Source: Patescibacteria group bacterium (GTDB taxonomy: Bacteria > Patescibacteriota > Minisyncoccia > Phycocordibacterales > PALSA-1337). From it: DNA of 64,000 bases. Of the stretch, positions 1-64,000 are shown piece by piece. The position numbers and the translations under genes were made by a program. Location of the stretch: positions 8,865-72,864 of the forward strand of contig JBBTTD010000002.1 of the NCBI GenBank assembly GCA_038064415.1, read 5' to 3'. A model generated the notes under the pieces. The model saw only the letters and a program-made list of their open reading frames with translations, made no database searches and was not told the DNA's origin. How positions within the stretch are numbered: the stretch's first letter is position 1; each line of letters starts with the position of its first letter.

Positions 1-384
1 ATATGCTGGGAAAAGGTTGAAAAATGCGTGAGATAAATATTGCGTGGTATTATTAAAAGCTGTAATAACTTGCGATCTGCCGGATTCGTCAATCAAATAC
101 GCGTACATATTTTGGACTTCAGAATATATTTTAGCGGAGATAAAAAGCGCTGGGACAAAAATGATTATGGTAATGATTATCAAAGTTACCAGCGCGCCAA
201 AACTGCTTCGTTCTTTGTCTTTAAATAACCAGCGCACCACTAAACGATGAATTGGTCCAAAAACTACTGCTAATGCTATAGCCAAGACAATTGGCGTTAA
301 AAATGGCAAGAATATTAAAATCGCCAAGACAACAGCGGCTAGTAAAAGTCCAAAGAAGAAATGGCTTGGTGAAGCGGGAATCAT
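1..384 (-). CDS. Membrane protein, N-terminal part (AI-2E/PerM-like transporter family?); gene runs off the window start
   Basis: Minus-strand ATG at 382-384, open to position 1, not in the ORF track because it is truncated. Manual translation gives MIPASPSHFFFGLLLAAVVLAILIFLPFLTPIVLAIALAVVFGPIHRLVVRWLFKDKERSSFGALVTLIIITIIIF, i.e. successive TM helices typical of AI-2E family N-termini. Confidence 0.35.
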   Translation of the reverse strand, partial: MIPASPSHFFFGLLLAAVVLAILIFLPFLTPIVLAIALAVVFGPIHRLVVRWLFKDKERSSFGALVTLIIITIIIFVPALFISAKIYSEVQNMYAYLIDESGRSQVITAFNNTTQYLSHAFFNLFPAY

Positions 385-425
385 GACTATAGATTACCAC
401 ATGTTTTGATTTTTGTGAATTGAGT

Positions 426-695
426 TTATTTTCTTTGTCCTAGCTTATCTATTTTTTTACCAAGATCTTTTCCGAGATTACCTATTTTACTATCAAGATC
501 ATCAATTTTCATTACTAATCTTTTATCAAGACCAACTACTTTACTATCAAGCCCGTCAATTCTCATTACTAATCTCTTTTCGAGACCATCAAACTTTTCA
601 TTGATAGTATAAACTGCACTTCTCAGATTTCTTTCTGATTCATCAATTGTAACTCTTTTTTCTTGCATAATAGTATGTTGTTTATTCATAAGCAT
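426..695 (-). CDS. Hypothetical coiled-coil protein with internal ~18-aa tandem repeats
   Basis: 89-aa ORF with repeats (LEKRLVMRIDGLDSKVVG / LDKRLVMKIDDLDSKIGN) encoded by imperfect ~54-nt DNA tandem repeats at ~450-600. Confidence 0.4.
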   Translation of the reverse strand: MLMNKQHTIMQEKRVTIDESERNLRSAVYTINEKFDGLEKRLVMRIDGLDSKVVGLDKRLVMKIDDLDSKIGNLGKDLGKKIDKLGQRK

Positions 696-821
696 AATTT
701 TTATTTAATTAACTAACAATCATCACTCCCTCGCAGATAGAAGTAACTTATTACTAGAATTGTACCAACCAAAAAAAATTGCACAAGTTCACAGTGCGCA
801 AAAAATGTTTTGTAATAGTTT

Positions 822-989
822 TTAAACTAAGTCTTTATTAAAATCCTCGTATTTATTTTCTTTACCACACCAAGGACAATACCAGTCCTTTTTTTCTAAA
901 GGTATGTCGCCGACAGTCCACCATTTTTTACAAAATATACAATGAAAATGGTTTAGAATTTCGGTTGATTTTTTACTTATTTTGACCAT
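822..989 (-). CDS. Small zinc-ribbon protein (CxxC...CxxC)
   Basis: ORF in the track, with a likely start at internal Met (MVKISKK, ATG at 987-989). Motifs CIFCKK and CPWCGKE are spaced ~19 aa apart. It overlaps the last ~17 nt of secA in another frame. Confidence 0.35.
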   Translation of the reverse strand: MVKISKKSTEILNHFHCIFCKKWWTVGDIPLEKKDWYCPWCGKENKYEDFNKDLV

Positions 990-3684
990 GACACTTTTTA
1001 TATTTCTTCCCAGATCCGCACGGACACGGATCATTCCTGCCCACTTCCGCTTCTTTTTTAATTAACTGTGAATTATTTGATTCATCACCAGCGCCAATCA
1101 TTTGAGCATTTTCATGAACTTCTTTGAGATTTTTTTGTTCAGAATCAACGGGCATGCCATTTACCATCGGAACTATGTGTGGCAAAACTTTGATCACTTG
1201 CGCCTGCATTGCTCCTTGCATTTCTTTGAAAAGGCGTAAACCTTCTTTTTTATATTCAACTAATGGATCACGCTGGCCGTAAGCGCGTAAATTGACGCTA
1301 GAACGAGTATAATCCATGACTTCTAGGTGTTCCACCCAATACATATCAATGGCTTGCAGAAGCACAATCCTGACCGCATTTAGGAAATCTTCACGACCGA
1401 ATTCGGCGATTTTTTTATTGATAATTGAATTGATGTCGGGCGTGGTTGGTGAAAGCGAATCCGAAGGACGCTTCGGAGCGAGCGAAGGCGAGTGAGAACC
1501 AGACGCGGCGCGAGCACGCACCGACGGCGTGTCCTGAGGAACGCTTTCACCAACCACGTCTGTAAGTTCATTCAACTCTTCTTCTACATCATCAGCATTT
1601 CCAAGTAATAATTTTCGGCGTCGTGAATAAATACTGGTTCGCTGATGGTTGATAACATCATCAAATTCCAAAACATGTTTGCGCGAATCAAAGTTAAATC
1701 CTTCAATTTTTTCTTGAGCGCTTTCCAATGAACGAGAAATTAACTTATGCTCAATCGGAACATCATCAGCCGCGCCAAGTTTGCCCATCATGGTTTTCAA
1801 CATGTCAGAAGCAAAAACACGCATCAAAGTATCTTCAAGCGAGACGAAAAATTGCGTCTCGCCAGGATCACCTTGACGACCCGAACGACCACGCAACTGA
1901 TTGTCAATTCGGCGTGCTTCATGTCTTTCGGTTCCAAGAACAAATAATCCACCTGATTTTTTAATTTCAATATATGTTTCAGAAGTATTTGGGTTTCCGC
2001 CAAGCTTGATGTCCACTCCACGACCCGCCATGTTTGTGGCAATTGTAACCGCGCCCTTTTTACCAGCTTGAGCGATAATTTCACCTTCACGCTCATGGTT
2101 TTTGGCATTGAGCATTTGATGAGGAATACCTTCAGATTTCAAAAATTGCGAAAGTAATTCATTTTTTTCAATGGAGACCGTTCCAATCAATACTGGTTGA
2201 CCCTTGGCGTGAAGTTCTTTGACTTTGCGAGCAACAGCTTTGAATTTACCAAGTTCTGTCTGAAAAATCTGGTCATTACTGTCAATACGAATTTGCATAG
2301 CATTCGTCGGAACGACAAAAACTTCCAACCCATAGACTTTATAAAACTCTTCTGAAGAGGTTGCCGCCGTACCTGTCATTCCAGCTAATTTTGGATACAT
2401 TCTGAAAAAGTTCTGAAATGTAATTGAGGCGTAAGTCCGTGATTCTTGCTGAATACTTACTCCCTCTTTGGCTTCAATCGCCTGATGCAAACCATCAGAC
2501 CAACGACGACCTGGTTGCATGCGTCCAGTAAACTCATCAACAATGACGATTTGATTATCTTTGACAACATATTCTTTATCTTTATTGTACAAAGCTTGGG
2601 CCTTTATGGCGGTCTCCAAATGATGCGCGGATTTGATGCCTCTGTCAGTATAAATATTATCTATTCCCAAAATTTTTTCAGCTTTGGTAATTCCGACTGA
2701 TGTCAGCGAAATTGAGCGATGTTTTTCTTCAACAATGTAGTCTTCATCTTTTTTGAATGATCGGACCATTGCGGCAAACTGTTTGTAGATCGCTTCAGCA
2801 TCACGAGTTGGCGCGGAAATAATTAAAGGCGTTCGGGCTTCGTCAATCAAAATAGAGTCAATTTCATCAACAATCGCGTAGTTTGGTTCACGCTGACGCA
2901 ATTTGTCTGGACTATACTCCAAATTATCTCTCAAATAATCAAAACCAAATTCATTGTTAGTTCCATAGGTAATGTCGGCGGCGTAAGCTTCCCGGCGTGT
3001 ACAAGGTCGCAAAAATTCGTGAACAACTTTGAAAGCGCCGAGTTGGTCGCGTTCAGTATCAAGTTTGTCTTCTTTTGTATCTTTGGGGTTTTGAATTTCT
3101 GGTTTTGAATTTGTCTCGGATTTTGGATTTTGAATTTCAGTCTTATTTTTATGCGCTGGATCATACAAAAATGAAGCCTCATTATTTATCACGGCAACCG
3201 ATAAACCAAGAAAAGAATAGACCTGACCCATCCAGACCGCGTCGCGTCGTGACAAATAGTCGTTTACGGTAACGACATGAATTCCTTTTCCAGTAAGCGC
3301 GTTCAAATATGTCGGTAGAGTCGCCACTAAAGTTTTTCCTTCACCAGTTCTCATCTCTGCGATGGCCCCAGAATTCAAAACCATGCCTCCAAGAAGTTGG
3401 ACATCAAAATGTCTTTGACCCAAGGTCCTGCGCGCCGCCTCACGGACAACAGCGAATGCATCGGGAAGAATCTCATTTAAAATCGCTTCAATTTTTGGAT
3501 CATTGGCTTTCAGATCTAATCTCTTCTTGAATTCATCCGTTTTCGCCCTTAATTGATCATCAGAGAGTGCTTGGATTGTCGCTTCAAGCGCGTTGATTTG
3601 CCCGACAATTGGCTGAAACTGCTTCAAGTTTCGGGTATGTGAATTTCCCTTTAATCTATCCCAAAATGACATAATAAGAGCCAC
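973..3684 (-). CDS. secA: Preprotein translocase ATPase SecA
   Basis: 903 aa. Matches SecA throughout: Walker A (MRTGEGKT), REAYAADITYGTNNEFGFDYLRDN, GRSGRQGDPG, DMYWVEHL, and a C-terminal zinc finger (CPCGSGKKYKKCHG). It carries two unusual insertions (see findings). Confidence 0.95.
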   Translation of the reverse strand: MALIMSFWDRLKGNSHTRNLKQFQPIVGQINALEATIQALSDDQLRAKTDEFKKRLDLKANDPKIEAILNEILPDAFAVVREAARRTLGQRHFDVQLLGGMVLNSGAIAEMRTGEGKTLVATLPTYLNALTGKGIHVVTVNDYLSRRDAVWMGQVYSFLGLSVAVINNEASFLYDPAHKNKTEIQNPKSETNSKPEIQNPKDTKEDKLDTERDQLGAFKVVHEFLRPCTRREAYAADITYGTNNEFGFDYLRDNLEYSPDKLRQREPNYAIVDEIDSILIDEARTPLIISAPTRDAEAIYKQFAAMVRSFKKDEDYIVEEKHRSISLTSVGITKAEKILGIDNIYTDRGIKSAHHLETAIKAQALYNKDKEYVVKDNQIVIVDEFTGRMQPGRRWSDGLHQAIEAKEGVSIQQESRTYASITFQNFFRMYPKLAGMTGTAATSSEEFYKVYGLEVFVVPTNAMQIRIDSNDQIFQTELGKFKAVARKVKELHAKGQPVLIGTVSIEKNELLSQFLKSEGIPHQMLNAKNHEREGEIIAQAGKKGAVTIATNMAGRGVDIKLGGNPNTSETYIEIKKSGGLFVLGTERHEARRIDNQLRGRSGRQGDPGETQFFVSLEDTLMRVFASDMLKTMMGKLGAADDVPIEHKLISRSLESAQEKIEGFNFDSRKHVLEFDDVINHQRTSIYSRRRKLLLGNADDVEEELNELTDVVGESVPQDTPSVRARAASGSHSPSLAPKRPSDSLSPTTPDINSIINKKIAEFGREDFLNAVRIVLLQAIDMYWVEHLEVMDYTRSSVNLRAYGQRDPLVEYKKEGLRLFKEMQGAMQAQVIKVLPHIVPMVNGMPVDSEQKNLKEVHENAQMIGAGDESNNSQLIKKEAEVGRNDPCPCGSGKKYKKCHGQNK
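1441..1558. repeat. GC-rich palindromic element inserted in-frame within secA
   Basis: Perfect 17-bp inverted arms CGTGGTTGGTGAAAGCG (1441-1457) and CGCTTTCACCAACCACG (1542-1558) flank an 84-nt segment of ~65% GC with an inner hairpin CCGAAG-GACG-CTTCGG. It encodes an atypical Ser/Pro/Ala-rich SecA segment (VVGESVPQDTPSVRARAASGSHSPSLAPKRPSDSLSPTTP). Confidence 0.55.
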
Positions 3685-3711
3685 TTTAGCACATTTTGAG
3701 GAATTAAAAAA

Positions 3712-4791
3712 CTAATTAACCCACTCAACTTCACCCTCAATAGCAATCCCAGTTTTTTCTTTTACTCGTCCCATCAAGTTGCGCGCGAAAGCGACAACTT
3801 CTTCTGATGTCGCGCCGGATTTGGAAACTAAGACTAAAGCATGTCTTTCATAAGTCCCGACATTTCCAATAGTCAAACCTTTGGCATCGCAAATTTTATC
3901 CAAGATCCATCCAAGAGAAACTTTAATTCGTCCATCTGGTTCGGAAAAACCGGGAAGATCGGGGTATTTTTTCGTCAGTTCGGCAAACTTATCCATAGAA
4001 ATTATCGGGTTTTTGAAAAAAGATCCAGCTGTTCCCCACTTTTTCCAGTCTGGTAATTTGATTGCGCGGATTTTAATTACAGCTTGCCGTACTTGATCTA
4101 GAGTCGGCATAAGTGGTCGCTGAATATTTGCCATCCGATTGTCCACCCTTTTCAAAAGGTCATTATCTGAAGTCTGGAATTTATCAAAATATACCCGCAA
4201 ATCCTCATACTCAATATTTACGTTCCCGTTTTTGATAAGTCTAAAATCAACTCTAGTGATGATATAACGACCTTTTTGGCGTTTGAAAACACTATCACGA
4301 TATTCAAATTTACAGTCATCATTAGAAAAATCCACAAACTTCATTGTATTGGTGTCAAAAGCATGAACCGTCAAAATAGAACTGGAAACATCACAACCAT
4401 AAGCGCCGATATTTTGAACGGGTGTCGCGCCGACCGTGCCTGGAATTGAAGATAAATTTTCTATGCCATAAAACCCTTGTTTTACAGCATAATCAACAAA
4501 ATCGTCCCAAACTTCACCCGCGCCAACGGAAAGTAGCGAGGAGAGACCTCGCTGATCAATCCCCTTTATTTCCATCTTAATAACTAATCCAGCGAAACCA
4601 TAATCTCCAACTAAAATATTTGAACCACCACCCAACACAAAAATCGCTAACCTTTTACCTTCAGCAAACCGCACCGCTTCAACTAATTCTTCTTCTTTTG
4701 TAACCTGACAAAAAAAGCGGGCTGGGCCGCCTATTTTGAAAGTCGTATAAGACGCAAGTTTTATATTTTCCTCTATTTTAATCATTGTCAT
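3712..4791 (-). CDS. murB: UDP-N-acetylenolpyruvoylglucosamine reductase (MurB)
   Basis: 359 aa. FAD-binding N-terminal region (YTTFKIGGPARFF...VLGGGSNILV) and a MurB C-terminal domain. Confidence 0.85.
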   Translation of the reverse strand: MTMIKIEENIKLASYTTFKIGGPARFFCQVTKEEELVEAVRFAEGKRLAIFVLGGGSNILVGDYGFAGLVIKMEIKGIDQRGLSSLLSVGAGEVWDDFVDYAVKQGFYGIENLSSIPGTVGATPVQNIGAYGCDVSSSILTVHAFDTNTMKFVDFSNDDCKFEYRDSVFKRQKGRYIITRVDFRLIKNGNVNIEYEDLRVYFDKFQTSDNDLLKRVDNRMANIQRPLMPTLDQVRQAVIKIRAIKLPDWKKWGTAGSFFKNPIISMDKFAELTKKYPDLPGFSEPDGRIKVSLGWILDKICDAKGLTIGNVGTYERHALVLVSKSGATSEEVVAFARNLMGRVKEKTGIAIEGEVEWVN

Positions 4792-4913
4792 TATTCTCTT
4801 TGCGCCAAATGATGGCGACGGGTGCGAGCTCCAAATAAAATGTTTAAATTTATGTGAGTACAGCCGTCGCCGTCACTTGGTACAATCTTCCATTAGTATA
4901 TCGTGTCAACCTA

Positions 4914-5069
4914 AAAAAGTGAACAGGGCGTGTGGGTATTTTTCTGAGACGAGTATGCGATTGGTGCGTCAGTCTATTGTATGGCAAGGCAGACATTCTT
5001 GGCAGACCACGAAATTGGAAGACGAATACGCAGTCTCAGAAAAATACCCACACACCCTGTTCACTTTTT
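4914..5069. repeat. Long near-perfect inverted repeat (37-bp arms, 1 mismatch, 82-nt spacer); candidate structured RNA or MITE-like element
   Basis: Arm 4914-4950 (AAAAAGTGAACAGGGCGTGTGGGTATTTTTCTGAGAC) is the reverse complement of 5033-5069 except for one C/A mismatch. It lies in the GC-richer 426-nt gap between two minus-strand genes. A second hairpin (GATGGCGACGG...CCGTCGCCGTC) sits at ~4822-4880. Confidence 0.6.
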
Positions 5070-5217
5070 CCCCATCACGCAAAAGGCCGCCGAGGGCGGC
5101 ACTTTGCGAAACATTTAATATCTGGAAATGCCCACACGAGCACTCACTGAACCAGTGTATCATAATTGGACCTGACAATCAACAGGTTGTCCACAGGTTA
5201 AGGTCAGGCCTCCACAT

Positions 5218-7485
5218 CTATTTCTTCCCTGCCTGTATATCCTTTATGGCAGACTCTATCTGGGTTTTTAGTTCAGGATTGTCTTTCTCCAAGGCACGAA
5301 GTGTTTCTATAGCTGCCCAAGATTGACCGCTAGCATACTGCGTCTGCGCGAGCTTCGCTCTAAGTTGTATATTTGTTTTATCCGCCGCGACTAATTTCTG
5401 ATATATAGCTATAGCTTTGGGATACTCTTTGATGGAGACATACGCTTGAGCTATGCGTTCAGTTTCAAATAATGTCGGATCATCACCAAACAATTTTTTG
5501 GCTTCTGCTTCTTTGTCGTTAAAAATAAGGCCAATTATATAAGCTGACTTAGCTTCTTCAAATGTCGGATCTGATTCGTATGCTTGTTTCAATAAAGCGA
5601 CAGCTTCATCTTTTTTACCGACATTAATATAGACTGTGGCTAATTGAAAAGCTACTGACTGCTTTGCTGGAGTCAATTCGTGGGCCTTTACGAGTAATGG
5701 TTCTGATTGAGCAAACTGTCCAACTGAATTCATGAACGAACCTCCCAGAACATACATACGCGCGTCCTTTGGAGCGATTGCGATTTGCGCTTCAATAACT
5801 TTGTTTGCCAAATCAAAAAATGCTTGCTTCGTGGGACCCGGGTATTGGCCGCTAATAACATTACCGGCGCAAGCAAGCACTTGCTCTCTAGTTTCTTGAT
5901 TGGCCATGTAAGAGTTTATGGAGAATATTTTGTCAAATAGAGTTACATCCGCGCCCAGATTCTTACTATCATTACAAGCGGTAAGAGCTTTGATCAAACC
6001 AGTATTAGCTTGAATTGGTCGCACATTCAGAAAATACAGACTTCCAACTAGAGCAACTAAAACTATTGGAGCAACTATATACTCAACCGCATCGGTGCTG
6101 AAAGTCTTATTTTCCAGCCATACTGAAATTTTTGAGGGTGATTTTTGAGATAAGATTTGACCCCCATTCTTGACAGAAGTAATAGATTTGCGATTTGAGA
6201 TTGAAGAAGAACCCACAAAACCAAGAATAGCAAAGAAGAAAACATAACTCGCGAGGTTATCAAACACGAAAATATTGTGTATCGCATATCCAGCAATCAG
6301 TCCGGTCAAAACACTTTTTTGCGCGATGCTCAATTGTGATCGTCTCCAGATTGCAATCAGAGCCAGTACATATAAAGCAAGATATGCGATCAGACCGACG
6401 AAACCTGAAGCTACCAGCCAATCTAGAAAAACGCTGTGGGCGCGGTCAAACCATTGTTCTTGAGCCCACATCTCTGGCTCATAGTTCGCGTTAAAGATAT
6501 AGTTGAAATTCTCTTGCCCCCAACCGAAAATTGGGCGTTCTAGGGCACCAGAAATGGCCATTGGCCAAATGTAGCCTCGAGCTTGAGTCTTGGTATCATT
6601 CCAAGAAATTGTGGCTAGACGATTCAATACTTCGTTGTCTTGAATAAAAGTAGAGGTACGATTCATCCAGAAAACTACACCAATCAGTATGATCACAACT
6701 ATTACACTCCCTGAAATCCAGCGAGATTTTTTTAATTCGCCTCTGCCAAAAATTGCGTATAAAGCCAAAGACAACATAATACCACCAATCAAACCAAGAG
6801 CAGTACCACGAGTCTGGGTTTCAAAGATAATAAAACCAAATAATACAGCTAGAATCGGATATACCCATTGCAAAAATCCCGAATTAATTATTTGTTTTAC
6901 TCTTGCGACAAAGGACATGTACACCGCAATACCAATATGCATCAACATATAGACAGCCATGTATGCGGCGTTGCCGAGGGAGGCGTCAATACGGGTACTA
7001 CCCTGGTGAACAGTCGCATTACCAGTCAATTGTAGTATGCCATAAATTGAGATAACAAAAGCAATGACTAAAGAAAAATTAAACCAGCGGTGCCACATTC
7101 TTTTTCCTTCTTCTCCAAAACCAAACAAATGTGTAGCAGTCATGTAAAACATCCAGAGGTGAATCACAACCAACCATCCTTCCATTCGTTCAAAGTTTGA
7201 TACGATACTACGGATTGAGTTGACTCCTAATAGGTCAGCAACTAAAGCAATCAAAGCAAATAAACTCACGCCAATCGTAAGTGCCGTAAATTTTGGTCGA
7301 TACTTTGCATCAAGAAAAGCTAAAATAATCCAACTGGCAAAGGCTAGTTCTACTAGAATACGGAAATAAAACGCTTTACCTGTGATAAATGGAAAAAAGT
7401 ATGAATTGGCAACAATTAGTGGAAAGATTGGGATTAGAAAAATGGCAACTATCGAAATTGAGCGTAAGATTTTCTGAAGATTCAT
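5218..7485 (-). CDS. O-antigen ligase/polymerase-like polytopic membrane protein with C-terminal TPR repeats
   Basis: 755 aa. About 10-12 TM helices in the N-terminal two-thirds (Wzy/WaaL-like O-antigen ligase domain architecture). The C-terminal ~250 aa is TPR-like repeats (AQAYVSIKEYPKAIAIYQKLV...). Confidence 0.6.
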   Translation of the reverse strand: MNLQKILRSISIVAIFLIPIFPLIVANSYFFPFITGKAFYFRILVELAFASWIILAFLDAKYRPKFTALTIGVSLFALIALVADLLGVNSIRSIVSNFERMEGWLVVIHLWMFYMTATHLFGFGEEGKRMWHRWFNFSLVIAFVISIYGILQLTGNATVHQGSTRIDASLGNAAYMAVYMLMHIGIAVYMSFVARVKQIINSGFLQWVYPILAVLFGFIIFETQTRGTALGLIGGIMLSLALYAIFGRGELKKSRWISGSVIVVIILIGVVFWMNRTSTFIQDNEVLNRLATISWNDTKTQARGYIWPMAISGALERPIFGWGQENFNYIFNANYEPEMWAQEQWFDRAHSVFLDWLVASGFVGLIAYLALYVLALIAIWRRSQLSIAQKSVLTGLIAGYAIHNIFVFDNLASYVFFFAILGFVGSSSISNRKSITSVKNGGQILSQKSPSKISVWLENKTFSTDAVEYIVAPIVLVALVGSLYFLNVRPIQANTGLIKALTACNDSKNLGADVTLFDKIFSINSYMANQETREQVLACAGNVISGQYPGPTKQAFFDLANKVIEAQIAIAPKDARMYVLGGSFMNSVGQFAQSEPLLVKAHELTPAKQSVAFQLATVYINVGKKDEAVALLKQAYESDPTFEEAKSAYIIGLIFNDKEAEAKKLFGDDPTLFETERIAQAYVSIKEYPKAIAIYQKLVAADKTNIQLRAKLAQTQYASGQSWAAIETLRALEKDNPELKTQIESAIKDIQAGKK

Positions 7486-7594
7486 AGATGTTTATAATCA
7501 AATATTATTAAAGAAGTACAGCTTAATATAGCATGTAGATTTGTAAAATACCATTGTCATGAAAGATTGGCGCTAAAATTTAACTTGACACTAC

Positions 7595-7622
7595 TTGACA
7601 CCTTTTGACACTTTGATATAAT
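7595..7622 (+). promoter_or_regulatory. Sigma70-like promoter within 3 direct TTGACAC repeats (10-bp phasing), possible operator
   Basis: TTGACA occurs at 7585, 7595 and 7605. The copy at 7595-7600 is 16 nt upstream of TATAAT at 7617-7622, followed by the HTH gene ATG at 7629. Confidence 0.5.
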
Positions 7623-7628
7623 AGACAA

Positions 7629-7877
7629 ATGGTAAATGAAATCAAGCCAAATGGAATTTATACAACCAGCGAGACGCAAAGCTACTTGCGTATAAGTGAA
7701 AGCACGATCAAGAGAATGCTGAAGAAAGGTCTGATTCGTGCTAACAAGGTTGGTGGACAGTATAGAATTCTTGGAAAAGAGATCTTACGTGTCCTATCAC
7801 CTGATTTGGAAAAGGAGGCAATTAAATCATACTTGGATCTCAAGAAAAAAGTCGTAAAAAAGATAAATAGATGGTAA
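7629..7877 (+). CDS. Helix-turn-helix DNA-binding protein (excisionase/MerR-like HTH_17 type)
   Basis: 82 aa. Motif [37 protein letters not shown] is typical of excisionase-family HTH domains. It is the first gene of the glycan island. Confidence 0.6.
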
Positions 7878-8974
7878 AATCAAAAACTATGAAAAAGAAA
7901 ACGACAAGGAACGCCAAAAGAAAAAAAGCGCTTATTACAGGAATTACTGGTCAGGATGGATCATACCTTGCAGAACTTCTTATTGAAAAAGGATATGAAG
8001 TACACGGACTCATGAGACGATCGAGCTCATTTAACACTTCTCGTATTGATCATCTTTTTCAAGATCCACATACCAAAGGGAAACTATTCACTGGGAGTTT
8101 TGGCGACCTTTCCGACGCAAGCAACCTCTCGCGCCTTATTGAATCTCTAAAGCCAGACGAAATCTACAATCTTGGCGCACAGAGTCATGTGAGAGTAAGT
8201 TTTGATATCCCTGAATATACAGCTGATGTAGTTGGATTGGGAACACTTCGTCTCTTGGATGCAATTAGAGAAAGTGGGGTTAAGACAAAATTTTACCAAG
8301 CCTCGTCCTCTGAAATGTTTGGAAAAGTAACGGAAATTCCTCAAACTGAAAATACCCCTTTCCATCCTCGTTCACCATATGCAGTAGCAAAAGTATTCTC
8401 ATATTGGATCACCAGAAATTATCGTGAGTCATATAATCTTTTCGCGGTAAATGGGATTCTTTTTAATCACGAATCTCCTCGCCGAGGAAAGACATTCGTC
8501 ACTAAGAAAATTACCCGGGGATTAGCACGTATTAAGCTAGGACTTGATGAAAAATTATACCTTGGAAACCTTGATGCAAAACGCGATTGGGGACATGCAA
8601 AAGATTATGTATACGGCATGTGGTTAATGCTCCAACAAGACAAACCAGATGACTACATACTTGCGACTGGTGAAAATCATTCTGTACGTGAATTCGTTGA
8701 AGAAGTTGCAAAATACTTTGACATCGATCTGATGTGGAGAGGAAAAGGAGTAAAAGAAAAAGGAATTGACAAAAAAACTGGTAAAATAATCATTGAGATT
8801 GATCCTATATATTTTAGGCCAGCTGAAGTTGACCTGCTCATTGGTGATGCATCAAAAGCAAGAAAAAAGCTTGGATGGAAACCTAAAATTCGTTTTAAAG
8901 AATTAGTAAGATTGATGTGCGAACATGATCTGAAAGAAGAAAAATATGCAAAGCAAATTCTTGCAAATGAATAA
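7871..8974 (+). CDS. gmd: GDP-mannose 4,6-dehydratase
   Basis: Near-colinear match to Gmd: [77 protein letters not shown]. Confidence 0.95.
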
Positions 8975-9908
8975 CTATATGAATAAAGAATCAAAAATAT
9001 ATGTAGCTGGACATACTGGTCTCGTTGGAGGAGCAATTTTTAGATTACTTAAACAAAAAGGTTACAAAAATCTTATTGGCAAGACACACACCGAGCTCGA
9101 TCTTGAAAATGAATCACAAGTAAAAACATTTTTTGAAAAAGAAAAACCTGAGTATGTATTTTTATGCGCCGCAAAAGCAGGTGGAATAAAAGACAACAGC
9201 GAGAAACCTGCTGAATTTATTTTAAGAAACCTTAAAATACAGACCAATGTTATAGATACGGCATATAGAAACCAAGTAAAAAAACTTCTTTTTATGGGAA
9301 GCTCATGCATATATCCACGGATTACAGAACAGCCCATTAAAGAGGACTACTATATGACAGGAAAGCTTGAACCGACAAATGAAGCATATGCTGTCGCAAA
9401 GATTGCCGGCATATCAATGTGTCAATCATACAGAAAACAATATGGCTGTGATTTTATTTCTGTCATGCCAAACAACATTTATGGACCAGGTGATCATTTT
9501 GAAATAGAGCGTTCACATGTAATACCTGCTTTGATTCGTAGATTCCATGATGCAAAAAAAGAAAACAAGAAAGAGATCGTGCTTTGGGGTACGGGAGTCG
9601 CAATTCGAGAATTTCTCCATTGTGATGATTTGGCTAGTGCAAGCTTATTTCTAATGAAAAACTACAGAGATAAGGAAATTATTAATGTTGGTACAGGAGT
9701 CGGTATATCAATCAAAGATCTCGGAACAATGATACGGAAGATTGCTGGTTTTGAAGGCAAAATCGTATGGGATTCAACAAAACCTGATGGAATGCCGATA
9801 CGACTCCTTGATGCCTCAAAGATTCAATCGCTTGGTTGGAAAGCGAAAATTGATTTTGATAAAGGCCTAAAGGAAACATATGAATGGTTTATTGAACATG
9901 TTGTATAA
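8946..9908 (+). CDS. fcl: GDP-4-keto-6-deoxymannose 3,5-epimerase/4-reductase (Fcl / ColC-type)
   Basis: [61 protein letters not shown] are Fcl hallmarks. ColC (GDP-colitose synthase) is a close homolog and cannot be excluded. Confidence 0.9.
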
Positions 9909-9926
9909 AAAAATAAAATTAAACCA

Positions 9927-11120
9927 ATGAAAAAATCTACTGGATTTAGGGTGCCACTAGTCAAAAATGCTTTAATAAATAATAAGCAAGCACTGCAGGC
10001 GTTATCCACATTCATTTTGAAGACTGACAGATTAAGCATGGGCAACTATTGTCATGCTTTTGAGCTAGCATTTGCAAAAAAACAAAAACGAAAATATGCA
10101 ATACTTTTCAACAGTGGCGGTAGTGCAAATTTGGCGATGATTCAAACTCTAAAAAACTTGGGTAAGTTAAAAAATAAAGATAAGGTCGGTTTCTCTTCCT
10201 TGACTTGGTCTACGAATGTTATGCCTATAATCCAGTTGGGACTTGAAGCGATTCCAGTAGATTGCGATCCTACAACACTCAACAGTATGTCAAAAAATGC
10301 AATAAAAATATTAGAAAAGGAGAAGTGTTCAGCATTTTTTCTGACAAATGCACTAGGATTTGCTGGAGACATAGACATCATAGAAAAAGAGTGTAAAAAA
10401 AGAGGAATTATTGTGCTTGAAGATAACTGTGAAGCCTTGGGAACTGAACTTAATAAAGGAAAAACTGGAAATTTTGGTTTAGCTTCAAGTTTTTCTTTTT
10501 TCGTTGCCCATCATATGTCAACGATTGAGGGTGGTATGGTCTGTACAGACAACGATAATTTTGCAGAAATGCTCAAAATTGTGAGGGCTAACGGATGGGA
10601 TAGAAACATCAGTCCAGAAAGACAAATCTATTGGAGAAATAAATTTGGAATTGAATCTGATTTTCAAGCCAAATATACTTTCTATGATCTGGGTTACAAT
10701 CTTCGTCCAACTGAAATTACAGGATTCCTAGGCCTACATCAGTTGAAGTTTCTTGATAAAACAACAAAAATCCGTGAAAAGAATTTTAGACGAATTTACA
10801 AAGTTCTCAAAGAGAATGGTGACTTTCTCCCTCTTAACTGGAAACATATAAAGATAATCTCAGCATTTGCCATACCACTTATATGCAAAAATCCAAAGCT
10901 TAGAGAAAAATACATCAGGCGGTTTGAGAAGATGGGAGTAGAAGTTCGTCCAATGATTGCTGGAAATATGCAACGACAACCTTTTTATAAAAAATATTCT
11001 TCTAAAAATTATAACTTACCTGGTGCAGATATTATCCATTATAACGGATTTTATTGTGGTAACTGCCCAGATTACACGGAAGAAGAACTCAAAATAATAA
11101 TAGGCTGCATAAAAAAATGA
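9927..11120 (+). CDS. DegT/DnrJ/EryC1 family PLP enzyme with His replacing the Schiff-base Lys (ColD/E1-like sugar 3-dehydratase)
   Basis: Fold-type I aminotransferase family. At the position of the PLP lysine (FSFFGNKTITTGEGG in perosamine synthase) this protein has FSFFVAHHMSTIEGG, the His substitution characteristic of GDP-4-keto-6-deoxymannose 3-dehydratase ColD and CDP-hexulose 3-dehydrase E1. Confidence 0.65.
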   Translation: MKKSTGFRVPLVKNALINNKQALQALSTFILKTDRLSMGNYCHAFELAFAKKQKRKYAILFNSGGSANLAMIQTLKNLGKLKNKDKVGFSSLTWSTNVMPIIQLGLEAIPVDCDPTTLNSMSKNAIKILEKEKCSAFFLTNALGFAGDIDIIEKECKKRGIIVLEDNCEALGTELNKGKTGNFGLASSFSFFVAHHMSTIEGGMVCTDNDNFAEMLKIVRANGWDRNISPERQIYWRNKFGIESDFQAKYTFYDLGYNLRPTEITGFLGLHQLKFLDKTTKIREKNFRRIYKVLKENGDFLPLNWKHIKIISAFAIPLICKNPKLREKYIRRFEKMGVEVRPMIAGNMQRQPFYKKYSSKNYNLPGADIIHYNGFYCGNCPDYTEEELKIIIGCIKK

Positions 11121-11130
11121 AAGAAAAACT

Positions 11131-11955
11131 ATGAATACACTTACCACAATAATAAAACCTAAGAAAACATTTAGTTTGCGAGATTTTAGAGAACTTTGGA
11201 ATTACAGAGAACTTCTATATTTTTTTACATGGAGAGATCTAAAGGTTCGTTACAAACAAACGGTTATTGGAGCTGCTTGGGCAATTCTGCAACCATTTAT
11301 AACCATGGTAATTTTCACTCTATTTTTTGGTACGCTTGCCAAAATGCCATCCGACGGAATTCCATATCCTATCTTCGTTTACACAGGACTTCTTTTTTGG
11401 CAATTTTTTTCAAGTTCCCTTTCCGATACTAGTAATGTGCTTATCGCCAATCAATCAATCATAACTAAAGTCTACTTTCCTCGTTTAATTTTGCCGATAT
11501 CGGGTGTTATAACAAAATTTGTAGATTTCTTGATAGCATCTATTATACTAGCTGGACTAATGATATATTTTGGATTCATTCCACACATAAGTGGACTATT
11601 GATTATACCAATACTGCTTATAATAACTTTTATGGCTTCGGTTGGTACAGGATTATTCTTGGCATCAATTAATGTCAAATATCGTGATATTCGTTATGCT
11701 CTCCCATACTTTATACAAATGCTTCTATTCTTGACACCAGTCATATATCCCGCATCAATTGCAGGTAAATACTCTTGGATTCTCGCATTAAATCCGATGA
11801 CGGGAGTGATACAGTCCGCGCGCGCAGCTCTTTTGGGAACAACACCAATAAACTGGGTACTTCTGTCCATATCATTTTCAACTTGTCTTATTATCTTAAT
11901 CATTGGAATAATGTATTTCAAAAAAGTTGAGAGATATTTCGCAGATATTCTATAG
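11131..11955 (+). CDS. wzm: ABC-2 type polysaccharide export permease (Wzm)
   Basis: 274 aa with 6 TM helices. ABC-2 family pattern and placement immediately upstream of the ATPase. Confidence 0.8.
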   Translation: MNTLTTIIKPKKTFSLRDFRELWNYRELLYFFTWRDLKVRYKQTVIGAAWAILQPFITMVIFTLFFGTLAKMPSDGIPYPIFVYTGLLFWQFFSSSLSDTSNVLIANQSIITKVYFPRLILPISGVITKFVDFLIASIILAGLMIYFGFIPHISGLLIIPILLIITFMASVGTGLFLASINVKYRDIRYALPYFIQMLLFLTPVIYPASIAGKYSWILALNPMTGVIQSARAALLGTTPINWVLLSISFSTCLIILIIGIMYFKKVERYFADIL

Positions 11956-13231
11956 AAACATGAACATTGAACCAATAATAAAAGCAAGAAATATAGGAAA
12001 AAAATACAAAATTAGGCATAATCTTGGTGGTTATGTCGCCCTTAGAGATGTCATTATGACGATAATTAAGAGCCCATTTAGATTTGCTAAAGATAAAATA
12101 AAATCCATAACTGGCATAAAAACAAAAGAAGAATTCTGGGCTTTGAAAGATGTCAGTTTTGACATTTTTCCTGGAGAAGTTGTTGGGATAATTGGACGAA
12201 ATGGAGCAGGAAAATCTACACTTCTTAAAATACTAACTGGCATTACTCCACCTACGACTGGCGAAATACACCTACATGGTCGAGTTGCTTCGCTACTTGA
12301 GGTCGGTACAGGATTTCATCCAGAATTGACTGGCCGAGAAAATATTTTTCTAAACGGGGCAATACTGGGAATGACCAGAAAAGAAATTGCGAAAAATTTT
12401 GATTCCATTGTAGAATTTGCTGAAATAAGCAAATTTCTTGATACACCAGTAAAATACTATTCCAGTGGTATGTATGTTCGTCTAGCATTTTCAGTTTCTG
12501 CGCATATGGAGCCAGATATTCTACTTGTAGATGAGGTACTGGCTGTTGGTGATGCTGAATTTCAGAAAAAATGTTTAGGAAAAATGGAGGAGGTAACACG
12601 TAAACAAGGTAGAACCATTCTATTTGTCAGTCATAATATGGCGGCAATTCAAAGTCTATGTAAAAAATGTATACTGATTGAAAAAGGTAGTATAAAAAAT
12701 ATTGGAAATACAGAGGATATTGTCAATCAGTACTTGAGTGGTAATGCAAAAGAAGGAACGGAGAAGATCTGGCCAGAGGAAAAACGTCCTGGAAATGATA
12801 TAGCTTCTCTTATTTCAACTAGATTAATAAACCGAGAAGGAAAAACTATTTCATATGCTTATTCTGATAAAGAAATTGGTATAGAGATAGTCCACGAGGT
12901 CAAGAAACCTGGTTACATGCCAATACCAAATGTACATGTCTTTACCAACAAGGCAGAATATGCTTTTATCAGTCATGCTGACTATAATGAGAATCTTGAT
13001 AAAGTCGGAATATACAAATCAACTGCTTGGATACCAGCCAATATTTTAAATAATAGTACATACATAATTGGCATTGCGGTTTCTACAATGATTCCTCTAC
13101 AAGTCCATCTCTATGAGCGTGAGGCAATAATCTTTCAGGTTATAGAAGATATAGATAATGCAAAAAAATATGACTACAATCAAAAGATACCTGGAGTCGT
13201 AAGACCAAAATTGGAATGGAGTTATGAATAA
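11927..13231 (+). CDS. wzt: ABC polysaccharide export ATP-binding protein (Wzt) with extended C-terminal domain
   Basis: Walker A GRNGAGKST, signature YSSGMYVRLAFS, Walker B ILLVDEVLAVGD. An extra ~180-aa C-terminal domain resembles the glycan-terminus-binding domain of O-antigen Wzt proteins. Confidence 0.85.
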   Translation: MRDISQIFYRNMNIEPIIKARNIGKKYKIRHNLGGYVALRDVIMTIIKSPFRFAKDKIKSITGIKTKEEFWALKDVSFDIFPGEVVGIIGRNGAGKSTLLKILTGITPPTTGEIHLHGRVASLLEVGTGFHPELTGRENIFLNGAILGMTRKEIAKNFDSIVEFAEISKFLDTPVKYYSSGMYVRLAFSVSAHMEPDILLVDEVLAVGDAEFQKKCLGKMEEVTRKQGRTILFVSHNMAAIQSLCKKCILIEKGSIKNIGNTEDIVNQYLSGNAKEGTEKIWPEEKRPGNDIASLISTRLINREGKTISYAYSDKEIGIEIVHEVKKPGYMPIPNVHVFTNKAEYAFISHADYNENLDKVGIYKSTAWIPANILNNSTYIIGIAVSTMIPLQVHLYEREAIIFQVIEDIDNAKKYDYNQKIPGVVRPKLEWSYE

Positions 13232-13236
13232 CAGTA

Positions 13237-13923
13237 ATGATAATAAATTATTTTGGAAAAATTAAAACTTTGGGCAAACTACTAAAAAGAAAATTTTCAG
13301 TTACACCCGAGGATGAGAAAATAGATTATGATGGCGAAACAATATACGCTGGTCACTTTCAGATCAAATATAGAGGAGTAAATATGATTCGTTGCCCTTT
13401 TGATTATGTGATATATCAAATGATGATCAATGAAGTCAAACCAGACTTAGTAATTGAAATCGGTACAAATCATGGCGGAACCACACTCTATATAGCTGAC
13501 CTCATGGACAAAATTGATCATGGAATGGTGCACTCAATTGATATAGTGAAGAAATCAGATAGACTGGTTCAAAGTAGCCCAAGGATTAAACTTTTTAGTA
13601 ATGGTTGGGATAAATATGATTTAAATGAGACAAAAGGTTTTAATAAGATTATAGTCATAGAAGATGCTTCACATATGTATGAAGACTGTATTGGTTCACT
13701 TAATAAATTTTCTAAACTTGTCAGCATTGGATCATACTATATTGTAGAAGATGGAATTATCAGTAGCCATGGAAGAGATGAAGGGTATAATGGAGGTCCG
13801 CTTAGAGCAATCAGAGAATTTCTGAAATCAAATAGCAACTTTAATGTAGATAGAAAATATTGTGATATGTTTGGCAAAAATGCAACATTCAATGTAAATG
13901 GGTACTTAAAAAGGATAAAATAA
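13237..13923 (+). CDS. CmcI/cephalosporin-hydroxylase-family SAM-dependent O-methyltransferase (glycan chain-terminal methyltransferase candidate)
   Basis: 228 aa. Motifs PFDYVIYQMMINEVKPDLVIEIGTNHGGTTLYIA and IVIEDASH are typical of the CmcI-like methyltransferases found next to Wzm/Wzt. Confidence 0.6.
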   Translation: MIINYFGKIKTLGKLLKRKFSVTPEDEKIDYDGETIYAGHFQIKYRGVNMIRCPFDYVIYQMMINEVKPDLVIEIGTNHGGTTLYIADLMDKIDHGMVHSIDIVKKSDRLVQSSPRIKLFSNGWDKYDLNETKGFNKIIVIEDASHMYEDCIGSLNKFSKLVSIGSYYIVEDGIISSHGRDEGYNGGPLRAIREFLKSNSNFNVDRKYCDMFGKNATFNVNGYLKRIK

Positions 13924-13926
13924 TTT

Positions 13927-14829
13927 ATGGCGAAAATATTTATAGGAATGCCAGTCTATAATGGCGAGCGCTTTATAAAAAGTGCTGTTGACTCAATAGT
14001 AAATCAAACTTTTAATGACTGGAAACTATTTATCTCTGATGATGGTTCTAGTGATAACACTAGTATTATTTGTAAAGAATATTCTAATTCTGATCCAAGA
14101 ATTGAATACTACAGACAACCAAAAAATACAGGACTGTTTGAAAACTTTAAATATGTGCTTGATAAGGCGGATTCGAAATATTTTATATGGTGCGCGCAGG
14201 ATGATATTAGAGAAAAAGAATATTTTGAAATATGTATACATAAATTAGAAGAGAACAAAGACTTGAGTTTTGCTACCACCACAATGGCCGCAATTGATTC
14301 GTTTGATAGAATATTGATTGTTGAGGACCAGCTTACAAAGTTATCTGGCAAACCAAGTATGATAAATGTCGCTAAATATGTTTTACAGCCAGAAATATTA
14401 GGAAAATGTAATCTGATGTATGGACTTTTCAGAACTGAAGTTGTAAAAATGGTCTGGAAAGCATATCCACAAAGAAGTGTTTGGGGTCAGGATTATATGT
14501 TTTCATTAGCTTTAATAAGTCGCTTTGAAATATTTGTCGACAGAAAAATTCTTTTCAAAAAACGTTTAGGAGGATTTTCTAGTCCTAAGGCACTTTTAAA
14601 TGACACCGACAATATGGTAAAAAAAATTGAATACAAAAATCCAAAAAATCAAATGTTCCCATTAGGTGAATTCAAGGATTATTTTAAAGGACATATGGAA
14701 GCATTAAAAGGAACACCTTATCGTAGCTTAACTGCTATACTTCTTTTGATTCGTCTGCCAAGATCATTTGTTATATATTTAAAAGAGAGAAATATAAAGA
14801 AATATTTAAATCATATCATTAACAAATAA
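13927..14829 (+). CDS. Glycosyltransferase family 2
   Basis: IGMPVYNGERFIKSAVDSIVNQTF...ISDDGSSDNT is a GT-A DXD-type N-terminus. Confidence 0.8.
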   Translation: MAKIFIGMPVYNGERFIKSAVDSIVNQTFNDWKLFISDDGSSDNTSIICKEYSNSDPRIEYYRQPKNTGLFENFKYVLDKADSKYFIWCAQDDIREKEYFEICIHKLEENKDLSFATTTMAAIDSFDRILIVEDQLTKLSGKPSMINVAKYVLQPEILGKCNLMYGLFRTEVVKMVWKAYPQRSVWGQDYMFSLALISRFEIFVDRKILFKKRLGGFSSPKALLNDTDNMVKKIEYKNPKNQMFPLGEFKDYFKGHMEALKGTPYRSLTAILLLIRLPRSFVIYLKERNIKKYLNHIINK

Positions 14830-14830
14830 G

Positions 14831-15724
14831 ATGACGGTAATCATCAAAACAATCGGTGGCTTAGGAAACCAATTATTTCAATACGCATTTGCGCGTGGTA
14901 TATCTTCACATCTTGAGACAAGCTTCCTTTTAGATATTGACACATCGGTTGTTTATAAAAATGAAAGAGTTCATGAATTTTCACTTCAACATTTTAATGT
15001 GACCATACCTATGGCTAAATGGTATCATATGTACGGCTTTGTGTGGCTACGAAGACAGAAACGGCTCTTTAATTTTATTTATCACAAGTTACGTCTAAAA
15101 AAAATGTTTTCTTCTTTTTACTTTATTGAGAGATTATTTTGCTTTGATGAAAATGTACTTTCAAAGGGTGATGGTTCATATTTTGAAGGATTCTGGAACA
15201 CAGAAAAATATTTCAAAAATATAGAAAAAGAGATTAGAAAGGAAATCATCATCAATAAACCACTCTCTGAATACGGGCAAAAAATAAATGATGAGATTAT
15301 GAAGAAAAATTCTATATCACTACATGTAAGACGCACAGATTATGTCACTCACAAGATTTCAAATGAGTATCATGGGACATGTTCTCAAGAATATTATAAA
15401 AATGCTATTAAATATGTAGCAGAAAGAGTACCTTCACCACATTTTTTCATCTTCTCTGATGATTATGGTTGGGTAGTTGAAAATTTCAAATTCCTTCAAT
15501 ATCCTTACACTTGCATAAAAAATGGACCAGAAAAAAATTATGAGGATTTAACACTTATGTCCAAATGTAAACACCATATAATAGCAAATAGTACATTCAG
15601 TTGGTGGGGTGCATGGCTCAATCCCAAAAAAGACAAGATTGTTATTGGGCCAAAACAGTGGTTCAAAAATGCTCCGAAAGCAAATACGGTAGATCTTTTC
15701 CCAGATGGTTGGATAAAATTATAA
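14831..15724 (+). CDS. Glycosyltransferase family 11 (alpha-1,2-fucosyl/colitosyl-transferase type)
   Basis: GT11 motifs GGLGNQLFQYAFA, HVRRTDY, FIFSDD, ANSTFSWWGAWLN. Confidence 0.85.
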   Translation: MTVIIKTIGGLGNQLFQYAFARGISSHLETSFLLDIDTSVVYKNERVHEFSLQHFNVTIPMAKWYHMYGFVWLRRQKRLFNFIYHKLRLKKMFSSFYFIERLFCFDENVLSKGDGSYFEGFWNTEKYFKNIEKEIRKEIIINKPLSEYGQKINDEIMKKNSISLHVRRTDYVTHKISNEYHGTCSQEYYKNAIKYVAERVPSPHFFIFSDDYGWVVENFKFLQYPYTCIKNGPEKNYEDLTLMSKCKHHIIANSTFSWWGAWLNPKKDKIVIGPKQWFKNAPKANTVDLFPDGWIKL

Positions 15725-15731
15725 TGCTGCA

Positions 15732-17480
15732 ATGTGCGGAATAATCACTATAGTAGGAAATAATGTAGATAGCATAATTGGAGACATCAAAATAAACTCC
15801 ATGCTTTCTTCTCTTGCAAAAAGAGGACCAGACGATAGGGGTTTTTTGAAATTCAGTAATGCTATAGTCGGGCAAACTCGTCTTTCTATAGTTGATATTG
15901 CCGATGGCCATCAACCAATGAGAGATAATAGAAACCCTTTTACGATTGTATTTAACGGTGAAATCTATGGATACAAGGAGTTACGTAAAAGATTAGAGAC
16001 ATGCGGACATAAATTCAGTAGCAATTCCGATACTGAAGTTATATTGAAATCATATGCAGAATATGGAAATAGATGCCCTGAGTATTTGGATGGTATGTTC
16101 GCCTTTGCAATTTGGAATGAATCTAAACAGGAACTTTTTGTTGCTCGAGACAGATTCGGGAAAAAGCCATTTTATTATGCGTGGGTAAACGAAATGTTCT
16201 TGGGAGTTTCAGAAATAAAAGCTATCTTTGAGAGTGGACTCATAAAAGGAAAAATTGATCTTAGTGTATTAGATAATTATCTTCAGCTTATGTATATACC
16301 GCCATGGAAAACTATCTATTCTAACATTCAGACTATTTTGCCGGCTCATGCAGGGATCATCAAAGATGGGAAAATTAAAACCTGGAAATACTGGGAACTT
16401 AAGAAGAAAATTTTAAACATATCTTATGATGATGCAAAAAAAGAGATAAAAAGACTTTTTGATGAGGCAGTTAGAAAAAGAATGGTAGCGGATGTTGAAA
16501 TTGGAAGTCTTCTGTCTGGAGGTGTGGACTCTACCTTGGCTACAGCTTATGCACAAAGATATGCAACTCATCCAATCAAGACATTTTCCGTTGGTTATGA
16601 TCAATATATAAACGAGCTACCTTACGCTAAACAGGCCTCAAAAAAAATCGGTACAGATCATTATTCGCTCAATGCCGGAATCAACCTGATCAATGAACTG
16701 GAGAAAGTCGTAGAATATATGGATGAACCACATGCTGACTCCTCGGATTTTCCACAACATTTAATATCAGAGTTTGCTTCCTCAAAAGTAAAAGTGGCAT
16801 TATCCGGCGATGGTGCTGATGAACTGTTTCTAGGATATGGCTGGAATTGGAAATACTGGAATACAAGAAAAATCGTCAGACTAAAAAATATGATTTTCTC
16901 AAATCAATTCAAGGAGCATTTAAAAAATGTTGAAGTGTTTTCTAGAAAAAATCGCCTTGGTTTATGGAAAGATAAATCTCCAGTAAATTCTGAAATTGAG
17001 AAAAGGGACATCAATAATATCAATCTTTTTGATCTAACCACATATCTTCCAGGCCAGCTTCTTACAAAAATTGACAGAACAAGTATGATGCATTCCCTAG
17101 AAATACGCTCTCCTTTTCTAGATTATAAACTTGCGGAATTCGTATACAACTTACCTGAAAAATATAAAACGGACAGAAAAAGCGGTAAGATCATTTTGAA
17201 GGATATCTTGATGGAAATAATGCCCAGGGAATTTGTTTATAGGAGAAAACAGGGCTTTGGCGCGCCGATCAAGGAATGGCTTCGGACTGAAAACACTCGA
17301 CAATTTGTCCAAAAAAATTTATTAGAAAGTTCGAGTCTAGGAAATATATTCAACACACACGAAATAGTTGACCTGCTAGATAATTTTTATAAAAAAAATA
17401 ATGAGAGTGTTCAATATAAGATATGGACTTTATTGTGTCTAGCACTATGGTTCAAGTCTCACCAAAAACATCATGAATAA
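15732..17480 (+). CDS. asnB: Asparagine synthase (glutamine-hydrolysing) family amidotransferase
   Basis: N-terminal MCGI with catalytic Cys2, a GATase II domain, and the PP-loop SLLSGGVDST. In a glycan cluster it probably amidates a uronic acid or a similar substrate. Confidence 0.9.
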   Translation: MCGIITIVGNNVDSIIGDIKINSMLSSLAKRGPDDRGFLKFSNAIVGQTRLSIVDIADGHQPMRDNRNPFTIVFNGEIYGYKELRKRLETCGHKFSSNSDTEVILKSYAEYGNRCPEYLDGMFAFAIWNESKQELFVARDRFGKKPFYYAWVNEMFLGVSEIKAIFESGLIKGKIDLSVLDNYLQLMYIPPWKTIYSNIQTILPAHAGIIKDGKIKTWKYWELKKKILNISYDDAKKEIKRLFDEAVRKRMVADVEIGSLLSGGVDSTLATAYAQRYATHPIKTFSVGYDQYINELPYAKQASKKIGTDHYSLNAGINLINELEKVVEYMDEPHADSSDFPQHLISEFASSKVKVALSGDGADELFLGYGWNWKYWNTRKIVRLKNMIFSNQFKEHLKNVEVFSRKNRLGLWKDKSPVNSEIEKRDINNINLFDLTTYLPGQLLTKIDRTSMMHSLEIRSPFLDYKLAEFVYNLPEKYKTDRKSGKIILKDILMEIMPREFVYRRKQGFGAPIKEWLRTENTRQFVQKNLLESSSLGNIFNTHEIVDLLDNFYKKNNESVQYKIWTLLCLALWFKSHQKHHE

Positions 17481-18621
17481 AATTAGAAAAATATATTGGG
17501 CATATAGAAACAAAATTTCAAATAAACTTTTTGGTAAAGTGAGAATGCCTGCTTTGGGCAAAAAGAAAGGTGAAGTGTTAGTCTCATATATTACTGAACC
17601 ATTTACTATTGCACCTTGGGAAAAATTTTCAAATTTCCACACTATGTACTGGGAATGCTTTGAGATTGCGAGATTATTTTCAGAACGAGGATACGCCTGT
17701 GACATAATCGGCACAAATAATACAAAGTTCATTCCACTCAAACCCTATGTTGCTTGTATAGACGCCGAAGGACTTGAAAGACTAGTAAAATATTTACCGA
17801 CAAACTGCAAAAAGGTGTTCCATATATTGATTTCACATTGGGATGCATATAATAAAGCGGAAGAAGACAGATTGGAACAATTAAAAAAAAGAAGAGGTGT
17901 TAGGCTTTTGCCTAGAAGAAAGATGAGACCATCAAGAGATGCTGAGTTGGCTGACTATTTGGAGGGTTTTGGAAATAAAACAATCTTTGAGACATTTAAG
18001 GGATTCGGGAAGCCAGTATTTTTTATTCCTATTTCAGCAGTACTCAAATTTGATTTTCCAAAAAACAAAAACTTTGAAAGTGTTCGGAGAAGTTTTCTGT
18101 GGCTAGGCGGCGGGGGATCAGTCTTGAAAGGTCTTGATCTGACTTTGGAAGCTTTCGCAATAACACCACAACTGCATCTGCATGTTTGTGGTCCCGTTGG
18201 GGCTGAAAAGGATTTCGTGGAGGAATATAAAAATGAACTGTATAATACTCCAAATATTCACTTTCATGGTCGAATTGATATTGGAGGAGAAAAATTTGCT
18301 GAAATAGTAAATAAATGCGGAGCTGTCGTATACCCTTCCGGTGGTGAAGGTTCTTCAGGAGCAATAGTACAAGCAATGCATGCTGGATTAGTCCCAATTA
18401 TAACCCATGAAACTGGTATTCAAGAAGATTCCAAATATATTGCACTGATTGAACCAACTCCAGAATCAGTATCAGAAGCGGTAATTAATTTTTCAAACCT
18501 AACACCGGAAAGAATTAAAGATAAATCATACTCTATATGGAAATATGCTCAGACACACTATACTAGAGAAGAGTTCTCCAAGGCTTATGCGAAGTTTATT
18601 GATTCTGTCTTAAAATTATAG
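17473..18621 (+). CDS. Glycosyltransferase, GT-B fold (GT4-like)
   Basis: C-terminal region (GGEGSSGAIVQAMHAGLVPIITH) matches the GT1/GT4 nucleotide-sugar binding motif. Confidence 0.55.
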   Translation: MNKIRKIYWAYRNKISNKLFGKVRMPALGKKKGEVLVSYITEPFTIAPWEKFSNFHTMYWECFEIARLFSERGYACDIIGTNNTKFIPLKPYVACIDAEGLERLVKYLPTNCKKVFHILISHWDAYNKAEEDRLEQLKKRRGVRLLPRRKMRPSRDAELADYLEGFGNKTIFETFKGFGKPVFFIPISAVLKFDFPKNKNFESVRRSFLWLGGGGSVLKGLDLTLEAFAITPQLHLHVCGPVGAEKDFVEEYKNELYNTPNIHFHGRIDIGGEKFAEIVNKCGAVVYPSGGEGSSGAIVQAMHAGLVPIITHETGIQEDSKYIALIEPTPESVSEAVINFSNLTPERIKDKSYSIWKYAQTHYTREEFSKAYAKFIDSVLKL

Positions 18622-18625
18622 TTTT

Positions 18626-19465
18626 ATGAAACCTCTCATAAGTGTGATAATTCCAGTATATAACTGCGAAAAAACAGTAGAGACAGCAGTCGGTTCAATA
18701 TTAAATCAAACATATCAAAATATTGAAATAATCGTAGTTGATGACAATAGTACAGATAACACAAAAAATGTCGTCAGAAAAATTGCTGAGTCAAATCCAA
18801 AAGTAAAATTGCTTGATGGAGAAAATGATCCAAACAGATTTGACAAAAAACTAAACAGGAATATCAACGCTGGTTATTCTGCTCGAAATGTTGGATTTGA
18901 GCATGCAAGTGGCGAGCTGATCACCTTCCAAGATGCCGACGATGCCAGTTTTTTGAATAGAATTGAAGTTCAATATGAACTGCTTACAAAGTACAAATCA
19001 AGCCATCTTACTCTAGATTGGGTAAGATTTAATGAGAGATATCTGAGTAAAAAACTTGATATAATAAAATATAGCAAAAATGTGGAACTGATTGGTCCAG
19101 TAGATCTTTATAGAATGTCGCAAAGATCAAAAGGTTTCATCGCAAAATTTTCCCAAAATATCAACCGAATAATTCCCTTTCATCTCAAAAGAAAAAGAAT
19201 CATAAACAAATTATTCTTTGGATCCATGGAAAATTATCCTGGTGCTGGAAATTCTCCACTTTTTAGACGTGAGGTAATAAAGAAAATCAAGTTTAGAAAA
19301 CTATCAGAAAGAGTGTGGCCTTCGTTTATGGGACGAGGGGCAGACAAGGACTTCAATTTTCAAGTCGCTGAAACATTCAAAAATAGCTATGTTTGCCTTG
19401 TCCCTTTATACATGTGGCGTGTACCGACCGAAAATCCAAGATATGTAAATGGGTTGCAAGTTTAA
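18626..19465 (+). CDS. Glycosyltransferase family 2
   Basis: ISVIIPVYNCEKTVETAVGSILNQTYQNIEIIVVDDNSTDNT and a QDADD motif. Confidence 0.8.
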   Translation: MKPLISVIIPVYNCEKTVETAVGSILNQTYQNIEIIVVDDNSTDNTKNVVRKIAESNPKVKLLDGENDPNRFDKKLNRNINAGYSARNVGFEHASGELITFQDADDASFLNRIEVQYELLTKYKSSHLTLDWVRFNERYLSKKLDIIKYSKNVELIGPVDLYRMSQRSKGFIAKFSQNINRIIPFHLKRKRIINKLFFGSMENYPGAGNSPLFRREVIKKIKFRKLSERVWPSFMGRGADKDFNFQVAETFKNSYVCLVPLYMWRVPTENPRYVNGLQV

Positions 19466-19536
19466 ACTTATGGAGTATAGTTGTGCTGGATTTGTACACT
19501 GAAATAAACAATATAACCTAGAAAGGAAACCATCAA

Positions 19537-21348
19537 ATGCACAAGCATGAGATTTTTTCTGAGCGGAATGATCCGGTATTGCTGAAGAAAATAACTCGAA
19601 AAATAAGGGGCCTTTTTTCTGGACCATGTGAGCGTATTCTCCTCATAAACATACCACAGGTAGCCGAAGCAGATTTCGATCTTCCCACAGCCAAACTTGC
19701 TCGGTACCCTTGTTTCCCTCCTTGTGGTGCGGGCTTGCTATCACGCGATTTACGAGATGTGGGATATCAGACTAAACTTCTTGATCTGAACTTCGAGATA
19801 CTCTCTCGAGTAAAAGAGTCGGATTTCCATTATAATCTGTGGCAAAATTCAGTAGATCAAGTGATCAAAATTTTTGTCCCGAATCTGATTGGAATAAGTT
19901 GTATGTTTTCCATGACGCACGCTTCAATGCGGGCAGTTGTAGATTATATAAAAAGACACCATCCTCATATACCAATCATAGCTGGAGGTGTACATGTATC
20001 CGGTAATGCAGCGATGGTCTTGAATGAGATTAAAGGAGTAGATCTTGCTCTCCGTTATGAAGCAGATATTGCCTTAGTCACAGTAGTTGATTTTATAAAT
20101 GGCAAGACAACAGAAAATCAACTGACTCAAATAGCGACATCAGTAGAAGGAGAATATCTAGAAATAACGGAAAGAAGCATTCCAGACGGTAATAAAGTAA
20201 ATTATTCTCCAGAATACGATGACCTGCCAATCGGTAATTACAGTTTAACTGGAAGTATCGGTGCTTATCATTGGCTTCGTACTGATCATCCGCCCGTAGG
20301 CACCATCCTTGCAAATAGAGGGTGTAGGGCTGCTTGCACTTTCTGTTCTGTCCATAGTTTTAATGGCGCGGGAGTCCGAAGTAGGACTGCAACTACTGTA
20401 GTAGATGAAATGGAGAGAATGGTCCAAAAATATGGCATCAAGCATTTTATGTGGCTTGATGACGACCTTTTTAGACCAGACTCTGCGGTGGAACTCTTTC
20501 CTGAAATCACTAGGAGAAGACTGGGTATAACATGGGATGCTTCAAACGGCGTGATTGCAAGAGCTTCTACTCCAGAAATGATACATGCGGCTTCGGAATC
20601 CGGATGTATCGGTCTGAGTTTTGGAATAGAATCTGGCAATCCAAAAATACTGAGGGACGTAAAAAAACCCAGTACCGTTGAACATTTCAAAGATGTAAGT
20701 CAAACTCTGAAAAACTATCCAAGAATGTTTTCCAAGGGTTTCCTAATGGTAGGATTTCCTGACGAAAACATCGGTCAAATTCGAGACACTGTAAATCTTG
20801 CTGTAGACATGGCTCTGGATTGGTATCCTATCCAAATTCTTTCCCCTTTTGGTGGGACAATAATGGCAAAGGCACTAGTCAAGAAAGGAGTAGTGGACGA
20901 ACATTCAGTCCTATCTTCAAATATGTTTGTCGGTGTTACCGGCAAGCAGAGAGTGAAGGAAAGACTTGAAACTACCTCTAGCGTCTTTAATCACGAAATT
21001 CTGGATGCTGATCAAGATCAGATGCGTGTTCCATCTAAGGAAGAAATGGCGGATATCTGGTTCCTTATGGATTACAGAGTCAACTACGAGCAGATTCCAA
21101 ACCAGATCAATCCAATCAAATTGGCTATGAAACGCCTCATGCTTCGTGATGTTCGGGACAGAGTCCCTAAACATATTCCAATGGCAAGTCTCTTCCTTGG
21201 GATCATTAACCAAAAGCTTGGTAATCATGAAGAAGCTAAAGAAAACTTCATGGAGACAGAGCAATATCTTAAGGAATCAGTCTTTTGGCAAGTGCGTTTT
21301 AAGAAGCTTGGCTTAATCAATCTTCTCAGAAAACTTAGCAATGACTAG
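19537..21348 (+). CDS. B12-binding domain radical SAM protein (class B radical SAM family)
   Basis: N-terminal cobalamin-binding-like domain, then the CxxxCxxC cluster motif CRAACTFC at ~aa 265, and a long C-terminal extension. Confidence 0.8.
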   Translation: MHKHEIFSERNDPVLLKKITRKIRGLFSGPCERILLINIPQVAEADFDLPTAKLARYPCFPPCGAGLLSRDLRDVGYQTKLLDLNFEILSRVKESDFHYNLWQNSVDQVIKIFVPNLIGISCMFSMTHASMRAVVDYIKRHHPHIPIIAGGVHVSGNAAMVLNEIKGVDLALRYEADIALVTVVDFINGKTTENQLTQIATSVEGEYLEITERSIPDGNKVNYSPEYDDLPIGNYSLTGSIGAYHWLRTDHPPVGTILANRGCRAACTFCSVHSFNGAGVRSRTATTVVDEMERMVQKYGIKHFMWLDDDLFRPDSAVELFPEITRRRLGITWDASNGVIARASTPEMIHAASESGCIGLSFGIESGNPKILRDVKKPSTVEHFKDVSQTLKNYPRMFSKGFLMVGFPDENIGQIRDTVNLAVDMALDWYPIQILSPFGGTIMAKALVKKGVVDEHSVLSSNMFVGVTGKQRVKERLETTSSVFNHEILDADQDQMRVPSKEEMADIWFLMDYRVNYEQIPNQINPIKLAMKRLMLRDVRDRVPKHIPMASLFLGIINQKLGNHEEAKENFMETEQYLKESVFWQVRFKKLGLINLLRKLSND

Positions 21349-21378
21349 AAGACATTTGTTTGTTTTATTTAATCACAC

Positions 21379-21413
21379 GACCTCACCGCATTATGTGTGT
21401 GGGGTCTTTTTTT
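21379..21413 (+). terminator. Rho-independent terminator after the radical SAM gene
   Basis: Stem GACCTCAC (21379-21386) pairs with GTGGGGTC (21399-21406) with one G-U, a 12-nt loop, then TTTTTTT at 21407-21413. It lies between convergent genes. Confidence 0.45.
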
Positions 21414-22437
21414 ATTTTATCTGTTCACGTGCCCACTCAATTGTCCTCTCCAAACCTTTGTCAAAAGTAGTAAAATTGAACCTTTTCATTTCCTTTATTA
21501 TCTTGCTAAGATCGAGTCTGACAACTACTGGGTCTTTTCCAATATGTGAAATTGTTGATCTTGTTTTTGGAATTTTACATGACGCTTTTGTATATTTTGA
21601 AATCTTTTTCGCAAGCTCATATATTGAAATACTGTCTTGACCACCCACATTGTAAACCATATCTTTTCCTTTAAAAGCAGTGAAAAATATCATGGAAATA
21701 ACATCAGTAATATAGCCATAGGTCTTAACTGCCCTTCCTTCATCCAAGAGAATTATATTCTTTTCAACAAGCGCTTTTCTGATAAAATCGCTCATAACTC
21801 GCGTGTCACTGATTGGAAGCCCTGGACCATAGATATGTGATATTCTGACTATTTTTACATTAGTTCCATTCTTCATCTTATATGCCGAGCAAAGCGCTTC
21901 TCCAAGTCGCTTTGATTCACCATACACAGATCGTGGTTTGTGAAGAGGGTGATTTCCATTGTAATCTTCTTTTGTTGGAATAAATTCAGAAAGAACCTCC
22001 CCATAAATTTCCGCGGAGCTAAAATAAATAAAAGTACTTTTAGGCGACCACTTGAGAAGCTCAGATGTAGCATTTACATTTATTTTTACAAGCGAAAGGG
22101 GGTCATCAATAAATTTTGCAGGCTGACCATATCCAGCAGCATGAAAAATATAGTCAAATCCTTTAAGATTAAACTCTCCAGATAAATCTACCTTCTTAAA
22201 TTTCACCATAGGATCACCCTCAAGTATTGAAGAGAATGATCTCTTTGGACTAGAAAATCCAACAGCATAAATTAACGCGTTAAGCTTCAATTCATTATTC
22301 GCTAAGGATAGTGCAGCAACAACATATTGACCCAAAAAACCAGTCGCACCAGTCACGAGTATTTTTTTCCCTTTTATTTTTGTGAAATCAACCCTTGAAA
22401 GGATCTCCCGACAATCCTGCTCAATAATCTTATTCAT
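21412..22437 (-). CDS. NAD-dependent epimerase/dehydratase (extended SDR)
   Basis: The ORF is trimmed to the internal Met (MNKIIEQ, ATG at 22437) to avoid overlap. Rossmann motif ILVTGATGFLGQYVV and catalytic YGESK (YxxxK). Confidence 0.8.
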   Translation of the reverse strand: MNKIIEQDCREILSRVDFTKIKGKKILVTGATGFLGQYVVAALSLANNELKLNALIYAVGFSSPKRSFSSILEGDPMVKFKKVDLSGEFNLKGFDYIFHAAGYGQPAKFIDDPLSLVKINVNATSELLKWSPKSTFIYFSSAEIYGEVLSEFIPTKEDYNGNHPLHKPRSVYGESKRLGEALCSAYKMKNGTNVKIVRISHIYGPGLPISDTRVMSDFIRKALVEKNIILLDEGRAVKTYGYITDVISMIFFTAFKGKDMVYNVGGQDSISIYELAKKISKYTKASCKIPKTRSTISHIGKDPVVVRLDLSKIIKEMKRFNFTTFDKGLERTIEWAREQIK

Positions 22438-24271
22438 GACTTTCAACCTTTTTGACCTTTGGACCACCCCCAGGAAGAGGAGGATTCTCCCAACCCTCAA
22501 CAGGCTCAATAATCATGTTTTTTTTGAATTCCTCTCTTGGCAAATATGGGTACATATCTTCAATGGGAGTGTTCCATCCAAAAACTCTAGGTTCGTACGC
22601 ATACCAATCCCCACAATCAACATCACAGATAATTGGCCCGTTGAAAGAAAGTACCTCCCTGATCATTTTTCGAGAATCTTGGTTTTTGGAGATTTTCTTT
22701 GTTGCGACTCCATATGCATCAGTAATTTTTATAAAATCTGGCGGGACATAACCTTTTGGACCAGACGCTTCGTGTCTAGATTCAACATTTGTATCTTGAA
22801 AAGCTTTGATAATTCCATAGAAATGATTGTTGATGATAAAGGTTTTGATCTTGATACCATATGTAATGAGAGTTTGAATCTCCTGAATATTCATATTAAA
22901 ACCTCCATCACCGATGATACATACTACACTTCTTTTTTTATCAGCGGCAAACCACGAACCCATTGCTCCACAAAAAGAGAACCCCATCGGTGAGTTACCA
23001 TTATTTGTAATATAGTTCTGACCATTTTTTGTCTCAAACGCGTGATTGCTTGTTACAATGTTCCCCCCACAATCAGCCACAAGCACATCTCCTTTCTTCA
23101 TTTCTTCTGATAAGATACGCATAAAAGAGTACGGATTGACCTTGCCTTTGGCTTTAATAAATTCTTGACGAACGGGATCGTATTTATTCTTCCATGTCAT
23201 GACCTGTTTTGTCCAAGAGGAGACATCTGGAAGATTTATCTTTTCAAGCTTAATCATTAGTCTTTCAAGAAAGATCTTCGCGTCAGAATATATGCTGACA
23301 TCAAAAGGAACTTGCTGAAGTTTTTTTTGAAGTAGGGCGGGATCAACATCCACAACATACTTTTTCGCGCCCCTGGCAAATGTTTTCAAATTTCCACCAG
23401 TTATGCGTCCAGATATTCTACTTCCAATTGCTATAAGTAGATCACTATTTTGCAAACCAAAATTTCTTCCTCTACCACCGTATGTTCCAACTCGTCCACC
23501 ATAATATTCATAATCAGAAGGCACGACTTCTAGGGCATTCCATGTTGGAAACATTGGAATTTTTAGTATTCTACCGACTTTCTGTAAAAATGCTGTGCCT
23601 TTTGCAATGCCAACACCACCCCCAATAAGCATTACAGGTCTTTCTGATTTTATTAAATCCTTGAGCAATTGGTCTATTTGTTTATCAATAACATCAATGT
23701 CGTAATTTACACGATGTGCTTTCTCGTCAAAGCCGATCAGCTTTGTAGGATCTATCTCTGTTTTCTGCAGATTCATGGGGATATCCAGAAGAACTGGCCC
23801 AGGTCTTCCGTCTGTCGCAAGAAATAAGGCCTTTTCAAGTTCATATTTAATGTCTTCTGCTTTTCTTATCAATTTGGAATATTTTGTAATTGGGGATGTA
23901 ATAGCAACAATATCAGTCTCTTGAAATCCAACTTGTCTTATTGTAGGATCTGCACGCAAAAAATCAGAATTTATCTGCCCTGTTATAAAAAGTGCCGGTA
24001 CGGAATCGTAAAAGCAATTACCAATAGGAGTGACTAAATTCATGCCGCCTGGACCACTAGTCGCAATAGCAACACCGGAAATACCTTTAACTTTTGCATA
24101 CCCCTCTGCCGCAAAACCAGCTGCCTGTTCGTGCATCATGGCCACATATTTGGTCTTTTTCGTACGCGTAAAAGCATCAATCAGATATGCATTAGCGGCA
24201 CCTGAAACAACAAACATTCTGTCAATCCCCTTATCAGCGAGGTAATTTATGACGAAATCAGATAATTTCAT
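22430..24271 (-). CDS. Thiamine-pyrophosphate-dependent enzyme, acetolactate-synthase-like (YerE-like candidate)
   Basis: 613 aa with the three ALS-type domains: TPP_N (VVSGAANAYLIDAF), a central domain, and TPP_C (IIGDGGFNMNIQE with GDG). The ~50-aa C-terminal tail is unusual. Its location in a sugar cluster argues against a branched-chain amino acid role. Confidence 0.8.
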   Translation of the reverse strand: MKLSDFVINYLADKGIDRMFVVSGAANAYLIDAFTRTKKTKYVAMMHEQAAGFAAEGYAKVKGISGVAIATSGPGGMNLVTPIGNCFYDSVPALFITGQINSDFLRADPTIRQVGFQETDIVAITSPITKYSKLIRKAEDIKYELEKALFLATDGRPGPVLLDIPMNLQKTEIDPTKLIGFDEKAHRVNYDIDVIDKQIDQLLKDLIKSERPVMLIGGGVGIAKGTAFLQKVGRILKIPMFPTWNALEVVPSDYEYYGGRVGTYGGRGRNFGLQNSDLLIAIGSRISGRITGGNLKTFARGAKKYVVDVDPALLQKKLQQVPFDVSIYSDAKIFLERLMIKLEKINLPDVSSWTKQVMTWKNKYDPVRQEFIKAKGKVNPYSFMRILSEEMKKGDVLVADCGGNIVTSNHAFETKNGQNYITNNGNSPMGFSFCGAMGSWFAADKKRSVVCIIGDGGFNMNIQEIQTLITYGIKIKTFIINNHFYGIIKAFQDTNVESRHEASGPKGYVPPDFIKITDAYGVATKKISKNQDSRKMIREVLSFNGPIICDVDCGDWYAYEPRVFGWNTPIEDMYPYLPREEFKKNMIIEPVEGWENPPLPGGGPKVKKVESHE

Positions 24272-24360
24272 ATATTAAAAAATACTATAACAGATTGCTT
24301 ATTTATGCAACACGAACATTTCAGCTGGTGTCCGAACCACTGAACCTACTTGATTGTCTC

Positions 24361-25599
24361 TTATTTTTTAATTACACTTTCTACTGCTCTATTCAATCTT
24401 CTACAGCCCTCCCGAAGTTTTTCTTCAGTATTTGCATAACATACCCGTACATAATTTTTTCCTCCTGGACCAAATCCTGAACCTGGACACACGACAACTC
24501 CTTCTGTCTCCATGGCATGTTTAGTAAATTCATCTCCATTCATGCCGGTCTTAGTAACGTCAATCATCAAATAAAAAGCTCCGCGAGGCTTTGAAAATTC
24601 AAATTCGGAAATTTTTCCTAATTCTTCGCATACGATATCTCTAAGCTTTCTGTATTCATGTAGATATCTTTCAGAAAATTCATTTCGGCACTCTATAGCT
24701 GTGACGCAAGCGTCCTGTAAAAATGGTGGCACACAAGACACTATTGTTTGAGATAGTAAGGCAATTTTTTGAATAATCTTTTCAGGGCCAACGGCGTAAC
24801 CAACTCGCCATCCTGTCATCGCGAATGGTTTAGAGAAGCCATTGGTAACTATAACTCGCTCACGACATTCATCTAGAGTACCGACACAAAAATGTTTCCC
24901 TTCATATACCATTCTAGCGTATATTTCATCACTTAATATCAATATATTATGCTTCTTGGCTAATTTATATATCTTTATAAGATCGTCTTTTGTATAAACT
25001 GCTCCCGTTGGATTGGATGGAGAGTTAATGACTATAATGCGTGTTTTGGGAGTAATACAATCTTCAATTGATGACGGATTCATGCGAAAACCGTCTTTAT
25101 GGGTAACTGGGATATGGATACCTTTTATATTCAACATATTTATCACAGCATTGTATGTAACGAAAGATGGGTCAGCTAAAATCACTTCTTCGCCCTCGTT
25201 AACAAGTATTGAAAAAATATAAAATATAAGAGGATTAGCTCCAGAAGTAACAACTATTTGAGAGAGGTCTGGTTCAAAAGAAAAATCTTCAGAAATAGAT
25301 TTCTGAATAGCGACCCTCAATGTATGCTCACCATAAGAACTACCATAATGGGTATTCCCAGCGTTAATAGAAGAAATAGCTACATCTTTAACTTTTTGTG
25401 GCATTTCAAGATGCGTATCGCCAATTTCAAAATGAATTAATTTTTTTCCATGCCTTTCTAATTCCTTTGCCTTTTCCAACACTTGAAACATTGATTGACC
25501 GACTATCTTATCAGCAAATTCTGAAAGTCTGATTCCAGAGTCCGTTATATTGATTTTATTCATAACGGATAGTATATGCCCCTTTAATATAGCGGTCAA
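24361..25599 (-). CDS. Class I/II pyridoxal-phosphate-dependent aminotransferase
   Basis: 412 aa aspartate-aminotransferase-fold enzyme (NPSNPTGAVYTKDDL, SKPFAMTGWRVGY with the PLP-Lys). Confidence 0.85.
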   Translation of the reverse strand: MTAILKGHILSVMNKINITDSGIRLSEFADKIVGQSMFQVLEKAKELERHGKKLIHFEIGDTHLEMPQKVKDVAISSINAGNTHYGSSYGEHTLRVAIQKSISEDFSFEPDLSQIVVTSGANPLIFYIFSILVNEGEEVILADPSFVTYNAVINMLNIKGIHIPVTHKDGFRMNPSSIEDCITPKTRIIVINSPSNPTGAVYTKDDLIKIYKLAKKHNILILSDEIYARMVYEGKHFCVGTLDECRERVIVTNGFSKPFAMTGWRVGYAVGPEKIIQKIALLSQTIVSCVPPFLQDACVTAIECRNEFSERYLHEYRKLRDIVCEELGKISEFEFSKPRGAFYLMIDVTKTGMNGDEFTKHAMETEGVVVCPGSGFGPGGKNYVRVCYANTEEKLREGCRRLNRAVESVIKK

Positions 25600-25601
25600 T
25601 C

Positions 25602-26435
25602 ATGTATTTTTATGATTTACAATTCACTATAGGTATGTATAATATTGGTATGCTTTATAAAATTTTTCTGCTTTCTTTAAATACTTCTTTTATCAAGAGA
25701 GTATTACGCAAATTTGGTATAAGAAAATTAAGCCCTCGCAAAGAAGATTTGGAAAATGCTCCTCTAATTAAAAAATACATCAGTGGAAAATCATTCGCGG
25801 ACATTGGATGTATGTGGGGAGTCAATGGACTAAATTCTTTCATCGCAGAAGAAAACGGAGCGACGAAAGTTACCGCTGTTGATGTCTATCCAGAAAGTAA
25901 AGAATTTTTGGAAAAGAAAAACAATAATAATTCAAAAATTCAATATGTAAAAGGAGATATTAATTTATTAAGTACCACACAAAAAATAGGCATCGCTGAT
26001 GTCGTCCTGTGTGCTGGAGTGCTATACCATACACCTGACCCTGTCCATTTACTCACACAATTACGTTCAATTTGTGGTGAAATTTTAATTTTAAGTACTT
26101 CTATTGTGCCGGAATCTCCTGGCATAAGAAATACTGCGGTTTTTTATCCTTTTTTAGACGCAAATCAACGAAAAATCTGGAATAGGGGCGTGGGCACACA
26201 AAAAGCCATTACAGGTCCATACGAGCCGGAAAGTGGCTATGGAAACTGGTTCTGGGGCTTCAGCCCTAGTTGTGTAGAGTCCATGCTTCAATGTTCTGGG
26301 TTTGAGGTTATAGAAAAATATATTTTCCCATTCAATTCTACTTTTGTATGCAGGGTTGTATCTTCAAAATTCATTGCGAAATCTGGAGAATGGACGACTC
26401 CACAAGATGCGGATTTCGCAAAATTTAAGCGTTAG
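25602..26435 (+). CDS. Class I SAM-dependent methyltransferase
   Basis: Motif I FADIGCMWG, with an acidic residue following the beta2 strand (TAVDVY). Confidence 0.55.
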   Translation: MYFYDLQFTIGMYNIGMLYKIFLLSLNTSFIKRVLRKFGIRKLSPRKEDLENAPLIKKYISGKSFADIGCMWGVNGLNSFIAEENGATKVTAVDVYPESKEFLEKKNNNNSKIQYVKGDINLLSTTQKIGIADVVLCAGVLYHTPDPVHLLTQLRSICGEILILSTSIVPESPGIRNTAVFYPFLDANQRKIWNRGVGTQKAITGPYEPESGYGNWFWGFSPSCVESMLQCSGFEVIEKYIFPFNSTFVCRVVSSKFIAKSGEWTTPQDADFAKFKR

Positions 26436-26441
26436 GATTTT

Positions 26442-27353
26442 ATGATCACAAATAACATTCAACTTTCCTATCTCGTAATAACAAAAAATAAACTTCCCTA
26501 TCTCAAGAACAGATTGGAAAGATTGTTTTCTGAAAAACTAGGTGACGAAGAGGTTCTAGTAGCTGACGGTCACAGCACAGATGGGACAAAAGAATATATA
26601 GATCAATTAAAAAAAGATGGTAAAATATCTTATTGTATTTCAGAAAATGATGTCGGGATCGCTCAAGCACTGAATAAACTAGCTCTAGTAGCAAGAGGGA
26701 CATTGATCACATCTATAACTGACGACGATGTTTTCCATTATCCAACAATACTAGACTGCAAAAATTTCATGCTCCAACATCCTCAAACTGATGTTGTTTT
26801 CACAAATGGTGGCATAAAAAATCGAGACATTGAAAAATCAGTGAGACCACTAATTTATCACCCATATTACGAAAGATGGCAAAAGGATAGAACCCCTTTC
26901 ACGGCAACTGATCTTGGAATGATGTTTCGTCGAGCCTCTATCTCACTCATCGGTCTATGGAACACATCCTTTCCAGCACCTGACGCAGAGTTTGTCTTCA
27001 GAATCATGACAAGTAAGGCAAATGTTGCATGGTGTAAAGGTTTCTCATTTATCAATGTCAGTAATGCGCATGCAGTAAGTCTATCGCACATGAAACAGAT
27101 AAAGCTTGATATGGATAAACTAAACAAATACTATCTAGATAAAAATCCAGATCCATTCATTATTGAAAAACTGAAAATCATCCGAAACAAGTGGCGAAGC
27201 AAATCATTATTCCAAAGAACAAAAGATAGGGTAAATAAAAAAATAAATAATGAAAATCCAGATGAATGGCTAAAACTTATCAGTGTCGCTGAAAAATGGC
27301 TAGATCAGAAATACCTAGAAAATAAACCTGCATTTCTTTGGAACAAAATATGA
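26442..27353 (+). CDS. Glycosyltransferase family 2
   Basis: LSYLVITKNKLPYL...VLVADGHSTDGT is a GT2 N-terminus. DDD occurs in ITSITDDDVF. Confidence 0.7.
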   Translation: MITNNIQLSYLVITKNKLPYLKNRLERLFSEKLGDEEVLVADGHSTDGTKEYIDQLKKDGKISYCISENDVGIAQALNKLALVARGTLITSITDDDVFHYPTILDCKNFMLQHPQTDVVFTNGGIKNRDIEKSVRPLIYHPYYERWQKDRTPFTATDLGMMFRRASISLIGLWNTSFPAPDAEFVFRIMTSKANVAWCKGFSFINVSNAHAVSLSHMKQIKLDMDKLNKYYLDKNPDPFIIEKLKIIRNKWRSKSLFQRTKDRVNKKINNENPDEWLKLISVAEKWLDQKYLENKPAFLWNKI

Positions 27354-28117
27354 AAGAATATTTAAAATCTATTTCATTTTTCAAAATCATAGTCATAACT
27401 TTCAAAACTATGAGGTGTAGACATGGATTTTTTTTGAAAATTAAAAATTTAATAGCATTCTATATTGGTTATGTTAAATACAAAAAACTCAGAAAAAATA
27501 ACAAATTTATACTTAATACTAAAGACTTGTTTCCTAGAATTTACGACAAAACATCTTTGACTGCCCTGGATCCTGTTTATTTTTATCAAGACACATGGTG
27601 CGCAAAAAAAATATTTGAATCTATGCCAGAACATCATTATGATATAGGATCAAAAGCTGATATGGTAGGGATTATTTCCCAGTTTGTACCGACAACAATG
27701 GTTGACATAAGACCGTTGACTGTAAAACTTTTTAATTTGACATTTATGGAGGGAAATATCTTATCGCTTCCATTTGAAGATAACTCAATCCATTCGCTAA
27801 GTTCTATTTGCGTCATTGAGCACATTGGTTTGGGGCGTTATGGTGATCCGCTTGATCAGTTTGGCTCAGAAAAAGCGGTCTTGGAGCTTTTTCGTGTACT
27901 TGCGCCTTTGGGAAATTTGTATATTTCTGTTCCCATTGATAAAGAAAACAAAATCTATTTTAATGCTCACCGCGCTTTCACGAGAGAATATATTTTGGAT
28001 ATTTTCAAACCCCTGGAACTTATTGAAGAAAAATACATCTTTGGTAATAATTTAATTGACGTCTGCAAAAAAGAAAACGGGTTTGGGACAGGTTTATACC
28101 ATTTTAGAAAAAAATGA
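27338..28117 (+). CDS. Putative SAM-dependent methyltransferase (DUF268-like fold)
   Basis: 259 aa with conserved HYDIGSKADMVG...VDIRPL...LPFEDNSIHSLSSICVIEHIGLGRYGDPLD, reminiscent of class I MTases. Low certainty. Confidence 0.4.
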   Translation: MEQNMKEYLKSISFFKIIVITFKTMRCRHGFFLKIKNLIAFYIGYVKYKKLRKNNKFILNTKDLFPRIYDKTSLTALDPVYFYQDTWCAKKIFESMPEHHYDIGSKADMVGIISQFVPTTMVDIRPLTVKLFNLTFMEGNILSLPFEDNSIHSLSSICVIEHIGLGRYGDPLDQFGSEKAVLELFRVLAPLGNLYISVPIDKENKIYFNAHRAFTREYILDIFKPLELIEEKYIFGNNLIDVCKKENGFGTGLYHFRKK

Positions 28118-28968
28118 CTAATACATTCACCATAGTAACCCCATCATACAATCAGGGTTCTGTCTTGGAAGAAACGATCCTTAGCGTCCTTTCTCAACAA
28201 GGAAATTTTCATATTGAATACATAATAGCTGATGGTGGTTCAACAGATCAAAGTGTAGAAATAATAAAAAAATATGATAAATTATTAAAGAAAAATGGAT
28301 TTCCTATAAAGTGTAGAGGTATAGAATTTCGATGGTGGTCAAAAAAGGACAATGGAGAGGCAGCAGCCGTTAATGAAGGATTCAGAAACGCAAGAGGTGA
28401 TATTTTGGCATGGATTTCTTCTGATGATTTCTATGAATCAAATGCTTTAAATATTGTTTTGAAAAGGTTTCAAGAAGATAATACTGTCATTCTAGTACAT
28501 GGAGATGCCTACCATTATTACTCTAAAAATAAAAAAATATTGGCACGCTCAATCGAAACTAACTTTGACGATTTATTAAATAAAGGAAATGTAATCTCTG
28601 TACCTTCGGTTTTTTTTACAAAAAAAGCACTAACTGAAGCTGGTCCTTTAGATGAAAATCTACATATCACAGATCTAGATTTATGGCTTAGGCTTGCAAA
28701 AATTGGAAAAATATCCTATGTGCCCCACATATTAGGTAATTTTAGAGTTTGGAAAAATTCTAGATCTATTTATCTTCATGATAAATTTGGTACAAAAGAA
28801 AGGAAGAAGCTACTTAAAAGATACGGCGGCAGAAGAATTGATCCAAAACATATTTATAAAATAAAATCAAAAATCAAATTAATTGGCTACATAAAAAGTA
28901 GTGCACCAGGATTATACATCTTTATAAAGAAAATTTTCTATAAAGTCCTCGATGCTTTCCGTTATTAA
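28114..28968 (+). CDS. Glycosyltransferase family 2
   Basis: FTIVTPSYNQGSVLEETILSVLSQ...YIIADGGSTD and SSDDFY. Confidence 0.8.
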   Translation: MTNTFTIVTPSYNQGSVLEETILSVLSQQGNFHIEYIIADGGSTDQSVEIIKKYDKLLKKNGFPIKCRGIEFRWWSKKDNGEAAAVNEGFRNARGDILAWISSDDFYESNALNIVLKRFQEDNTVILVHGDAYHYYSKNKKILARSIETNFDDLLNKGNVISVPSVFFTKKALTEAGPLDENLHITDLDLWLRLAKIGKISYVPHILGNFRVWKNSRSIYLHDKFGTKERKKLLKRYGGRRIDPKHIYKIKSKIKLIGYIKSSAPGLYIFIKKIFYKVLDAFRY

Positions 28969-29954
28969 TGTATAATTCAAGAATGATATCTATGGATAAT
29001 ACCATTAAAACTCCAATTGCTTTCTTTGTTTTTAATAGACCAAATATAACCCAGAAGGTTTTTAATGAAATAAGAAAAGCGAAACCCGAAAAACTTTTCC
29101 TCGTTGCCGACGGACCTCGAAATCAGGCAGAAAAACAAAAGTGTGATGACGTTAAAAAAATAATTGGAAATGTAGATTGGAAATGCGAAGTCTATAAAAA
29201 TTATTCAGTTATCAATATGGGGTGTGATCCGCGAATTGCTTCTGGCATAAATTGGGTATTTCAAAATACAGACAGAGCAATATTCCTTGAAGATGATTGC
29301 TTTCCCAATCAATCGTTTTTTCGATTTTGTGATGAATTGCTAGAAAAATATAAGGACGACAAAGAAATTATGCACATAAGCGGAGATAATTTCCAGACTG
29401 GAAACAAGAAATTCAAATGTAAAGAAGATTATTATTTCTCAACGATATCGCAAAGTTGGGGGTGGGCGACATGGAAAAGGTCTTGGAATCTTTATGATAA
29501 AGATTTAAAAAGATGGCCTGAAGCAAAAAAATCCAACTTATTAGGTAAAATCTTTGACGACAAGGCATATGCAGATTATTGGGAAAATTTACTTCAGAAA
29601 TTCTACGAGAGACAGAGAGTAAACTGGGATGGACGGTGGACATTCGCCTGTTTTGTTAATAGAGGATTATGTATAATGCCGAAAGTAAACCTTATCTCAA
29701 ACATCGGCTTTGGTGAAAGTGCTACTCATACGAAACAACAAAAACACAAATCTGCTAATCTTCCAACATATCCTATTGAGTTTCCGCTGACACATCCGGA
29801 TAAGAAAACAACTAACCAGATAGCCGACGATTATACTATGAAACAATTTTTTGGGGTAAACGAAAACTTAAAACAGACAATAAAATGGTGGCTTAAATCA
29901 ATGTTCCCTGCGCCATATCGGTATTTAAAAAATCTCCATTATAGAAATATATGA
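28968..29954 (+). CDS. Putative GT-A-fold glycosyltransferase / nucleotide-diphospho-sugar transferase-like protein
   Basis: 328 aa. The N-terminus IAFFVFNRPNITQKVFNEI...LFLVADGPR resembles GT-A-like transferases. Weak. Confidence 0.35.
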   Translation: MYNSRMISMDNTIKTPIAFFVFNRPNITQKVFNEIRKAKPEKLFLVADGPRNQAEKQKCDDVKKIIGNVDWKCEVYKNYSVINMGCDPRIASGINWVFQNTDRAIFLEDDCFPNQSFFRFCDELLEKYKDDKEIMHISGDNFQTGNKKFKCKEDYYFSTISQSWGWATWKRSWNLYDKDLKRWPEAKKSNLLGKIFDDKAYADYWENLLQKFYERQRVNWDGRWTFACFVNRGLCIMPKVNLISNIGFGESATHTKQQKHKSANLPTYPIEFPLTHPDKKTTNQIADDYTMKQFFGVNENLKQTIKWWLKSMFPAPYRYLKNLHYRNI

Positions 29955-30880
29955 AAAAAATAATTATCATCAGAAGCTCCGGCAATGAACTCGCAAATCA
30001 ATTATGGAACTATGCGAGCATATATGCTTATTCTCTTGAGAAAAAATATTCAATAGTTAATTCATCATTTTTTGAATATGGAGAATATTTTAATTTTAAA
30101 TCCGCGCCAAATTTATTATTCAGAATCATGTTTTTTAGACCATTTAGAAATTACACAAAAAGAAAAACCGCGATTAAAAGGAGGGTTTGGAGAAAAATGT
30201 ATTCTTGGTATTCTATGATTGTGTTATTTTTAAATAAAAAAAATACTGTCACAACTGCGAATGAAGTATGCTATTTACCACCGACAAAGCAACCAGATTT
30301 TAAATTGAAAATGTTGGAAAATTCTAATGATGACATATACCTTGATGGTTGGCTTTTCAGAAATCCAATCGGTCTCGAAAAATTTAGAAAAGAAATTAAA
30401 AAAACTTTTATACCTAGAAAGGATGTGCGGATCACGGTAGAATCAACGATTGGAAAAATTAGATCTGATTATAATAAAATTGTCGGATTACACATTCGCC
30501 AAGGAGATTATATGACATGGAGAAATGGTGATTATTTTATTGAACAAAAAAGAGTTCGAGAAATAATTGACGAATTCATCTCAAATTTTAATATAGATAA
30601 AAACAAAACTTGTTTTTTGATAGCCTCGGATGGTCCGATTGATAAAGAAATATTCTTTGATCTGAACATTTTTATAAGCAAAAACAATGCGGTAACTGAT
30701 CTTTATCTGCTTTCATGTACAGATGCGATAATAGGGTCAAATAGCACCTTTGGTGCCTTTGCTTCATATTATGGCAATGTCCCACTTATAGTTATGCAAA
30801 AAGATCCTATGGATTGGCAATATTATAGTGGTAGGCAGAAGTATTTTGAAAATAAATACTCTACCTTCGTTCAATATTAG
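29951..30880 (+). CDS. Divergent glycosyltransferase family 11-like (second fucosyl/colitosyl-transferase-type)
   Basis: Parallels the GT11 motifs: SSGNELANQLWNYASIYAYS (vs GGLGNQLFQYAFA), HIRQGDY (vs HVRRTDY), LIASDGP, IIGSNSTFGAFASYYG. Confidence 0.55.
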   Translation: MKKIIIIRSSGNELANQLWNYASIYAYSLEKKYSIVNSSFFEYGEYFNFKSAPNLLFRIMFFRPFRNYTKRKTAIKRRVWRKMYSWYSMIVLFLNKKNTVTTANEVCYLPPTKQPDFKLKMLENSNDDIYLDGWLFRNPIGLEKFRKEIKKTFIPRKDVRITVESTIGKIRSDYNKIVGLHIRQGDYMTWRNGDYFIEQKRVREIIDEFISNFNIDKNKTCFLIASDGPIDKEIFFDLNIFISKNNAVTDLYLLSCTDAIIGSNSTFGAFASYYGNVPLIVMQKDPMDWQYYSGRQKYFENKYSTFVQY

Positions 30881-30884
30881 CTCT

Positions 30885-31640
30885 CTATTTCCTTATTGCA
30901 AGAAAATTAGTAGTAAATAAGAGCTTATTTATCTTGTCCTCACTTTCTATTCTATATAAACCATCTTTCAGAATTCTATAGATCTTATATTCAAAAAGAA
31001 AGTTAAAAATGTCTCTGAAATAAGTCCGCGAATCCCTGTTTGATATGCTAATTTCAAATTGGATATATTTTATATTTTGAAGCATTTTTTTTGCTCCCCG
31101 AAGACAAGCGAGCTCATTACCTTCTACATCAAGTTTAAGAAATGTTATCACGCTTATTCCCTGCTCATGACAAAAAGAGTCAATGGTCTGAACTTTTACA
31201 TCTTCTGAAGTTACAGATTTTTTAGTCCCTATATGCAAAGAAGCTACACCTCTAACATTATCTGGATAGTAGAGCTTGCCTTCCCCATTATAATCACTCA
31301 AAGCTTTATTTATGATTGTAGCTTTTTTACCAAAAGCCTCCTCTAGAGGCCTATAATCCCTTAGGCAGGGTTCAAAGGCATAGATACGTGCCTTGCCTTT
31401 ACCCTGCGTAGCTTTGATTACTTCTTCGAGGTAATATCCACCTTGCGCGCCAACATCAAATACGATAGGTTCAATTTCCTTATCTAATACATGGTGAATA
31501 GCAAACAATTCGCCTGTTTTTTCAAGACCCTGTCCTCCTGTTCCTATATTCATACCTTCAATGGAAAGAAAGAAAAGTTTTTGAAAAAACTTTTGACAGA
31601 ATTTTTTGCCAAAGAATAGTTTTTTGAAAATTTTGTTCAT
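30885..31640 (-). CDS. FkbM-family methyltransferase
   Basis: 251 aa. FDVGAQGGYY...ARIYAFEP and FLKLDVEGNE are typical of FkbM-domain methyltransferases. Confidence 0.75.
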   Translation of the reverse strand: MNKIFKKLFFGKKFCQKFFQKLFFLSIEGMNIGTGGQGLEKTGELFAIHHVLDKEIEPIVFDVGAQGGYYLEEVIKATQGKGKARIYAFEPCLRDYRPLEEAFGKKATIINKALSDYNGEGKLYYPDNVRGVASLHIGTKKSVTSEDVKVQTIDSFCHEQGISVITFLKLDVEGNELACLRGAKKMLQNIKYIQFEISISNRDSRTYFRDIFNFLFEYKIYRILKDGLYRIESEDKINKLLFTTNFLAIRK

Positions 31641-31651
31641 TATAGAATATA

Positions 31652-33214
31652 CTAATTACCCTTCTTCCTCCCCAAAATATACAAATGAGTTGCAACTACT
31701 TCCGATCCTGGAATATATATGAAAAGATAATCAAGGTATTTGATTGGCCCCAGAACTAACATGAATACATGCGCTAAAAATGGAGCAGTTTTCCTTGAGT
31801 TAAAAGAGAAAATGACTCCAAGCCAATAAGCCATGAACATCAACAATGTAGACCATGGGCCGGAACGCACACCAGATTCAACGATTTTAAGGTCTCTGAA
31901 CATATATTTTAGCCCGCTCATAGTCCAACGATTGAAATCGTCAGGCGAGGCGTGATATGGATGCATGAACGGTGCACTTACATAAATATAACCACCTGGC
32001 TTAACTATCCTCACCATTTCCCTAGCTACCTTATGCGCATCTGGAACATGCTCAAATAGTGATTCTGAAACTGTAGCATCAACTGTATTATCTTTGAATG
32101 GTAGCTGTGTCGCATCGGATACAATATCAACTTCGGGAAAAGGAAAAATATCTACATTGATAAATTCTTTTCCGAGACGCTCTGGACCAGATCCAATATC
32201 AATAATGATCGATCCTTTGGGAACTTTTCTAAGAATCATCCTTGGACCATTTACAAGCATCATAACAGGACAAAAAATGTGCCAAATAGAATAGTACAAT
32301 CTTGGAAACTGCTTTAGGAAAGATTTGAGCCAGTTCACGCCAGACTCATGCTGAGTTCTATTTTTTTCATAAACTTGTTTTTCAATCAAGATCGGCCTTT
32401 GAGATTCGTCAGTAATGAAAAATCCGTGCTGTCTGCATTGATAGACATTTTTAATCTTTAAAAAAGATTCTTTGCAAAAGGGGCAGCAAACTATTCGTGA
32501 ATAGTCCCCCACAACACGAATTTTAGGCTTTTTTATATTTATAAGCTTATCAGCAATAAGAAGTTGTATCGCTCTGAAACCATCACGATAGCGGATCTTC
32601 TTGCCATGCTTGGCATCACGAGGTGTATGAGAGATTGGCACTTCACAAATAGTGAAACCTCCACGCAAAACAGCGGCGGTAAATAGTAATTCCGCTTCAA
32701 ATCTGCCCGACACAAAATATTTTTTCGCTTCCTGGGGAAAAAACTTGTAGCAAGTCCATACATCAGTAAGATTTGTCCCATAAAGAATATTTATTAGTTT
32801 TGTGATCATCCAGACGCCTAAACGCTGGAAATAGAAATTTTCTCTTTTTGCATGATATATATTTCGTGAACCATATACAACAATTCCCTTTCTTTCTTCT
32901 AAAGCTTCTATGAAGATGGGAAACTCATTCGGATTGTATTCTAGATCTGCGTCTTGAATGATGATGTAGTCTCCCGTGGCTTGTTCTAAACCCATCTTAA
33001 CTGCGGAACCCTTACCACTATTTCTTTCTAGTCGAAAAACTTTCAGTCTGTTTCCATATTGCTTCAAAATATCTTGAGTGTCATCGGTAGAAGCATCATC
33101 AACTACAATTATCTCCTTATCCCAGGGAGTTATCTTAACACCTATAACGCAGTCTATAAGCTCTTGAAGGGTGTATGCCTCGTTATAACATGGAATTATT
33201 ATTGAAAGCTTCAT
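31652..33214 (-). CDS. Fusion protein: N-terminal GT2 (DPM1/GtrB-like polyprenyl-phosphate glycosyltransferase) plus C-terminal class I SAM methyltransferase domain
   Basis: N-terminus LSIIIPCYNEAYTLQELIDCV...VVDDASTDDT...IQDADLEY. C-terminal ~200 aa contain IIDIGSGPERLG...VDATVSESLFEHVPD (methyltransferase type 11) followed by a hydrophobic C-terminal segment. Confidence 0.75.
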   Translation of the reverse strand: MKLSIIIPCYNEAYTLQELIDCVIGVKITPWDKEIIVVDDASTDDTQDILKQYGNRLKVFRLERNSGKGSAVKMGLEQATGDYIIIQDADLEYNPNEFPIFIEALEERKGIVVYGSRNIYHAKRENFYFQRLGVWMITKLINILYGTNLTDVWTCYKFFPQEAKKYFVSGRFEAELLFTAAVLRGGFTICEVPISHTPRDAKHGKKIRYRDGFRAIQLLIADKLINIKKPKIRVVGDYSRIVCCPFCKESFLKIKNVYQCRQHGFFITDESQRPILIEKQVYEKNRTQHESGVNWLKSFLKQFPRLYYSIWHIFCPVMMLVNGPRMILRKVPKGSIIIDIGSGPERLGKEFINVDIFPFPEVDIVSDATQLPFKDNTVDATVSESLFEHVPDAHKVAREMVRIVKPGGYIYVSAPFMHPYHASPDDFNRWTMSGLKYMFRDLKIVESGVRSGPWSTLLMFMAYWLGVIFSFNSRKTAPFLAHVFMLVLGPIKYLDYLFIYIPGSEVVATHLYILGRKKGN

Positions 33215-34601
33215 TTTTTTTCAATTTACTGAGTATAGACGACGACAGGCCTAAAAGTCCATAGACTGCAAAAGCAAATATAAAAACTTCTACTGGTATC
33301 TTGAATCTAGCATTCACGCCAAAACCATTTATGGCAGTAGTAGCGGCAAAGTATCCCACCACAGCTATACTAAAAAGTATCTCTGTTTTTAGCCAACCTC
33401 GTCTACATAGAGAACGAAATACCCCTATAAACGCCAAAATAGCTATAATAAACCAAGCTATTCTCGCAAAAACAATAAGAATAATTGGACTTCCAAATGA
33501 GGAGCGAATAAAAGATATGAACCCGGCCGGATCGGCAATTATCATCCCAAGTGCTGGTTTTTGAAAAGTATTTACCAATGGAACGCCAGCATATCCAAAT
33601 ATGTTCAGCAAACCATCGTGAGTAAAAAATGTAACAACAGTTGTAAATAGCGAAATTAAAAGTTCTTTTGGATGTTTTTTCAAGACCGCTAGTGCAAGTC
33701 TGGTAATTTCCTTGGAGTTTGAAAGATTGATAGTACTTTCATCAAAACCATCCTTTCTCACGAATGCTAACCATTCCGTTTTAAAATCAGTCTTATTTTC
33801 TATTGCCAAAACTGTTGGCACAAGATAAACGTAAAGATTGAAAGCTGGCTGCGCACTCATACCCCACACTCCAAATTCTGACTTATTTCTATAAAGCCAA
33901 GAAGATATGATTAAACAGAATAGAATAATAAATATTCCCGTATGAACAAAAACTTTTTTTGAAAGATTTCGCCTTGAGTGAAATATAAGTAATGCTACAA
34001 CAACAACTGGTAAATATTGAATTGTTGGTTTGATAAGTGTCGCTAATCCAAAAAATACCGAAAACCAAACTATATTCCTCATTGTTGCATCTTTAAAATA
34101 CTTAAGGAGAAAAATAATTGAGATAAGAAAAAAGAAAGTAAAAGATGTCTCTGTATAAAATATAAATGACAGAAATATTGCATACGGTTCAATTGCCATA
34201 AGAACACCTGTTGCTGTGATAACGCGTCTATCACCAAAAATAAAACGTACGATTTTCATACCAATAATTGGTATGAAACTACCCATGATAATCTCAAAAA
34301 ATGCCACAGCCCAATAGCTCTTGAACAATAATAGTATTCCCGCGATTAGAAATGGCCATACAGGTGGACGTAGAGGATTAGGAGCAAAGACACCTTGTGT
34401 ATTTATTGAACCGAAACCGTTTCCATCAACAAGACTTTTGCTAATTTCGTAATAACCATCATCACCTCTGATCGTTGGCACAATATCAAAATTATTGTGA
34501 GTGAAATTAATTGAAAATAAGACTATGCGTAAAACAAGAGCAAGGAGAAATATTATACACTCCGCTTTGTGGTTTTTTAAAAAAATCTTGAAGTTAGTCA
34601 T
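33183..34601 (-). CDS. GT-C fold membrane glycosyltransferase (GT39/GT83 ArnT/PMT-like)
   Basis: 472 aa with ~11 TM helices. The N-terminal lumenal-loop motif RGDDGYY after TM1 is typical of the PMT/ArnT family. Confidence 0.55.
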   Translation of the reverse strand: MTNFKIFLKNHKAECIIFLLALVLRIVLFSINFTHNNFDIVPTIRGDDGYYEISKSLVDGNGFGSINTQGVFAPNPLRPPVWPFLIAGILLLFKSYWAVAFFEIIMGSFIPIIGMKIVRFIFGDRRVITATGVLMAIEPYAIFLSFIFYTETSFTFFFLISIIFLLKYFKDATMRNIVWFSVFFGLATLIKPTIQYLPVVVVALLIFHSRRNLSKKVFVHTGIFIILFCLIISSWLYRNKSEFGVWGMSAQPAFNLYVYLVPTVLAIENKTDFKTEWLAFVRKDGFDESTINLSNSKEITRLALAVLKKHPKELLISLFTTVVTFFTHDGLLNIFGYAGVPLVNTFQKPALGMIIADPAGFISFIRSSFGSPIILIVFARIAWFIIAILAFIGVFRSLCRRGWLKTEILFSIAVVGYFAATTAINGFGVNARFKIPVEVFIFAFAVYGLLGLSSSILSKLKKNEAFNNNSML

Positions 34602-35734
34602 GAAATAAAAGAAAGTATTGATCTAGCTCTGGATGCCCAAGTAAAACTTTGTACGACTTGTAGTGCCCGCCGTGAAAGACTATCACTAACAGTACTATCC
34701 ATACAAATTCTACTAATTGCGTCTGCCAAAATTTTTGGACTATCTGGCTCCACCAACACTACACATGAATCATCAACAATTTCCATAATTGAGGGAATTC
34801 TTGAGGCAATTATAGGTCTTGAGCTTGCCATATATTCAAAAAGCTTCATCGGGGAAGTATAAAAAGTGGAAATATTTTCCTTTGCTGTATTTGGAATAAT
34901 CAAAACATCACCCGCTTTTTGCCAAACTGGGATTTCATCGTGCTTCCTATACCCTGCTATCATTACTTTTTTATCATTACCAAACTTATCTTTAAACAAT
35001 TTTATATCTTTCTCCGTTCCACCAACGAATACTATCAAAAAATCATTCGGGAGAAGCAAAGCGGCTTCAGCCAATATATCAACACCTTTCCAACCATAAA
35101 GATGACCAGTATACACTACGATGTGTTTGTCGATCGGCAATCCAAGTTGCTTACGAGCCTCAATCTTCGTCAACTGAATATCAAACTTTTTTATATCAAC
35201 AGCATTAGGAATTGAAATTATTTTTTTAGAAGAAACACTAAAATCAGTCTCTAGTTTATCTTTCTTCCACTTATTATGAGCAAGGATATACTTGACTCTT
35301 GAGAAAAATTTTATATAAAACCAGTACGCACTTTCTGGAAAATCATGTAATTCATAAAATGTTCTAGGAAATAAGAAAGTGGCAAAGAAAATCGGCATCC
35401 ATTCATTGGAATATATGATGTCGTCCTTTTTTGCTTTAAAAATAATAAAAACCAAAGAAAAAAACGAGAATGAAAGAAAACTCACAAAAAATGCAAGTTT
35501 TGAAAGCAGTGGAATAAAAAAAATGTCAATTATTGGAACATAAGTAATTTTGAAATTACTTTTAACTCCGTAAAATTCATATGCATTTTCCTTTTTTCTC
35601 CCAATTCTCCTCGGGACTATCAAAGTCACATCCACACCTTCATCAGCAAAAGACTCAGCGCTTTTCGCAGCAAACAAGGAAGCGGCCTTTTCACTTGGAA
35701 ACCTGCCGTGAAATAATAAGAATAGTCTGGTCAT
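34598..35734 (-). CDS. Glycosyltransferase family 4 (GT-B)
   Basis: Trimmed to Met36 (MTRLFLLFHGRFPSEKAAS, ATG at 35734). C-terminal E-x7-E-type GT4 region, with N-terminal hydrophobic stretches. Confidence 0.7.
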   Translation of the reverse strand: MTRLFLLFHGRFPSEKAASLFAAKSAESFADEGVDVTLIVPRRIGRKKENAYEFYGVKSNFKITYVPIIDIFFIPLLSKLAFFVSFLSFSFFSLVFIIFKAKKDDIIYSNEWMPIFFATFLFPRTFYELHDFPESAYWFYIKFFSRVKYILAHNKWKKDKLETDFSVSSKKIISIPNAVDIKKFDIQLTKIEARKQLGLPIDKHIVVYTGHLYGWKGVDILAEAALLLPNDFLIVFVGGTEKDIKLFKDKFGNDKKVMIAGYRKHDEIPVWQKAGDVLIIPNTAKENISTFYTSPMKLFEYMASSRPIIASRIPSIMEIVDDSCVVLVEPDSPKILADAISRICMDSTVSDSLSRRALQVVQSFTWASRARSILSFIS

Positions 35735-35788
35735 GGTTAGGCAATTGGGGTATAGTGTAGCAAATTTGATGATATAATTGAAGCCAAA

Positions 35789-36835
35789 ATGAAATTCGCA
35801 TATGTAAATACTCAAAATATTTTTCCGCATGATATCCATCTAATTGATGGTTTGAGACAGTTGGGACATGAGGTCAATGAAATATGTGAAAAGGGCACAG
35901 GGATCAAAAAGTATCTAAACTTAGCCAGAAAAATCCGTACATACAATAAATCAGTAAATGCCATCTTTGTTGGGTACACATCTCCTCTTTTTGTGCCAAT
36001 TGTCAAACTAATGTCACAGCATCCAATTATTTTCAACGCGGCTTCATCTCAATATGAAGCAAATGTAGTCTCAAGAGAAGAAGAATCATTTGGAATATTC
36101 AAGACAATAAAATGGCTAGCTATAGATTTTTTTTCATTTCATTTTTCTGACAAAATTTTACTTGAAAGCAATGAGCAAATAAAATATATTAAAAAAACTT
36201 TTTTTGTCTCAAAAAAGAAACTTATTAGATCATGGACTGGGCTTAATGAAAGTGAGTTCTTCTTTGATTCTAGTATTACTAAAAGGGTTGACTTCACCGT
36301 ACTATTCAGAGGAAGATTCTTGCCAGAATCAGGTATTCTCACAGTTATACAGGCCGCGAAAATACTTGAAAACCAAGACATTAAATTTTTGATAATTGGT
36401 CATGGTTATTTATATAGAAAAGTAAATGCAATGATGGCGGAACTCTCTCCGAAAAATCTGCAGATGCTGAACAATAAATTATCAATTCAAGAATTGCGAA
36501 ATCTTATGCTCTCCTGTCATATAAGTTTGGGCCAACTTGCAAACCACCCAAGACTTGATCGTACACTCCCCTGTAAACTTTTTGAAAGTCTGGCACTCAA
36601 GCTTCCATATTTGACTGGAAGAAATAAGGCAGCACTGAAACTTCTAACTGAGAATAAATCTTGTATATGTGTGAACCCCGGTGATGAGCAAGATTTAGCT
36701 AAAAAAATTTTAGAAATGAGAAACAACCCAATTAGATTAGAGACTATTGGAAATAGTGGATATGAATTATATAAAAATGAACTAACATCAAAAAAACTAG
36801 CAGAAAAAATCATTGCTGAATGTTTTAAAAAATAA
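35789..36835 (+). CDS. Glycosyltransferase family 4 (GT-B)
   Basis: 348 aa with a GT1/GT4 C-terminal domain (FLIIGHGYLYRKV...CKLFESLALKLP). Confidence 0.7.
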   Translation: MKFAYVNTQNIFPHDIHLIDGLRQLGHEVNEICEKGTGIKKYLNLARKIRTYNKSVNAIFVGYTSPLFVPIVKLMSQHPIIFNAASSQYEANVVSREEESFGIFKTIKWLAIDFFSFHFSDKILLESNEQIKYIKKTFFVSKKKLIRSWTGLNESEFFFDSSITKRVDFTVLFRGRFLPESGILTVIQAAKILENQDIKFLIIGHGYLYRKVNAMMAELSPKNLQMLNNKLSIQELRNLMLSCHISLGQLANHPRLDRTLPCKLFESLALKLPYLTGRNKAALKLLTENKSCICVNPGDEQDLAKKILEMRNNPIRLETIGNSGYELYKNELTSKKLAEKIIAECFKK

Positions 36836-36837
36836 AA

Positions 36838-38004
36838 ATGAAAATATTAGTCATTGGAACAATAGATAATAAAGGCGGTGCGGCCCAGATATCATGGGAG
36901 CTTCGGAATAGACTAAAAACTGATGGGCATACAGTAAATACTTTTGTTAGATACAAATATTCAAACGAACCTGATGTATTTGTTATACCGAGAAAACGCT
37001 ATCAGGATTGGTTGGTAAAAATTTTCGCCAATGACCTTATTTTTGCGGGATCAAGTTTTATTTTAAACTCAAAAGAATACAAAGGGGCAGACATTATCCA
37101 TTGTCACAACCTTCACAGTAATTTTTTTAACCTCAAAGACCTTATTAGAATGTCTAAGGAAAAACCAATTATTTGGACACTTCACGATATATGGGCAATT
37201 ACTGGATTTGCCAGTGATAGCACAACACTGAAAAAACCAAACAAAAAAAGATTTCTTTTGTATTTCTGGGACAATACAAGACATCTTTTGAAAGCAAAGA
37301 AAAAGATTTACGACAAGATAAAGATACACATTGTCGCAGTCTCTGAGTGGTTAAAAAATGAATTGGAAAACAGTATATTAAAGAACCAGAATATTTCAAG
37401 AATATATAATGGCGTAGACGTAGAAATATTCAAGCCAAGTGATAAAAATTTCGTAAGAAGAGAATTAGGACTACCTATTAATAAAAAGATAATTGCTTTA
37501 GGTATAAAGGGTTGGTTAGATTCTAGATCAATAATTGAAAGTTATAAAGACCAAAATGATATTTTCTTTTTAGCGATAGGCCATTCAAACATTGATACTA
37601 GCAATAAAAATTATGTATCTATAGGCTATATAGAAAAAAGGGAGCTTTTATCTAAATATCTTTCAGCTAGCGACATTTTCCTTTACCCAACTCAAGGTGA
37701 TACCTTTGGACTTATTTGCGCTCAATCGTCAGCGTGCGGTACACCAGTGGTAACTTATGATACTGATGCGTTACCTGAAATAATCTCTCATACTCAAACT
37801 GGTTATGTCGCTAAACGCGGAGATCTTGAGGATATTAGAGTCGGTATAGAGTATATACTAAATTTACCCTTAAATGACTATACAGCAATGTGTAGTAAGG
37901 TACGCCAAGTCGCAATAGAAAAATTTTCAAAAGAAAAGATGTATGCACAATATCTCAAGCTTTACAAAAAAATATTAGCTTCTAGAAAAATCAATATTTT
38001 GTAA
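36838..38004 (+). CDS. Glycosyltransferase family 4 (GT-B)
   Basis: 388 aa. N-terminus KILVIGTIDNKGGAAQ and C-terminus FLYPTQGDTFGLICAQSSACGTPVVTYD. Confidence 0.75.
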   Translation: MKILVIGTIDNKGGAAQISWELRNRLKTDGHTVNTFVRYKYSNEPDVFVIPRKRYQDWLVKIFANDLIFAGSSFILNSKEYKGADIIHCHNLHSNFFNLKDLIRMSKEKPIIWTLHDIWAITGFASDSTTLKKPNKKRFLLYFWDNTRHLLKAKKKIYDKIKIHIVAVSEWLKNELENSILKNQNISRIYNGVDVEIFKPSDKNFVRRELGLPINKKIIALGIKGWLDSRSIIESYKDQNDIFFLAIGHSNIDTSNKNYVSIGYIEKRELLSKYLSASDIFLYPTQGDTFGLICAQSSACGTPVVTYDTDALPEIISHTQTGYVAKRGDLEDIRVGIEYILNLPLNDYTAMCSKVRQVAIEKFSKEKMYAQYLKLYKKILASRKINIL

Positions 38005-38632
38005 TTTTGACCACAAATGACAAACTAAAAAGATTTGGCATGATTTTTGCAAAAAATTTCATCAAATATGAAATGACCGGTAATGATTCTAGAAAAGTGT
38101 TTGATCTAAAATCCGTGAATTTCACTTGAGAATGTAAACACATCAATTTGAGAACATTATAATTGAACCAATATACATGTCCTTTTTTTGGTCGATTATT
38201 TTCGGGAACTTTTCCAAATAATACTTGCAACCTTGATGGTAGAGAACTAAAGTTTGGTATACCAACAATAAGACTTTGCTTTGATACACGAACCGCTTCT
38301 TTAAACAGAGTTTCAGGATCATACAAATGCTCTAGTAAATCAAGCATAACAACAACATCAAAAGTATCATCTGAAAAAGGTAATTTATTACTAAAATCAA
38401 AAACGGAAGCGTTAATCCCTCTTGCACGAGCTTTGGATACGCCCTCTTCTGAAATATCCAGACCTTCACCTATTATTCCCTTGTCTTTAAGCATTGAAAG
38501 AAGCAATCCGTCACCACAACCGAGATCTAAAACTTTCCCAAAACCAATCATCTCAAGTGTGGCTCTGTGTCTAAATTCAAGTTTTTGATCATTATCAGAC
38601 CACCTTTTATTTTCAAAATTTTTTACACTCAT
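37991..38632 (-). CDS. Class I SAM-dependent methyltransferase
   Basis: Motif I VLDLGCGDGLL and motif II VVMLDLLEHLYDP. Confidence 0.7.
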   Translation of the reverse strand: MSVKNFENKRWSDNDQKLEFRHRATLEMIGFGKVLDLGCGDGLLLSMLKDKGIIGEGLDISEEGVSKARARGINASVFDFSNKLPFSDDTFDVVVMLDLLEHLYDPETLFKEAVRVSKQSLIVGIPNFSSLPSRLQVLFGKVPENNRPKKGHVYWFNYNVLKLMCLHSQVKFTDFRSNTFLESLPVISYLMKFFAKIMPNLFSLSFVVKITKY

Positions 38633-38634
38633 AT

Positions 38635-39051
38635 TTATTTTATTATTTCATCATTTTGTCTGAAAATAAAGTATCTGTATACAAAAAAACTTATTCCGGC
38701 AATAATTCCAATAGTCATTACCTGGGCAATGAGATACCAGATATGCAACAAACCGATAAATATATAAAGGAAAAAGGTCGTCATAATCATGCTTGAGGCA
38801 TATAGCATGCTATACATGATTATCTGCTTATGGACATTCAAACCACGATCTTTGAAGGCAAAAACTTTTTGGAGATAAAACCTCGCAAAAAATGAAACGG
38901 TGACGGATATTGCCGCAGATGGGATGTAATGTAAGCCAAACATTTGTATCATAAGCGAAAAAAGCAGTATGTCTATTGCGGAAGATAGACCTCCTGATAT
39001 TAAATATCTGATAACAAGATGCTTATCTAAAAATAACATAATCTTTTTCAT
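38635..39051 (-). CDS. gtrA: GtrA-family polysaccharide biosynthesis membrane protein (flippase-associated)
   Basis: 138 aa with 4 TM helices. LVIRYLISGGLSSAIDILLFSL is a GtrA-like signature. Confidence 0.75.
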   Translation of the reverse strand: MKKIMLFLDKHLVIRYLISGGLSSAIDILLFSLMIQMFGLHYIPSAAISVTVSFFARFYLQKVFAFKDRGLNVHKQIIMYSMLYASSMIMTTFFLYIFIGLLHIWYLIAQVMTIGIIAGISFFVYRYFIFRQNDEIIK

Positions 39052-40140
39052 TTAATTAATATTTTTGGACAAAGAATCCGCTAAATGACTGAGGCTGTGT
39101 TTTTTGACAAATCGCCCCAAAGAAACCTGCGCTGTTTTTCTATTTTCTTCACTGTAGTCCAGGAGTTTCTTGATTTTTTCTGTAAGCTCATCAATATCAC
39201 ATTGTTTGAATATAAAATCATCACTAATCTGTCCGACAAGATTATCATTTGACGCGACAATAAGACAGCCGCAAGCAATTGATTCAAATATGGTCTTATC
39301 ATACATCCCACTTGCTGATAGATTTACAAATATCTCATGCGCCGAGTATATTTCAGGAGTTTTATAGTTTGGCACTCCATTGAAAAATTTCACATCTAGA
39401 GCATATTTTAGTACATGCTCTTTTATTGATTGATAATATTCCCTATCTGACTCTATAGGATCTCCATACATTGACGCAGTATATTCTATACCCTGATCAG
39501 TAATTTTTTTAAGGGCCTCAACGAGAAAATCTGGGCGTTTGGATGGAGAAAAACGAGCCAGAAAAAGTATTGATCTTTTCCCTCTAGCTATTTCAGTTTT
39601 TGGCTTAAAATTTTCCAGATCCACTCCTACTGGCATCAGCACAGTTTTCTTATATCTAGCGGTATATGAAAACCTTGAAGTACAGAATATTTTATTACAA
39701 AAAAATGATGCAAAGTCCGTTAAAAATGACCCCGCGTAGTGATTTCTCCACATGGTCACTTTTTTACCAATTAACCTCCAGATTCCGCCACCCATGATCA
39801 AATACTCCTGATTCATATGCACAAACACAACATCATAATTTTTCCGCTCCTGCCAAATATATTTATAAAATCTCAAAATATATTGAATCCTAGACTTTCT
39901 ATTTTCCTTACCGAGCGACAATACTTTTACATTTGAAGGTAATTCATAGGCACCTTTTTCCAAGCAAATAACCACAATAGACTCAAAATGCTTGGCAAAT
40001 TCAATTATCCATCTATGAAAAAAGCCAAGGATTGGGTCATTTTTATCAACTTTCTGGGTAACAATTAATAAACGCATGAAGTTAGTATAAGTCACAAAGC
40101 GCAAGTTGCAAGCGTACCCGAAATCACAATAACTGTTCAA
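39052..40140 (-). CDS. Glycosyltransferase family 4 (GT-B)
   Basis: 362 aa with a GT4 C-terminal domain (ILFLARFSPSKRPDFLVEAL...FESIACGCLIVASN). Confidence 0.75.
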   Translation of the reverse strand: MNSYCDFGYACNLRFVTYTNFMRLLIVTQKVDKNDPILGFFHRWIIEFAKHFESIVVICLEKGAYELPSNVKVLSLGKENRKSRIQYILRFYKYIWQERKNYDVVFVHMNQEYLIMGGGIWRLIGKKVTMWRNHYAGSFLTDFASFFCNKIFCTSRFSYTARYKKTVLMPVGVDLENFKPKTEIARGKRSILFLARFSPSKRPDFLVEALKKITDQGIEYTASMYGDPIESDREYYQSIKEHVLKYALDVKFFNGVPNYKTPEIYSAHEIFVNLSASGMYDKTIFESIACGCLIVASNDNLVGQISDDFIFKQCDIDELTEKIKKLLDYSEENRKTAQVSLGRFVKKHSLSHLADSLSKNIN

Positions 40141-41209
40141 TTACTTTCTTAGCAACTTCTTCCGGGCTATATCCCACAACTTTAGCCCCAACCTCCATTG
40201 CTACTCCAACATCCGTTGAAACAATTTCACAACCAGCTGCCTTGGCCTCTACAAGTGTCATACCATAACCTTCATATAGTGAGGTGTTTAGAAACAGATC
40301 CGCGGTCTTATAATAAGAAACTAGGACATTTTTATCCGCCCACTGTTCAAAAATAACATTCTCATTTAAGCTAAGTCTTGAGACTAGAGATTTGAGATTA
40401 GAAATTTGAGATCCATTACCAACAATAATTAACCCAGTTTTGGGAATCTCTTCAACCACTTTTTTCCAAGATTGAATTGCCAATGCAATGTTTTTTTCTT
40501 TTTCAATCCTTGAGGCCATTAAGACTATCTGACTAAACTGTGGGTATTTTTTGTGGAGATCAGCACCATCAATAATTGGCGCAGACTTTATCCAATCAGT
40601 ATTAACTGCAATTGGTCGTACTTCAATTTTTGAATCTTCTATCTTCAAAACATCCTTTAGATAATTCTTAATTCTTTGAGAAACTACACGAATTCTATCA
40701 GCTTTAAAAATATAGTTTGTGGCCATAAATTTCCTAATCTTATTACTAAAAGAATAAGTGAAGTATGGACTTCCGATATCAGTGTGAATTTGAATTTCAA
40801 GAGGTAAATCAAACTTATTTTTCAAAGAAACTCCGGCCATGGCAGTGAGGAAAGGATCCTGACAAGTAATATTTGTTATCCTCCTTCCTTGAACAATAAA
40901 TCGCCCTAATCGAATGGCGTCAAATGGATACAGAAACTTTGATCGTGATTGTGTTGAATATGCCCAGCAATTGGAAGACACGACAACTTCTTTACTCCTA
41001 AAATCCCTCTTTGAAAAAGATGGTGCCAAAGGTGAAGAATCTTTATCAAAAACAATTATGTGAACTTCTGCCCAATCTTTTGCATACTCAACCTGACGCG
41101 CCCGAACAGTACTTTCTTTTTCAAAGATCTTCCTATCAGTTGAAATCATTAATAATTTTCTTGATTGCACAATGATAATATAGTTACAACTTTTTCCACA
41201 CTTCCACAA
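40124..41209 (-). CDS. Glycosyltransferase family 4 (GT-B)
   Basis: 361 aa. VLMASRIEKEKNIALAI...SLYEGYGMTLVEAKAAGCEIVSTDVG. Confidence 0.75.
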   Translation of the reverse strand: MWKCGKSCNYIIIVQSRKLLMISTDRKIFEKESTVRARQVEYAKDWAEVHIIVFDKDSSPLAPSFSKRDFRSKEVVVSSNCWAYSTQSRSKFLYPFDAIRLGRFIVQGRRITNITCQDPFLTAMAGVSLKNKFDLPLEIQIHTDIGSPYFTYSFSNKIRKFMATNYIFKADRIRVVSQRIKNYLKDVLKIEDSKIEVRPIAVNTDWIKSAPIIDGADLHKKYPQFSQIVLMASRIEKEKNIALAIQSWKKVVEEIPKTGLIIVGNGSQISNLKSLVSRLSLNENVIFEQWADKNVLVSYYKTADLFLNTSLYEGYGMTLVEAKAAGCEIVSTDVGVAMEVGAKVVGYSPEEVAKKVIEQLL

Positions 41210-42203
41210 TCTCCCCCGCTATCTCCCTCCACGAATGCTTAAACTCTATCTTGGATACCTTTTCCGCTTGCAACGCTCTATTTTTCGGATCAGCCATCCA
41301 AACTATCTTTTCTATAATGTCCTTCTTATTTAGTGGATCAATGATAACGCCTGCATTGTTAATTCGATGAGCTATGCCAGTCTCTTTTGTAACAATAAAT
41401 GGCACGCCGACTCTTATAGAATCAAATATCATATTGGGGCTTATATCGCCGATTGAAGCCAATATCACGCAATATGACCTGCGCATCTTTTCTAGAAAAC
41501 TATCGTAAACTGCCTTACCTGTATCTAACTTAATGTCAGGAAAACCACATCTTTTTACTTCCTTTCTTGCTTCTTCAAAAGCCACTTTTAAAAAATCAGT
41601 ATTCTTCCACTTCAAAGATCTCGTCGCGGCGATAAAATTTCTATTTTCGGGTTTAATCTGAATCAATCTGTCTTCGCAATAATTTTCAATCACGCAAGTT
41701 TTTTCTTTTTTAAGTTCATAAGTATCAGTAAATATTTCGCGTTGCCATTCTGTGCTAAATATTACTTTTGAAGCACCACGCAAAGCGTTGCCTCCAAACA
41801 CAAAAACTGTTCTCTCTTTTTTGGTCAATTTATTGATACTTGTCCTATAAAAATTTTTAAACGGCACCATGTCTCCAGTCCGTTCAATGTAAGTTTCCCA
41901 GAGAAAGTCACCTCCAGTGCGAATCATGTATTTTTTATGCATCATTCTGCAAGCCCACATCGTCGGGACAGCCGCGCTCCAAGTGTCTAAAACCAAAACT
42001 AAATCCGCATTCCAGCCCTTTCTAATAATCTTTGTAAAATACAGAACATGCCTCAAAAACGCTGGAAATGCTCTTTCCCAGCGGTATGCGGCGACTTTTA
42101 CCTCATGACCCTGTGATTTCCAGGTTTCATACAGATTTCTGGCATATTGGGCCGGTCCCCCTATATCAGGTGGGTATATACCTGAAGCGATTAAAATCTT
42201 CAT
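41184..42203 (-). CDS. Glycosyltransferase, GT-B fold (GT4-like)
   Basis: 339 aa. N-terminus KILIASGIYPPDIGGPAQYARNL is typical of GT4. Confidence 0.6.
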   Translation of the reverse strand: MKILIASGIYPPDIGGPAQYARNLYETWKSQGHEVKVAAYRWERAFPAFLRHVLYFTKIIRKGWNADLVLVLDTWSAAVPTMWACRMMHKKYMIRTGGDFLWETYIERTGDMVPFKNFYRTSINKLTKKERTVFVFGGNALRGASKVIFSTEWQREIFTDTYELKKEKTCVIENYCEDRLIQIKPENRNFIAATRSLKWKNTDFLKVAFEEARKEVKRCGFPDIKLDTGKAVYDSFLEKMRRSYCVILASIGDISPNMIFDSIRVGVPFIVTKETGIAHRINNAGVIIDPLNKKDIIEKIVWMADPKNRALQAEKVSKIEFKHSWREIAGEIVEVWKKL

Positions 42204-42245
42204 ATATTAAGTCTACCATTATTTTTACTTCTATAAAATAAAAAA

Positions 42246-43364
42246 TTAAAGAACTTCTCTCATGTACGGCTCTATCTTCACCGTTCCTTTAACATTCTTA
42301 AAAGCATTATCACGATCTTTCTGTGTTTTGAAAATATATAGACCATAGCCACCAAAGCCCGCTCCGACATATTTTTTGCCTATTGATTTATTTATCGTCG
42401 GCAATTTTTCCATACCCTCTTTAATTTGCGCTTTGTAACTCAAGTTTACGGCTTGGGCAAGTTTAAGTATATTTTTCTTGTATGCCGCGTCTCTAGCAAT
42501 TTTTCCAGCTTTTTCAATCAAATTATAATCCCTCTTATTATCAAGATGGTCAGTAGATAGATGCCTCTTACCCGTCCAATAAATAAGCATCTTTCCGAGT
42601 AGCCAATCAGAATTAAAGTGAGCGTCAAGTATGGGTCTGCTACCTGATTTCCAGACGCAAAATCCTGTATGAAACATAATGGCGGGATCTTGCCATCCAA
42701 CACCCATATCTAGCTCTGACTTCACTCCGCTTTTTATCTGAAGTAACGCATACGCCGCGGACCCGCCAAGACCAGCGCCTTTTTCATAGGGCCATTCTCC
42801 TAGAGAAACAAGTGGGGAAATCGCGCAGTTAACAATATAAGCGCCAGGTCGAGCCAAACTAGGGACATCGAGCCAACCTCCACCAAAATCCACACGAAGT
42901 GGAACTTTCTGCGCGTCTTTAATTGAAGCAAGGACTGAAGTCGTGGATACGCGTTTCACAATATTTCTTTTAGGTAAAACCACAAGCGTCATGCCATATC
43001 TATCACAAAATTCTTTTTTCAATTTAACATTTTTATCATCATCAGTGACAGCAAGAATATCTGGATGCAATTCTTTTATGTGACCCTCAAAATCAAAGAC
43101 TGGGTGAAGGTCTGAACTTGTAACGACACGATCAATACATCTTATGGAGCTTAGGATAATTTGTTTATTGTCTTGCGGAATTGAAGGCGGGCGTTTCTTC
43201 GCAAGCAATAACACTTCATCACTCGCAAAACAAACAGTAAGGTGGTCACCGAGAGCTTTGGCATCTTCAAAAAATTGCACATGTCCGGCATGTAAAATAT
43301 CATAACAGCCAGAGACAAAGACCTTCTTGCCGCTCTTTTGTCTTGTTTTCTTACTTTTTCTCAT
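42246..43364 (-). CDS. Bifunctional protein: N-terminal HIGH-family nucleotidyltransferase (cytidylyltransferase/RfaE-domain-II-like) plus C-terminal GHMP sugar kinase
   Basis: N-terminal ~140 aa contain KVFVSGCYDILHAGHVQFF (the HxGH nucleotidyltransferase motif). The C-terminal ~230 aa carry the GHMP motif GAGLGGSAAYA. Confidence 0.65.
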   Translation of the reverse strand: MRKSKKTRQKSGKKVFVSGCYDILHAGHVQFFEDAKALGDHLTVCFASDEVLLLAKKRPPSIPQDNKQIILSSIRCIDRVVTSSDLHPVFDFEGHIKELHPDILAVTDDDKNVKLKKEFCDRYGMTLVVLPKRNIVKRVSTTSVLASIKDAQKVPLRVDFGGGWLDVPSLARPGAYIVNCAISPLVSLGEWPYEKGAGLGGSAAYALLQIKSGVKSELDMGVGWQDPAIMFHTGFCVWKSGSRPILDAHFNSDWLLGKMLIYWTGKRHLSTDHLDNKRDYNLIEKAGKIARDAAYKKNILKLAQAVNLSYKAQIKEGMEKLPTINKSIGKKYVGAGFGGYGLYIFKTQKDRDNAFKNVKGTVKIEPYMREVL

Positions 43365-43394
43365 TTTCCTAATTTAACACTTTTTTCTCACTTG

Positions 43395-44597
43395 TCAAAA
43401 GTGAGTCCCCTCAAACACCCCCCTCATCTCCTCAACCACTCTTTCCCACCCATATTTCTCTTTTACCATCTTCCTGGCGTTTTCAACTATATAATTCCTA
43501 GATTCCTTGTCTTTAATCAACTTTTCAACTTTTCTCGCGATACTTTTTGGATTATTAATTTCACAAAACAATCCAGTCTGTCCGTCAACCAAAAAATCAG
43601 GAATACCACCAATGGGCGTGGCAATCACTGGAATGCCAGCGGCCATGGCTTCTAAAAATGAATTGCCCAAGCCTTCTGATAAAGAAGGGCGAACGAATAT
43701 ATCGGAAATATGTAAATATCTAGGCATTTCCGCGTGCGAAACAAAACCAAGAAATTTAACTCGCTCGGTCAACTTGAGCATTGAACATTGATCTTTGAGA
43801 ATTTTCTCTTGGTATCCTTGACCTAGAATGATAAACTTAACATTGGTCGGTAAATATTGAAGTGCTGAAATAATGTCACCAACCGCATTTTTTGTCACCA
43901 ATCTAGAAGTGGTAATAAGAAAAATATCTCCTTCTTTTTTGACAAGTCTATCTTTCAAATTATCGCTATCACTATTAGAAATTTTTTTGCTAAATAATTC
44001 AATATCAACTCCATTTGGCACGACCACAATTGGACATACTGCTCCCATTTTCTTTGACCAATCCGCGAGAAAATTTGAAATAGCTTGAATATAGTCCGCG
44101 CAGGCAAATATTTTTCTAAACAGAAAATTAAACATGCCGTCGCGGATTTCAAAATTGTCTCCCTCTTGAATTGTTAAGACCACTGGAATTTTTGGATTTT
44201 TTTTCTTGAATAGAAACGCCGCAAAACCTGCGTAACTTGCCATAATTGGCCAAACTAGATCATAATGATTTTTCTTATGTAATTTTACAGCTTTGAGATA
44301 TGCAAAAAATGGAAAAAGTAATTTAGAAAGTGGAAAGATTCTTGAACTTTTTGTATTGCTTCCAAGCCAAGGCAAACCTACTCTATATACATTAACATTC
44401 CCAATCCTTTCAAATTCGGGAGCATGTTTGCGTAAAGTAATCATATCAAACTCAATTTCTCGCGGAGAAATCCTATCAGTAATTTCCTTGACCGCAACTT
44501 CAGCCCCGCCGATAAAACGGGGGTAATAAACTAGAGAAAAAATAAGGATTCGGCGCATGGTTCTATTCAAATAGGTTAGCGTGATTGCCGATATCAA
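43395..44597 (-). CDS. Glycosyltransferase family 4 (GT-B)
   Basis: 400 aa. RILIFSLVYYPRFIGGAEVAVKEI...PSLSEGLGNSFLEAMAAGIPVIATPIGG. Confidence 0.8.
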   Translation of the reverse strand: MISAITLTYLNRTMRRILIFSLVYYPRFIGGAEVAVKEITDRISPREIEFDMITLRKHAPEFERIGNVNVYRVGLPWLGSNTKSSRIFPLSKLLFPFFAYLKAVKLHKKNHYDLVWPIMASYAGFAAFLFKKKNPKIPVVLTIQEGDNFEIRDGMFNFLFRKIFACADYIQAISNFLADWSKKMGAVCPIVVVPNGVDIELFSKKISNSDSDNLKDRLVKKEGDIFLITTSRLVTKNAVGDIISALQYLPTNVKFIILGQGYQEKILKDQCSMLKLTERVKFLGFVSHAEMPRYLHISDIFVRPSLSEGLGNSFLEAMAAGIPVIATPIGGIPDFLVDGQTGLFCEINNPKSIARKVEKLIKDKESRNYIVENARKMVKEKYGWERVVEEMRGVFEGTHF

Positions 44598-44879
44598 TTA
44601 ACTATTCAAATCTGCCATAAGTGCTTCAACTGTTTTAAAAGTTCTTTCCCGTCCATTCTTCATCGCCTTAAGTTCATCCAAAATCATTGCTTCATATTCA
44701 GGAGTATAACCATTAACAGTTCTTGCTATAAATGGAATGGATTTGGTTCTAATCACTTGTGTCAAAAAAAGTTTCACCGCAGACGACAAATCAGTACCTA
44801 GTTTCTTGAGAACAGCTTGTGCTTGGGATTTGGTCTTACTATCTATGCGAAGTTGAATTGTTGTTTGTATTGTAGACAT
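44598..44879 (-). CDS. RelB/DinJ-family type II antitoxin (orphan; no cognate toxin adjacent)
   Basis: 93 aa. IQLRIDSKTKSQAQAVLKKLGTDLSSAVKLFLTQVIRTKSIPF matches the DinJ/RelB ribbon-helix-helix antitoxin pattern. Confidence 0.75.
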   Translation of the reverse strand: MSTIQTTIQLRIDSKTKSQAQAVLKKLGTDLSSAVKLFLTQVIRTKSIPFIARTVNGYTPEYEAMILDELKAMKNGRERTFKTVEALMADLNS

Positions 44880-44936
44880 AATAGACTATGATAGCAAATG
44901 TAATGACATTGTCAATACACAAAATAACCCTATAAT

Positions 44937-46949
44937 TCAATCATCCTTCAACACCCGCTTCAACACCTCCTCCGGCACTTCTTTTGGAGGCCGTGAAAAA
45001 TTTCCCTTTTGATCATCCTCTACTACTTTAGGTATTTTGGGAATCACCTTCAAATTTTTTAAGGAATTGAGTGGCTGAAAATCATCATTATTCTGTCTGC
45101 CTGGAATATTTTGAGCTAGAGACGCTTTCGGACTGTCAGCTTGAGTTGTCGTGGGTGATTTTTCTTGAACCCCGATTTCAGACTTTGGTTGAGAAAAATT
45201 TCGCGCCACGCCGAAATTTGACTGACTCTTCTGCAGCGCGGCCGCTAGAGCACTCTTTAAGTCGCCGAGATTTTTCTGTGTCGGAACTTTCGGATCATTT
45301 TTTGGAGAAATTGGCTTTGATGCAAGTGATGATAAGGAAACGGGTTTAATCGGTTGAGCAGAAGTCTGAGCTGGACGAGGCGCAACAGGCACAGAATGAT
45401 CTGACCTCTTCGCAGGCGCCATGGAGACATTGTCTGCCTGTTGCGCTGAGGAATTGCTAGGTTTTGCATCAACAGGCGAATTTTTAATACTTGAAGATGG
45501 TGTTGAATTTGAGACTGGTTTTGGTGCTGGTGGTTGCGCTGATTTTGGAACATTTGCCAATACTGGCGCGGGTGCAGGTGTAGCAGATTTTTGGACATTT
45601 GTGGCAACAGATGCAGGGGCAGGGGCAGCCACCTTCTTTGGAATCACGATCGGCTCATGGAACTTTATAACTTGCGCCTCAACTTCAGCCCTTGGTCTTG
45701 AGAATTGTTCTCGTGAGGACGCGATAATTTCATTCATGTACGAAGTATCTGGATGCGGAATCGGCGGCAAAGTTTTCGCGGAAAATGGCGACGAGCTCAA
45801 ACCGTCAATCATTAACTTTAGGTAAATTTGCGCGAAGCCAAGATTTACCAGATCCTCAATCGTAAAAGCTGGAGCAAATTCTTGTTCCAAAGCTTCGGCG
45901 TCAGTCGCGCCGACTCGAAAAGCAATCATTGTCCCGACGTTACCAAAAACCGCTGGACGAACCATTTCATCCATCTGTTCAATGTATTGATGGGCAATCG
46001 TCAAATTGAGTTTGTATTTTCTGGCTTCAGAAAGAATGTCGGCAAAAGAGGCATTGGCGAAGTTCTGAAATTCGTCAACAAAAAGATAAAAGTTCGGCAA
46101 CATCTGCATGACACGATCTGACACATCGGCACGCGACATGGCGGCCAGATAAATTTTGGTGACTAAAAGTCCACCGAGAAGCTTCATATTCTCATCACCA
46201 ATTCTCCCTTTTGAAAGGTTGATGATGATGATTTTTCTACTATCCATTGCTTCACGAAAATCAAAAGATGAGACGGGTTGGCCAATCATATTGCGAATCA
46301 ATGGATTGGCGGTAAATTGACCAACTTTGTTTTGAATTGCCGGAACCGCCTCTGCCGCCTGACGTTCGGTATAACTGGCAAATTCTTTAGTCCAAAATGC
46401 TTTAACCGACGGATCTTGAATGTGAGATATGATTTCTTTGCGATATTCTTTATCAGAAAGCATGCGATTGACGCCCAACAGAGTCGTGCCGGGCGCTTCG
46501 AGTAGAGCCAGCAAAGTGTTGGTCAGAATATATTCCATGCGAGCCGACCATGCGTCAACCCAAATCTTTTTGAAAGTACTCATCAATCCTGAAACCACAA
46601 GGTGGCGTTTTGTTTGATCCACGCTTTCAAGGACATTAAAAGAAATCGGATAGTCAACATCAAACGGCGCGATGTAAATGACATCTTTGATACGCTCCTT
46701 TGGAACATATTCAAGCATCAGATCGGCAGTTTTGCCGTGCGGATCAATAAAACACATACCTTCGCCATTTTGGATATCTTGGACGGCCATATTCTCCAGC
46801 ATGGTTGATTTTCCCATGCCGGTTTTACCAATCACATAGACATGTTTGGTACGATCTTTGGCTTTAATGCCAAATCTTACGCGTTTGTTGCGAGCGTCAG
46901 TTTCGGCAAAATAAGTTATGCGATTTTCGTCAATAGGTACAGGGGCCAT
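44937..46949 (-). CDS. Soluble VirD4/TraD/TraG-like (type IV coupling protein family) P-loop ATPase with a ~250-aa disordered Pro/Ala/Ser-rich C-terminal tail
   Basis: Walker A VIGKTGMGKST, FIDPHG (the DPxG coupling-protein motif), and Walker B LFVDEFQNF. No N-terminal TM helices. The C-terminal low-complexity tail is PKKVAAPAPASVATNV... Confidence 0.55.
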   Translation of the reverse strand: MAPVPIDENRITYFAETDARNKRVRFGIKAKDRTKHVYVIGKTGMGKSTMLENMAVQDIQNGEGMCFIDPHGKTADLMLEYVPKERIKDVIYIAPFDVDYPISFNVLESVDQTKRHLVVSGLMSTFKKIWVDAWSARMEYILTNTLLALLEAPGTTLLGVNRMLSDKEYRKEIISHIQDPSVKAFWTKEFASYTERQAAEAVPAIQNKVGQFTANPLIRNMIGQPVSSFDFREAMDSRKIIIINLSKGRIGDENMKLLGGLLVTKIYLAAMSRADVSDRVMQMLPNFYLFVDEFQNFANASFADILSEARKYKLNLTIAHQYIEQMDEMVRPAVFGNVGTMIAFRVGATDAEALEQEFAPAFTIEDLVNLGFAQIYLKLMIDGLSSSPFSAKTLPPIPHPDTSYMNEIIASSREQFSRPRAEVEAQVIKFHEPIVIPKKVAAPAPASVATNVQKSATPAPAPVLANVPKSAQPPAPKPVSNSTPSSSIKNSPVDAKPSNSSAQQADNVSMAPAKRSDHSVPVAPRPAQTSAQPIKPVSLSSLASKPISPKNDPKVPTQKNLGDLKSALAAALQKSQSNFGVARNFSQPKSEIGVQEKSPTTTQADSPKASLAQNIPGRQNNDDFQPLNSLKNLKVIPKIPKVVEDDQKGNFSRPPKEVPEEVLKRVLKDD

Positions 46950-46969
46950 ATGAGGACATTATACCACTT

Positions 46970-48259
46970 TCAATTCTCCACCTCCAACGCCGCTTTATCA
47001 TAAACACTTCCCGCGTTCCAGAGCATCCAACTAGTCAGGCCAGAATCATAAGTCGCTTGAATTTGGGAACGAATCATTTCTGGAGTGTAAATCGCGCCCA
47101 GATCAAAAGCTTGTAACCAAGGCCTTAATTTATTCTTGTCATATATTTCTCTTGTATACGATTGGGATGTCGTGGACGCGATCGGATCTAAGGCGAAATA
47201 AAGCAAGCGCGTGGTCGTCGCCTCGGCTTTACTAATGGCTTTATCCATTGAATATTTAACCACTTCATAAGGATATTGAGCCGGCTTGGCATGACCATTA
47301 AATCCATAACCAAAATGAGATGGGTAGACCATTGGCGAAACATAGTCAAAATATTTCAAGGCATATTCCAGAATTTGACCAATACCCAAATCTCCTTCCG
47401 CGCTAGTAGTTAAACCAAATAAATCAGCTGAAATTGGGATGCTGGTAGAAGCAAACTGGTCGTGAATATACACAAAAAATTCTTTCATTATTTCAGATCT
47501 TGATTTTCCGTCACTCCAAGAGTACGAAATATTGTCAAGATTTCCATCCGACGGAAAACGAACATAATCAAAATTCAGTTCGTCAAAACCTATGGCATAT
47601 GATTCATTACCAATTGCCGCTAAATAATCCCAAACGGGTTTTGCTCCAGGATCTAGCCATCTCACGCCTTTGTAATCTTTCCAAATCTCTCCAGTTTTCG
47701 TCTTGACCGCCCATTCTGGATGGATATTTATCAGATATGAATCCTGAAATGCCGAAATGCGCGCGATAACATAAACGCCTTTTTTATGGAGTGCGCCGAT
47801 AAATTGTCTGACATCTGGAATTCGCGATTCCGCCGCGCCAGTCGCGATCAATTCAGGACTGCTAACTGAAAAACTAATACGACCAGTGTAATCTTTAACA
47901 TCAATTACCACGGCATTAATTTCAGTATTATCAACTAAATCAAACAAATGATCTCTAGACTTCTTGCTACCACTCGCCCAACTGGTCATATAAACTCCTT
48001 TAAGTGGATTTGGCGTGGGTAAATGCGTAACGACAAATATCGGCGTTGATGACGCGCCGATTAAATCCGTGGAAGTCGCTTGATTGATCATCATAACCGA
48101 AGTCGTAGCGAGACTAATATTTGTCCCAATATTGGAATAAGTGATTTGACCGACGGGAAAAAACCACGCTAGAGAAAAAGTAATCGCGATAATGAAAAAC
48201 GCGCCGATGATAACCGTCGCCGTACGTGTGGCTCCAAAGTCGCGCCAAAATCTCATCAT
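46970..48259 (-). CDS. Putative membrane-anchored glycoside hydrolase-like protein (GHL/TIM-barrel family)
   Basis: 429 aa with an N-terminal TM anchor. Motifs AVVIDVKDYTGRISF, GVYVIARISAFQD, WLDPGAKPVWDY, GFDELNFDYVRFPSDGN resemble the GHL (hypothetical glycosyl hydrolase) families. Confidence 0.45.
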   Translation of the reverse strand: MMRFWRDFGATRTATVIIGAFFIIAITFSLAWFFPVGQITYSNIGTNISLATTSVMMINQATSTDLIGASSTPIFVVTHLPTPNPLKGVYMTSWASGSKKSRDHLFDLVDNTEINAVVIDVKDYTGRISFSVSSPELIATGAAESRIPDVRQFIGALHKKGVYVIARISAFQDSYLINIHPEWAVKTKTGEIWKDYKGVRWLDPGAKPVWDYLAAIGNESYAIGFDELNFDYVRFPSDGNLDNISYSWSDGKSRSEIMKEFFVYIHDQFASTSIPISADLFGLTTSAEGDLGIGQILEYALKYFDYVSPMVYPSHFGYGFNGHAKPAQYPYEVVKYSMDKAISKAEATTTRLLYFALDPIASTTSQSYTREIYDKNKLRPWLQAFDLGAIYTPEMIRSQIQATYDSGLTSWMLWNAGSVYDKAALEVEN

Positions 48260-48468
48260 GGATTCATTGATGAATTATTTTTATGCTCAACATAAGGGAC
48301 CTGACTTAGAGAATTTTGTCTGGCTGGGGGTTTGAGTCTAAACGCGATAATCAATATTATGGCGCCAAAAACCAAAGCCAAAATTTTATCCAACGCCAAA
48401 GGAAAACCAACATACAGAAAAGCCATAATCGCGATTCCGATGATGATTAGAACTTGTCTTTTTGACAT
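48256..48468 (-). CDS. Small membrane protein (2 TM), translationally coupled to the downstream hydrolase-like gene
   Basis: Only the 3-prime portion of the 238-aa track ORF is plausible: MSKRQVLIIIGIAIMAFLYVGFPLALDKILALVFGAIILIIAFRLKPP... (ATG at 48468). There is a 4-nt overlap with the next gene's start. Confidence 0.4.
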   Translation of the reverse strand: MSKRQVLIIIGIAIMAFLYVGFPLALDKILALVFGAIILIIAFRLKPPARQNSLSQVPYVEHKNNSSMNP

Positions 48469-48537
48469 GTTGATATTATAGCCCAAAGTGATACGATAAC
48501 ACCAGAAATCTGTTGGCAACAACAGTGGAAAGGTACT

Positions 48538-48942
48538 ATGAAAGAAATGGTTAGAACATTGGAAATGGCGCTTAAAGATTTCAGTCCTGGTCCGCAAAAA
48601 CGAGTAATCATCTGGATTCATGCTCATCCAAAAAATAAACAAGACGGGGAGCATTGGGTCGGAGAAATGGAAAATTCTGATCTTAGTGAAAATGAATGCC
48701 AGCTCGTCATCAGATGCAAATGGACAATCCGTGTAGAGCCAACTAAACAGGAAAATATCTCCAGATGGAGAGTGGTGCCTGGAAGCAGAACTGAAAATCC
48801 GATTACAATAGATTGGCCAACCATGAGATCCGTCAATCATGACAAGATTGAGGTCTTTGAGCAGGATGGTGATACGGTAAATATGTATATCTCGGCAGAC
48901 CGTGTTATTGAGGCAGACGAACTCTTGAAGCAATACTCGTGA
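48538..48942 (+). CDS. Hypothetical protein
   Basis: 134-aa ORF of non-repetitive, balanced composition, followed by a good terminator. No recognisable family. Confidence 0.45.
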   Translation: MKEMVRTLEMALKDFSPGPQKRVIIWIHAHPKNKQDGEHWVGEMENSDLSENECQLVIRCKWTIRVEPTKQENISRWRVVPGSRTENPITIDWPTMRSVNHDKIEVFEQDGDTVNMYISADRVIEADELLKQYS

Positions 48943-48962
48943 GTGGATCGCAGGCCCAAGCA

Positions 48963-48998
48963 AAGCCGCCATATGAAAATATGCGTGGCTTCTTTTTT
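48963..48998 (+). terminator. Rho-independent terminator
   Basis: AAGCCGCCATAT-GAAAAT-ATATGCGTGGCTT is a hairpin with a 12-bp stem (one bulge, one G-U), followed by CTTTTTT at 48992-48998. Confidence 0.5.
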
Positions 48999-49092
48999 AA
49001 AAGAAAAAATTCTAAACCCGAAATCAATACTAGTTGTGTCATCCACGCGAAAGCGAGAATGACAAGTTTGTTTATTCGTTGATTCGTGTTTT

Positions 49093-49806
49093 TTATTTCA
49101 CTGAAACAATCACCACAAATTCACCTTTGATTTTGTCTTGATGTTCTTCAAAATAATTTTTCACTTCTTTCGGAGTCCCTTGCACGACCTGCTCAAAAAT
49201 TTTCGTAAGTTCACGACAAATGGTTATTTTTTTCGGTAAAAAATCAGAGCAACCATTCAAGTGTTCCTCAAGACTGGTTAAAGATTTAAGAATTCTATGC
49301 GGTGATTCATAAAAAATCATCGTTCGTTCTGACAATGCGATTTCCTTAAACAAGGTCTCTCTACCCTTTTTGTGCGGCAAAAATCCTAAAAAAGTAAAAT
49401 CCGCGCAATGCACGCCCGCAATTGAAATCGCGGCGGTAAGCGCGGATGGTCCGGGAATAGTTTCAATTTTCACTTCGCCATTTTTTATCTCATTCTCCAA
49501 TTCTTGTCTAATAATTCTCACTAACTCTGAACCTGGATCTGAAATACCGGGCGTACCAGCATCTGAAACCAAAGCGATATTTTTCCCTTTTTTTAATAGT
49601 CCAATAACTTCATTGGTTCGCGAAATTTTACTGTGGGTATGATACGACATTGTCGGCCTTGAAATAGAATGCCGTGCCATCAATTTTTTTGTGACGCGAG
49701 TATCTTCGCAGAGAATTAGATCAGCTGATGAGAGGGTCTTCAAAGCTCGAAGCGTGATGTCTTCAAGATTGCCGATCGAAGTAGCGATAACGGAGAATGT
49801 GGACAT
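49093..49806 (-). CDS. rsmI: 16S rRNA (cytidine1402-2'-O)-methyltransferase RsmI
   Basis: Tetrapyrrole-methylase-fold protein. SADLILCEDTRVTKKL and DAGTPGISDPG are RsmI signatures. Confidence 0.85.
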   Translation of the reverse strand: MSTFSVIATSIGNLEDITLRALKTLSSADLILCEDTRVTKKLMARHSISRPTMSYHTHSKISRTNEVIGLLKKGKNIALVSDAGTPGISDPGSELVRIIRQELENEIKNGEVKIETIPGPSALTAAISIAGVHCADFTFLGFLPHKKGRETLFKEIALSERTMIFYESPHRILKSLTSLEEHLNGCSDFLPKKITICRELTKIFEQVVQGTPKEVKNYFEEHQDKIKGEFVVIVSVK

Positions 49807-49859
49807 AAATGTACATTACTACTGTTAAGACAGAAAGACAATGACTGCTCTATATTATA

Positions 49860-49961
49860 CGAGGTATGGTACATGAATTTCATAGGAGTTGTGCTGTATC
49901 ATCAACGAAAGTAATGTGATGGAACAACACAATTCCTATGAAATTCATGTACCATACCTCG
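49860..49961. repeat. Long inverted repeat (34-bp arms, one G-U position, 34-nt loop) in a divergent intergenic region
   Basis: Arm CGAGGTATGGTACATGAATTTCATAGGAGTTGTG (49860-49893) pairs with CACAATTCCTATGAAATTCATGTACCATACCTCG (49928-49961). One position pairs only as G-U, which hints at RNA-level structure. Confidence 0.6.
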
Positions 49962-50008
49962 TATTAAGATGCTTGCGTACTTTCATTCTACAGATTAGAC
50001 TGTTTTGC

Positions 50009-51220
50009 ATGCAACCAGAAGCTAAAATCTACTATATAACCCGTGACATAGAACGCGCCGTAGGAATGACCCCGGGGCCTAATTACCACATCATCTCTAA
50101 CAAAACCCCATATGGTGAATCTATCAAACAACAGTACCCTGATTTTGTAACCTTACTCAATAGTCCAGACGGAAGATCCTTAGGCACCGGCGCCTTAATG
50201 GAACATCCAGAAACCGTCACAATAGTGCCAAGTGGTTCAAGTGTCTTAGTTTTCAAAAATACCGCTAGAATTGAGCCAATCGTCGCGGCAAAAGGTTGGA
50301 AAATGATAAATCCAAAAGCTACCCTATCAGAAACGGTTGAAAATAAAATCAGTCAGGTTGAATGGCTAGGCGAACTGGGTAAAAAATATCTACCAACGCA
50401 TAACATCATAGTCGCTAGACGTTTGACTTGGACCGGTGAACCATTTGTCTTGCAATGGGCGCACGGACATACGGGTGGCGGAACTATTTTGGTCCGTTCT
50501 GAAGCTGAATTGAAATCTCTTCAGCAAAAATTTCCAGAAAGAATGACTAGGCGAACGACATATATTCAAGGGCCGTCTTTTACCATAAACGCGATCGTAG
50601 CCGCGGACAAAATCTTGGTTGGCAACATCAGTTACCAAATCACTGGCTTGGCGCCATTCACGGACAATGCGTTCAGTACTGTCGGTAATGATTGGGCTGT
50701 GCCAAATACCTTACTAAATACCGATGAAATTGAATATATAGAGACGATGGTCAGTGACATTGGAAAAAAATTAAATATTTCCGGTTGGCGTGGTCTTTAT
50801 GGTGTTGATGTGATCAAGGATGACAAGCGCGACACTATTCATTTGATTGAAATCAACGCTAGACAACCAGCTTCAACAAGCTTTGAATCATTTCTGCAAA
50901 ATGAGAATCGCGTAAAAGGTGACGATGGATTTACCACTTTTGAGACTCATCTAAAAGCCATGTTGGGAGAAAAAATTGATAAGCCATTAATTCCGGTAAA
51001 TGACGGAGCACAGATAATCCAACGAATCACGAGATTGAAAAGAGATGTCAATCATAAAATAAAAAATTCACTTGAACTTTCTGGATACCAAGCTGTTATT
51101 TATCAAAACACAGAATACAACACTGATCTGATTAGGATTCAGAGTTTAAAAAATATCACGGAGGGAAATGGAAAACTTAATGAGAATGGCAGAAAGATAG
51201 TTAGTATAATTTCTGATTAA
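50009..51220 (+). CDS. ATP-grasp domain protein
   Basis: The track ORF starts at 49889 inside the inverted repeat, so it is trimmed to Met41 (MQPEAK, ATG at 50009-50011). The C-terminal GLYGVDVIKDDKRDTIHLIEINARQ is an ATP-grasp signature. Confidence 0.6.
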   Translation: MQPEAKIYYITRDIERAVGMTPGPNYHIISNKTPYGESIKQQYPDFVTLLNSPDGRSLGTGALMEHPETVTIVPSGSSVLVFKNTARIEPIVAAKGWKMINPKATLSETVENKISQVEWLGELGKKYLPTHNIIVARRLTWTGEPFVLQWAHGHTGGGTILVRSEAELKSLQQKFPERMTRRTTYIQGPSFTINAIVAADKILVGNISYQITGLAPFTDNAFSTVGNDWAVPNTLLNTDEIEYIETMVSDIGKKLNISGWRGLYGVDVIKDDKRDTIHLIEINARQPASTSFESFLQNENRVKGDDGFTTFETHLKAMLGEKIDKPLIPVNDGAQIIQRITRLKRDVNHKIKNSLELSGYQAVIYQNTEYNTDLIRIQSLKNITEGNGKLNENGRKIVSIISD

Positions 51221-51326
51221 CCCAATTATCTAATTTCTAAAAGACATCCAAGTCTCAACCAACAACACTGTAAAAAATTGGGGCGCTGTTTTCATTAATC
51301 ATTGAAAACTAGATATTAAAAGAACC

Positions 51327-51356
51327 CCCCGAAACTTTTTTCAAAGTTTCAGAGGG
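51327..51356. terminator. Candidate bidirectional terminator hairpin between convergent genes
   Basis: CCCC-GAAACTTT-TTTC-AAAGTTTC-AGAGGG. On the minus strand it is followed by TTCTTTTAA. The plus-strand T-tract is weak. Confidence 0.35.
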
Positions 51357-51403
51357 TTTGAGATTCAAAGGATCAAAACACAGAGTGTCAAAATCCTAAA
51401 GAA

Positions 51404-52042
51404 TCAGCGGGAGAAGACCTGGCGACCAGCATCCCAGCCGTCCGAGCACCCGACAGAATCGGCACCGAGGTACCAACCACCGTCGTACCAGCGGGCGTGC
51501 ACGGCCCAGAGGTTACCATCTATGCCTCGGATATAGAAGATGTTTGCGTATCCATTTGTCAACAGGACACCTTTTTCACCATTACCTTGGAGTGTGAGTA
51601 GATGGTGGAGGTGTGCGAGTTTCGTCTCTTCCTTGTCTTCACCAATCTCGGTACGAATACCGAGATCTTTTGAGTTTTGGAGGAGTTTGTGGACTTGGAG
51701 GTCCACTGCTTGCACATCTCCTTCAATCTTAGGCAAGAAGTGGAGGTTGAAGTTGTCGCCAAAGGAAGAGTGGTACTTTACTCCATCAATGGTTTGACCC
51801 GCTTTGAAGCGATCGGCGGTGATGAACTGCTTGACGGCATCCACTCTAACCTGTGTCACAAACTCCAGAAGTTTGTTGATAATAATTCTTGCACGATTTT
51901 TCACAGCACTCACAAAGAGCGCGACTGTGTCGTGACCGTTCTTGATCGCCCAATCAACATCTTCAGTAGAGAGGGCGGCGAATCCGGATTGGTGTTCAGT
52001 AATGATTCCAGCGAGCTTGGGTATCTGTTTTTCGGTAGCCAT
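51404..52042 (-). CDS. Hypothetical protein, compositionally atypical (high GC)
   Basis: Trimmed to MATEKQ (ATG at 52042). The CDS is ~50-60% GC, against ~35% for its neighbours. No recognisable family. The C-terminus is WYDGGWYLGADSVGCSDGW. Confidence 0.5.
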   Translation of the reverse strand: MATEKQIPKLAGIITEHQSGFAALSTEDVDWAIKNGHDTVALFVSAVKNRARIIINKLLEFVTQVRVDAVKQFITADRFKAGQTIDGVKYHSSFGDNFNLHFLPKIEGDVQAVDLQVHKLLQNSKDLGIRTEIGEDKEETKLAHLHHLLTLQGNGEKGVLLTNGYANIFYIRGIDGNLWAVHARWYDGGWYLGADSVGCSDGWDAGRQVFSR

Positions 52043-52266
52043 AATGATGTCCGTTTTTACAGTTGTTTTTGTTGTGCTGTATTGGCTCGGTCTCATAACT
52101 TCGCCACAGCATTGGATGCGCTATAATATTCAAGAAACTCAATGTCAGAGTAAAATCATGTAACCTGTCAATGAGCCCTTAAATTTCTACTTACAATATT
52201 ACATCCAAACACAGTAGTTGTCAAGTATCACAAAGCCCTTATTTTAAGGTACATTTATGGATACAA

Positions 52267-53037
52267 ATGAACACCAAAACTCTCTCAAACCGCGCACTTT
52301 CAACTATTAATCAGTATCTTAATTTTAGAGTTGGGACTGCTGTTTGTTCTATTCCCTATTTCAATAACAAAACAATAAAAGCCCGAGCCACTTTGCGTGC
52401 CTATGGTGGAAAAGGTAGTCCAAAAGATATCTTTGAAGAAATTCAAACAATCGCGGTAAAATCTCACGTGAATATTGAATCTCTGACCAATGAGTCACTA
52501 AAAAAAATACTCACGGACAATAATATCGGAATTGATTGTTCGGGTTTTGTCTATTATATACTCAATGCTCAAAGTGAAGAATTGAAAAACGAGACTTTAG
52601 ATAGACGCCTATCATTCGTAAATTGTCACGGACTTATCGGTAAAATCAGATGCTCACTTCGCCCAATTGAAAATTGTGATGTTGGAACTCTAGCTCATGA
52701 CAAAAATAGTCTGACTGTTCCAATTAAAGAAATCTCACCTAGCGATATAATTACGATGATTGGTGATAGTGAAGAAAACGAACACGATCACATTCTCGTC
52801 ATACACCAAGTTGAATACCAAAATTTTATTCCTTGCAAAATTCATTACTCACACGCTGTCGCATATCCTGAAGATGGTATTTATGGTACAGGGATCAGAC
52901 AAGGTACAATTGAAATAGTTGACCCAGATAAATCAATTTCGGAAGCGCGTTGGATTGAAAATAATAAAGAAGGAGTTGCCAATAGGATCTTTATCAGAGC
53001 AACAAAATCGAAAACAGAGATGAGGAGGTTGAGGTAA
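52267..53037 (+). CDS. NlpC/P60-like (papain-fold) cysteine peptidase/amidase family protein, no signal peptide
   Basis: GIDCSGFVYYIL (a catalytic-Cys motif like DCSGLV) and a downstream SDIITMIGDSEENEHDHILVIH (a His partner in the position of GDLVFF...HVGIY). Confidence 0.45.
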   Translation: MNTKTLSNRALSTINQYLNFRVGTAVCSIPYFNNKTIKARATLRAYGGKGSPKDIFEEIQTIAVKSHVNIESLTNESLKKILTDNNIGIDCSGFVYYILNAQSEELKNETLDRRLSFVNCHGLIGKIRCSLRPIENCDVGTLAHDKNSLTVPIKEISPSDIITMIGDSEENEHDHILVIHQVEYQNFIPCKIHYSHAVAYPEDGIYGTGIRQGTIEIVDPDKSISEARWIENNKEGVANRIFIRATKSKTEMRRLR

Positions 53038-53040
53038 TCA

Positions 53041-53197
53041 GGAAGCATGGAATAGTTTGTATTTTTATTGCCGAGGACTGTTTGAACGACTATAAATTGC
53101 TTGATAAAATGCGAATGACGTTTCTAGAGTATTTTATCAAGCAATTTAAGAAGTGAGTTCCGCAGGCACATAAAAATACAAACTATTCCATGCTTCC
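53041..53197 (+). ncRNA. Candidate structured RNA / palindromic element, copy A (nested perfect inverted repeats plus conserved blocks shared with copy B)
   Basis: Outer 28-bp perfect arms at 53041-53068 and 53170-53197. Inner 16-bp perfect arms at 53095-53110 and 53131-53146. Conserved blocks TGCCGAGGACTGTTTGAACGACTA, GCGAATGACG and GAGTTCCGCAGGCAC are shared with 60570-60735 (opposite strand), with compensatory changes in the inner stem. Confidence 0.45.
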
Positions 53198-53235
53198 AAT
53201 CGTAACATTGCCGCACTTCATATTTTCGTGATATC

Positions 53236-54372
53236 GTGTACTTCATGATAACAATCCTAGAAGGTACCGCTGATTTGGCCTATATCATGGGTTTTGCGCT
53301 TATTGGCACGGTAGCGGCATATTTATGGGCGCCACTTTTGATTAAATTCCTGTATCATTTTCACATCATAAAAGGACCAAAAAGTGAGCTCACTATGCTC
53401 GGTTCACATGCATATAAAGCCACTACACCAGTCATGGGCGGACTTCTGGTTGTGATCACTGTCGCGGTAATTACCTATTTTTTCAATTGGTCCAGATCAT
53501 TCACTTATGTGCCAATCGGCGTGATGATCATATCAGCCGCTTTGGGCGCGATTGATGACATCATGAATATTTACGGTAGCGAAAGACGCTCTAGAAAACT
53601 TGGACATATCGTCAATCTGATTAAGATTCACAGAGAACTGAAGATGCGCGTTTGGTACATTATCACTTTTCCTTGGAGCGCGTTCAAACGCATGTCAGTT
53701 TGGTTTGGTTCGCGGACAAATAAAGGAGTTTTTGTCCATGAAAAATTGATTCTGCAATTTATCGCCGGTTCAATCACTGCTTGGTGGATTTATACCAAAC
53801 TCGGACCGGCATGGCATTATATTTATCTTCCTTTTGAAACTGGATTTGACCTTGGTTGGATCATTATCCCAGTTGTTATTTTTATAGTGATGTTCACGGC
53901 AAACGCGGTTAATATCGCCGATGGGATGGATGGCTTGGCTGGTGGAATGTTGATTACGACTTTCAGCGCGCTGACTATTTTGTCTTGGATTAACGGTTTT
54001 GGTGAAATCGCTATTTTAAATGCCACAACCGTCGGAGCATTGGTTTCTTATACTTATTTCAATATCAAACCGGCTAGATTTATGATGGGAGATATCGGAT
54101 CTCTCGGTCTCGGCGCGCTTTTAGCGGTCAACGCCATGGCTATTGGCGAAACTATTTCTCTGTTCTTCCTCGGTTTTATGTTTTATGTTGAAGCCTTATC
54201 GGTGGTCATCCAAGTTGCTTCTAGATATATTTTTGGTCGTAAAGTCTTCAAAATGGCGCCATTACATCATCATTTTGAATTAAAAGGTTGGAGTGAAGAA
54301 AAAACCGTGATGCGATTCTGGGTGGTACATTTTATCTTTGTGGTATCTGGATTTTGGCTGGCGTTGCACTAG
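53236..54372 (+). CDS. mraY: Phospho-N-acetylmuramoyl-pentapeptide transferase (MraY)
   Basis: MraY signatures: DDIMNIYG, NAVNIADGMDGLAGG, GDIGSLGLGA, APLHHHFE. There is an extra cytoplasmic loop insertion relative to typical MraY. Confidence 0.9.
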   Translation: MYFMITILEGTADLAYIMGFALIGTVAAYLWAPLLIKFLYHFHIIKGPKSELTMLGSHAYKATTPVMGGLLVVITVAVITYFFNWSRSFTYVPIGVMIISAALGAIDDIMNIYGSERRSRKLGHIVNLIKIHRELKMRVWYIITFPWSAFKRMSVWFGSRTNKGVFVHEKLILQFIAGSITAWWIYTKLGPAWHYIYLPFETGFDLGWIIIPVVIFIVMFTANAVNIADGMDGLAGGMLITTFSALTILSWINGFGEIAILNATTVGALVSYTYFNIKPARFMMGDIGSLGLGALLAVNAMAIGETISLFFLGFMFYVEALSVVIQVASRYIFGRKVFKMAPLHHHFELKGWSEEKTVMRFWVVHFIFVVSGFWLALH

Positions 54373-54451
54373 TCCCTGCGTCATTTCCGATCCCGATCGG
54401 AATTGAGGGCAGACTCCAGTGGGAATCAATGCTTGGCCTAAAGACTAACAC

Positions 54452-55162
54452 ATGGATCACAATTTTCACGGAGATGACAAGAATAAATTCGTATTACATA
54501 TTATGAACTACCTCCACTGGGACAAAAAAACAATAACTGATTTCTCTGGAAAAAATATCACCAATCTTTATAATCAAGGTTATGTTTTTACTCGTCTTGG
54601 TAAGGGAGTAATGCATCAGACGCGATCTGTAAGAATAAATCTTGCAAAATTTGAACCGACCAGTGAAAACAAAAGAATTCTCAAAAAAGTTGATGACATC
54701 GCCATGCAAGAAGTGACATTACCTTACGGAGAATATCACTGGTCCCTAGGAAAACTCGCCCAAGATTTTTATGAGGCAAAATTTGGCTCGGGAATTATGA
54801 GTACGCAAAAAGTAAAAGAAATGCTCACTGATAAAGAAAAAAGTAATTTTAATATTCTACTTATATTCTCAAACCCACAAGACATAATTGGATATGTGAT
54901 CTGTTATTTAGACTCTGAAATTATTCATTATAGTTATCCATTTTATGATCTAGGGAAATCATCAAAAGATATGGGTTTGGGAATGATGACAAAAACAATC
55001 CAGTATGCCAAAGGAAAGGGTCTGAAATATGCTTATTTGGGTTCCCTTCAACGGTCAGGAGATACTTATAAAATTCAGTTTGATGGTCTAGAATGGTTTG
55101 ATGGAAAAAGTTGGCAGACTGATATTAAAGAAGTGAAGAAAATCCTGGCAGCAATTATATAA
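54452..55162 (+). CDS. Bpt/ATE-like aminoacyl-tRNA--protein transferase family protein (ATE_N-like without Cys cluster, plus ATE_C)
   Basis: YNQGYVFTRLGKGVMHQTRSVRINLAKFEPTSENKRILKK resembles the ATE_N GWRRSG...R region. The C-terminal YAYLGSLQRSGDTYKIQFDGLEWFDG matches the ATE_C consensus (YLGYWI...M.YK..F.P.E). Confidence 0.5.
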   Translation: MDHNFHGDDKNKFVLHIMNYLHWDKKTITDFSGKNITNLYNQGYVFTRLGKGVMHQTRSVRINLAKFEPTSENKRILKKVDDIAMQEVTLPYGEYHWSLGKLAQDFYEAKFGSGIMSTQKVKEMLTDKEKSNFNILLIFSNPQDIIGYVICYLDSEIIHYSYPFYDLGKSSKDMGLGMMTKTIQYAKGKGLKYAYLGSLQRSGDTYKIQFDGLEWFDGKSWQTDIKEVKKILAAII

Positions 55163-55170
55163 AATTTGAT

Positions 55171-56634
55171 ATGACAAAAAATTCTGTTCAAAAAATACCC
55201 GCGCACCTCCACATCATCGGCATCTGCGGTGTCGCTACTAGTGCCTTGGCAATTGCTTTTCACAAGAAGGGCGTAAAAGTGACCGGAAGCGATAAGGGAT
55301 TTTTTCCTCCAGTTTCAATTGAATTAGAGAAACAAAAAATTGAGTTCTACGCTGGTTGGCATCCAGAAAAGATGGTCGCGAATGGTAGACCGGATACTAT
55401 TATAATCGGCGGTGGCGGAACTAGTCCTTCAAATCCCGAAATTATTTACGCCAAAGAACATAACATTTCTGTTTATTCATACGCGGAAATTCTACAAAAA
55501 TATTTCATCAAAAAAAATTCAATCGTTGTGACAGGAACCTGGGGAAAAACAACCATTTCCGCCATGCTTTCATTCGTTCTTTTGAGAGCCAAAATGGATC
55601 CAAGTTATTTTACCGGCGGACTTTCACTTTCTCATGATACCGGCGCGTTGTCCGATTCAAATTGGAGTGTGGTTGAAGGCGATGAATATCAAGTTTCAAT
55701 TTCTGATCATAGACCAAAATTTGTCTACTATTCCCCTACTTATCTAATTTTGACTTCAGTGTCTTGGGATCATGCTGATTTATATCCAACAGAAAAGGCA
55801 TATTTTGATGAATTCAGAAATTTAGTCAATAAAATTCCAGAAAATGGAAAAATCGTTGCTTGTATTGATAATGATGGAGTGAAAAAAATTATTGGAGACA
55901 AATTAGAATCTGGCGAAAGAATCATTACTTATGGAAAAACTGCCGGTACAAATTATCAATATGATTCAGTCATTCCGACAAAAAATGGCTTGGATTTCAT
56001 AATTGAATCAGCGCGGGGTAGACCAGCGCACGCGTCATTCAAGATTCACTCGCCAATGCTCGGTCGCTTCAATGCTGAAAATATCACCGCAGTATTCGCT
56101 ATGGCTAGTGAAGTTGGGATCAAACCGGAAAAAATAATCAAAGCTATTGCTGAATTCAAAGGAATAAAACGCCGATTTGAGAAACGGTTTGAAGGTGAAA
56201 TAACCGTCATGGATTGTCACGCTCCAACTCCCGAAAAAGCAGCATCGGTGTTGGAAAATATCAAAGAAGTATATAAAAATAAAATAATCGCGGTTTATGA
56301 ACCGAATATCGGCGGACGACAAAGAAGTTCCGCAGGAATGTATGATGGCGCCTTTAAAGATGCTGATATCGTGATTGTCCCGCGATTAACAAAACTAAAG
56401 ATTGAGCGAGGTCCGACCTCGCTAGCGAGGTCCGACCTCGCTCAAAAACCTCTGGAGGGCGATGAATTGGCGCGAATTATTGGTAAAACACACACCAATG
56501 TCCACTATTTAGCAAATGATGAGGATCTAGTCACATTTTTGAAGTCAGAAGCAAAAAGAGGTGATATGATCGCCTTTCTCGGCTCACATGGCTTCAGGGG
56601 AATGATTGAGGAGACAGTAAAAAAATTCCAATAA
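55171..56634 (+). CDS. Mur ligase family: UDP-N-acetylmuramate--L-alanine ligase (MurC) or Mpl-type ligase
   Basis: N-terminus HIIGICGVATSALAIAF...VTGSD is MurC/Mpl-type. P-loop VVTGTWGKTT. The C-terminal domain carries the inserted palindrome. Confidence 0.75.
   Translation: MTKNSVQKIPAHLHIIGICGVATSALAIAFHKKGVKVTGSDKGFFPPVSIELEKQKIEFYAGWHPEKMVANGRPDTIIIGGGGTSPSNPEIIYAKEHNISVYSYAEILQKYFIKKNSIVVTGTWGKTTISAMLSFVLLRAKMDPSYFTGGLSLSHDTGALSDSNWSVVEGDEYQVSISDHRPKFVYYSPTYLILTSVSWDHADLYPTEKAYFDEFRNLVNKIPENGKIVACIDNDGVKKIIGDKLESGERIITYGKTAGTNYQYDSVIPTKNGLDFIIESARGRPAHASFKIHSPMLGRFNAENITAVFAMASEVGIKPEKIIKAIAEFKGIKRRFEKRFEGEITVMDCHAPTPEKAASVLENIKEVYKNKIIAVYEPNIGGRQRSSAGMYDGAFKDADIVIVPRLTKLKIERGPTSLARSDLAQKPLEGDELARIIGKTHTNVHYLANDEDLVTFLKSEAKRGDMIAFLGSHGFRGMIEETVKKFQ
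56402..56445. repeat. 44-bp GC-rich near-perfect palindrome (tandem 20-bp units) inserted in-frame in the Mur ligase gene
   Basis: TTGAGCGAGGTCCGACCTCGCTAGCGAGGTCCGACCTCGCTCAA matches its own reverse complement at 42 of 44 positions. ~60% GC against a ~35% background. It encodes ERGPTSLARSDLAQ. Confidence 0.6.
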
Positions 56635-56655
56635 TCAAAAAGATTGATCATTAAT

Positions 56656-56829
56656 CTACTTCCCTTCGTCAACAATATCCGTCTCAACCGCGCCATCAGA
56701 AGCAATTTCCTTAACAAGTAAAGTCATGCCACAATGGTTACATTCTATAACCATGCCCATTGAGAGATTCGGGTAACGAGACAAATCAATAGTATTTTTA
56801 CATTCAGGGCACACACAAAGCATATTCAT
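56656..56829 (-). CDS. LysW-like zinc-ribbon protein (amino-group carrier protein-like)
   Basis: From the internal Met (MNMLCVCPECKNTIDLSRYPNLSMGMVIECNHCGMTLLVKEIASDGAVETDIVDEGK). It parallels LysW (CPECGAEI.L......GEIIECPDCGAELEV) with an acidic C-terminal tail, but ends in DEGK rather than the Glu-terminal EDWGE. Confidence 0.45.
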   Translation of the reverse strand: MNMLCVCPECKNTIDLSRYPNLSMGMVIECNHCGMTLLVKEIASDGAVETDIVDEGK

Positions 56830-56925
56830 AGTTTTAAGGTTTTGATGAAACATTATCCAGTAAAGTACGATTATAATCGCGCTTTCCATAGTAACCGAAA
56901 AAGTGTAATATGGCAATTGTAATTT

Positions 56926-57801
56926 ATGATTACCCCATTAGAAAAATTCAATGGTTTGGCTAAAGTTCTAAAGACTAAAGAGCTTTATTTCAAGCGCGAA
57001 GACCTACATCCATACGGCTCTCACAAGGGTCGTTCTATCCCTATAATGATTGACCACTATTACCAGAATGGTGATCGTACTTTTGCCATTTCAAGTTCAG
57101 GAAATGCGGCATTAGCGGCGGCAATACACGCTCAAAAATTAAATAACATTAAGCTGGATATCTTCGTCGGAAATCATGTATCGCCAGAAAAGTTGAAAAA
57201 AATTCGCGCGATTGCCGAAAAAAGTATTGGGAATATTCGCGTTTTGGTAAAAGAACGGCCACTTCAAGCTCTGATTCAAGCGACACAAGAAGGCGTTCGA
57301 AGCTTGCGCCAATCTACTGATGACCAGGCTTTGATGGGTTATCAATCATTAGCTGAAGAACTGACGCAAACCTATAATGCGCAAAAAATCGGCGCTATTT
57401 TTATTGGCACTTCTTCAGGCACGACTGCCCAAGCGCTCGCTCAATATTTTTTGGATAAAAAAATTCCAATTCAAGTCCATATCATCCAAACATCTTCATG
57501 TCATCCAATTTCAGAACAATTTGAACCATATGACGGGCCAGATGAACGATCAATTGCCGATGCCATCACAGACATTACCGGACACAGAAAATCAGCGCTT
57601 ATGCCTTTAATAGAAAAAACCGGCGGAAAAGGTTGGATTGCCACAAATGAAGATATTAAAACCGCGCAAAAATTGGTCAGTGAACATACTAAATTAAATA
57701 TTTCCACGAATAGCGCGCTCTCAATTGTTGGGATAATGAAGGCAAATTATGTCGGACACAAAATAGACGGCGCGATAGTTTGCATGATTTGTGGAGAATG
57801 A
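56926..57801 (+). CDS. Fold-type II PLP-dependent enzyme (cysteine synthase/CysK-like, PALP family)
   Basis: KREDLHPYGSHKGRSIPIMID matches K.E..NP.GS.KDR..L.MI, so the PLP-Lys is present. SSGNAALAAAIHAQKL matches TSGNTG.ALA..AA. 291 aa. Confidence 0.65.
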   Translation: MITPLEKFNGLAKVLKTKELYFKREDLHPYGSHKGRSIPIMIDHYYQNGDRTFAISSSGNAALAAAIHAQKLNNIKLDIFVGNHVSPEKLKKIRAIAEKSIGNIRVLVKERPLQALIQATQEGVRSLRQSTDDQALMGYQSLAEELTQTYNAQKIGAIFIGTSSGTTAQALAQYFLDKKIPIQVHIIQTSSCHPISEQFEPYDGPDERSIADAITDITGHRKSALMPLIEKTGGKGWIATNEDIKTAQKLVSEHTKLNISTNSALSIVGIMKANYVGHKIDGAIVCMICGE

Positions 57802-57809
57802 CAGTGAGA

Positions 57810-57921
57810 AACAAAGCAAGAAGCGGGTGTGAATTTTATGAAAGACTGCAATCTCTTTGCGTGGAACGCGAGACAATTATAACGGTCTTTCATAAAATTC
57901 ACACCCGCTTCTTGCTTTGTT
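57810..57921. repeat. 37-bp perfect inverted repeat (38-nt loop) exactly between convergent stop codons; candidate bidirectional terminator or structured element
   Basis: Arm 57810-57846 (AACAAAGCAAGAAGCGGGTGTGAATTTTATGAAAGAC) is the perfect reverse complement of 57885-57921. It is flanked by the PALP gene stop at 57799-57801 and the murD stop at 57930. Confidence 0.6.
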
Positions 57922-57929
57922 ACTATTTC

Positions 57930-59348
57930 TTAAATCCCCCTAACCGCCCTGACAAATCTCTCGCCTCTCTCAATTTTAGAACCATCAGCCCCACCAGCGC
58001 CAAAGCCGGGACTAAAAAGCACTCGATCACCTTTTTTCGCGTGATCCAAAGCTGACCTCACCGCTTCTTCAATGTTTGGCGCGGAATAAATCGTCAGTCC
58101 GCCAACTTCTTGCAGAATGGCGCGTTGCCTCAATGTTCCACTACCTGGAATGTTTATCAGCGTATGGACATATCTAGGCAACTCAATATAAAGAGTCCGA
58201 TAATCATGACCAACATCCGCGCCGCCAAAAATTAAAACAATATTTCTGTCTTTAGATAAAGCCATGATTCCAACTAAAGTAGCGTCAGGAGTAATGGACA
58301 TCGTATCATTATAAAACTCAATACCTTTGACTTTTTTAACTAATTCCAACCTACCTTTCAAAGATCTCCATTTGCTAAAAACATTTCGCGCGGTGTCTTC
58401 ATCGGCTTTAAAAATCTGAGCCGTCTGGAGTGCCAAAGCGGCATTTGAACGATCGTGTATACCACTACCAGAAAAACCCCAATCCGCTGGTATAAGTGAA
58501 GACTTGGTGCGCAACATTTTGGCCTTGGGCTGAAATTTCATCGCTCTAGTGGCGTCAATAATCTCGTCGGATGCCACAATATAATTGTTATATGTTTGAT
58601 ACGCTAATATTTCAAAAGGTGATGAAATGTACGAATTTTTTGAAGGTATGCTGGTAAATATCGCCACATGAGGACTGATTCGTAATGTATTTAATTCCGG
58701 CAAAATCAAATCAACTATTCGCATCAAAACAATATCGCCGCTTTTGACTTTTCTTAGATGCGCGAGAATCCCATCTGATGATTCTGGATCGAGAATAAAG
58801 AGATCCTGTGTTTCATATTCTTTACAGACTTTTTCTAAAATCGGTCCAAGAATTGAAATAACCGTGGATTTACCACAACAACCAATCACTCCGATCAGAG
58901 TTATGGGTGGCGCCAATCTAAAGAAAAGGGTTTCGGGATATTCAACGACAATAACTTTATTTCTTTCTTTATCCACGACTTTAATTTCACTTTCAGATTT
59001 TTCCGTGCTTAATTGATCACTGATATTTGATGCTTGATTATTACCATAAACCTCCTTTAAGAATGAGGAATCGCGCGGATATTCATGTGAAAGAATTATC
59101 ATATCCATGTCCAAAAGGTCTTCAGCTGGAATAGAACCGCAAACATAATTGGCCAAACCAATAGAACGAAGAAAAATCAGATGATTTTTCAAACGCGCCT
59201 CACTTTTCAAATCATATATTGAGACCCAAGCTCCGGCTTTGATCAAATATTTAACATCCTCAACCATTTCTCCATGAATACCAAGACCAATAACCGCGAT
59301 GCGTTTGCCTTTGAAATAATCACGGGAAGCCATGTAACTATTATACAA
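57930..59348 (-). CDS. murD: UDP-N-acetylmuramoylalanine--D-glutamate ligase (MurD)
   Basis: N-terminal Rossmann motif KRIAVIGLGIHG, Mur ligase P-loop LIGVIGCCGKST, and a C-terminal domain. Confidence 0.85.
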   Translation of the reverse strand: MYNSYMASRDYFKGKRIAVIGLGIHGEMVEDVKYLIKAGAWVSIYDLKSEARLKNHLIFLRSIGLANYVCGSIPAEDLLDMDMIILSHEYPRDSSFLKEVYGNNQASNISDQLSTEKSESEIKVVDKERNKVIVVEYPETLFFRLAPPITLIGVIGCCGKSTVISILGPILEKVCKEYETQDLFILDPESSDGILAHLRKVKSGDIVLMRIVDLILPELNTLRISPHVAIFTSIPSKNSYISSPFEILAYQTYNNYIVASDEIIDATRAMKFQPKAKMLRTKSSLIPADWGFSGSGIHDRSNAALALQTAQIFKADEDTARNVFSKWRSLKGRLELVKKVKGIEFYNDTMSITPDATLVGIMALSKDRNIVLIFGGADVGHDYRTLYIELPRYVHTLINIPGSGTLRQRAILQEVGGLTIYSAPNIEEAVRSALDHAKKGDRVLFSPGFGAGGADGSKIERGERFVRAVRGI

Positions 59349-59699
59349 TCAATTTTGTTTTGTTGTAAATTTTTTGATCTTAATCATTTCTTGAAGCATG
59401 GCTTGAAGCGTAACCGTATCATCAGGTCTCGGTTCTGGCTCAACGATGAAATGTGAAAGTTTTTTCATAAACACGCCATAAACATCATTGAAGTATTGTT
59501 CAATGACTTTATGGTCTTGTTCAGAACATAATGCTTCTCTATGTTCATTAATAATAGATGAATCTTTTTTATTACCTTTAGCATTTGGACCGTCTAATAT
59601 TCTTAATATTTCAGCCGGACGGTGAATCCCCTCATAAACGACAGAGTCGTGATAAAGGATGCCATCAAGCGATGGTGAAACAAGTTGATAATCGCGCAT
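59349..59699 (-). CDS. Hypothetical protein, translationally coupled upstream of murD
   Basis: 116-aa ORF whose stop abuts the murD start. No recognisable family. Confidence 0.4.
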   Translation of the reverse strand: MRDYQLVSPSLDGILYHDSVVYEGIHRPAEILRILDGPNAKGNKKDSSIINEHREALCSEQDHKVIEQYFNDVYGVFMKKLSHFIVEPEPRPDDTVTLQAMLQEMIKIKKFTTKQN

Positions 59700-59786
59700 G
59701 AGATTAAATAGAAAGTTAAAAAGTCCTTAAAGTTAAAAAGTTAACGCGACTACTTTTAGACTTCCAGACTTTGACTTCTGACTTGG

Positions 59787-60521
59787 TTAATAGTCCGCAC
59801 TTATACTTACAAATGCGTCTTTGGTGATGATGACATGATCTAAAACACGAATGCCCAGGATCTTCCCTGCCTGAACAAGCTGTCTGGTAATTTGAATATC
59901 TTCGGCACTTGGAGTAACTTCACCCGAAGGATGATTGTGAGCTAAAATAACTGCGACAGCATTGCGTTCAATGGCTGGACGAAAGACTTCGCGAGCATGA
60001 ATAACATTGGCATTGACTGTCCCAATTGAAATAACTTCGTCAGCAATCACGCGGTTGTGACTATTGAGATACAATCCACGAAGATGTTCTTTGGGTAAAT
60101 TGCGCATATCAACGAGATAGTCATACGCGTCTTTGGCGTTACGAATTGTCTTGAATCCCGAATCAGAGCGCTGATATAAACGCCTTCCTAGTTCACCTAC
60201 GGCAACAATAGAACACGCCTTGACGATCGGTATGTTTAACTCTTTGGATAATTTCTCGGGATTACATTCGGCGAAAACGCTTTTCTCGCCATATTCACGA
60301 ACAATGCGCGTGGACATCTCCAAGACATCTTCTTTGGTAGTCCCAGTTACAAGCAGAAGGGTTGTAAGCTCCGCAATAGAAAGCGACTCTGGACCGTGAG
60401 TCAAGAGTTTTTCTCGTGGCTTCTCGCTCGAAGGCAGGTCCCGAAACATGAGTGGGTACTCACGCGGGCTCCGATCAAGAATGAGCGTGGTATCGGGTAT
60501 GATGTACATGCTCTTCTGCAT
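59787..60521 (-). CDS. radC: RadC-family JAB/MPN domain protein
   Basis: JAMM motif ILAHNHPSGEVTPSAEDIQIT, an HhH-like N-terminus, and a C-terminal LDHVII. Confidence 0.85.
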   Translation of the reverse strand: MQKSMYIIPDTTLILDRSPREYPLMFRDLPSSEKPREKLLTHGPESLSIAELTTLLLVTGTTKEDVLEMSTRIVREYGEKSVFAECNPEKLSKELNIPIVKACSIVAVGELGRRLYQRSDSGFKTIRNAKDAYDYLVDMRNLPKEHLRGLYLNSHNRVIADEVISIGTVNANVIHAREVFRPAIERNAVAVILAHNHPSGEVTPSAEDIQITRQLVQAGKILGIRVLDHVIITKDAFVSISADY

Positions 60522-60569
60522 GAAAACAATTATAACATAGTGAGAGAAAAATCAAGAAAAAGAAACCTG

Positions 60570-60735
60570 ACAAGGTATGCATTTTTATGTGCCTGCGGAA
60601 CTCGCTCCTGAAATTTCTAGGTAAAAGGCTCAGGAATTACTCAAATCTTCGACTTGGTAATTCCAACGCCATTCGCCTTTTACCAAGAAATTTCTAGTCG
60701 CTCAAACAGTCCTCGGCAATAAAAATGCATACCTT
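60570..60735 (-). ncRNA. Candidate structured RNA / palindromic element, copy B (opposite strand to copy A)
   Basis: Outer 18-bp perfect arms at 60570-60587 and 60718-60735. Inner 19-bp arms have one mismatch. An extra internal hairpin GGAATTAC...GTAATTCC is present. In minus orientation it shares TGCCGAGGACTGTTTGAGCGACTA, CGAATGGCG and GAGTTCCGCAGGCAC with copy A. Confidence 0.45.
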
Positions 60736-60757
60736 GCCGAGTTTCTTTAGCTTTTTA

Positions 60758-62191
60758 CTACAACGTCTCCACTAAAATAAAGTTTGTCTCACTAGATGTC
60801 CCAAACGGCATTCCTGCGACTATCACCACCTTATCCCCTTTTTTGACTATTTCATTATCAAGAGTAACTTTGCGCACAATCTCCATAATTTCTTCAACTG
60901 TCTTAAATGTTGGCGCAACTATCGGATAGCAACCATAAGTCAACATCAATTTATTGACATTCTCTTGAGCGTCAGAAAGCGCCAGAACATGCTCAGCGGG
61001 CCTATAACGAGCAATCATACGAGCGCTCCTACCCGTTCGCGTCAGAGCCACGATTAGAGCCGCACCGACGTTGTGGGCGGCTCTAACGGCAGATTGGGAA
61101 ACGACATCTGTAACACCGTGAGATCCCTCATATTCGGCAATTGTGTCCCGTGTATAAACTTCTTTTTCCACGCGACATGCAATACGCGTCATAACCTTGA
61201 CTGCCTCTACAGGAAAATCACCCAAAGTCGTCTCTTCGGAAAGCATGATCGCGTCCGTGCCGTCAATGATCGCGTTGGCAATATCCGAGACTTCAGCTCT
61301 TGTCGGTACTGGATTTTTTATCATTGACTCAAGCATTTGAGTGGCAGTTATTACCGGCTTGCCAATAGCATTGCATTTACTGATAATCATTTTCTGAACC
61401 AACGGGACTTCTTCAGCGGGAATTTCAATAGCTAGATCACCACGAGCAATCATTATCCCATCAGCCACCGAAATAATTTCATCAATGCATTTCAGAGCTT
61501 CGGGTGTTTCAATCTTTGCGATAATGTGTGCATTGGATCCGGCTTTATTAAGAATCTTTCTAAGATCATCAACATCAGAAGCGCGACGGACAAAAGACAA
61601 TGCGACAAAATCAACTTTATTTTTAATTCCAAACTCAACATCTTCTTTATCTTTGTCAGTCAGGGCTGAAATAGAAAGATTCGCCCCTGGCACATTGACT
61701 CCTTTGCGTCCAGATAGACGACCACCAATCATGACTTTGGTAATGATGTCGTTGCCTTTGATTTCCACGACTTCCAACCGTTTGGTGCCATCTTGGAGCA
61801 TAATGATAGTTCCTGGTTTCACTTCATACGGTAGTCGTGGATAATTTATATGCACTTTATCTTCAGTCCCCTCAATTTCATCGGTCGTTAATGTGAAGGT
61901 CTGACCTTCATGCAACATGATCATATTATCTCTGAAAGTCCCGATGCGGATTTTCGGTCCGCAAAGATCTTGTAAAATCGCCACGGTCTTGCCAGATTTT
62001 TTCATAATCTCGTGAATTGACTCCACGCGTTTCTGGTGTTCAGAAAAATCACCGTGCGAAAAATTCAATCTGACCACATTCATGCCCGCATCAACCATTT
62101 CGGCCATCTTTTCTTTGGTCTCTGTATTTGGGCCAATAGTACAAACGATTTTTGTTTTTTTGCCGAGATTCATGATAAAAGTGTGTGGCAA
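60758..62191 (-). CDS. pyk: Pyruvate kinase
   Basis: KIVCTIGPNTETKE, VVRLNFSHG, and MIARGDLAIEIP..V..QK.II..C. 477 aa. Confidence 0.9.
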   Translation of the reverse strand: MPHTFIMNLGKKTKIVCTIGPNTETKEKMAEMVDAGMNVVRLNFSHGDFSEHQKRVESIHEIMKKSGKTVAILQDLCGPKIRIGTFRDNMIMLHEGQTFTLTTDEIEGTEDKVHINYPRLPYEVKPGTIIMLQDGTKRLEVVEIKGNDIITKVMIGGRLSGRKGVNVPGANLSISALTDKDKEDVEFGIKNKVDFVALSFVRRASDVDDLRKILNKAGSNAHIIAKIETPEALKCIDEIISVADGIMIARGDLAIEIPAEEVPLVQKMIISKCNAIGKPVITATQMLESMIKNPVPTRAEVSDIANAIIDGTDAIMLSEETTLGDFPVEAVKVMTRIACRVEKEVYTRDTIAEYEGSHGVTDVVSQSAVRAAHNVGAALIVALTRTGRSARMIARYRPAEHVLALSDAQENVNKLMLTYGCYPIVAPTFKTVEEIMEIVRKVTLDNEIVKKGDKVVIVAGMPFGTSSETNFILVETL

Positions 62192-62208
62192 GACCTACCC
62201 TTGCCAAG

Positions 62209-63177
62209 TTAATTTGGTACTTGTAATTTTGGCGTTACGGGATATTTATCAGGATCAATTGCGCGCTTAAAGCAAGTTCTCTCTGCTTTATGATTCCAAT
62301 TATCTTCTGTGCCTTTGATTGAAACTGACATGTCGTATGCTGGATATGATATACCGCCACCATAATACGAACCTCTCCCTTGATTGTCCGACGAAACCTC
62401 GGAGAATGTGGCGCACAATTCAAACGAGGTCTTACCGCCTAGAGAATATTCATACGAAACCTCGGTATCTGGATCAGTTGGCAAGATAAAACCTGAAATC
62501 GGATCTGTAAGGTCGGTCAATGCAACCGGTAATCTTCCTTTTTGTTGCCAATAATTTACGATCTGCCACTGAATATTAGTAAGATCACTAACGCGTTGAT
62601 TGTCAAAACGAATTGCGCGTTGTTTTGCTGGTGAACCAATTGCGATAAATCCGATGATGACAGCCGCTAAAACCAAAACGATACCAAACCAAGCATTGGC
62701 AGTCCGTATCATTTTTGACCATTTGTGACTTGTATATATACTGAAAGAATAATATTTACCAACCGAGCCGGCGATAAATAACACCACGATAATCTTATAA
62801 ATAAAGCGTGAAGTTATTTCTCCATTCAAATATACATTGATCAAAGCTATCAAATCTCCGCCAAAGAGCACTACCGCTAAAAAGATTGTCAGATAGATAC
62901 GCCACCTACGAATCCATAAGTCAGATTTTCCAGGGTTTTTTGTAATATCGCGAGCGATTAGCCATTCTAAAATATAAAGTATTGGCACCAACACAATCAA
63001 CATTGAAATCGGCCAAGCCACCGAATTGCCATAAAAATATCCCGCTAACGCATCTGGCAGGAAGTAGTTAATAACACTAAACGATAGGTTAATGAGAGCG
63101 CCCGCGGCTACATATAGAGTTACGGTTGCGCCGAGGTGAAGAAAAAAATCTTTGGGACTGGTTTTTGTAGTGTTCAT
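62209..63177 (-). CDS. Hypothetical polytopic membrane protein with C-terminal extracytoplasmic domain
   Basis: 322 aa with ~6 TM helices in the first 200 aa, then a Gly/Tyr-rich soluble domain. Confidence 0.5.
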   Translation of the reverse strand: MNTTKTSPKDFFLHLGATVTLYVAAGALINLSFSVINYFLPDALAGYFYGNSVAWPISMLIVLVPILYILEWLIARDITKNPGKSDLWIRRWRIYLTIFLAVVLFGGDLIALINVYLNGEITSRFIYKIIVVLFIAGSVGKYYSFSIYTSHKWSKMIRTANAWFGIVLVLAAVIIGFIAIGSPAKQRAIRFDNQRVSDLTNIQWQIVNYWQQKGRLPVALTDLTDPISGFILPTDPDTEVSYEYSLGGKTSFELCATFSEVSSDNQGRGSYYGGGISYPAYDMSVSIKGTEDNWNHKAERTCFKRAIDPDKYPVTPKLQVPN

Positions 63178-63264
63178 GATAGTTATAGTTTAAATTATAA
63201 ACATTTTATATTATACAACAAAAGTTCACTATGCGCATTACTAGATTTCTGTCGAGGGTAGGCA

Positions 63265-63864
63265 TCAAACTTTCTTTCTACAACCGTAAATAAACGCGGG
63301 TGGTAAATTTCGACACTCATAGCCGATGATTTTGGCGTCAAAGAGTTTCTTAACTGAAATCAGACTAGATAAAAAATATTGAAATTGAATGAATAAACCA
63401 GTATCACTCAAAGATCCATGAATTGCCATCAGTAACGAATTTCTCATTGACTTGGAAAAATTACCAATCGGTATTCCAGAAATTATATAGTCCGGCTTGG
63501 TCAAATTGAGATTTCTCAAATGGCCAGCTATGTCCACGGCATCGGCCTCAATTATTATCACGCGTGAATCAATTATACTGTCGCGAAGATGCTTGACTAG
63601 AATCGGATTTATTTCAAAAATTACAAGTTTACCAGTTTTGGGCATTTCGGAAAGAATCATATTGGTGAAAGCACCAGTGCCAGCGCCAAGCTCAACAATA
63701 AATATTCCTTCCCTCATTTCCACTTGCTTTAATATTTTCCTGCTCAAATATCTTGAACTTGGCAATAATGAGCCATGGACCTTGAACCTTTTGATTCCTT
63801 CTCTGAAAAACAATCCTAGAGCATGTGGTTTTTTTGAGAACTTTGTGGTCATTTGTACGAACAA
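63265..63864 (-). CDS. Class I SAM-dependent methyltransferase (rRNA adenine dimethylase KsgA/Erm-like N-terminal fold)
   Basis: VELGAGTGAFTNMIL...LVIFEINPILVKHL...IIEADAVD parallels the KsgA motifs (LEIGPGLGALT...VEID..L...L......I.GDAL). Confidence 0.5.
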   Translation of the reverse strand: MFVQMTTKFSKKPHALGLFFREGIKRFKVHGSLLPSSRYLSRKILKQVEMREGIFIVELGAGTGAFTNMILSEMPKTGKLVIFEINPILVKHLRDSIIDSRVIIIEADAVDIAGHLRNLNLTKPDYIISGIPIGNFSKSMRNSLLMAIHGSLSDTGLFIQFQYFLSSLISVKKLFDAKIIGYECRNLPPAFIYGCRKKV

Positions 63865-63892
63865 GAATACTTTAAAAAATATTAAAGTTTTG

Positions 63893-63965
63893 TGCGCGCA
63901 CTAGGATTCGAACCTAGGACCCCACCAGTATCAGTGGTGTGCTCTACCAACTGAGCTATGCGCGC
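63893..63965 (-). tRNA. tRNA-Ile (anticodon GAT)
   Basis: The reverse complement folds as a cloverleaf: acceptor GCGCGCA/TGCGCGC, D-arm GCTC-AGTTGGTA-GAGC, anticodon arm CACCA-CTGATAC-TGGTG (anticodon GAT, A37), variable loop GGGTC, T-arm CTAGG-TTCGAAT-CCTAG, discriminator A. No CCA is encoded. Confidence 0.85.
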
Positions 63966-64000
63966 AGATTAAATATTCTGACCTACCTTCGCATATCTGC

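Follow-up and report, generated by a model that had tools for sequence, protein, structure and literature searches.

Which molecule is modified by an aminoacyl-tRNA transferase homologue whose gene is embedded among genes for peptidoglycan precursor synthesis? The window, a 64,000-nucleotide stretch of a Patescibacteria contig, contains such a gene between mraY and a murC-like ligase gene. The encoded protein resembles Bpt, the bacterial leucyl-tRNA-protein transferase, and ATE1, the eukaryotic arginyl-tRNA-protein transferase. To our knowledge, the ATE/Bpt family functions only in the tagging of protein N-termini for degradation, and tRNA-dependent branching of peptidoglycan is known from the FemABX family only. 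The original prediction was that the protein of the window may aminoacylate a peptidoglycan precursor instead of a protein N-terminus.

The predicted 236-residue open reading frame is present at positions 54452..55162 (+), but its translation probably begins at 54503, not at 54452. The start at 54503 is favoured because it is used by the NCBI protein P0001, which is 100% identical to the window protein, and by the gene as called on this contig, and because the Met at this position is the start of nearly all 25 aligned homologues. The 17 extra codons that follow 54452 are probably untranslated. Based on the reading frame, family profiles, and an AlphaFold (AF2) model, the gene at 54503..55162 (+) is annotated as encoding a 219-residue, Cys-less homologue of ATE/Bpt aminoacyl-tRNA transferases that begins with MNYLHW and is close in length to Bpt (~220–260 residues).

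Among 1.84 billion proteins, the family is small, with 515 clusters at 50% identity. Its named sources are without exception CPR/Patescibacteria, a distribution that so far distinguishes it from Bpt and ATE1. It contains two subfamilies with 30% mutual identity: type A from Paceibacteria, which includes the window protein, and type B from Microgenomates. Profile comparisons indicate that the relationship to Bpt and ATE1, as originally proposed, is real but distant. The Pfam model ATE_C (PF04377) matches the window protein with 22.6–22.8 bits (E = 1.7e-4), which is below its gathering score of 25, and the best of the NCBIfam Bpt "arginyltransferase" (PRK01305) models matches with 49.6 bits (E = 3.5e-13), below the cut-offs of 170–358. 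A type-B representative reaches 50.1 bits against the NCBIfam arginyltransferase models, likewise below the cut-off. ATE_C is the top Pfam match, with E ≤ 0.01, of 57 of the 61 family members tested (24 of 25 in type A and 33 of 36 in type B), and some type-B proteins exceed its threshold (P0178, 30.1 bits). None of the 61 members matches ATE_N or FemAB (PF02388), and neither the window protein nor the family members tested have a Pfam match to DUF2156 or Leu_Phe_trans (PF03588). The profile searches thus assigned the protein to no unrelated family. Searches of PDB sequences with the window protein (phmmer) and with the type-A profile (hmmsearch) produced nothing meaningful, and hhalign of the type-A profile to ScAte1 returned only an 8-column chance match. 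The alignments to ScAte1 that are used below were obtained with the broader type-B profile.

Bpt and ATE1 are composed of ATE_N and ATE_C, and the part homologous to the CPR proteins is the C-terminal GNAT core, detected by ATE_C and by the Bpt models with E of ~1e-13. The motifs R..R..F..SxxRR, xYxFYD, xLGxx, YLG, and YK are common to both groups. The first of them corresponds to the basic block R41-S-V-R44 ... S54-E-N-K-R58 (54623..54676, +), which matches the ATE_N/ATE_C junction of Bpt, "R..v..F..s+sqRR". Residues R41, R44, S54, N56, and R58 are invariant in both subfamilies, and it is at this block that the NCBIfam Bpt models start to align, at model positions ~72–78. The dyad Tyr189-Lys190 (55067..55072, +) is invariant in the alignments A1, A2, and A4, and is aligned by both hmmsearch and hhalign with Tyr303-Lys304 of ScAte1. 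It is predicted to be the catalytic pair, since the positions Tyr303-Lys304 of klAte1 are catalytic and the K304A mutant is inactive (PMC9351520). The equivalents in FemX are Phe304-Lys305, of which K305 corresponds to klAte1 K304 (PMC9351520).

The AF2 model of the window protein has a pLDDT of 94.2 and contains no long hydrophobic segment. The top Foldseek matches of the model in the PDB are all aminoacyl-tRNA transferases, the best of which is human ATE1 (8tzv_A, E = 1.4e-8, TMq 0.70). The aminoacyl-PG synthases A-PGS (4v35) and L-PGS (4v36) rank second and fourth, and MprF twelfth. FemX structures 1xf8, 1ne9, 4ii9, and 7z5y are matched with E of ~5e-7 to 3e-6 and TMq of 0.51–0.56, and the L/F-transferase 2dpt is at rank 48 (E = 1.4e-5, TMq 0.49). 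The model thus predicts the two-lobed fold of GNAT-type aminoacyl-tRNA transferases, and the conserved YK dyad corresponds to their aromatic-Lys pair. An alternative is that the protein uses an acyl-CoA donor, as ordinary GNATs do, and N-acylates a wall precursor or an amino acid without the participation of aminoacyl-tRNA. Part of the family has weak matches to Acetyltransf_1, Acetyltransf_6, and Acetyltransf_7, and the GNAT acetyltransferase 3d8p is the best match of the type-B profile among PDB sequences (E = 1.3e-4). However, the invariant Tyr-Lys dyad, together with YLG(S/T) and SENRR, is characteristic of ATE/Bpt and not of acetyltransferases, and the full-length fold best fits the two-lobed aminoacyl-tRNA transferases, which makes the use of acyl-CoA very improbable.

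The residues expected to select the donor amino acid differ from those of both characterized relatives. In the donor pocket, ATE1 has S, S, E, and Y for binding Arg, whereas Bpt has A, A, Q, and L for Leu (PMC9351520). In the window protein, Tyr143 of the HYSYPFYD motif (54926..54949, +) occupies the position of klAte1 arginine-pocket residue Ser255, and Met161, Thr165, and Ala177 of the segment GLGMM ... YLGS (54974..55045, +) occupy those of Ser273, Glu277, and Tyr289. The resulting set Tyr143/Met161/Thr165/Ala177, with Ala in place of Thr165 in most family members, fits neither pattern. The pocket contains no acidic residue, indicating that the donor is not Arg; it would be an amino acid other than arginine, probably a small or neutral one, delivered by aminoacyl-tRNA. 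Because Thr or Ala replaces Glu277, the label "arginyltransferase" ("arginyl-tRNA--protein arginylyltransferase") given to these proteins by annotation pipelines is probably wrong.

The N-terminal part that recognizes the acceptor in ATE enzymes also appears to be altered. The zinc finger of Ate1 has been described, and R80 of klAte1, the first Arg of the GFRRSG motif, binds the acidic N-terminal residue of the substrate (PMC9351520). The original prediction had noted the missing Cys cluster, and the only Cys of the window protein is indeed residue 134, so that there is no CxxC...CC cluster. No conserved Cys column is present in alignments A1, A2, and A4, and the C4 zinc-finger cysteines and the ATE_N match of Bpt and ATE1 are both lacking. 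The probable counterpart of GFRRSG, identified by eye and not reached by the HMM and hhalign alignments, is GYVFTR (54578..54595, +) in type A and GFLP.. in type B, in which both Arg residues appear to be replaced, by Val-Phe and Leu-Pro, respectively. The protein may be a member of the ATE lineage that lost the zinc-finger N-terminal module and probably also the basic residue by which acidic N-termini of proteins are recognized.

The gene order of mraY, ATE-like gene, murC-like gene, PLP-enzyme gene, and murD was verified by profile searches. The mraY gene (phospho-MurNAc-pentapeptide transferase; 53236..54372, +) is directly upstream and matches Glycos_transf_4 with 85.5 bits and TIGR00445 with 184.6 bits. 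The start of the murC-like gene (55171..56634, +) is 8 nucleotides past the ATE-like stop; its product contains all three Mur ligase domains and scores 246.9 bits with TIGR01082, below the cut-off of 335. A fold-type II PLP enzyme (PALP; 56926..57801, +), remotely related to threonine synthases and serine dehydratases, and a divergent murD-like ligase (57930..59348, −), of which the C-terminal half alone aligns with TIGR01087, complete the block. The initial list of neighbours was correct, but it omitted three genes. The first, between the murC-like and PLP-enzyme genes, encodes a small zinc-ribbon protein with an acidic C-terminal tail (56656..56916, −; possible Met starts at 56889 and 56829) in a conserved position. 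Its weak similarity to LysW is a hint only (21.6 bits versus 27; PDB E = 0.35). The others are the conserved upstream gene of an ATP-grasp_3 enzyme (49889..51220, +), a homologue of which adjoins ftsW in the L138 wall cluster, and the gene of a weakly NlpC/P60-like protein (52267..53037, +), which is always just 5′ of mraY in type-A loci.

Gene context is the decisive evidence for a role in wall synthesis. For type A, 80 loci were fetched from genome contigs, out of 239 confirmed matches there. The order mraY, ATE-like gene, murC is present in each fetched locus with enough flank, and mraY is upstream of the ATE-like gene in all type-A loci. The whole 15-kb region is collinear, including unrelated genes (DUF4015, TP_methylase, RadC, and pyruvate kinase), and the 80 loci therefore amount to roughly one observation. 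In type B, the tight alignment of the subfamily identified 55 metagenome loci with enough flank, and essentially all have the order mraZ-rsmH-ftsI-murE, ATE-like gene, murC-murB-murA-ddl-murF-mraY, in which the ATE-like gene overlaps murE by 4 bp. In a third lineage, represented by loci L137 and L138, the ATE-like gene is followed by murC and mraY, with genes for FemAB and murE/murF upstream. The pair of ATE-like gene and murC is thus kept across three different cluster layouts. Among other members, the gene of P0385 overlaps alr (alanine racemase) by 4 bp, and those of P0337 and P0270 are directly 3′ of a Mur ligase gene and otherwise have unrelated neighbours. Linkage to a Mur ligase or Alr holds in at least six different layouts. 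The wall-gene context is therefore retained both in type-A relatives and in lineages with other gene orders, which supports the proposed aminoacylation of peptidoglycan precursors at the genomic level.

Some points on gene context speak against a role in the wall. The position next to murC could have been inherited from an ancestor without being under selection, and two divergent members, P0387 and P0371, are in non-wall contexts, next to RsgA/MazG and unrelated genes. In addition, no dedicated tRNA genes were found near the clusters.

Further features of the loci were also scanned. Real insertions near the ATE-like gene (a DUF218 protein and a secreted protein) are sporadic, and clusters of unlabelled neighbouring ORFs were mostly antisense shadow ORFs. 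The loci contain no tandem paralogues of the kind seen in femA/femB (136 loci). A scan for promoters and terminators gave counts near the shuffled expectation and was uninformative.

It is possible, if unlikely, that the protein is an N-terminal aminoacyl-transferase of proteins or peptides, Bpt-like in an N-degron or regulatory role, and that its gene is merely housed in dcw/mur operons; perhaps it modifies a wall-synthesis protein. Its nearest relatives in sequence and fold are Bpt and ATE1, the pipelines already call it an arginyltransferase, and the contexts of P0387 and P0371 would agree with such a function. Against this, the ATE_N domain and zinc-finger cysteines are missing, the Arg pair of the GFRRSG acceptor motif appears by eye to be replaced, and the scores are far under the Bpt equivalog cut-offs. 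The gene is in mur/dcw operons and not with aat or clpS, and its linkage to Mur ligase and Alr genes recurs across layouts. No ClpS-like ORF was found beside the homologues in 143 sequences (1.7 Mb, ±8–10 kb flanks), in a weak test based on one ClpS query, that of E. coli. Aat, the L/F-tRNA-protein transferase of the N-degron pathway with ClpS, is also a GNAT-fold, aminoacyl-tRNA-dependent enzyme of similar size, but the family has no Leu_Phe_trans match. The catalytic residues of Aat differ from those of the ATE-like protein.

We consider it somewhat probable that the ATE-like protein aminoacylates peptidoglycan precursors and is a functional analogue of FemX and MurM that arose from the ATE lineage. 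From the gene context and conserved residues, we infer that this transferase is soluble and cytoplasmic, descends from the ATE/Bpt lineage, and depends on aminoacyl-tRNA, and that its gene is co-transcribed with those of Mur ligases. The acceptor would be a free amine on UDP-MurNAc-peptide or lipid I/II, either the epsilon-amine of the diamino acid at position 3 or, where a branch residue is already attached, the alpha-amine of that residue. The neighbouring MurE of type B retains Arg in its DNPR motif (EDPR in 39 of 43) and passes a DAP-type equivalog model, so that position 3 is expected to carry a diamino acid that offers a free amine. Replacement of a Mur ligase step was considered and rejected. 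Transfer from aminoacyl-tRNA requires an amine or a hydroxyl as acceptor, and the carboxylates of MurNAc or the stem peptide cannot be activated in this way. Moreover, MurC, MurE, and MurF are all encoded beside the ATE-like gene in type-B clusters.

Other envelope molecules could be the target instead: a lipid hydroxyl, as in MprF, an undecaprenyl-linked glycan, or a hydroxyl or amine of a precursor sugar. A-PGS, L-PGS, and MprF are among the best structural matches, the type-A gene directly follows that of MraY, the maker of a lipid-linked intermediate, and elsewhere in the window there are a large glycan cluster and an O-antigen-ligase-like gene. The similarity to the catalytic domain (DUF2156) of MprF and aminoacyl-PG synthases, which have the same fold and depend on aminoacyl-tRNA, is structural only. 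MprF attaches its amino acid as an ester to a lipid hydroxyl and is encoded apart from mur genes, whereas the family protein has no membrane or flippase domain, its motifs are ATE-like and not DUF2156-like, and its constant neighbours encode cytoplasmic Mur ligases and Alr instead of lipid or glycan enzymes. A target of this type is accordingly improbable.

The chemistry proposed for the ATE-like protein, the aminoacyl-tRNA-dependent modification of a peptidoglycan precursor, would be identical to that of FemX, FemA, FemB, MurM, and MurN (FemABX, PF02388). The two groups belong to one fold superfamily, have equivalent aromatic-Lys dyads, and have mur-linked genes. The CPR proteins differ in their ATE-type motifs, the lack of a FemAB match, and a length ~100 residues shorter than that of FemX. 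They are not simply the Fem replacement everywhere, because true FemAB coexists with the ATE-like protein in the L137/L138 lineage. The FemAB protein of L138 is genuine (143 bits) and does not match any ATE-like ORF. Since a bona fide FemAB is already there, the ATE-like protein may have another function in L137 and L138.

A broader proposal, which we put forward tentatively and hold to be somewhat less than probable, is that the Cys-less ATE/Bpt branch specific to CPR is a peptidoglycan aminoacyl-tRNA transferase that was recruited or retained independently of FemABX and builds an unknown branch or bridge. Literature searches revealed no earlier account of the family, and none of tRNA-dependent branching of CPR walls. 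If the proposal is correct, the activity of an ATE-lineage enzyme on wall precursors would be a third route and would broaden the range of reactions known for ATE enzymes. A widespread automatic annotation would also be corrected. CPR are a large, almost uncultured part of bacterial diversity, for which an undescribed peptidoglycan chemotype would be predicted, with the branch or bridge located in the walls of Paceibacteria and Microgenomates and of lineages related to them. The proposal would also bear on the origin of N-degron transferases: if the clade is basal, Bpt and ATE1 may descend from a cell-wall enzyme.

The open reading frame predicted at 54452..55162 of the forward strand, which encodes the ATE-like protein, a relative of the Bpt and ATE1 transferases, is present, but its start at 54452 is doubtful: translation probably begins at the methionine at 54503, giving a protein of 219 residues. 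A 100% identical NCBI protein (P0001, 'Patescibacteria group bacterium') and the gene call on the same contig both begin at this methionine, where the motif M-x-Y-L-x-W opens nearly all homologues. The 17 additional residues (MDHNFHGDDKNKFVLHI) encoded by 54452-54502 occur in none of the homologues and in neither gene call, indicating that the 130-nt spacer between mraY and the ATE-like gene is real. The N-terminal cysteine cluster is missing, as had been noticed, and the single cysteine of the protein is residue 134.

The Pfam family ATE_C matches the window reading frame with 22.6 bits (E = 1.7e-4), below its gathering score of 25, and the Pfam search gave no match to ATE_N. The Bpt-type 'arginyltransferase' models of NCBIfam cover residues ~56-225 of the 236-residue frame (E = 3.5e-13), scoring ~50 bits against cut-offs of 170-358. 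Judged by these profiles, the similarity to ATE/Bpt is real but weak. The profile comparison proposed by the original prediction gave the same assignment across the family: ATE_C is the best Pfam family in 24 of 25 members of the window's own subfamily (type A, Paceibacteria/Parcubacteria) and in 33 of 36 members of type B (Microgenomates), with no matches to ATE_N, FemAB or Leu_Phe_trans among them.

The AlphaFold2 model of the protein, calculated from 25 homologues, is confident (pLDDT 94.2, pTM 0.91). In a Foldseek search of the PDB, the top ~40 matches are aminoacyl-tRNA-dependent transferases, led by human ATE1 (8tzv_A, E = 1.4e-8, TMq 0.70) and including A-PGS (4v35), L-PGS (4v36), FemX (1xf8 and 1ne9), yeast and K. 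lactis ATE1, and MprF; the L/F-transferase 2dpt ranks 48th. The first match outside this group, at rank 41, is VipF, an acetyl-CoA enzyme. That the protein is an acyl-CoA-dependent GNAT is improbable.

A profile run exhaustively against 1.84 billion cluster representatives matched no more than 515 at E ≤ 1e-3, and 241 when the limit is E ≤ 1e-10, so that the family is small and well apart from the far larger canonical Bpt/ATE family. All named sources are Patescibacteria/CPR. Several metagenome-assembled contigs with a Paceibacteria-type block (L005, L008, L009, L016, L040, L075 and others) carry the labels 'Saccharibacteria', 'Gammaproteobacteria' or 'Arenimonas', and are probably taxonomically mislabelled or mis-binned. 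Types A and B share ~30% identity (E = 5e-38) and differ in their N-termini, M.YL.W..KTITDFS..GYVFTR in type A and MKLFFSE..Y..Y.FPY...GFLP.. in type B, which includes Shapirobacteria and has a C-terminal extension of ~40 residues. Residues G26, R41, R44, S54, N56, R58, F147, G158, G180, Y189, K190 and W204 are invariant in both. Two homologues are longer: P0257 (373 aa) has a C-terminal extension, and P0258 (809 aa) a long C-terminal fusion that resembles, by eye, PPDK_N ATP-binding and PEP-utilising swivel-His domains.

Pfam and NCBIfam searches found the neighbours in the window as originally described. MraY is encoded at 53236-54372, a three-domain MurC-like ligase at 55171-56634, beginning 8 nt past the ATE-like stop, a 291-residue fold-type II PLP enzyme at 56926-57801 (+), and a divergent MurD-like ligase at 57930-59348 (-). 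The PLP enzyme, no more than a distant relative of threonine synthases and serine dehydratases (PDB E ~1e-6), is kept within the type-A wall block and may supply an unusual or D-amino acid. TIGR01087 covers only the C-terminal half of the MurD-like ligase (residues 245-470), scoring 109.5 bits where the cut-off is 212, and the central region of this ligase is unusually divergent, since the MurD-like_N match is weak and no Mur_ligase_M match was reported.

Three further genes had been overlooked. A small Zn-ribbon frame (56656-56916, -) with a CPEC...C..CG motif and an acidic C-terminal tail ...ETDIVDEGK separates the murC-like and PLP-enzyme genes in nearly every type-A locus; in both Pfam and the PDB it comes closest to the amino-group carrier protein LysW, at non-significant scores (21.6 bits against 27; 3wwl, E = 0.35). 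Should it prove a genuine carrier, a partner might be the neighbouring ATP-grasp_3 enzyme (49889-51220, +, 443 aa), which has no solved relative at E < 0.01. Type-A loci keep the gene of this enzyme 5' of mraY, and locus L138 has a homologue (13034-14380, E = 1.7e-15) adjoining ftsW in its wall cluster; the enzyme may be a wall-associated amino-acid ligase. The third gene (52267-53037, +, 256 aa; sub-threshold NlpC/P60 match) is directly 5' of mraY in essentially all type-A loci. The window also contains murB (3712-4791), secA and, within 5218-31000, a Wzy_C/TPR protein followed by a large glycan-synthesis cluster with GDP-mannose 4,6-dehydratase, epimerases, DegT, an ABC-2 exporter, a CmcI-type methyltransferase, GT2, GT11 and GT1 enzymes, asparagine synthase and a B12-radical SAM enzyme. 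No murE, murF, ddl, PBP, ftsW or fem gene lies within its 64,000 nt.

In 80 fetched type-A loci (one genome per species, 53-78% identity), mraY is immediately 5' and the murC-like gene immediately 3' of the ATE-like gene wherever the flank allows, followed by the Zn-ribbon, PALP and murD-like genes. Unrelated flanking genes (DUF4015, TP_methylase, RadC, pyruvate kinase) are just as collinear, and the 80 loci therefore amount to about one observation. The link to wall genes nevertheless survives rearrangement: in at least six distinct layouts the ATE-like gene adjoins a gene of peptidoglycan-precursor synthesis, usually that of a Mur ligase. In Microgenomates it sits in a classical dcw operon, mraZ-rsmH-(ftsL)-ftsI-murE, ATE-like, murC-murB-murA-(ddl)-murF-mraY, its start overlapping the murE stop by 4 bp; practically every one of the 55 metagenome loci whose flank is long enough shows this order, and NCBIfam confirms MurE, MurC and MurF. 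In locus L084, MurE (6769-8004, 411 aa) and MurF (13464-14669, 401 aa) align to their family models only from residue ~65-70 and appear to lack the N-terminal UDP-binding domain; ftsI stops 23 nt upstream, leaving no space for a longer MurE.

Loci L137/L138, whose ATE-like proteins are 35-37% identical to type B, have the order murF-like, DegT aminotransferase, a genuine FemAB-family gene (143 bits), murE-like, relA/spoT (minus strand), ATE-like, murC, mraY ... ATP-grasp_3, ftsW. The aminotransferase and FemAB genes occupy 3031-5300 of L138, and the MurC adjoining its ATE-like gene (8786-10873, 695 aa) has a ~280-residue C-terminal extension without a Pfam match. Elsewhere, P0385 shares 4 bp with the alanine racemase gene 5' of it, P0337 and P0270 are each directly 3' of a Mur ligase among otherwise unrelated neighbours, the mutually related P0387 and P0371 lie in a non-wall context beside RsgA/MazG and unrelated genes, and the P0304 and P0146 loci are uninformative. 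With ~800 genes and four Mur ligases per such genome, a random gene would have a ~1% chance of flanking a Mur ligase. The ATE-like-murC pair is common to three of the layouts and is possibly an inherited ancestral arrangement; even so, that the adjacency was retained while the surroundings were reshuffled argues for co-expression under selection. No tandem paralogues or recurrent tRNA genes were found among the loci.

In K. lactis ATE1 (klAte1), Tyr303-Lys304 is essential and corresponds to Phe304-Lys305 of FemX and the catalytic lysine of A-PGS and L-PGS; Ser255, Ser273, Glu277 and Tyr289 form the arginine side-chain pocket, which reads Ala, Ala, Gln, Leu in Leu-specific Bpt; Arg80, in ATE_N, recognises the acidic residue at the N-terminus of the substrate protein; and zinc is bound by four cysteines (PMC9351520). 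The family was mapped onto S. cerevisiae ATE1 (ScAte1; 502/503 identical to 8e3s_A) by a type-B profile hmmsearch against the PDB and by hhalign (E = 1.3e-4, 73 columns). The alignments agree and place the invariant YK on Y303-K304. The aligned pocket positions of the window protein are Tyr143, Met161, Thr165 (Ala in most members) and Ala177. Because this pocket lacks an acidic residue, the protein is probably not the 'arginyl-tRNA--protein arginylyltransferase' that the JGI pipeline calls it; with low confidence, its bulky Tyr and Met point to a donor that is small or neutral.

HMM methods give no alignment of the N-terminal lobe. Matched by eye, GFRRSG of ATE would correspond to GYVFTR (type A) or GFLPxx (type B) and the Zn-finger CC to nothing, in which case the reader of acidic N-termini would have been lost. 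A residual protein N-terminal transferase would fit the closeness to Bpt and ATE1, yet the N-degron gene context of ATE/Bpt is not seen (no ClpS-like frame in 1.7 Mb of loci, a weak test), and this alternative is unlikely.

An aminoacyl-tRNA donor requires a nucleophilic amine as acceptor, or a hydroxyl as with MprF. Action on a different envelope molecule would accord with the structural matches to MprF, A-PGS and L-PGS; next to the recurrent Mur-ligase neighbours it too has a low probability. The reading somewhat favoured here, in line with the original prediction of a peptidoglycan-precursor substrate, is an aminoacyl-tRNA-dependent transferase acting on a precursor amine. Peptidoglycan precursors offer two amines, one on the side chain of the diamino acid at position 3 and the other at the alpha position of a branch residue attached beforehand, and either could be the acceptor. 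The type-B neighbour MurE scores 419.7 bits with a DAP-type equivalog model, above the cut-off of 373, and the Arg of the DNPR motif is retained, as EDPR, in 39 of 43, so that a diamino acid bearing a free amine is to be expected. Since the ATE-like protein has no membrane segment and aminoacyl-tRNA is cytoplasmic, the reaction would use UDP-MurNAc-peptide or, at the inner face, lipid I/II as its substrate. FemX, FemA and FemB act in sequence, and the co-occurrence of FemAB and ATE-like genes in L137/L138 fits a similar succession; addition to the alpha-amine of the first branch residue would be just the type of chemistry that ATE/Bpt carry out on N-termini. Given this co-occurrence, the ATE-like enzyme does not simply stand in for Fem everywhere.

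The proposed working mode is that of FemX/MurM, although the family fails the FemAB sequence test. It is of the ATE/Bpt lineage and retains the superfamily-wide catalytic dyad, but the ATE_N domain and Zn finger are absent, scores are below the family thresholds and the donor-pocket pattern differs; with several defining features failed, it should not be filed as Bpt or arginyltransferase. The part of the full-text literature covered gave no earlier account of this clade, nor of tRNA-dependent branching of the wall in CPR. As a genomic inference, the proposed wall role is a well-supported, directly testable lead, in which an enzyme of the ATE lineage has apparently been recruited to cell-wall precursor synthesis.

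Follow-up and report, generated by a model that had tools for sequence, protein, structure and literature searches.

The locus analysed here raises the question of how a nearly perfect, GC-rich palindrome came to lie within an essential peptidoglycan gene of an ultra-small groundwater member of the Patescibacteria, and what kind of sequence it is. The stretch of DNA analysed, referred to below as the window, is 64,000 nucleotides long and is part of a 75-kb contig. The features concerned are the following:

55171 to 56634, plus strand: host gene, a MurC/Mpl-like Mur ligase of 487 aa (Pfam Mur_ligase N, M and C domains).
56402 to 56445, plus strand: 44-bp near-perfect palindrome, TTG + 2 × AGCGAGGTCCGACCTCGCT + CAA, encoding (I)ERGPTSLARSDLAQ, ligase residues 411-425.
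56405 to 56423, plus strand: REP-like unit 1, AGCGAGGTCCGACCTCGCT, with the 17-nt family core GCGAGGTCCGACCTCGC at 56406-56422 (34.7 bits, E 3.9e-8).
56424 to 56442, plus strand: REP-like unit 2, identical to unit 1 and in the same orientation, with the central C on the plus strand.
4535 to 4553, minus strand: related hairpin AGCGAGG-tctct-CCTCGCT inside murB (ORF 3712-4791, minus strand; E 0.018).

A repeat search delimited the arms of the palindrome at 56402-56423 and 56424-56445, each 22 nt long, 95% complementary and with a spacing of 0 nt. In its local context the dimer reads AAG ATT G, AGCGAGGTCCGACCTCGCT, AGCGAGGTCCGACCTCGCT, CAA AAA. The exact tandem period is 19 nt, with a G preceding unit 1 and a T preceding unit 2, and not the 20 nt given in the original prediction. 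Similarly, the 6-bp hairpin that had been proposed for each unit has to be revised: complementary arms of 9 nt surround a single central base, so that a realistic structure has a 7-bp stem and a 3-nt loop. Counting the outer pairs, a unit covers 19-23 nt, and each of its arms has 9-11 complementary positions. The 44-mer has a GC content of 63.6%, compared to 37.5% in the window and 39% in the remainder of the ligase gene, and it is in frame within ORF 55171-56634, where codons I411-Q425 read IERGPTSLARSDLAQ. The description of a compositionally foreign, in-frame tandem palindrome in the C-terminal domain of the ligase is thus correct.

Searching for the 19-mer with up to 3 mismatches gave 6 matches at 3 sites, against 0.00 expected from 100 shuffles. 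As RNA, the palindrome region folded with −37.9 kcal/mol (z = −6.4), and as DNA with −22.5 (z = −6.5); none of 200 shuffles folded as well. Perfect GC-rich hairpins (stem of at least 7, GC of at least 60%) were present at two loci only in the 64-kb window, namely 56402-56445 and the murB hairpin, which has the same 7-nt arms. We conclude that the palindrome is beyond chance. Two long AT-rich palindromes (49857-49964 and 57807-57924) were set aside, as they are intergenic and unrelated in sequence to the 56402-56445 element.

Amplification chimeras can create palindromes, and inverted repeats break short-read assemblies; a Logan contig terminates within two other palindromes of the window. A chimeric inverted duplication produced by assembly or sequencing, the kind of error that the original prediction had itself envisaged, is nevertheless extremely improbable. 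The Logan assembly of ERR3858120 matches the locus with 100% identity across 7,905 nt, and a sister strain from a different well (H51, 99.2% nucleotide identity) has an identical palindrome. Its sequence is the same in ENA and Logan assemblies, from several runs and two wells, and the ligase ORF remains open. In other samples, loci L043 and L109 inherit the same element in orthologous genes. The palindrome is therefore real. Contamination by adapters or library hairpins was rejected as well, given the inheritance of copies in orthologous genes across different studies (L043, L109), the lineage-specific compensatory variants, and the restriction of paired flanks to low-GC contigs.

We then asked what the element does to its host protein. 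Within the C-terminal domain, strand 400-404 and helix 430-438 are joined by a hypervariable loop, and this is where the element sits. The ortholog comparison that the original prediction had proposed found the inserted peptide missing from 119 of 120 homologs, a syntenic one included, and so revealed no conserved structural loop of Mur ligases. Measured between our own anchors, this loop spans 1-17 aa in the 120 homologs, most often 8 aa, and is 16 aa long here. The nearest homolog devoid of the element has 14 nt where the window gene has 38 nt. The net gain is thus +24 nt (about 8 aa) for an element of 38-44 nt, instead of the ~14 residues initially put forward. In an AF2 model of the ligase, pLDDT fell below 50 at residues 1-5 and 411-421 only. 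The palindrome is thus predicted to be translated as a disordered loop at a hypervariable position. Its presence in the ligase is lineage-specific, as judged from the homolog alignment, and the insert is probably neutral for the enzyme. An empty site was looked for in near-identical strains and none was found: the sole close strain carries the element, and DNA identity drops to 70% for the next homolog, so that the exact event cannot be reconstructed. We propose that the element survived because the frame of the dimer is free of stop codons, and because it lies in a surface loop that is disordered, hypervariable and remote from conserved motifs.

Could the palindrome have been kept for a function of its own, as an mRNA stabiliser or decay barrier, a ribosome pause, an antisense terminator, or a regulator site of cell-wall genes? 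The hairpin is very stable, both window copies reside in peptidoglycan-synthesis genes, and the element is unchanged between the two strains, although with a divergence of only 0.8% this conservation is uninformative. Elsewhere, many intergenic members of the family described below come right after stop codons, some with A/T runs reminiscent of bidirectional terminators, and one subfamily, aaaaa-core-ttttt (L006, L010, L017, L130, L134), fits the intrinsic terminator pattern. At the window palindrome, however, a T-run is absent on both strands (CAAAAACC follows on the plus strand and CAATCTTTAG on the minus strand), unlike in a Rho-independent terminator, and a terminator scan did not call it. 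An Rfam scan of the whole window at the gathering threshold returned only a tRNA (63893-63965), with no match at the palindrome. As for binding by a regulator, which had been suggested earlier, nothing supports it: no copy was found in a promoter, and those between genes are mostly located at gene 3′ ends. Together with the absence from 119 of the 120 orthologs and the functionally unrelated intragenic hosts found elsewhere, this makes maintenance by function improbable.

The murB hairpin has the 7-nt arms of the ligase unit and the same reading frame (QRGLSSL), and differs at the apex. It aligns without gap to solved MurB, which means a net length change of 0. The claim of a second palindromic insert in a cell-wall gene thus stands as far as a related murB copy exists, but that copy adds nothing to the length of the gene. 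The 75-kb contig holds these 2 loci, i.e. 3 units, a low copy density, and no further copy of the family was found on it.

The sequence was then followed in other genomes. The exact 19-mer is present in 13 GTDB species genomes, nine of which are labelled Patescibacteria or Saccharibacteria; two more occurrences come from an unclassified low-GC MAG, there are 2 exact matches each in two genomes, and high-GC genomes account for only 2 matches. Viral contigs scanned for the 19-mer gave 0 matches, and a phage link is not supported. The 17-nt core was found in at least 119 metagenome stretches, and it is present in more than 40 low-GC Patescibacteria contigs. Members of the family, which can be searched as NNN-GCGAGGTCSGACCTCGC-NNN, consist of a core or apex GCGAGGTC[C/G]GACCTCGC and three variable but complementary outer base pairs, ~23 nt in all. 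Among 42 unique low-GC copies, the three outer base pairs can form in 90%, 83% and 74% of cases, using all four pair types, whereas the same positions pair in 44%, 22% and 29% of 73 high-GC copies. The covariation score of 0.319, compared to 0.088 after shuffling, was reached in none of 500 shuffles. Core matches in high-GC contigs, with their unpaired flanks, were treated as chance or ordinary coding matches. As searches used exact matches, part of the invariance seen in the core from locus to locus is due to ascertainment; copies not chosen in this way had compensatory changes within the core (GCAAGG/CCTTGC, ACGAGG/CCTCGT, GTAAGG/CCTTAC). On these sequence comparisons, the family is real and centred on Patescibacteria. 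Full-text searches with the core sequence, and with RAYT and Patescibacteria, yielded no paper describing it.

According to rough gene calls made with our own script, 36 of 50 copies are intergenic and 14 intragenic. Many of the intergenic ones are 1-20 nt from a stop codon, and the gene ends facing copies are 33 3′ ends and 21 5′ ends (same rough calls). The genes hosting intragenic copies are real ones, encoding LepA, UvrC, a MurD-like protein, an M29 peptidase (in two orthologs) and an MBL hydrolase, and the core is free of stop codons in all six frames. Other contigs have 2-4 copies within a few kb, and in two MAGs matches occur on two contigs. A role as DNA-uptake sequence was discarded, the density being far too low (roughly tens per Mb at most). 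The original prediction of a class of in-frame palindromic elements in this genome is thus upheld as to the class, which comprises the related murB copy, but not as to its scope: the class is neither genome-specific nor mainly in frame, being ~70% intergenic, RAYT-associated and present in many Patescibacteria.

A purely local birth of the palindrome, by slippage or template switching in the variable loop followed by duplication and without any mobile family, can be written down: a monomer TTG-A[core]T-CAA with a 19-nt tandem duplication yields the dimer, and partial arm "stutters" adjoining copies at other loci indicate that slippage is frequent at these hairpins. Such an origin is contradicted by identical 17-19-mers in dozens of unrelated low-GC contigs and beside RAYT genes, and a lone 19-nt duplication would throw an essential gene out of frame. 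We consider it very improbable.

The relation with RAYT genes was examined next. ORFs 5835-6485 of L020 and 13052-12396 of L032 match Pfam Y1_Tnp (PF01797) above the gathering score. Both have a hairpin just 5′ of the gene, another in frame within it, and one at or over the stop codon. A third RAYT gene, in L024, is 95 nt from a hairpin copy. For these three genes, the REP-associated tyrosine transposase model NF047646 was the best NCBIfam match, with scores below its cut-off, and HUH (MPNHFH) and YIHxNP motifs are present in the RAYT-type genes. In L145, a compensatory variant of the hairpin is found at both gene ends in inverted orientation; the flanking copies are inverted in L020 too. Other RAYTs of Patescibacteria have the same layout, each with its own cognate palindromes. 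In four different RAYT lineages, the hairpin inside the gene matches those on its flanks, and it co-varies with them in L032, L145, L140 and L142; in one large RAYT clade, each gene may have its cognate hairpin in frame at a fixed position (residues ~53-62). With the L032 RAYT as query, no PDB sequence matched at E ≤0.01. In related genomes, the family is thus associated with RAYT genes. Neither the window nor the remainder of the 75-kb contig yielded a RAYT gene, so that for this organism the transposase link rests on other genomes.

Taken together, the window palindrome is probably an intragenic head-to-tail dimer of a REP-type hairpin family that is dispersed in Patescibacteria and flanks RAYT genes. 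Intragenic REP dimers have already been described in other phyla, and the window element is a further member of this known kind. A hairpin copy would have reached the ligase loop either as single-stranded DNA on which a RAYT acted, or through gene conversion with a copy elsewhere, and the incoming copy would have replaced ~14 nt with 38 nt. The mRNA or DNA may form a very stable hairpin, yet the element is here best seen as a tolerated, translated passenger.

Against a clean insertion, the length gains are smaller than the element: besides the ligase and MurB cases, LepA gained only +3 aa. Overwriting of this sort, for a 13-15-aa element, is what one expects if the family spreads or is kept up by recombination, short-patch gene conversion or uptake of foreign DNA, the RAYTs merely using or attracting the hairpins. 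The match between RAYT-internal and flanking hairpins in the four lineages suggests concerted evolution in the same sense, and the core is common to several co-occurring populations of the same aquifer. On the other hand, the outer triplets are genome-specific in L020 and in two CAYTAF01 contigs which, with the REPtron-like layout, is a transposase-linked pattern, and no donor tract longer than the hairpin was seen to be shared between loci. This second scheme for the same family is a less favoured one, which we hold to be unlikely; mobility of the elements would be driven by a RAYT. Neither target-site duplications nor a conserved cleavage motif were found in the flanks of the element, and the information content was at most 0.18 bit at every flank position.

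How does the family compare with known systems? As in REP/RAYT systems, the repeat is a short, GC-rich stem-loop, apparently dispersed and located mostly just 3′ of ORFs, and copies flank a gene for an IS200-like Y1 transposase. Di Nocera et al. 2013 (PMC3733652) described REPtrons as well as intragenic REPs, over half of which were dimers, and the present copies resemble the latter in being a minority within genes, often dimers adding a short peptide, repair genes (UvrC here) being among the hosts. The phyla that this paper lists with GTAG repeats do not appear to include Patescibacteria, and it summarises cleavage by the E. coli RAYT as reportedly requiring a tag and an imperfect stem (PMC3733652). 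The present family differs on both points, which counts against the proposed explanation: of 41 copies, 2 have GTAG and 1-2 have CGTC, so that the end tag of classical REPs is lacking, and the hairpin is palindromic almost throughout, only its central base being unpaired. Other differences are an apparently low copy number per genome, a 17-nt core common to distant Patescibacteria lineages rather than to one species or genus, and a cognate copy within the RAYT coding sequence itself. REPINs consist of two inverted REPs and a spacer, and are extragenic (Bertels & Rainey 2011, PMC3116915). The window dimer is similar in that two adjacent units make one long hairpin, of 44 nt, but its units abut, are in direct orientation and intragenic, and pair with each other only because each is self-complementary.

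The resemblance to IS200/IS605 elements and the derivative PATEs lies in the Y1 HUH enzyme (PF01797) bracketed by subterminal hairpins, with putative recognition of single-stranded DNA. Here, however, the best family match of the transposase is the RAYT model and not IS200, and the ~23-nt hairpins are solitary, without detectable left or right end sequences or cleavage motif. The Rickettsia palindromic elements, which go back to Ogata et al. in 2000 and are also cited in PMC3733652, are likewise selfish palindromic DNA, in frame in genes including essential ones and translated at surface positions that spare the fold; RPE-1 is reportedly 100-150 bp long, restricted to Rickettsia and devoid of a dedicated transposase. 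The present unit is 19-23 nt long, has no CGTC tag, occurs in a different phylum and belongs to a RAYT-associated family. GC-rich hairpins of organelles (yeast mitochondrial GC clusters; sponge RHE, PMC2800124) are also small and proliferate in AT-rich, compact genomes, sometimes in coding sequence, but they have no associated transposase and unrelated sequences, and this is an analogy only.

It is conceivable, though we put it forward only tentatively, that Patescibacteria harbour a phylum-wide, untagged REP/RAYT system, with an apex AGGTC[C/G]GACCT conserved across distant classes, an unusual compatibility with coding, and RAYT genes containing an internal cognate hairpin. If so, the hairpin would have a cis-acting role inside the transposase gene, for instance in autoregulation or as part of the mobile unit, and the family would spread or be kept up by overwriting (conversion) rather than by simple insertion.

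For the ligase, the strange GC-rich palindrome of this essential peptidoglycan gene is then a passenger repeat in a disposable loop; it is neither a site of regulation, nor a product of misassembly, nor a novel feature of the protein. Inserts of this kind are to be expected when Patescibacteria proteins are annotated, as are contigs that break where they lie. The core GCGAGGTC[C/G]GACCTCGC with its 3 complementary base pairs provides a handle for counting elements and for tracing exchange between co-occurring populations, and the minimal, nearly perfect hairpin a substrate for RAYT biochemistry. More generally, the reduced genomes of Patescibacteria, usually called poor in mobile DNA, host hairpin families of the REP/RAYT type that reach into coding sequence.

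The palindrome is a tandem pair of identical units, set in-frame within a Mur ligase gene:

55171-56634, + strand: host ORF, a Mur ligase of 487 aa, with Pfam Mur_ligase N-terminal, middle and C-terminal domains
56402-56445, + strand: palindrome TTG AGCGAGGTCCGACCTCGCT AGCGAGGTCCGACCTCGCT CAA, from sequence reading
56405-56423 and 56424-56442, + strand: the two identical tandem units, 19 nt each, from sequence reading

Each unit is itself a palindrome, with a 9-nt arm on either side of a central C, and therefore both units together with TTG/CAA form a 44-bp palindrome, whose 22-nt arms are 95% complementary. Its GC content of 63.6% compares with 37.5% across the window and 39% in the remaining gene. 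The original prediction of a GC-rich tandem palindrome is thereby confirmed. Chance would not be expected to produce such a match: with up to 3 mismatches allowed, 100 shuffles gave 0.00 matches to the unit. Folding of the region gave −37.9 kcal/mol as RNA (z = −6.4) and −22.5 kcal/mol as DNA (z = −6.5), the best predicted structure being a single long hairpin in which unit 1 pairs with unit 2. When the whole window was scanned for GC-rich hairpins (stem of at least 7, loop of at most 7, GC at least 60%, perfect pairing), only the ligase locus and one site in murB came up, shuffled sequence giving 0-3. The palindrome underlies codons I411-Q425 (IERGPTSLARSDLAQ); only one of the three frames is open on each strand, the others being closed by a TGA at the left edge and a TAG at the unit junction. 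The best NCBIfam models for the ligase were murC, then mpl, both under their own cut-offs.

The contig (Hain_H41, 75,330 nt, coverage ~10) comes from a 0.1-µm-filtered groundwater metagenome, and an identical ligase protein is annotated at NCBI as "Patescibacteria group bacterium". An independent Logan assembly of ERR3858120 was 100% identical over 7,905 nt, palindrome included. A sister strain from well H51 (99.2% DNA identity, 3 substitutions in the ligase gene) carries the identical 44-mer in both its ENA and Logan assemblies. Sequencing or assembly error, the objection foreseen at the outset, was therefore dropped as the origin of the palindrome, the sequence being the same in independent assemblies and in two wells.

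Two other palindromes occur in the window. The first, AT-rich and 108 bp long (49857-49964; 48-nt arms, 92% complementary, 12-nt spacer), is intergenic, between divergent TP_methylase-family and ATP-grasp genes. The second, of 118 bp (57807-57924; 40-nt arms, 98% complementary, 38-nt spacer), occupies the space that separates a convergent PALP-family gene (end 57801) from a MurD-like gene (end 57930), and is unrelated in sequence to the first and to the ligase element. The Logan contig of this locus begins within the first, at 49935, and terminates within the second, at 57839. The sole Rfam match in the window was:

63893-63965, − strand: tRNA gene, 73.3 bits

In the ligase, the element falls between the conserved blocks PRLTKLK[VI] and P[LM]EGDEL, in a stretch whose length and sequence vary freely among 37 aligned homologs. 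Measured between anchors of our choosing in the best 120 homologs, this loop has anywhere between 1 and 17 residues; 8 is the commonest length (52 proteins), and the window ligase has 16. Comparison of orthologs had been proposed as a check, and peptides encodable by the palindrome were found in none of the 119 others among these 120. The closest homolog without the element, P0002, is on a syntenic contig (75% aa and 70% nt identity); its CTT GAT GAA AAT GCC ACT GAA AAA CCC aligns with ATT GAG CGA ... GCT CAA AAA CCT of the window. As 14 nt in P0002 stand opposite 38 nt in the window, the net gain relative to this homolog is 24 nt, that is 8 residues and not the ~14 first claimed. An AlphaFold2 model of the ligase was confident overall (mean pLDDT 86.9, pTM 0.88), the only residues with a pLDDT under 50 being 1-5 and 411-421; the latter form a coil, preceded by a strand (400-404) and followed by a helix (430-438). 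The alignments show the ligase copy to be a lineage-specific gain in a hypervariable loop, which the model predicts to be disordered. The loop carrying the element is probably disposable.

We then looked at related sequences elsewhere. Among GTDB species-representative genomes, the exact 19-mer was present at 13 loci, 9 of them labelled Patescibacteria, Saccharibacteria or Staskawiczbacteria and 2 being contigs of one unclassified low-GC MAG (GC 34-53% across these 11); the remaining 2 were in 66%-GC genomes. Two of the representative MAGs had two matches each, and a scan of viral contigs found none. The 17-nt core, GCGAGGTCCGACCTCGC, was present in at least 119 metagenome stretches, which among the matches listed part cleanly by composition into high-GC and low-GC sets. 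In the 73 high-GC copies listed, which are chance hits or ordinary coding sequence, flanking positions pair at background level (44%, 22%, 29%). In the 42 unique low-GC copies listed, flank positions 1-3 pair in 90%, 83% and 74%, using all four base-pair types, and position 4 in only 38%. The covariation score over 36 distinct aligned copies was 0.319 vs 0.088 after shuffling, a value reached by 0 of 500 shuffles, and the signal was lost when the partner was slid by 1-3 columns. The first three flank positions thus pair and covary, so that the unit is a hairpin of ~23 nt, NNN-core-N'N'N'. Outer triplets vary by lineage (att/aat, cct/agg, tgt/aca, aaa/ttt, tga/tca and others) and are common to the copies of one contig or genome (L020; L009 and L012). 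A covariance model built from the low-GC copies retrieved diverged members whose core itself had undergone compensatory changes (GCAAGG/CCTTGC in L032, ACGAGG/CCTCGT in L023 and L042, GTAAGG/CCTTAC in L145), the apex AGGTC[C/G]GACCT being unchanged. In the window, this model picked out no site besides the dimer in the ligase gene and the hairpin in murB (the latter at E = 0.018), and the other 11 kb of the contig held no further copy. The palindrome is real, and is a dimer of a structured, covarying hairpin family dispersed in Patescibacteria.

In contigs of 63-71% GC (L019, L033, L106, L113, L115, L127, L129, L133), the core recurs in the context ...TTCTG-A/C-A-NCC-GTC GCGAGGTCCGACCTCGC GGAT/GCAG..., probably because some gene family of high-GC bacteria conserves this coding stretch; because its flanks are unpaired, it is unrelated to the hairpin family. 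Some copies lie within ~60 nt of a contig end (L007 25-43, L061 13-29, L099 2-18, L134 1223-1239), as would happen if short-read assemblies break at the repeat, which lends indirect support to multiple copies per genome.

By our rough gene call, intergenic positions account for 36 of the 50 low-GC copies, many of these being 1-20 nt past a stop codon, and the gene ends flanking copies are 33 3' ends and 21 5' ends. A subfamily, aaaaa-core-ttttt, resembles a bidirectional intrinsic terminator. The other 14 copies are in ORFs, and the following hosts were confirmed in other contigs:

L001: EF4/LepA, net +3 aa vs a Thermus structure
L093: UvrC
L007: MurD-like ligase
L105: MBL-fold hydrolase
L043 and L109: M29 peptidase, two diverged orthologs
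L042: HTH protein

Presence of the element in both diverged peptidase orthologs indicates vertical inheritance.

Several copies accompany a transposase gene. In L020, the ORF 5835-6485 scores above the gathering threshold for Pfam Y1_Tnp (IS200-like; E = 2.5e-8) and has the motifs YHLYNRG, MPNHFHFLV (HUH) and YIHRNP. An imperfect hairpin, CCTGCAAGGTCCGACCTCGTAGG, lies 12 nt upstream of it, a perfect copy is in-frame within it (encoding ARSDLA), and a third, with its centre base inverted, begins 2 nt past the stop codon. The homologous gene in L032 (tblastn E = 1e-26) has hairpins just upstream, in-frame inside (LRSPTSQ) and across the stop codon, with a fourth copy 350 nt off. In L145, both sides of the RAYT gene carry CATTGTAAGGTC[c/g]GACCTTACAATG, in inverted orientation, a compensatory variant of the core. 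Other RAYT loci have palindromes of their own: CCCAAAGGactacCCTTTGGG (L140), CCCCAAGGgcggtCCTTGGGG (L142) and a 34-nt palindrome (L146). A third homolog, in L024, is 95 nt from a hairpin copy:

L024, 2789-2115, − strand: RAYT-like gene, with 23-nt terminal inverted repeats at 2790-2830 and 2100-2125

These repeats (AAAGGGGGTCAGGTACCCTTTTT / AAAAAGGGTACCTGACCCCCTTT) are unrelated to the hairpin, an arrangement like the 'TIRtron' of Di Nocera et al. (PMC3733652), who report RAYT-like genes with unrelated flanking TIRs. The L020, L032 and L024 proteins all pass Pfam PF01797, and among NCBIfam models each scores highest with NF047646, "REP-associated tyrosine transposase", at 36-74 bits, under the 80-bit cut-off. 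They belong to a very large protein family, with named members in MAGs of the Parcubacteria group, Taylorbacteria, Moranbacteria and Niyogibacteria; JGI labels some of these members "REP element-mobilizing transposase RayT". Members of the hairpin family thus bracket RAYT-type genes in related genomes, in the REPtron layout of the literature. A Taylorbacteria RAYT gene (L138) is flanked by repeats GGTYGAGGTTGAGCCTCGTCA (~2960-2990, 3730-3830) with CGAGG-N5-CCTCG, also seen in L005 (821-835); this stem motif is present in the core and the murB copy too, hinting at a possible wider superfamily.

Four Patescibacteria RAYT genes of one clade contain a cognate hairpin in-frame at residues ~53-62, between the YHxxNRG and HUH motifs:

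L032: 12858-12884
L145: RAYT residues 56-62
L140: 3160-3186
L142: 3155-3185

This internal hairpin differs by locus, yet matches the copies flanking the same gene, which suggests a cis role or concerted evolution. We found no description of it in the literature.

How the element reached its coding sites was considered with the second copy in the window:

4535-4553, − strand: murB hairpin AGCGAGG-tctct-CCTCGCT, inside the murB ORF 3712-4791

It has the same 7-nt arms and frame as the ligase element (QRGLSSL vs ERGPTSL) and a different apex, and is also present in the sister strain, whose MurB is 96% identical. Since the region aligns to solved MurB with 0 extra residues, this hairpin looks overwritten or decayed rather than inserted. 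In three proteins the element is longer than the net gain (Mur ligase +8 aa, LepA +3 aa, MurB 0 aa), which does not fit simple insertion. Insertion plus deletion could account for this; conversion-type overwriting of existing sequence could do so equally, and fits the hairpins within RAYT genes staying matched to their flanking copies. As to the dimer, one-arm partial tandem "stutters" with periods of 9-15 nt directly adjoin the hairpin in several contigs (L044/L070, L035, L093, L018, L111, L114, L003; in L044, GACCTCGCACA GACCTCGCACA GAC), and slippage is therefore common at these hairpins. A 19-nt duplication of A[core]T within TTG-A[core]T-CAA would yield exactly the window dimer; it would also shift the frame of an essential gene, so that the dimer came either ready-made or together with a 14-nt loss.

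According to Di Nocera et al. (PMC3733652), REPs are palindromic repeats of 20-40 bp that mostly lie downstream of ORFs and in many cases flank RAYT genes, and more than half of their intragenic inserts are dimers or groups. Against that account, the element agrees in its size, structure and distribution, in its association with RAYT genes and in its behaviour as a dimer inside genes, but differs in lacking a GTAG or CGTC end tag, in being a nearly perfect palindrome, in its apparently low density and in a core common to distant Patescibacteria lineages. It behaves like Rickettsia RPEs in being in-frame, tolerated and presumably translated, but is far shorter than they are, and for it there is a candidate transposase. 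In our literature search, which does not prove absence, no paper mentioned the core sequence or RAYTs in Patescibacteria. No RAYT gene of the window organism was found in the available 75 kb; we infer that the element is, or formerly was, mobilised by one. It is presumably translated through in the ligase and neutral for the enzyme. That the ligase palindrome is a genuine intragenic REP-type palindromic dimer is well supported, and the locus itself is explained, by an ordinary mechanism. The hairpin family is a worthwhile lead, for its Patescibacteria-wide conserved apex, its tolerance in coding sequence and the cognate hairpins within the transposase gene.

Follow-up and report, generated by a model that had tools for sequence, protein, structure and literature searches.

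Genomic setting and architecture of the element

The window analysed here is a 64-kb stretch of a contig from a Patescibacteria (CPR) genome from Hainich groundwater. As predicted from its sequence, the genes on either side of the spacer under study encode pyruvate kinase (pyk) and RadC (radC), both on the minus strand, and the spacer itself is largely occupied by a long hairpin element, hereafter copy B (Table 1). Only 4 nt separate the pyk stop codon from the start of copy B, and about 20 nt separate its end from the conserved promoter region of radC. The TATAAT box of this region was read directly from the sequence, the consensus scan having called no full sigma-70 promoter there. As the box lies downstream of copy B, the element is not located in the radC 5' UTR; a copy B transcript, if any, would be a product of pyk read-through with a 3' hairpin of extreme stability, rather than a radC leader. 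A related element, copy A, lies on the opposite strand of the same window.

Table 1. Coordinates of copies A and B, of the parts of copy B and of the neighbouring genes.
Feature	Position in the window	Strand	Remarks
Copy A	53041..53197	plus	28-bp perfect outer arms; between a 256-aa ORF and mraY
Copy B, long hairpin element	60554..60753	minus	between the pyk stop codon and the radC promoter
Copy B 5' outer arm (element orientation)	60719..60753	minus	inner 18 nt (60719-60736) perfectly paired
Copy B 3' outer arm	60554..60588	minus	inner 18 nt (60571-60588) perfectly paired; T-rich tract next
Core block 1, TTGCCGAGGACTGTTTGA	60702..60719	minus	contains unpaired CUGUUUGA; invariant in members recovered with block 1
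Core block 2, GAGTTCCGCAGGCAC	60589..60603	minus	partner of block 1 (CC/GG, GGA/UCC)
Copy B core loops		minus	GA/GCA and CUGUUUGA/GAGU stay unpaired between blocks 1 and 2
Inner stem 5' strand (extended P2)	60675..60694	minus	compensatory changes relative to its homologue in copy A
Inner stem 3' strand	60610..60629	minus	from inverted-repeat detection and A/B alignment
Extra apical hairpin, GGAATTAC / GTAATTCC	60633..60664	minus	16-nt loop; not in copy A
Apical segment GGCGAATGGCGTT	60665..60677	minus	TGCGAATGACGTT in copy A; not in the L140 copies
pyk (pyruvate kinase)	60758-62191	minus	stop codon 60758-60760
radC (RadC)	59787-60521	minus	ATG 60519-60521
TATAAT box, outside the element	60529..60534	minus	7 nt upstream of the radC ATG; position conserved in L136, L138 and L140

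Read along the minus strand, copy B is composed of an outer arm, TTGCCGAGGACTGTTTGA, GCGACTAGAAATTTC, a 20-bp inner stem, an apex carrying GGCGAATGGCGTT and an extra hairpin, the return strand of the inner stem, GAGTTCCGCAGGCAC and the second outer arm. The 18-bp outer arms of the original prediction are indeed present (60571-60588 pairs perfectly with 60719-60736) and extend to 35 nt each, with 86% complementarity overall. The extra hairpin that had been placed in the inner loop is also there (60633-60640 pairs with 60657-60664), but it measures 32 nt rather than about 40, and represents a net insertion of 29 nt relative to the apex of copy A. Both copies have very stable predicted RNA folds (-78.1 kcal/mol, z = -13.7 for copy A; -95.3 kcal/mol, z = -10.4 for copy B), which were equalled by none of 200 shuffles in either case.

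The two copies had been proposed to share conserved blocks, and they do so: TATTGCCGAGGACTGTTTGAGCGACTAGAAATTTC (60687-60721, minus strand) differs from positions 53066-53100 of copy A by only 3 mismatches, GAGTTCCGCAGGCACATAAAAAT (60581-60603, minus strand) is identical to positions 53155-53177, and none of 100 shuffles yielded any block match. The inner stems are about 80% identical, the differing positions being compensated. By contrast, the claim that the outer arms of the two copies are unrelated stands for their outer part, which aligns only weakly (about 60-65%) further from the core, but not for the 14 nt adjacent to the core, 12 of which are identical while both differences are compensated. 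A covariance model of the core has two matches in the 64-kb window, corresponding to copies A and B (59.7 and 50.4 bits), the next score being 12.6 bits.

Comparison with Rfam 15 involved 4227 models, including radC, mraW, hammerhead, twister, pistol, hatchet, 6S and Y RNA. At gathering score, only a tRNA was detected in the whole window, and positions 60500-60800 gave, at E <= 10, only sub-threshold hairpins of the plant or animal miRNA type. Similarly, nothing was found on the element in the short-core loci L047, L120, L018, L015, L070 and L059. The element is non-coding, with no ORF common to its copies. As for other known signals, sigma-54 and sigma-70 promoters inside the core were ruled out (wrong spacing or site not conserved), and inspection revealed no match to dif or oriT consensus sequences.

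Distribution of the family

Additional members were searched for with the exact 18-mer of block 1, so that neither block 2, nor the loops, nor the topology were demanded by the search. In 185,579 species-representative genomes, the 18-mer was found 24 times, which is about the chance expectation, and nine of these matches also possess a correctly placed block 2. They lie in the Saccharibacteria MAG L018, the gammaproteobacterial MAG L015 and seven contigs labelled Phascolarctobacterium or Fusicatenibacter. A metagenome scan provided 104 loci, mostly human-gut copies, with at most three copies per contig; non-gut loci include the soil contigs L051 (two copies), L059 and L070, as well as a Mu-like prophage region (L120). 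Altogether, the 18-mer with block 2 nearby was extracted from 98 places, and the core is present in at least 100 public loci. Copies A and B thus belong to a family. Failure of the blocks to persist in further copies had been set beforehand as the outcome that would speak against the prediction; on the contrary, they are kept in more than 100 further copies.

Used as a BLAST query, the core had only chance matches or none in plasmids, phages and E. coli genomes, and pattern scans of viral contigs for the core gave 0 matches. No description of the element was found in the literature, either by sequence string or by topic. Nor was any recurrent neighbouring protein family found, the neighbours being ordinary housekeeping genes. 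In soil contig L051, the two copies are inverted and bracket a low-GC DUF4760-like gene. We also observed that assemblies break at the element, Logan contigs ending within it.

Invariance and covariation of the core

All copies have a common layout, (G)CC - GA - GGA - CUGUUUGA - [P2 hairpin] - GAGU - UCC - GCA - GG(C), corresponding to a core of about 40 nt which is nearly letter-identical among gut, soil, groundwater and proteobacterial genomes. The apparent invariance of block 1 from phylum to phylum is in part a product of the search, the exact 18-mer having served as query. In all recovered copies except L120, which is a bare core without long arms, a much longer hairpin carries the core at its tip or close to it. 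P2 ranges in length from 7 nt (GCGAAGC) to 98 nt (copy B), the distance between blocks 1 and 2 being 7, 13, 15, 27, 34, 68 or 98 nt depending on the copy. These spacings are not kept to multiples of three, at odds with the protein-coding function that had been named beforehand as the other possible objection to the prediction.

The core helices covary. When 17 distinct sequences were aligned on the model, the eight pairs of the core proved to be paired in 94% of cases, four of them changing on both sides; the covariation score (0.287, versus 0.108 for shuffled alignments) was reached by none of 500 shuffles, and slid controls were all much lower. P1a, for instance, appears as GCC/GGC, or as GUC/GAC and AUC/GAU in L140, and the gut repeat has a second, degenerate core with CGA/UCG instead of GGA/UCC. 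In the unpaired part, UGUUUGA is replaced by GUUGUCUGA in L140 copy 1. These L140 and gut variants were recovered independently of the 18-mer, and indicate the positions at which letters may change. Conserved blocks, covarying helices and modular insertions are therefore those of a structured family with modular variation, as was first proposed.

The minimal 39-nt core is of ordinary stability (z = -1.0 as RNA, -0.1 as DNA), and is therefore retained for its sequence, not for its stability. Kink-turns comprise a C helix, a 3-nt bulge and tandem sheared G.A/A.G pairs opening the NC helix, and the GA of the other strand directly abuts the C helix. A comparison limited to sequence indicates that GA...GA flanks P2 in every copy of our element, with a bulge of 5-6 nt, (C)UGUUU, and that GU (2 nt) separates GA from UCC.

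Gain and loss among related genomes

To compare sites, we used syntenic contigs (DUF5671-pyk-radC-...-mraY) retrieved through RadC homologues with 76-90% RadC identity. The pyk-radC spacer is empty in L136 (34 nt, 85% RadC identity) and in L138 (46 nt, 78% RadC identity), the pyk stop codon almost directly abutting the conserved TATAAT located 7-8 nt upstream of the radC start codon. In L138, the site of copy A is likewise an empty spacer (49 nt), and the core was not found in L133 (89% RadC identity) or in L141-L147, within 12-20 kb in each case. The closest relative, L140 (90% RadC identity), carries a variant element in its pyk-radC spacer (L140-1), with 31-bp perfect arms of a different sequence, and a second copy (L140-2) in its DUF5671-pyk spacer, which is only 17 nt long in the window. 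Presence of the element is thus polymorphic, and such filled and empty sites among relatives indicate that it has been gained and lost, and is therefore mobile. Its absence from close relatives further identifies it as a mobile palindromic repeat, rather than as a conserved element of a pyk or radC UTR. The idea that copy B might be a 3'-UTR or terminator-embedded RNA is consequently only half sustained: transcription of the pyk 3' region is possible, but the insertion is absent from close relatives. In gut contigs, a hairpin module of about 265 nt is found at differing positions and in opposite orientations in one intergenic region across samples.

The four clade copies (A, B, L140-1 and L140-2) are mosaically related, the TAGAAAT inner stem being common to copy B and L140-1, and both the apical insert and a portion of the arm (CTCGGC...ATG...T-run) to copy B and L140-2. 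These mosaic relations imply that the arms are inherited with the element and diverge fast, and are not derived from the target. The apical insert of L140-2 (ATTACCA...) is related to the extra hairpin of copy B.

All four clade copies start 3-4 nt past a stop codon, which is the least harmful insertion point in spacers this short. When their junctions are compared with empty sites, neither a target-site duplication nor a conserved cleavage motif is seen, and AAG...CTT at the base of the hairpin is common to the four. Among called neighbours, no transposase, reverse transcriptase or other candidate partner adjoins any copy. The sole Y1 transposase seen is located in L133, an element-free relative, and tblastn detected no homologue of it in the window (64 kb of the genome) or in the other 146 loci.

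Arms and long palindromes

The outer arms of the four clade copies (A, B, L140-1 and L140-2) are 28, 18 (plus 17 imperfect), 31 and 31 bp long, respectively, and their pairs are nearly all Watson-Crick. Their sequences differ, yet align weakly with one another; the only recurrent features are AAG/CTT at the hairpin base and a run of T close to the core, and arm base composition matches that of the host. More generally, flanking helices vary among copies of the family, often being perfectly paired. Short-word BLAST searches with the arms returned the arms only. Arms acting as guides or resulting from duplication of target flanks were ruled out on the basis of these self-only BLAST results and of the soil copies, in which variable helices sit between conserved segments.

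Such almost pure Watson-Crick palindromes point to a process acting at the DNA level. Template switching at quasi-palindromes is an established mechanism of arm correction, and correction of one arm against the other as DNA would probably explain perfect pairing combined with fast turnover more easily than a succession of awaited compensatory mutations. Persistence of an asymmetric core within such palindromes, for its part, argues for purifying selection on the core.

Long near-perfect hairpins devoid of the core are also present in the window (4914-5069, 49857-49964 and 57807-57924), such hairpins being located at gene ends. In relatives, the hairpin of the Mur-ligase/PALP spacer at 57.8 kb is either perfect over 46 bp and strongly diverged (L138), about 30 bp long (L140), short (L133) or missing.

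Strand asymmetry

Among ten elements, stacked G.U (or G.T) pairs number 24 in the core-sense strand versus 9 in the antisense strand, and the sense strand folds more stably than the antisense strand in all ten, although these elements are not independent, because the shared core contributes part of the strand difference. Recent polymorphisms of gut copies reveal no bias between G.T and A.C (19 versus 17 events), and nearest-neighbour energies under DNA and RNA models do not discriminate between RNA and ssDNA as the active form.

All five CPR copies are co-oriented with their flanking genes, including copies A (plus strand) and B (minus strand), located 7.5 kb apart. Such co-orientation despite opposite strands over so short a distance favours a link with transcription over a link with replication. 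GC skew gives no replication signal in the window, as it tracks gene strand. On the other hand, L015 and many gut copies are antisense to neighbouring genes.

At the apex of P2, GCGCAGC is found in 58 loci, GCGAAGC in 18 and GCGTAGC in 2, representing three lineages. This GC-GNA-GC apex characterizes gut copies, L015 and L120, but not copies A and B of the window, in which P2 is extended. As DNA, GCGNAGC mini-hairpins are reported to have an extraordinary stability, which is much lower in their RNA form, and they are known from the phage G4 origin, RSF1010 ssiA and phage N4 promoters (PMC13037366).

Comparison with known systems

Several types of bacterial palindromes and structured signals resemble the element in part. 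Enterobacteria and Neisseria harbour intergenic palindromic repeats that are transcribed, namely ERIC (IRU) and Correia (NEMIS) sequences, neither of which extends beyond a genus or family. A TA duplication and terminal inverted repeats of 26 bp characterize Correia elements, and conservation of the central part has been described in ERIC. Compared by description, they are, like our element, multi-copy intergenic imperfect palindromes (100-160 bp), polymorphic between strains, located near gene ends and forming long hairpins when co-transcribed. However, conservation concerns their ends, whereas our element combines a centre that does not vary between phyla with hypervariable arms, and shows no duplication. 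As in MITEs, the element is small, non-coding, multi-copy and polymorphic in its presence, but there are no conserved terminal inverted repeats, no IS with related ends in any locus and no target-site duplication at the four junctions.

IS200/IS605 and REP/RAYT systems act on single-stranded DNA hairpins. In REPINs, conserved REP units make up both the base and the arms, leaving a variable tip; their definition involves a 5' motif of the GTAG type and linkage to a RAYT gene, which encodes a Y1, IS200-like transposase (PF01797) and is typically flanked by the repeats. Our element is similar to REP, BIME and REPIN sequences in being a short, extragenic and non-autonomous palindrome, REPs being abundant at gene ends, acting as one-strand hairpins and affecting mRNA 3' ends. 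It differs from REPINs in having variable arms and a conserved tip, and neither a GTAG-type motif nor a linked RAYT was found.

In integron attC sites, a hairpin with a variable tip has R'' (RYYYAAC) and R' (GTTRRRY) boxes at its base. An attC site was ruled out by inspection, as the element has no such boxes, GTTTGAG violates RRR and the conservation pattern is reversed. Retron msr-msd regions have an adjacent reverse-transcriptase gene and a1/a2 repeats surrounding msr hairpins and the msd stem; they were discarded as well, with no RT domain among called neighbours and no msr hairpin between the outer and inner stems.

Small self-cleaving ribozymes (twister, hammerhead, pistol and hatchet) and other orphan Rfam motifs are comparable to the core in size (about 40-60 nt), in having two internal loops that contain invariant letters and in their covarying helices, and comparable to the family in their variable peripheral helices, patchy cross-phylum spread and occurrence as several copies in or near mobile DNA. 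The core nevertheless matches none of the 4227 Rfam models. A hammerhead reading of CUGUUUGA...GAG against CUGANGA...GAAA is superficial, the core being a two-way and not a three-way junction. Finally, ssDNA initiation and recognition hairpins (G4 origin, RSF1010 ssiA, N4 early promoters and ssoA of rolling-circle plasmids) are also long and imperfect, and resemble the family in that short segments and a loop are conserved while stems need only pair, in their strand specificity and in the GC-GNA-GC apex present in many members (PMC13037366). Unlike the family, which was not found in the phage, plasmid or viral collections, these hairpins are located on phages and plasmids.

We thus file the element as a new family within the broad kind of small intergenic palindromic mobile repeats. 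It resembles transcribed palindromic repeats, but does not have their conserved ends, target duplication or linked transposase.

Origin and possible function

The explanation that we favour, with a probability of roughly 45%, is that copy B is an insertion of a small (about 160-200 bp), non-coding and non-autonomous mobile palindromic element whose core is under selection. Under this scenario, the long helices would undergo fast sequence turnover while keeping near-perfect Watson-Crick pairing, their arms presumably being homogenised against each other as DNA, for example through intrastrand template switching or mismatch correction of a snapped-back hairpin. The asymmetric core would be a selected functional module, unchanged even between phyla, and may become exposed once one particular strand self-folds, which would make the active form single-stranded. 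Most likely, the core would serve as a sequence-specific recognition site for a trans-acting protein mobilising or processing the element. Several observations go against the mobile element explanation: no candidate partner such as a transposase adjoins any copy, Y1 homologues are absent from all element-bearing loci, the clade junctions show neither target-site duplication nor cleavage motif, gut polymorphisms are unbiased between G.T and A.C, the invariance of block 1 partly reflects the search, a conserved centre with variable arms is the opposite of what is known in classical MITEs and REPINs, and co-orientation of CPR copies with genes fits an RNA role equally well.

The latter point leads to the possibility that the core defines a class of functional structured RNAs, be they small ribozymes, aptamers or protein-binding modules, either spread by a mobile hairpin or using the hairpins as scaffolding. 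Although we consider it doubtful that this is the right explanation, many observations agree with it: invariant nucleotides in two internal loops surrounded by covarying P1, P1a and P2, variation of P2 between 7 and 98 nt with the core left untouched, the bare core of L120, the excess of G.U pairs in the sense strand (24 versus 9) and co-orientation of the five CPR copies with neighbouring genes. In addition, soil copies alternate variable perfect helices with conserved asymmetric loops in a rod of about 190 nt, and patchy spread across phyla with several copies per genome is reminiscent of small self-cleaving ribozymes. However, Rfam 15 provides no match, at gathering score or at E <= 10, in four different contexts, and the 18-31 bp outer arms are almost without G.U, which is unusual for RNA helices maintained by selection alone. 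Moreover, DNA is reportedly by far the more stable form of the GC-GNA-GC apex, gut copies have mixed orientations with respect to genes, L015 is antisense, and no consistent downstream gene class was found. An unlikely alternative is that the hairpin carries an ssDNA signal, such as a priming or initiation site, or a recognition hairpin for an HUH-type protein (Y1 or Rep) on the lagging-strand template. The arms being perfect Watson-Crick palindromes, the strand-specific folding and the use of ssDNA hairpins by IS200/IS605 and REP/RAYT all accord with such a signal. So does the GCGNAGC apex of three lineages (58, 18 and 2 loci), given its stability as DNA and its occurrence at priming sites (PMC13037366). 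Yet the GNA apex is missing from the window copies, with their extended P2, an HUH gene is linked to no copy, and plasmid and phage collections and viral contigs contain no matches. Furthermore, copies A and B are opposed 7.5 kb apart, and could not both lie on the lagging-strand template unless an origin or terminus were located between them.

It is much less probable still that copy B is only an intrinsic terminator or an mRNA-stabilising hairpin of pyk, with a functionless core. Its location immediately past the pyk stop codon would suit such a role, as would the other hairpins found at gene ends and the T-rich tract beyond its 3' arm, but the terminator scan called none at copies A or B, and a T-rich tail beyond the outer arm, also seen in L018 and L140-2, is missing from copy A. 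Besides, relatives lacking the element do without, and a terminator would neither need nor preserve about 30 letters that are invariant across phyla. As to a coding role, the invariant 18-mer does contain an in-frame TTG...TGA (TTG CCG AGG ACT GTT TGA), but a protein or micro-ORF is hardly credible, as there is no Shine-Dalgarno sequence upstream and no ORF common to the copies, blocks are separated by 7-98 nt irrespective of multiples of three, and conservation tracks the base-pairing pattern.

Beyond the mobile element explanation of copy B, we propose, only tentatively, that the core of about 40 nt is an undescribed functional motif present in CPR, Bacillota, Proteobacteria and soil bacteria, namely a new RNA or ssDNA signal. 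As RNA, it could be a new self-processing or protein-recruiting molecule; as ssDNA, it could be the signal of a new class of mobile elements with a conserved centre and variable arms, moving as snap-back hairpins. If functional, the core would be among the very few motifs retained letter for letter from ultra-small groundwater CPR to human-gut Bacillota while being uncatalogued as RNA. Its invariant centre, flanked by hypervariable yet paired arms, reverses the usual logic of bacterial palindromic repeats. The family offers a tractable system for asking how palindromes stay perfect despite sequence turnover, and which enzyme recognises a hairpin tip. A model of the element would also improve the annotation of CPR and gut genomes. 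In L140 copy 1, we noted a spurious gene call, a 54-aa "gene" being annotated within the element.

The pyk-radC spacer and its relatives

The spacer between pyk and radC, which carries copy B of the palindromic element in the window and an element variant in the relative L140, is an insertion hot spot within the window's clade. A KilA-N domain gene (3084-3926) has been inserted between the same two genes in the relative L144, and a KilA-N domain gene is found elsewhere than in this spacer in L133 (4030-4857), a close relative without the element. L133 also encodes an IS200-like transposase, for which no homologue was found in the window. On the radC side of the spacer, a TATAAT box lies 7-8 nt upstream of the radC ATG in all four genomes (the window, L136, L138 and L140), and this short distance suggests that the radC mRNA is leaderless or nearly leaderless.

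Coordinates of features in the window and in loci of its relatives
Feature	Locus	Position	Strand	Description
Long hairpin	window	4914-5069		arms 37 nt, 97% complementarity; centre 82 nt; fold z = -9.9
Palindrome	window	49857-49964		48-nt arms at 92%, 12-nt loop
Palindrome	window	56402-56445		44 nt, perfect; TTGAGCGAGGTCCGACCTCGCT / AGCGAGGTCCGACCTCGCTCAA
PALP gene	window	56926-57801	plus	flanks perfect hairpin
Perfect hairpin	window	57807-57924		~46 bp; between convergent PALP and Mur-ligase genes
Mur-ligase gene	window	57930-59348	minus	flanks perfect hairpin
radC TATAAT/ATG region	window	60519-60534
radC TATAAT/ATG region	L136	9975-10003
radC TATAAT/ATG region	L138	4178-4205
radC TATAAT/ATG region	L140	5300-5317
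tRNA gene	window	63893-63965	minus	Rfam, gathering score
Y1 transposase	L133	19966-20424		IS200-like, PF01797, 152 aa

Gut and soil forms of the element

The core of Phascolarctobacterium-type gut contigs is embedded in a non-coding, multi-hairpin repeat of ~650 nt (L087 5200-6260 and equivalent gut loci). This repeat has a small terminator-like hairpin or hairpins at each of its two ends and, ~300 nt from the first core and facing the other way, a second, degenerate core (CGA-UGUUUGAGCGCAGCGAGUUUCG). In the soil contig L051 (2900-3925), two inverted copies of the soil variant, ~190 nt each, lie on either side of a low-GC gene that looks foreign and weakly matches DUF4760. Conserved asymmetric segments (GTAGCGACTGGAGGCCTGCGGCTTG / CAAGACGGGGTGTCAGGCCGACTGGAGCGGAA) and helices follow each other in turn along each unit, and the helices of the two units are unlike each other.

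Other palindromes in the window

The long hairpin (see Table) shares with the A/B family a frame made of a T-run, a 3-bp helix and a GA/GCA loop, its arm ends reading ...TATTTTTCTGAGAC, GA GUAU ... AUAC GCA and GTCTCAGAAAAATA; its inner core differs from that of the family, and no further copy was detected among the 147 loci compared. The window has three other palindromes, of which those at 49857-49964 and 57807-57924, like the long hairpin, lack the core. One runs over the annotated start of the ORF at 49889-51220, another is the 44-nt perfect palindrome, and the third occupies the PALP/Mur-ligase spacer. Relatives carry perfect hairpins of strongly diverged sequence in this spacer (46 bp in L138, ~30 bp in L140), the hairpin is short in L133, and none was found there in L136, L141 and L144.

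Assembly and annotation

The element hairpin upsets assembly and gene calling alike. The short-read Logan contigs L003 and L004 (position 1-100) end within the element, and a 54-aa gene was called inside L140 copy 1 on the opposite strand (5136-5300). The tRNA gene is the sole Rfam match at gathering score within the window.
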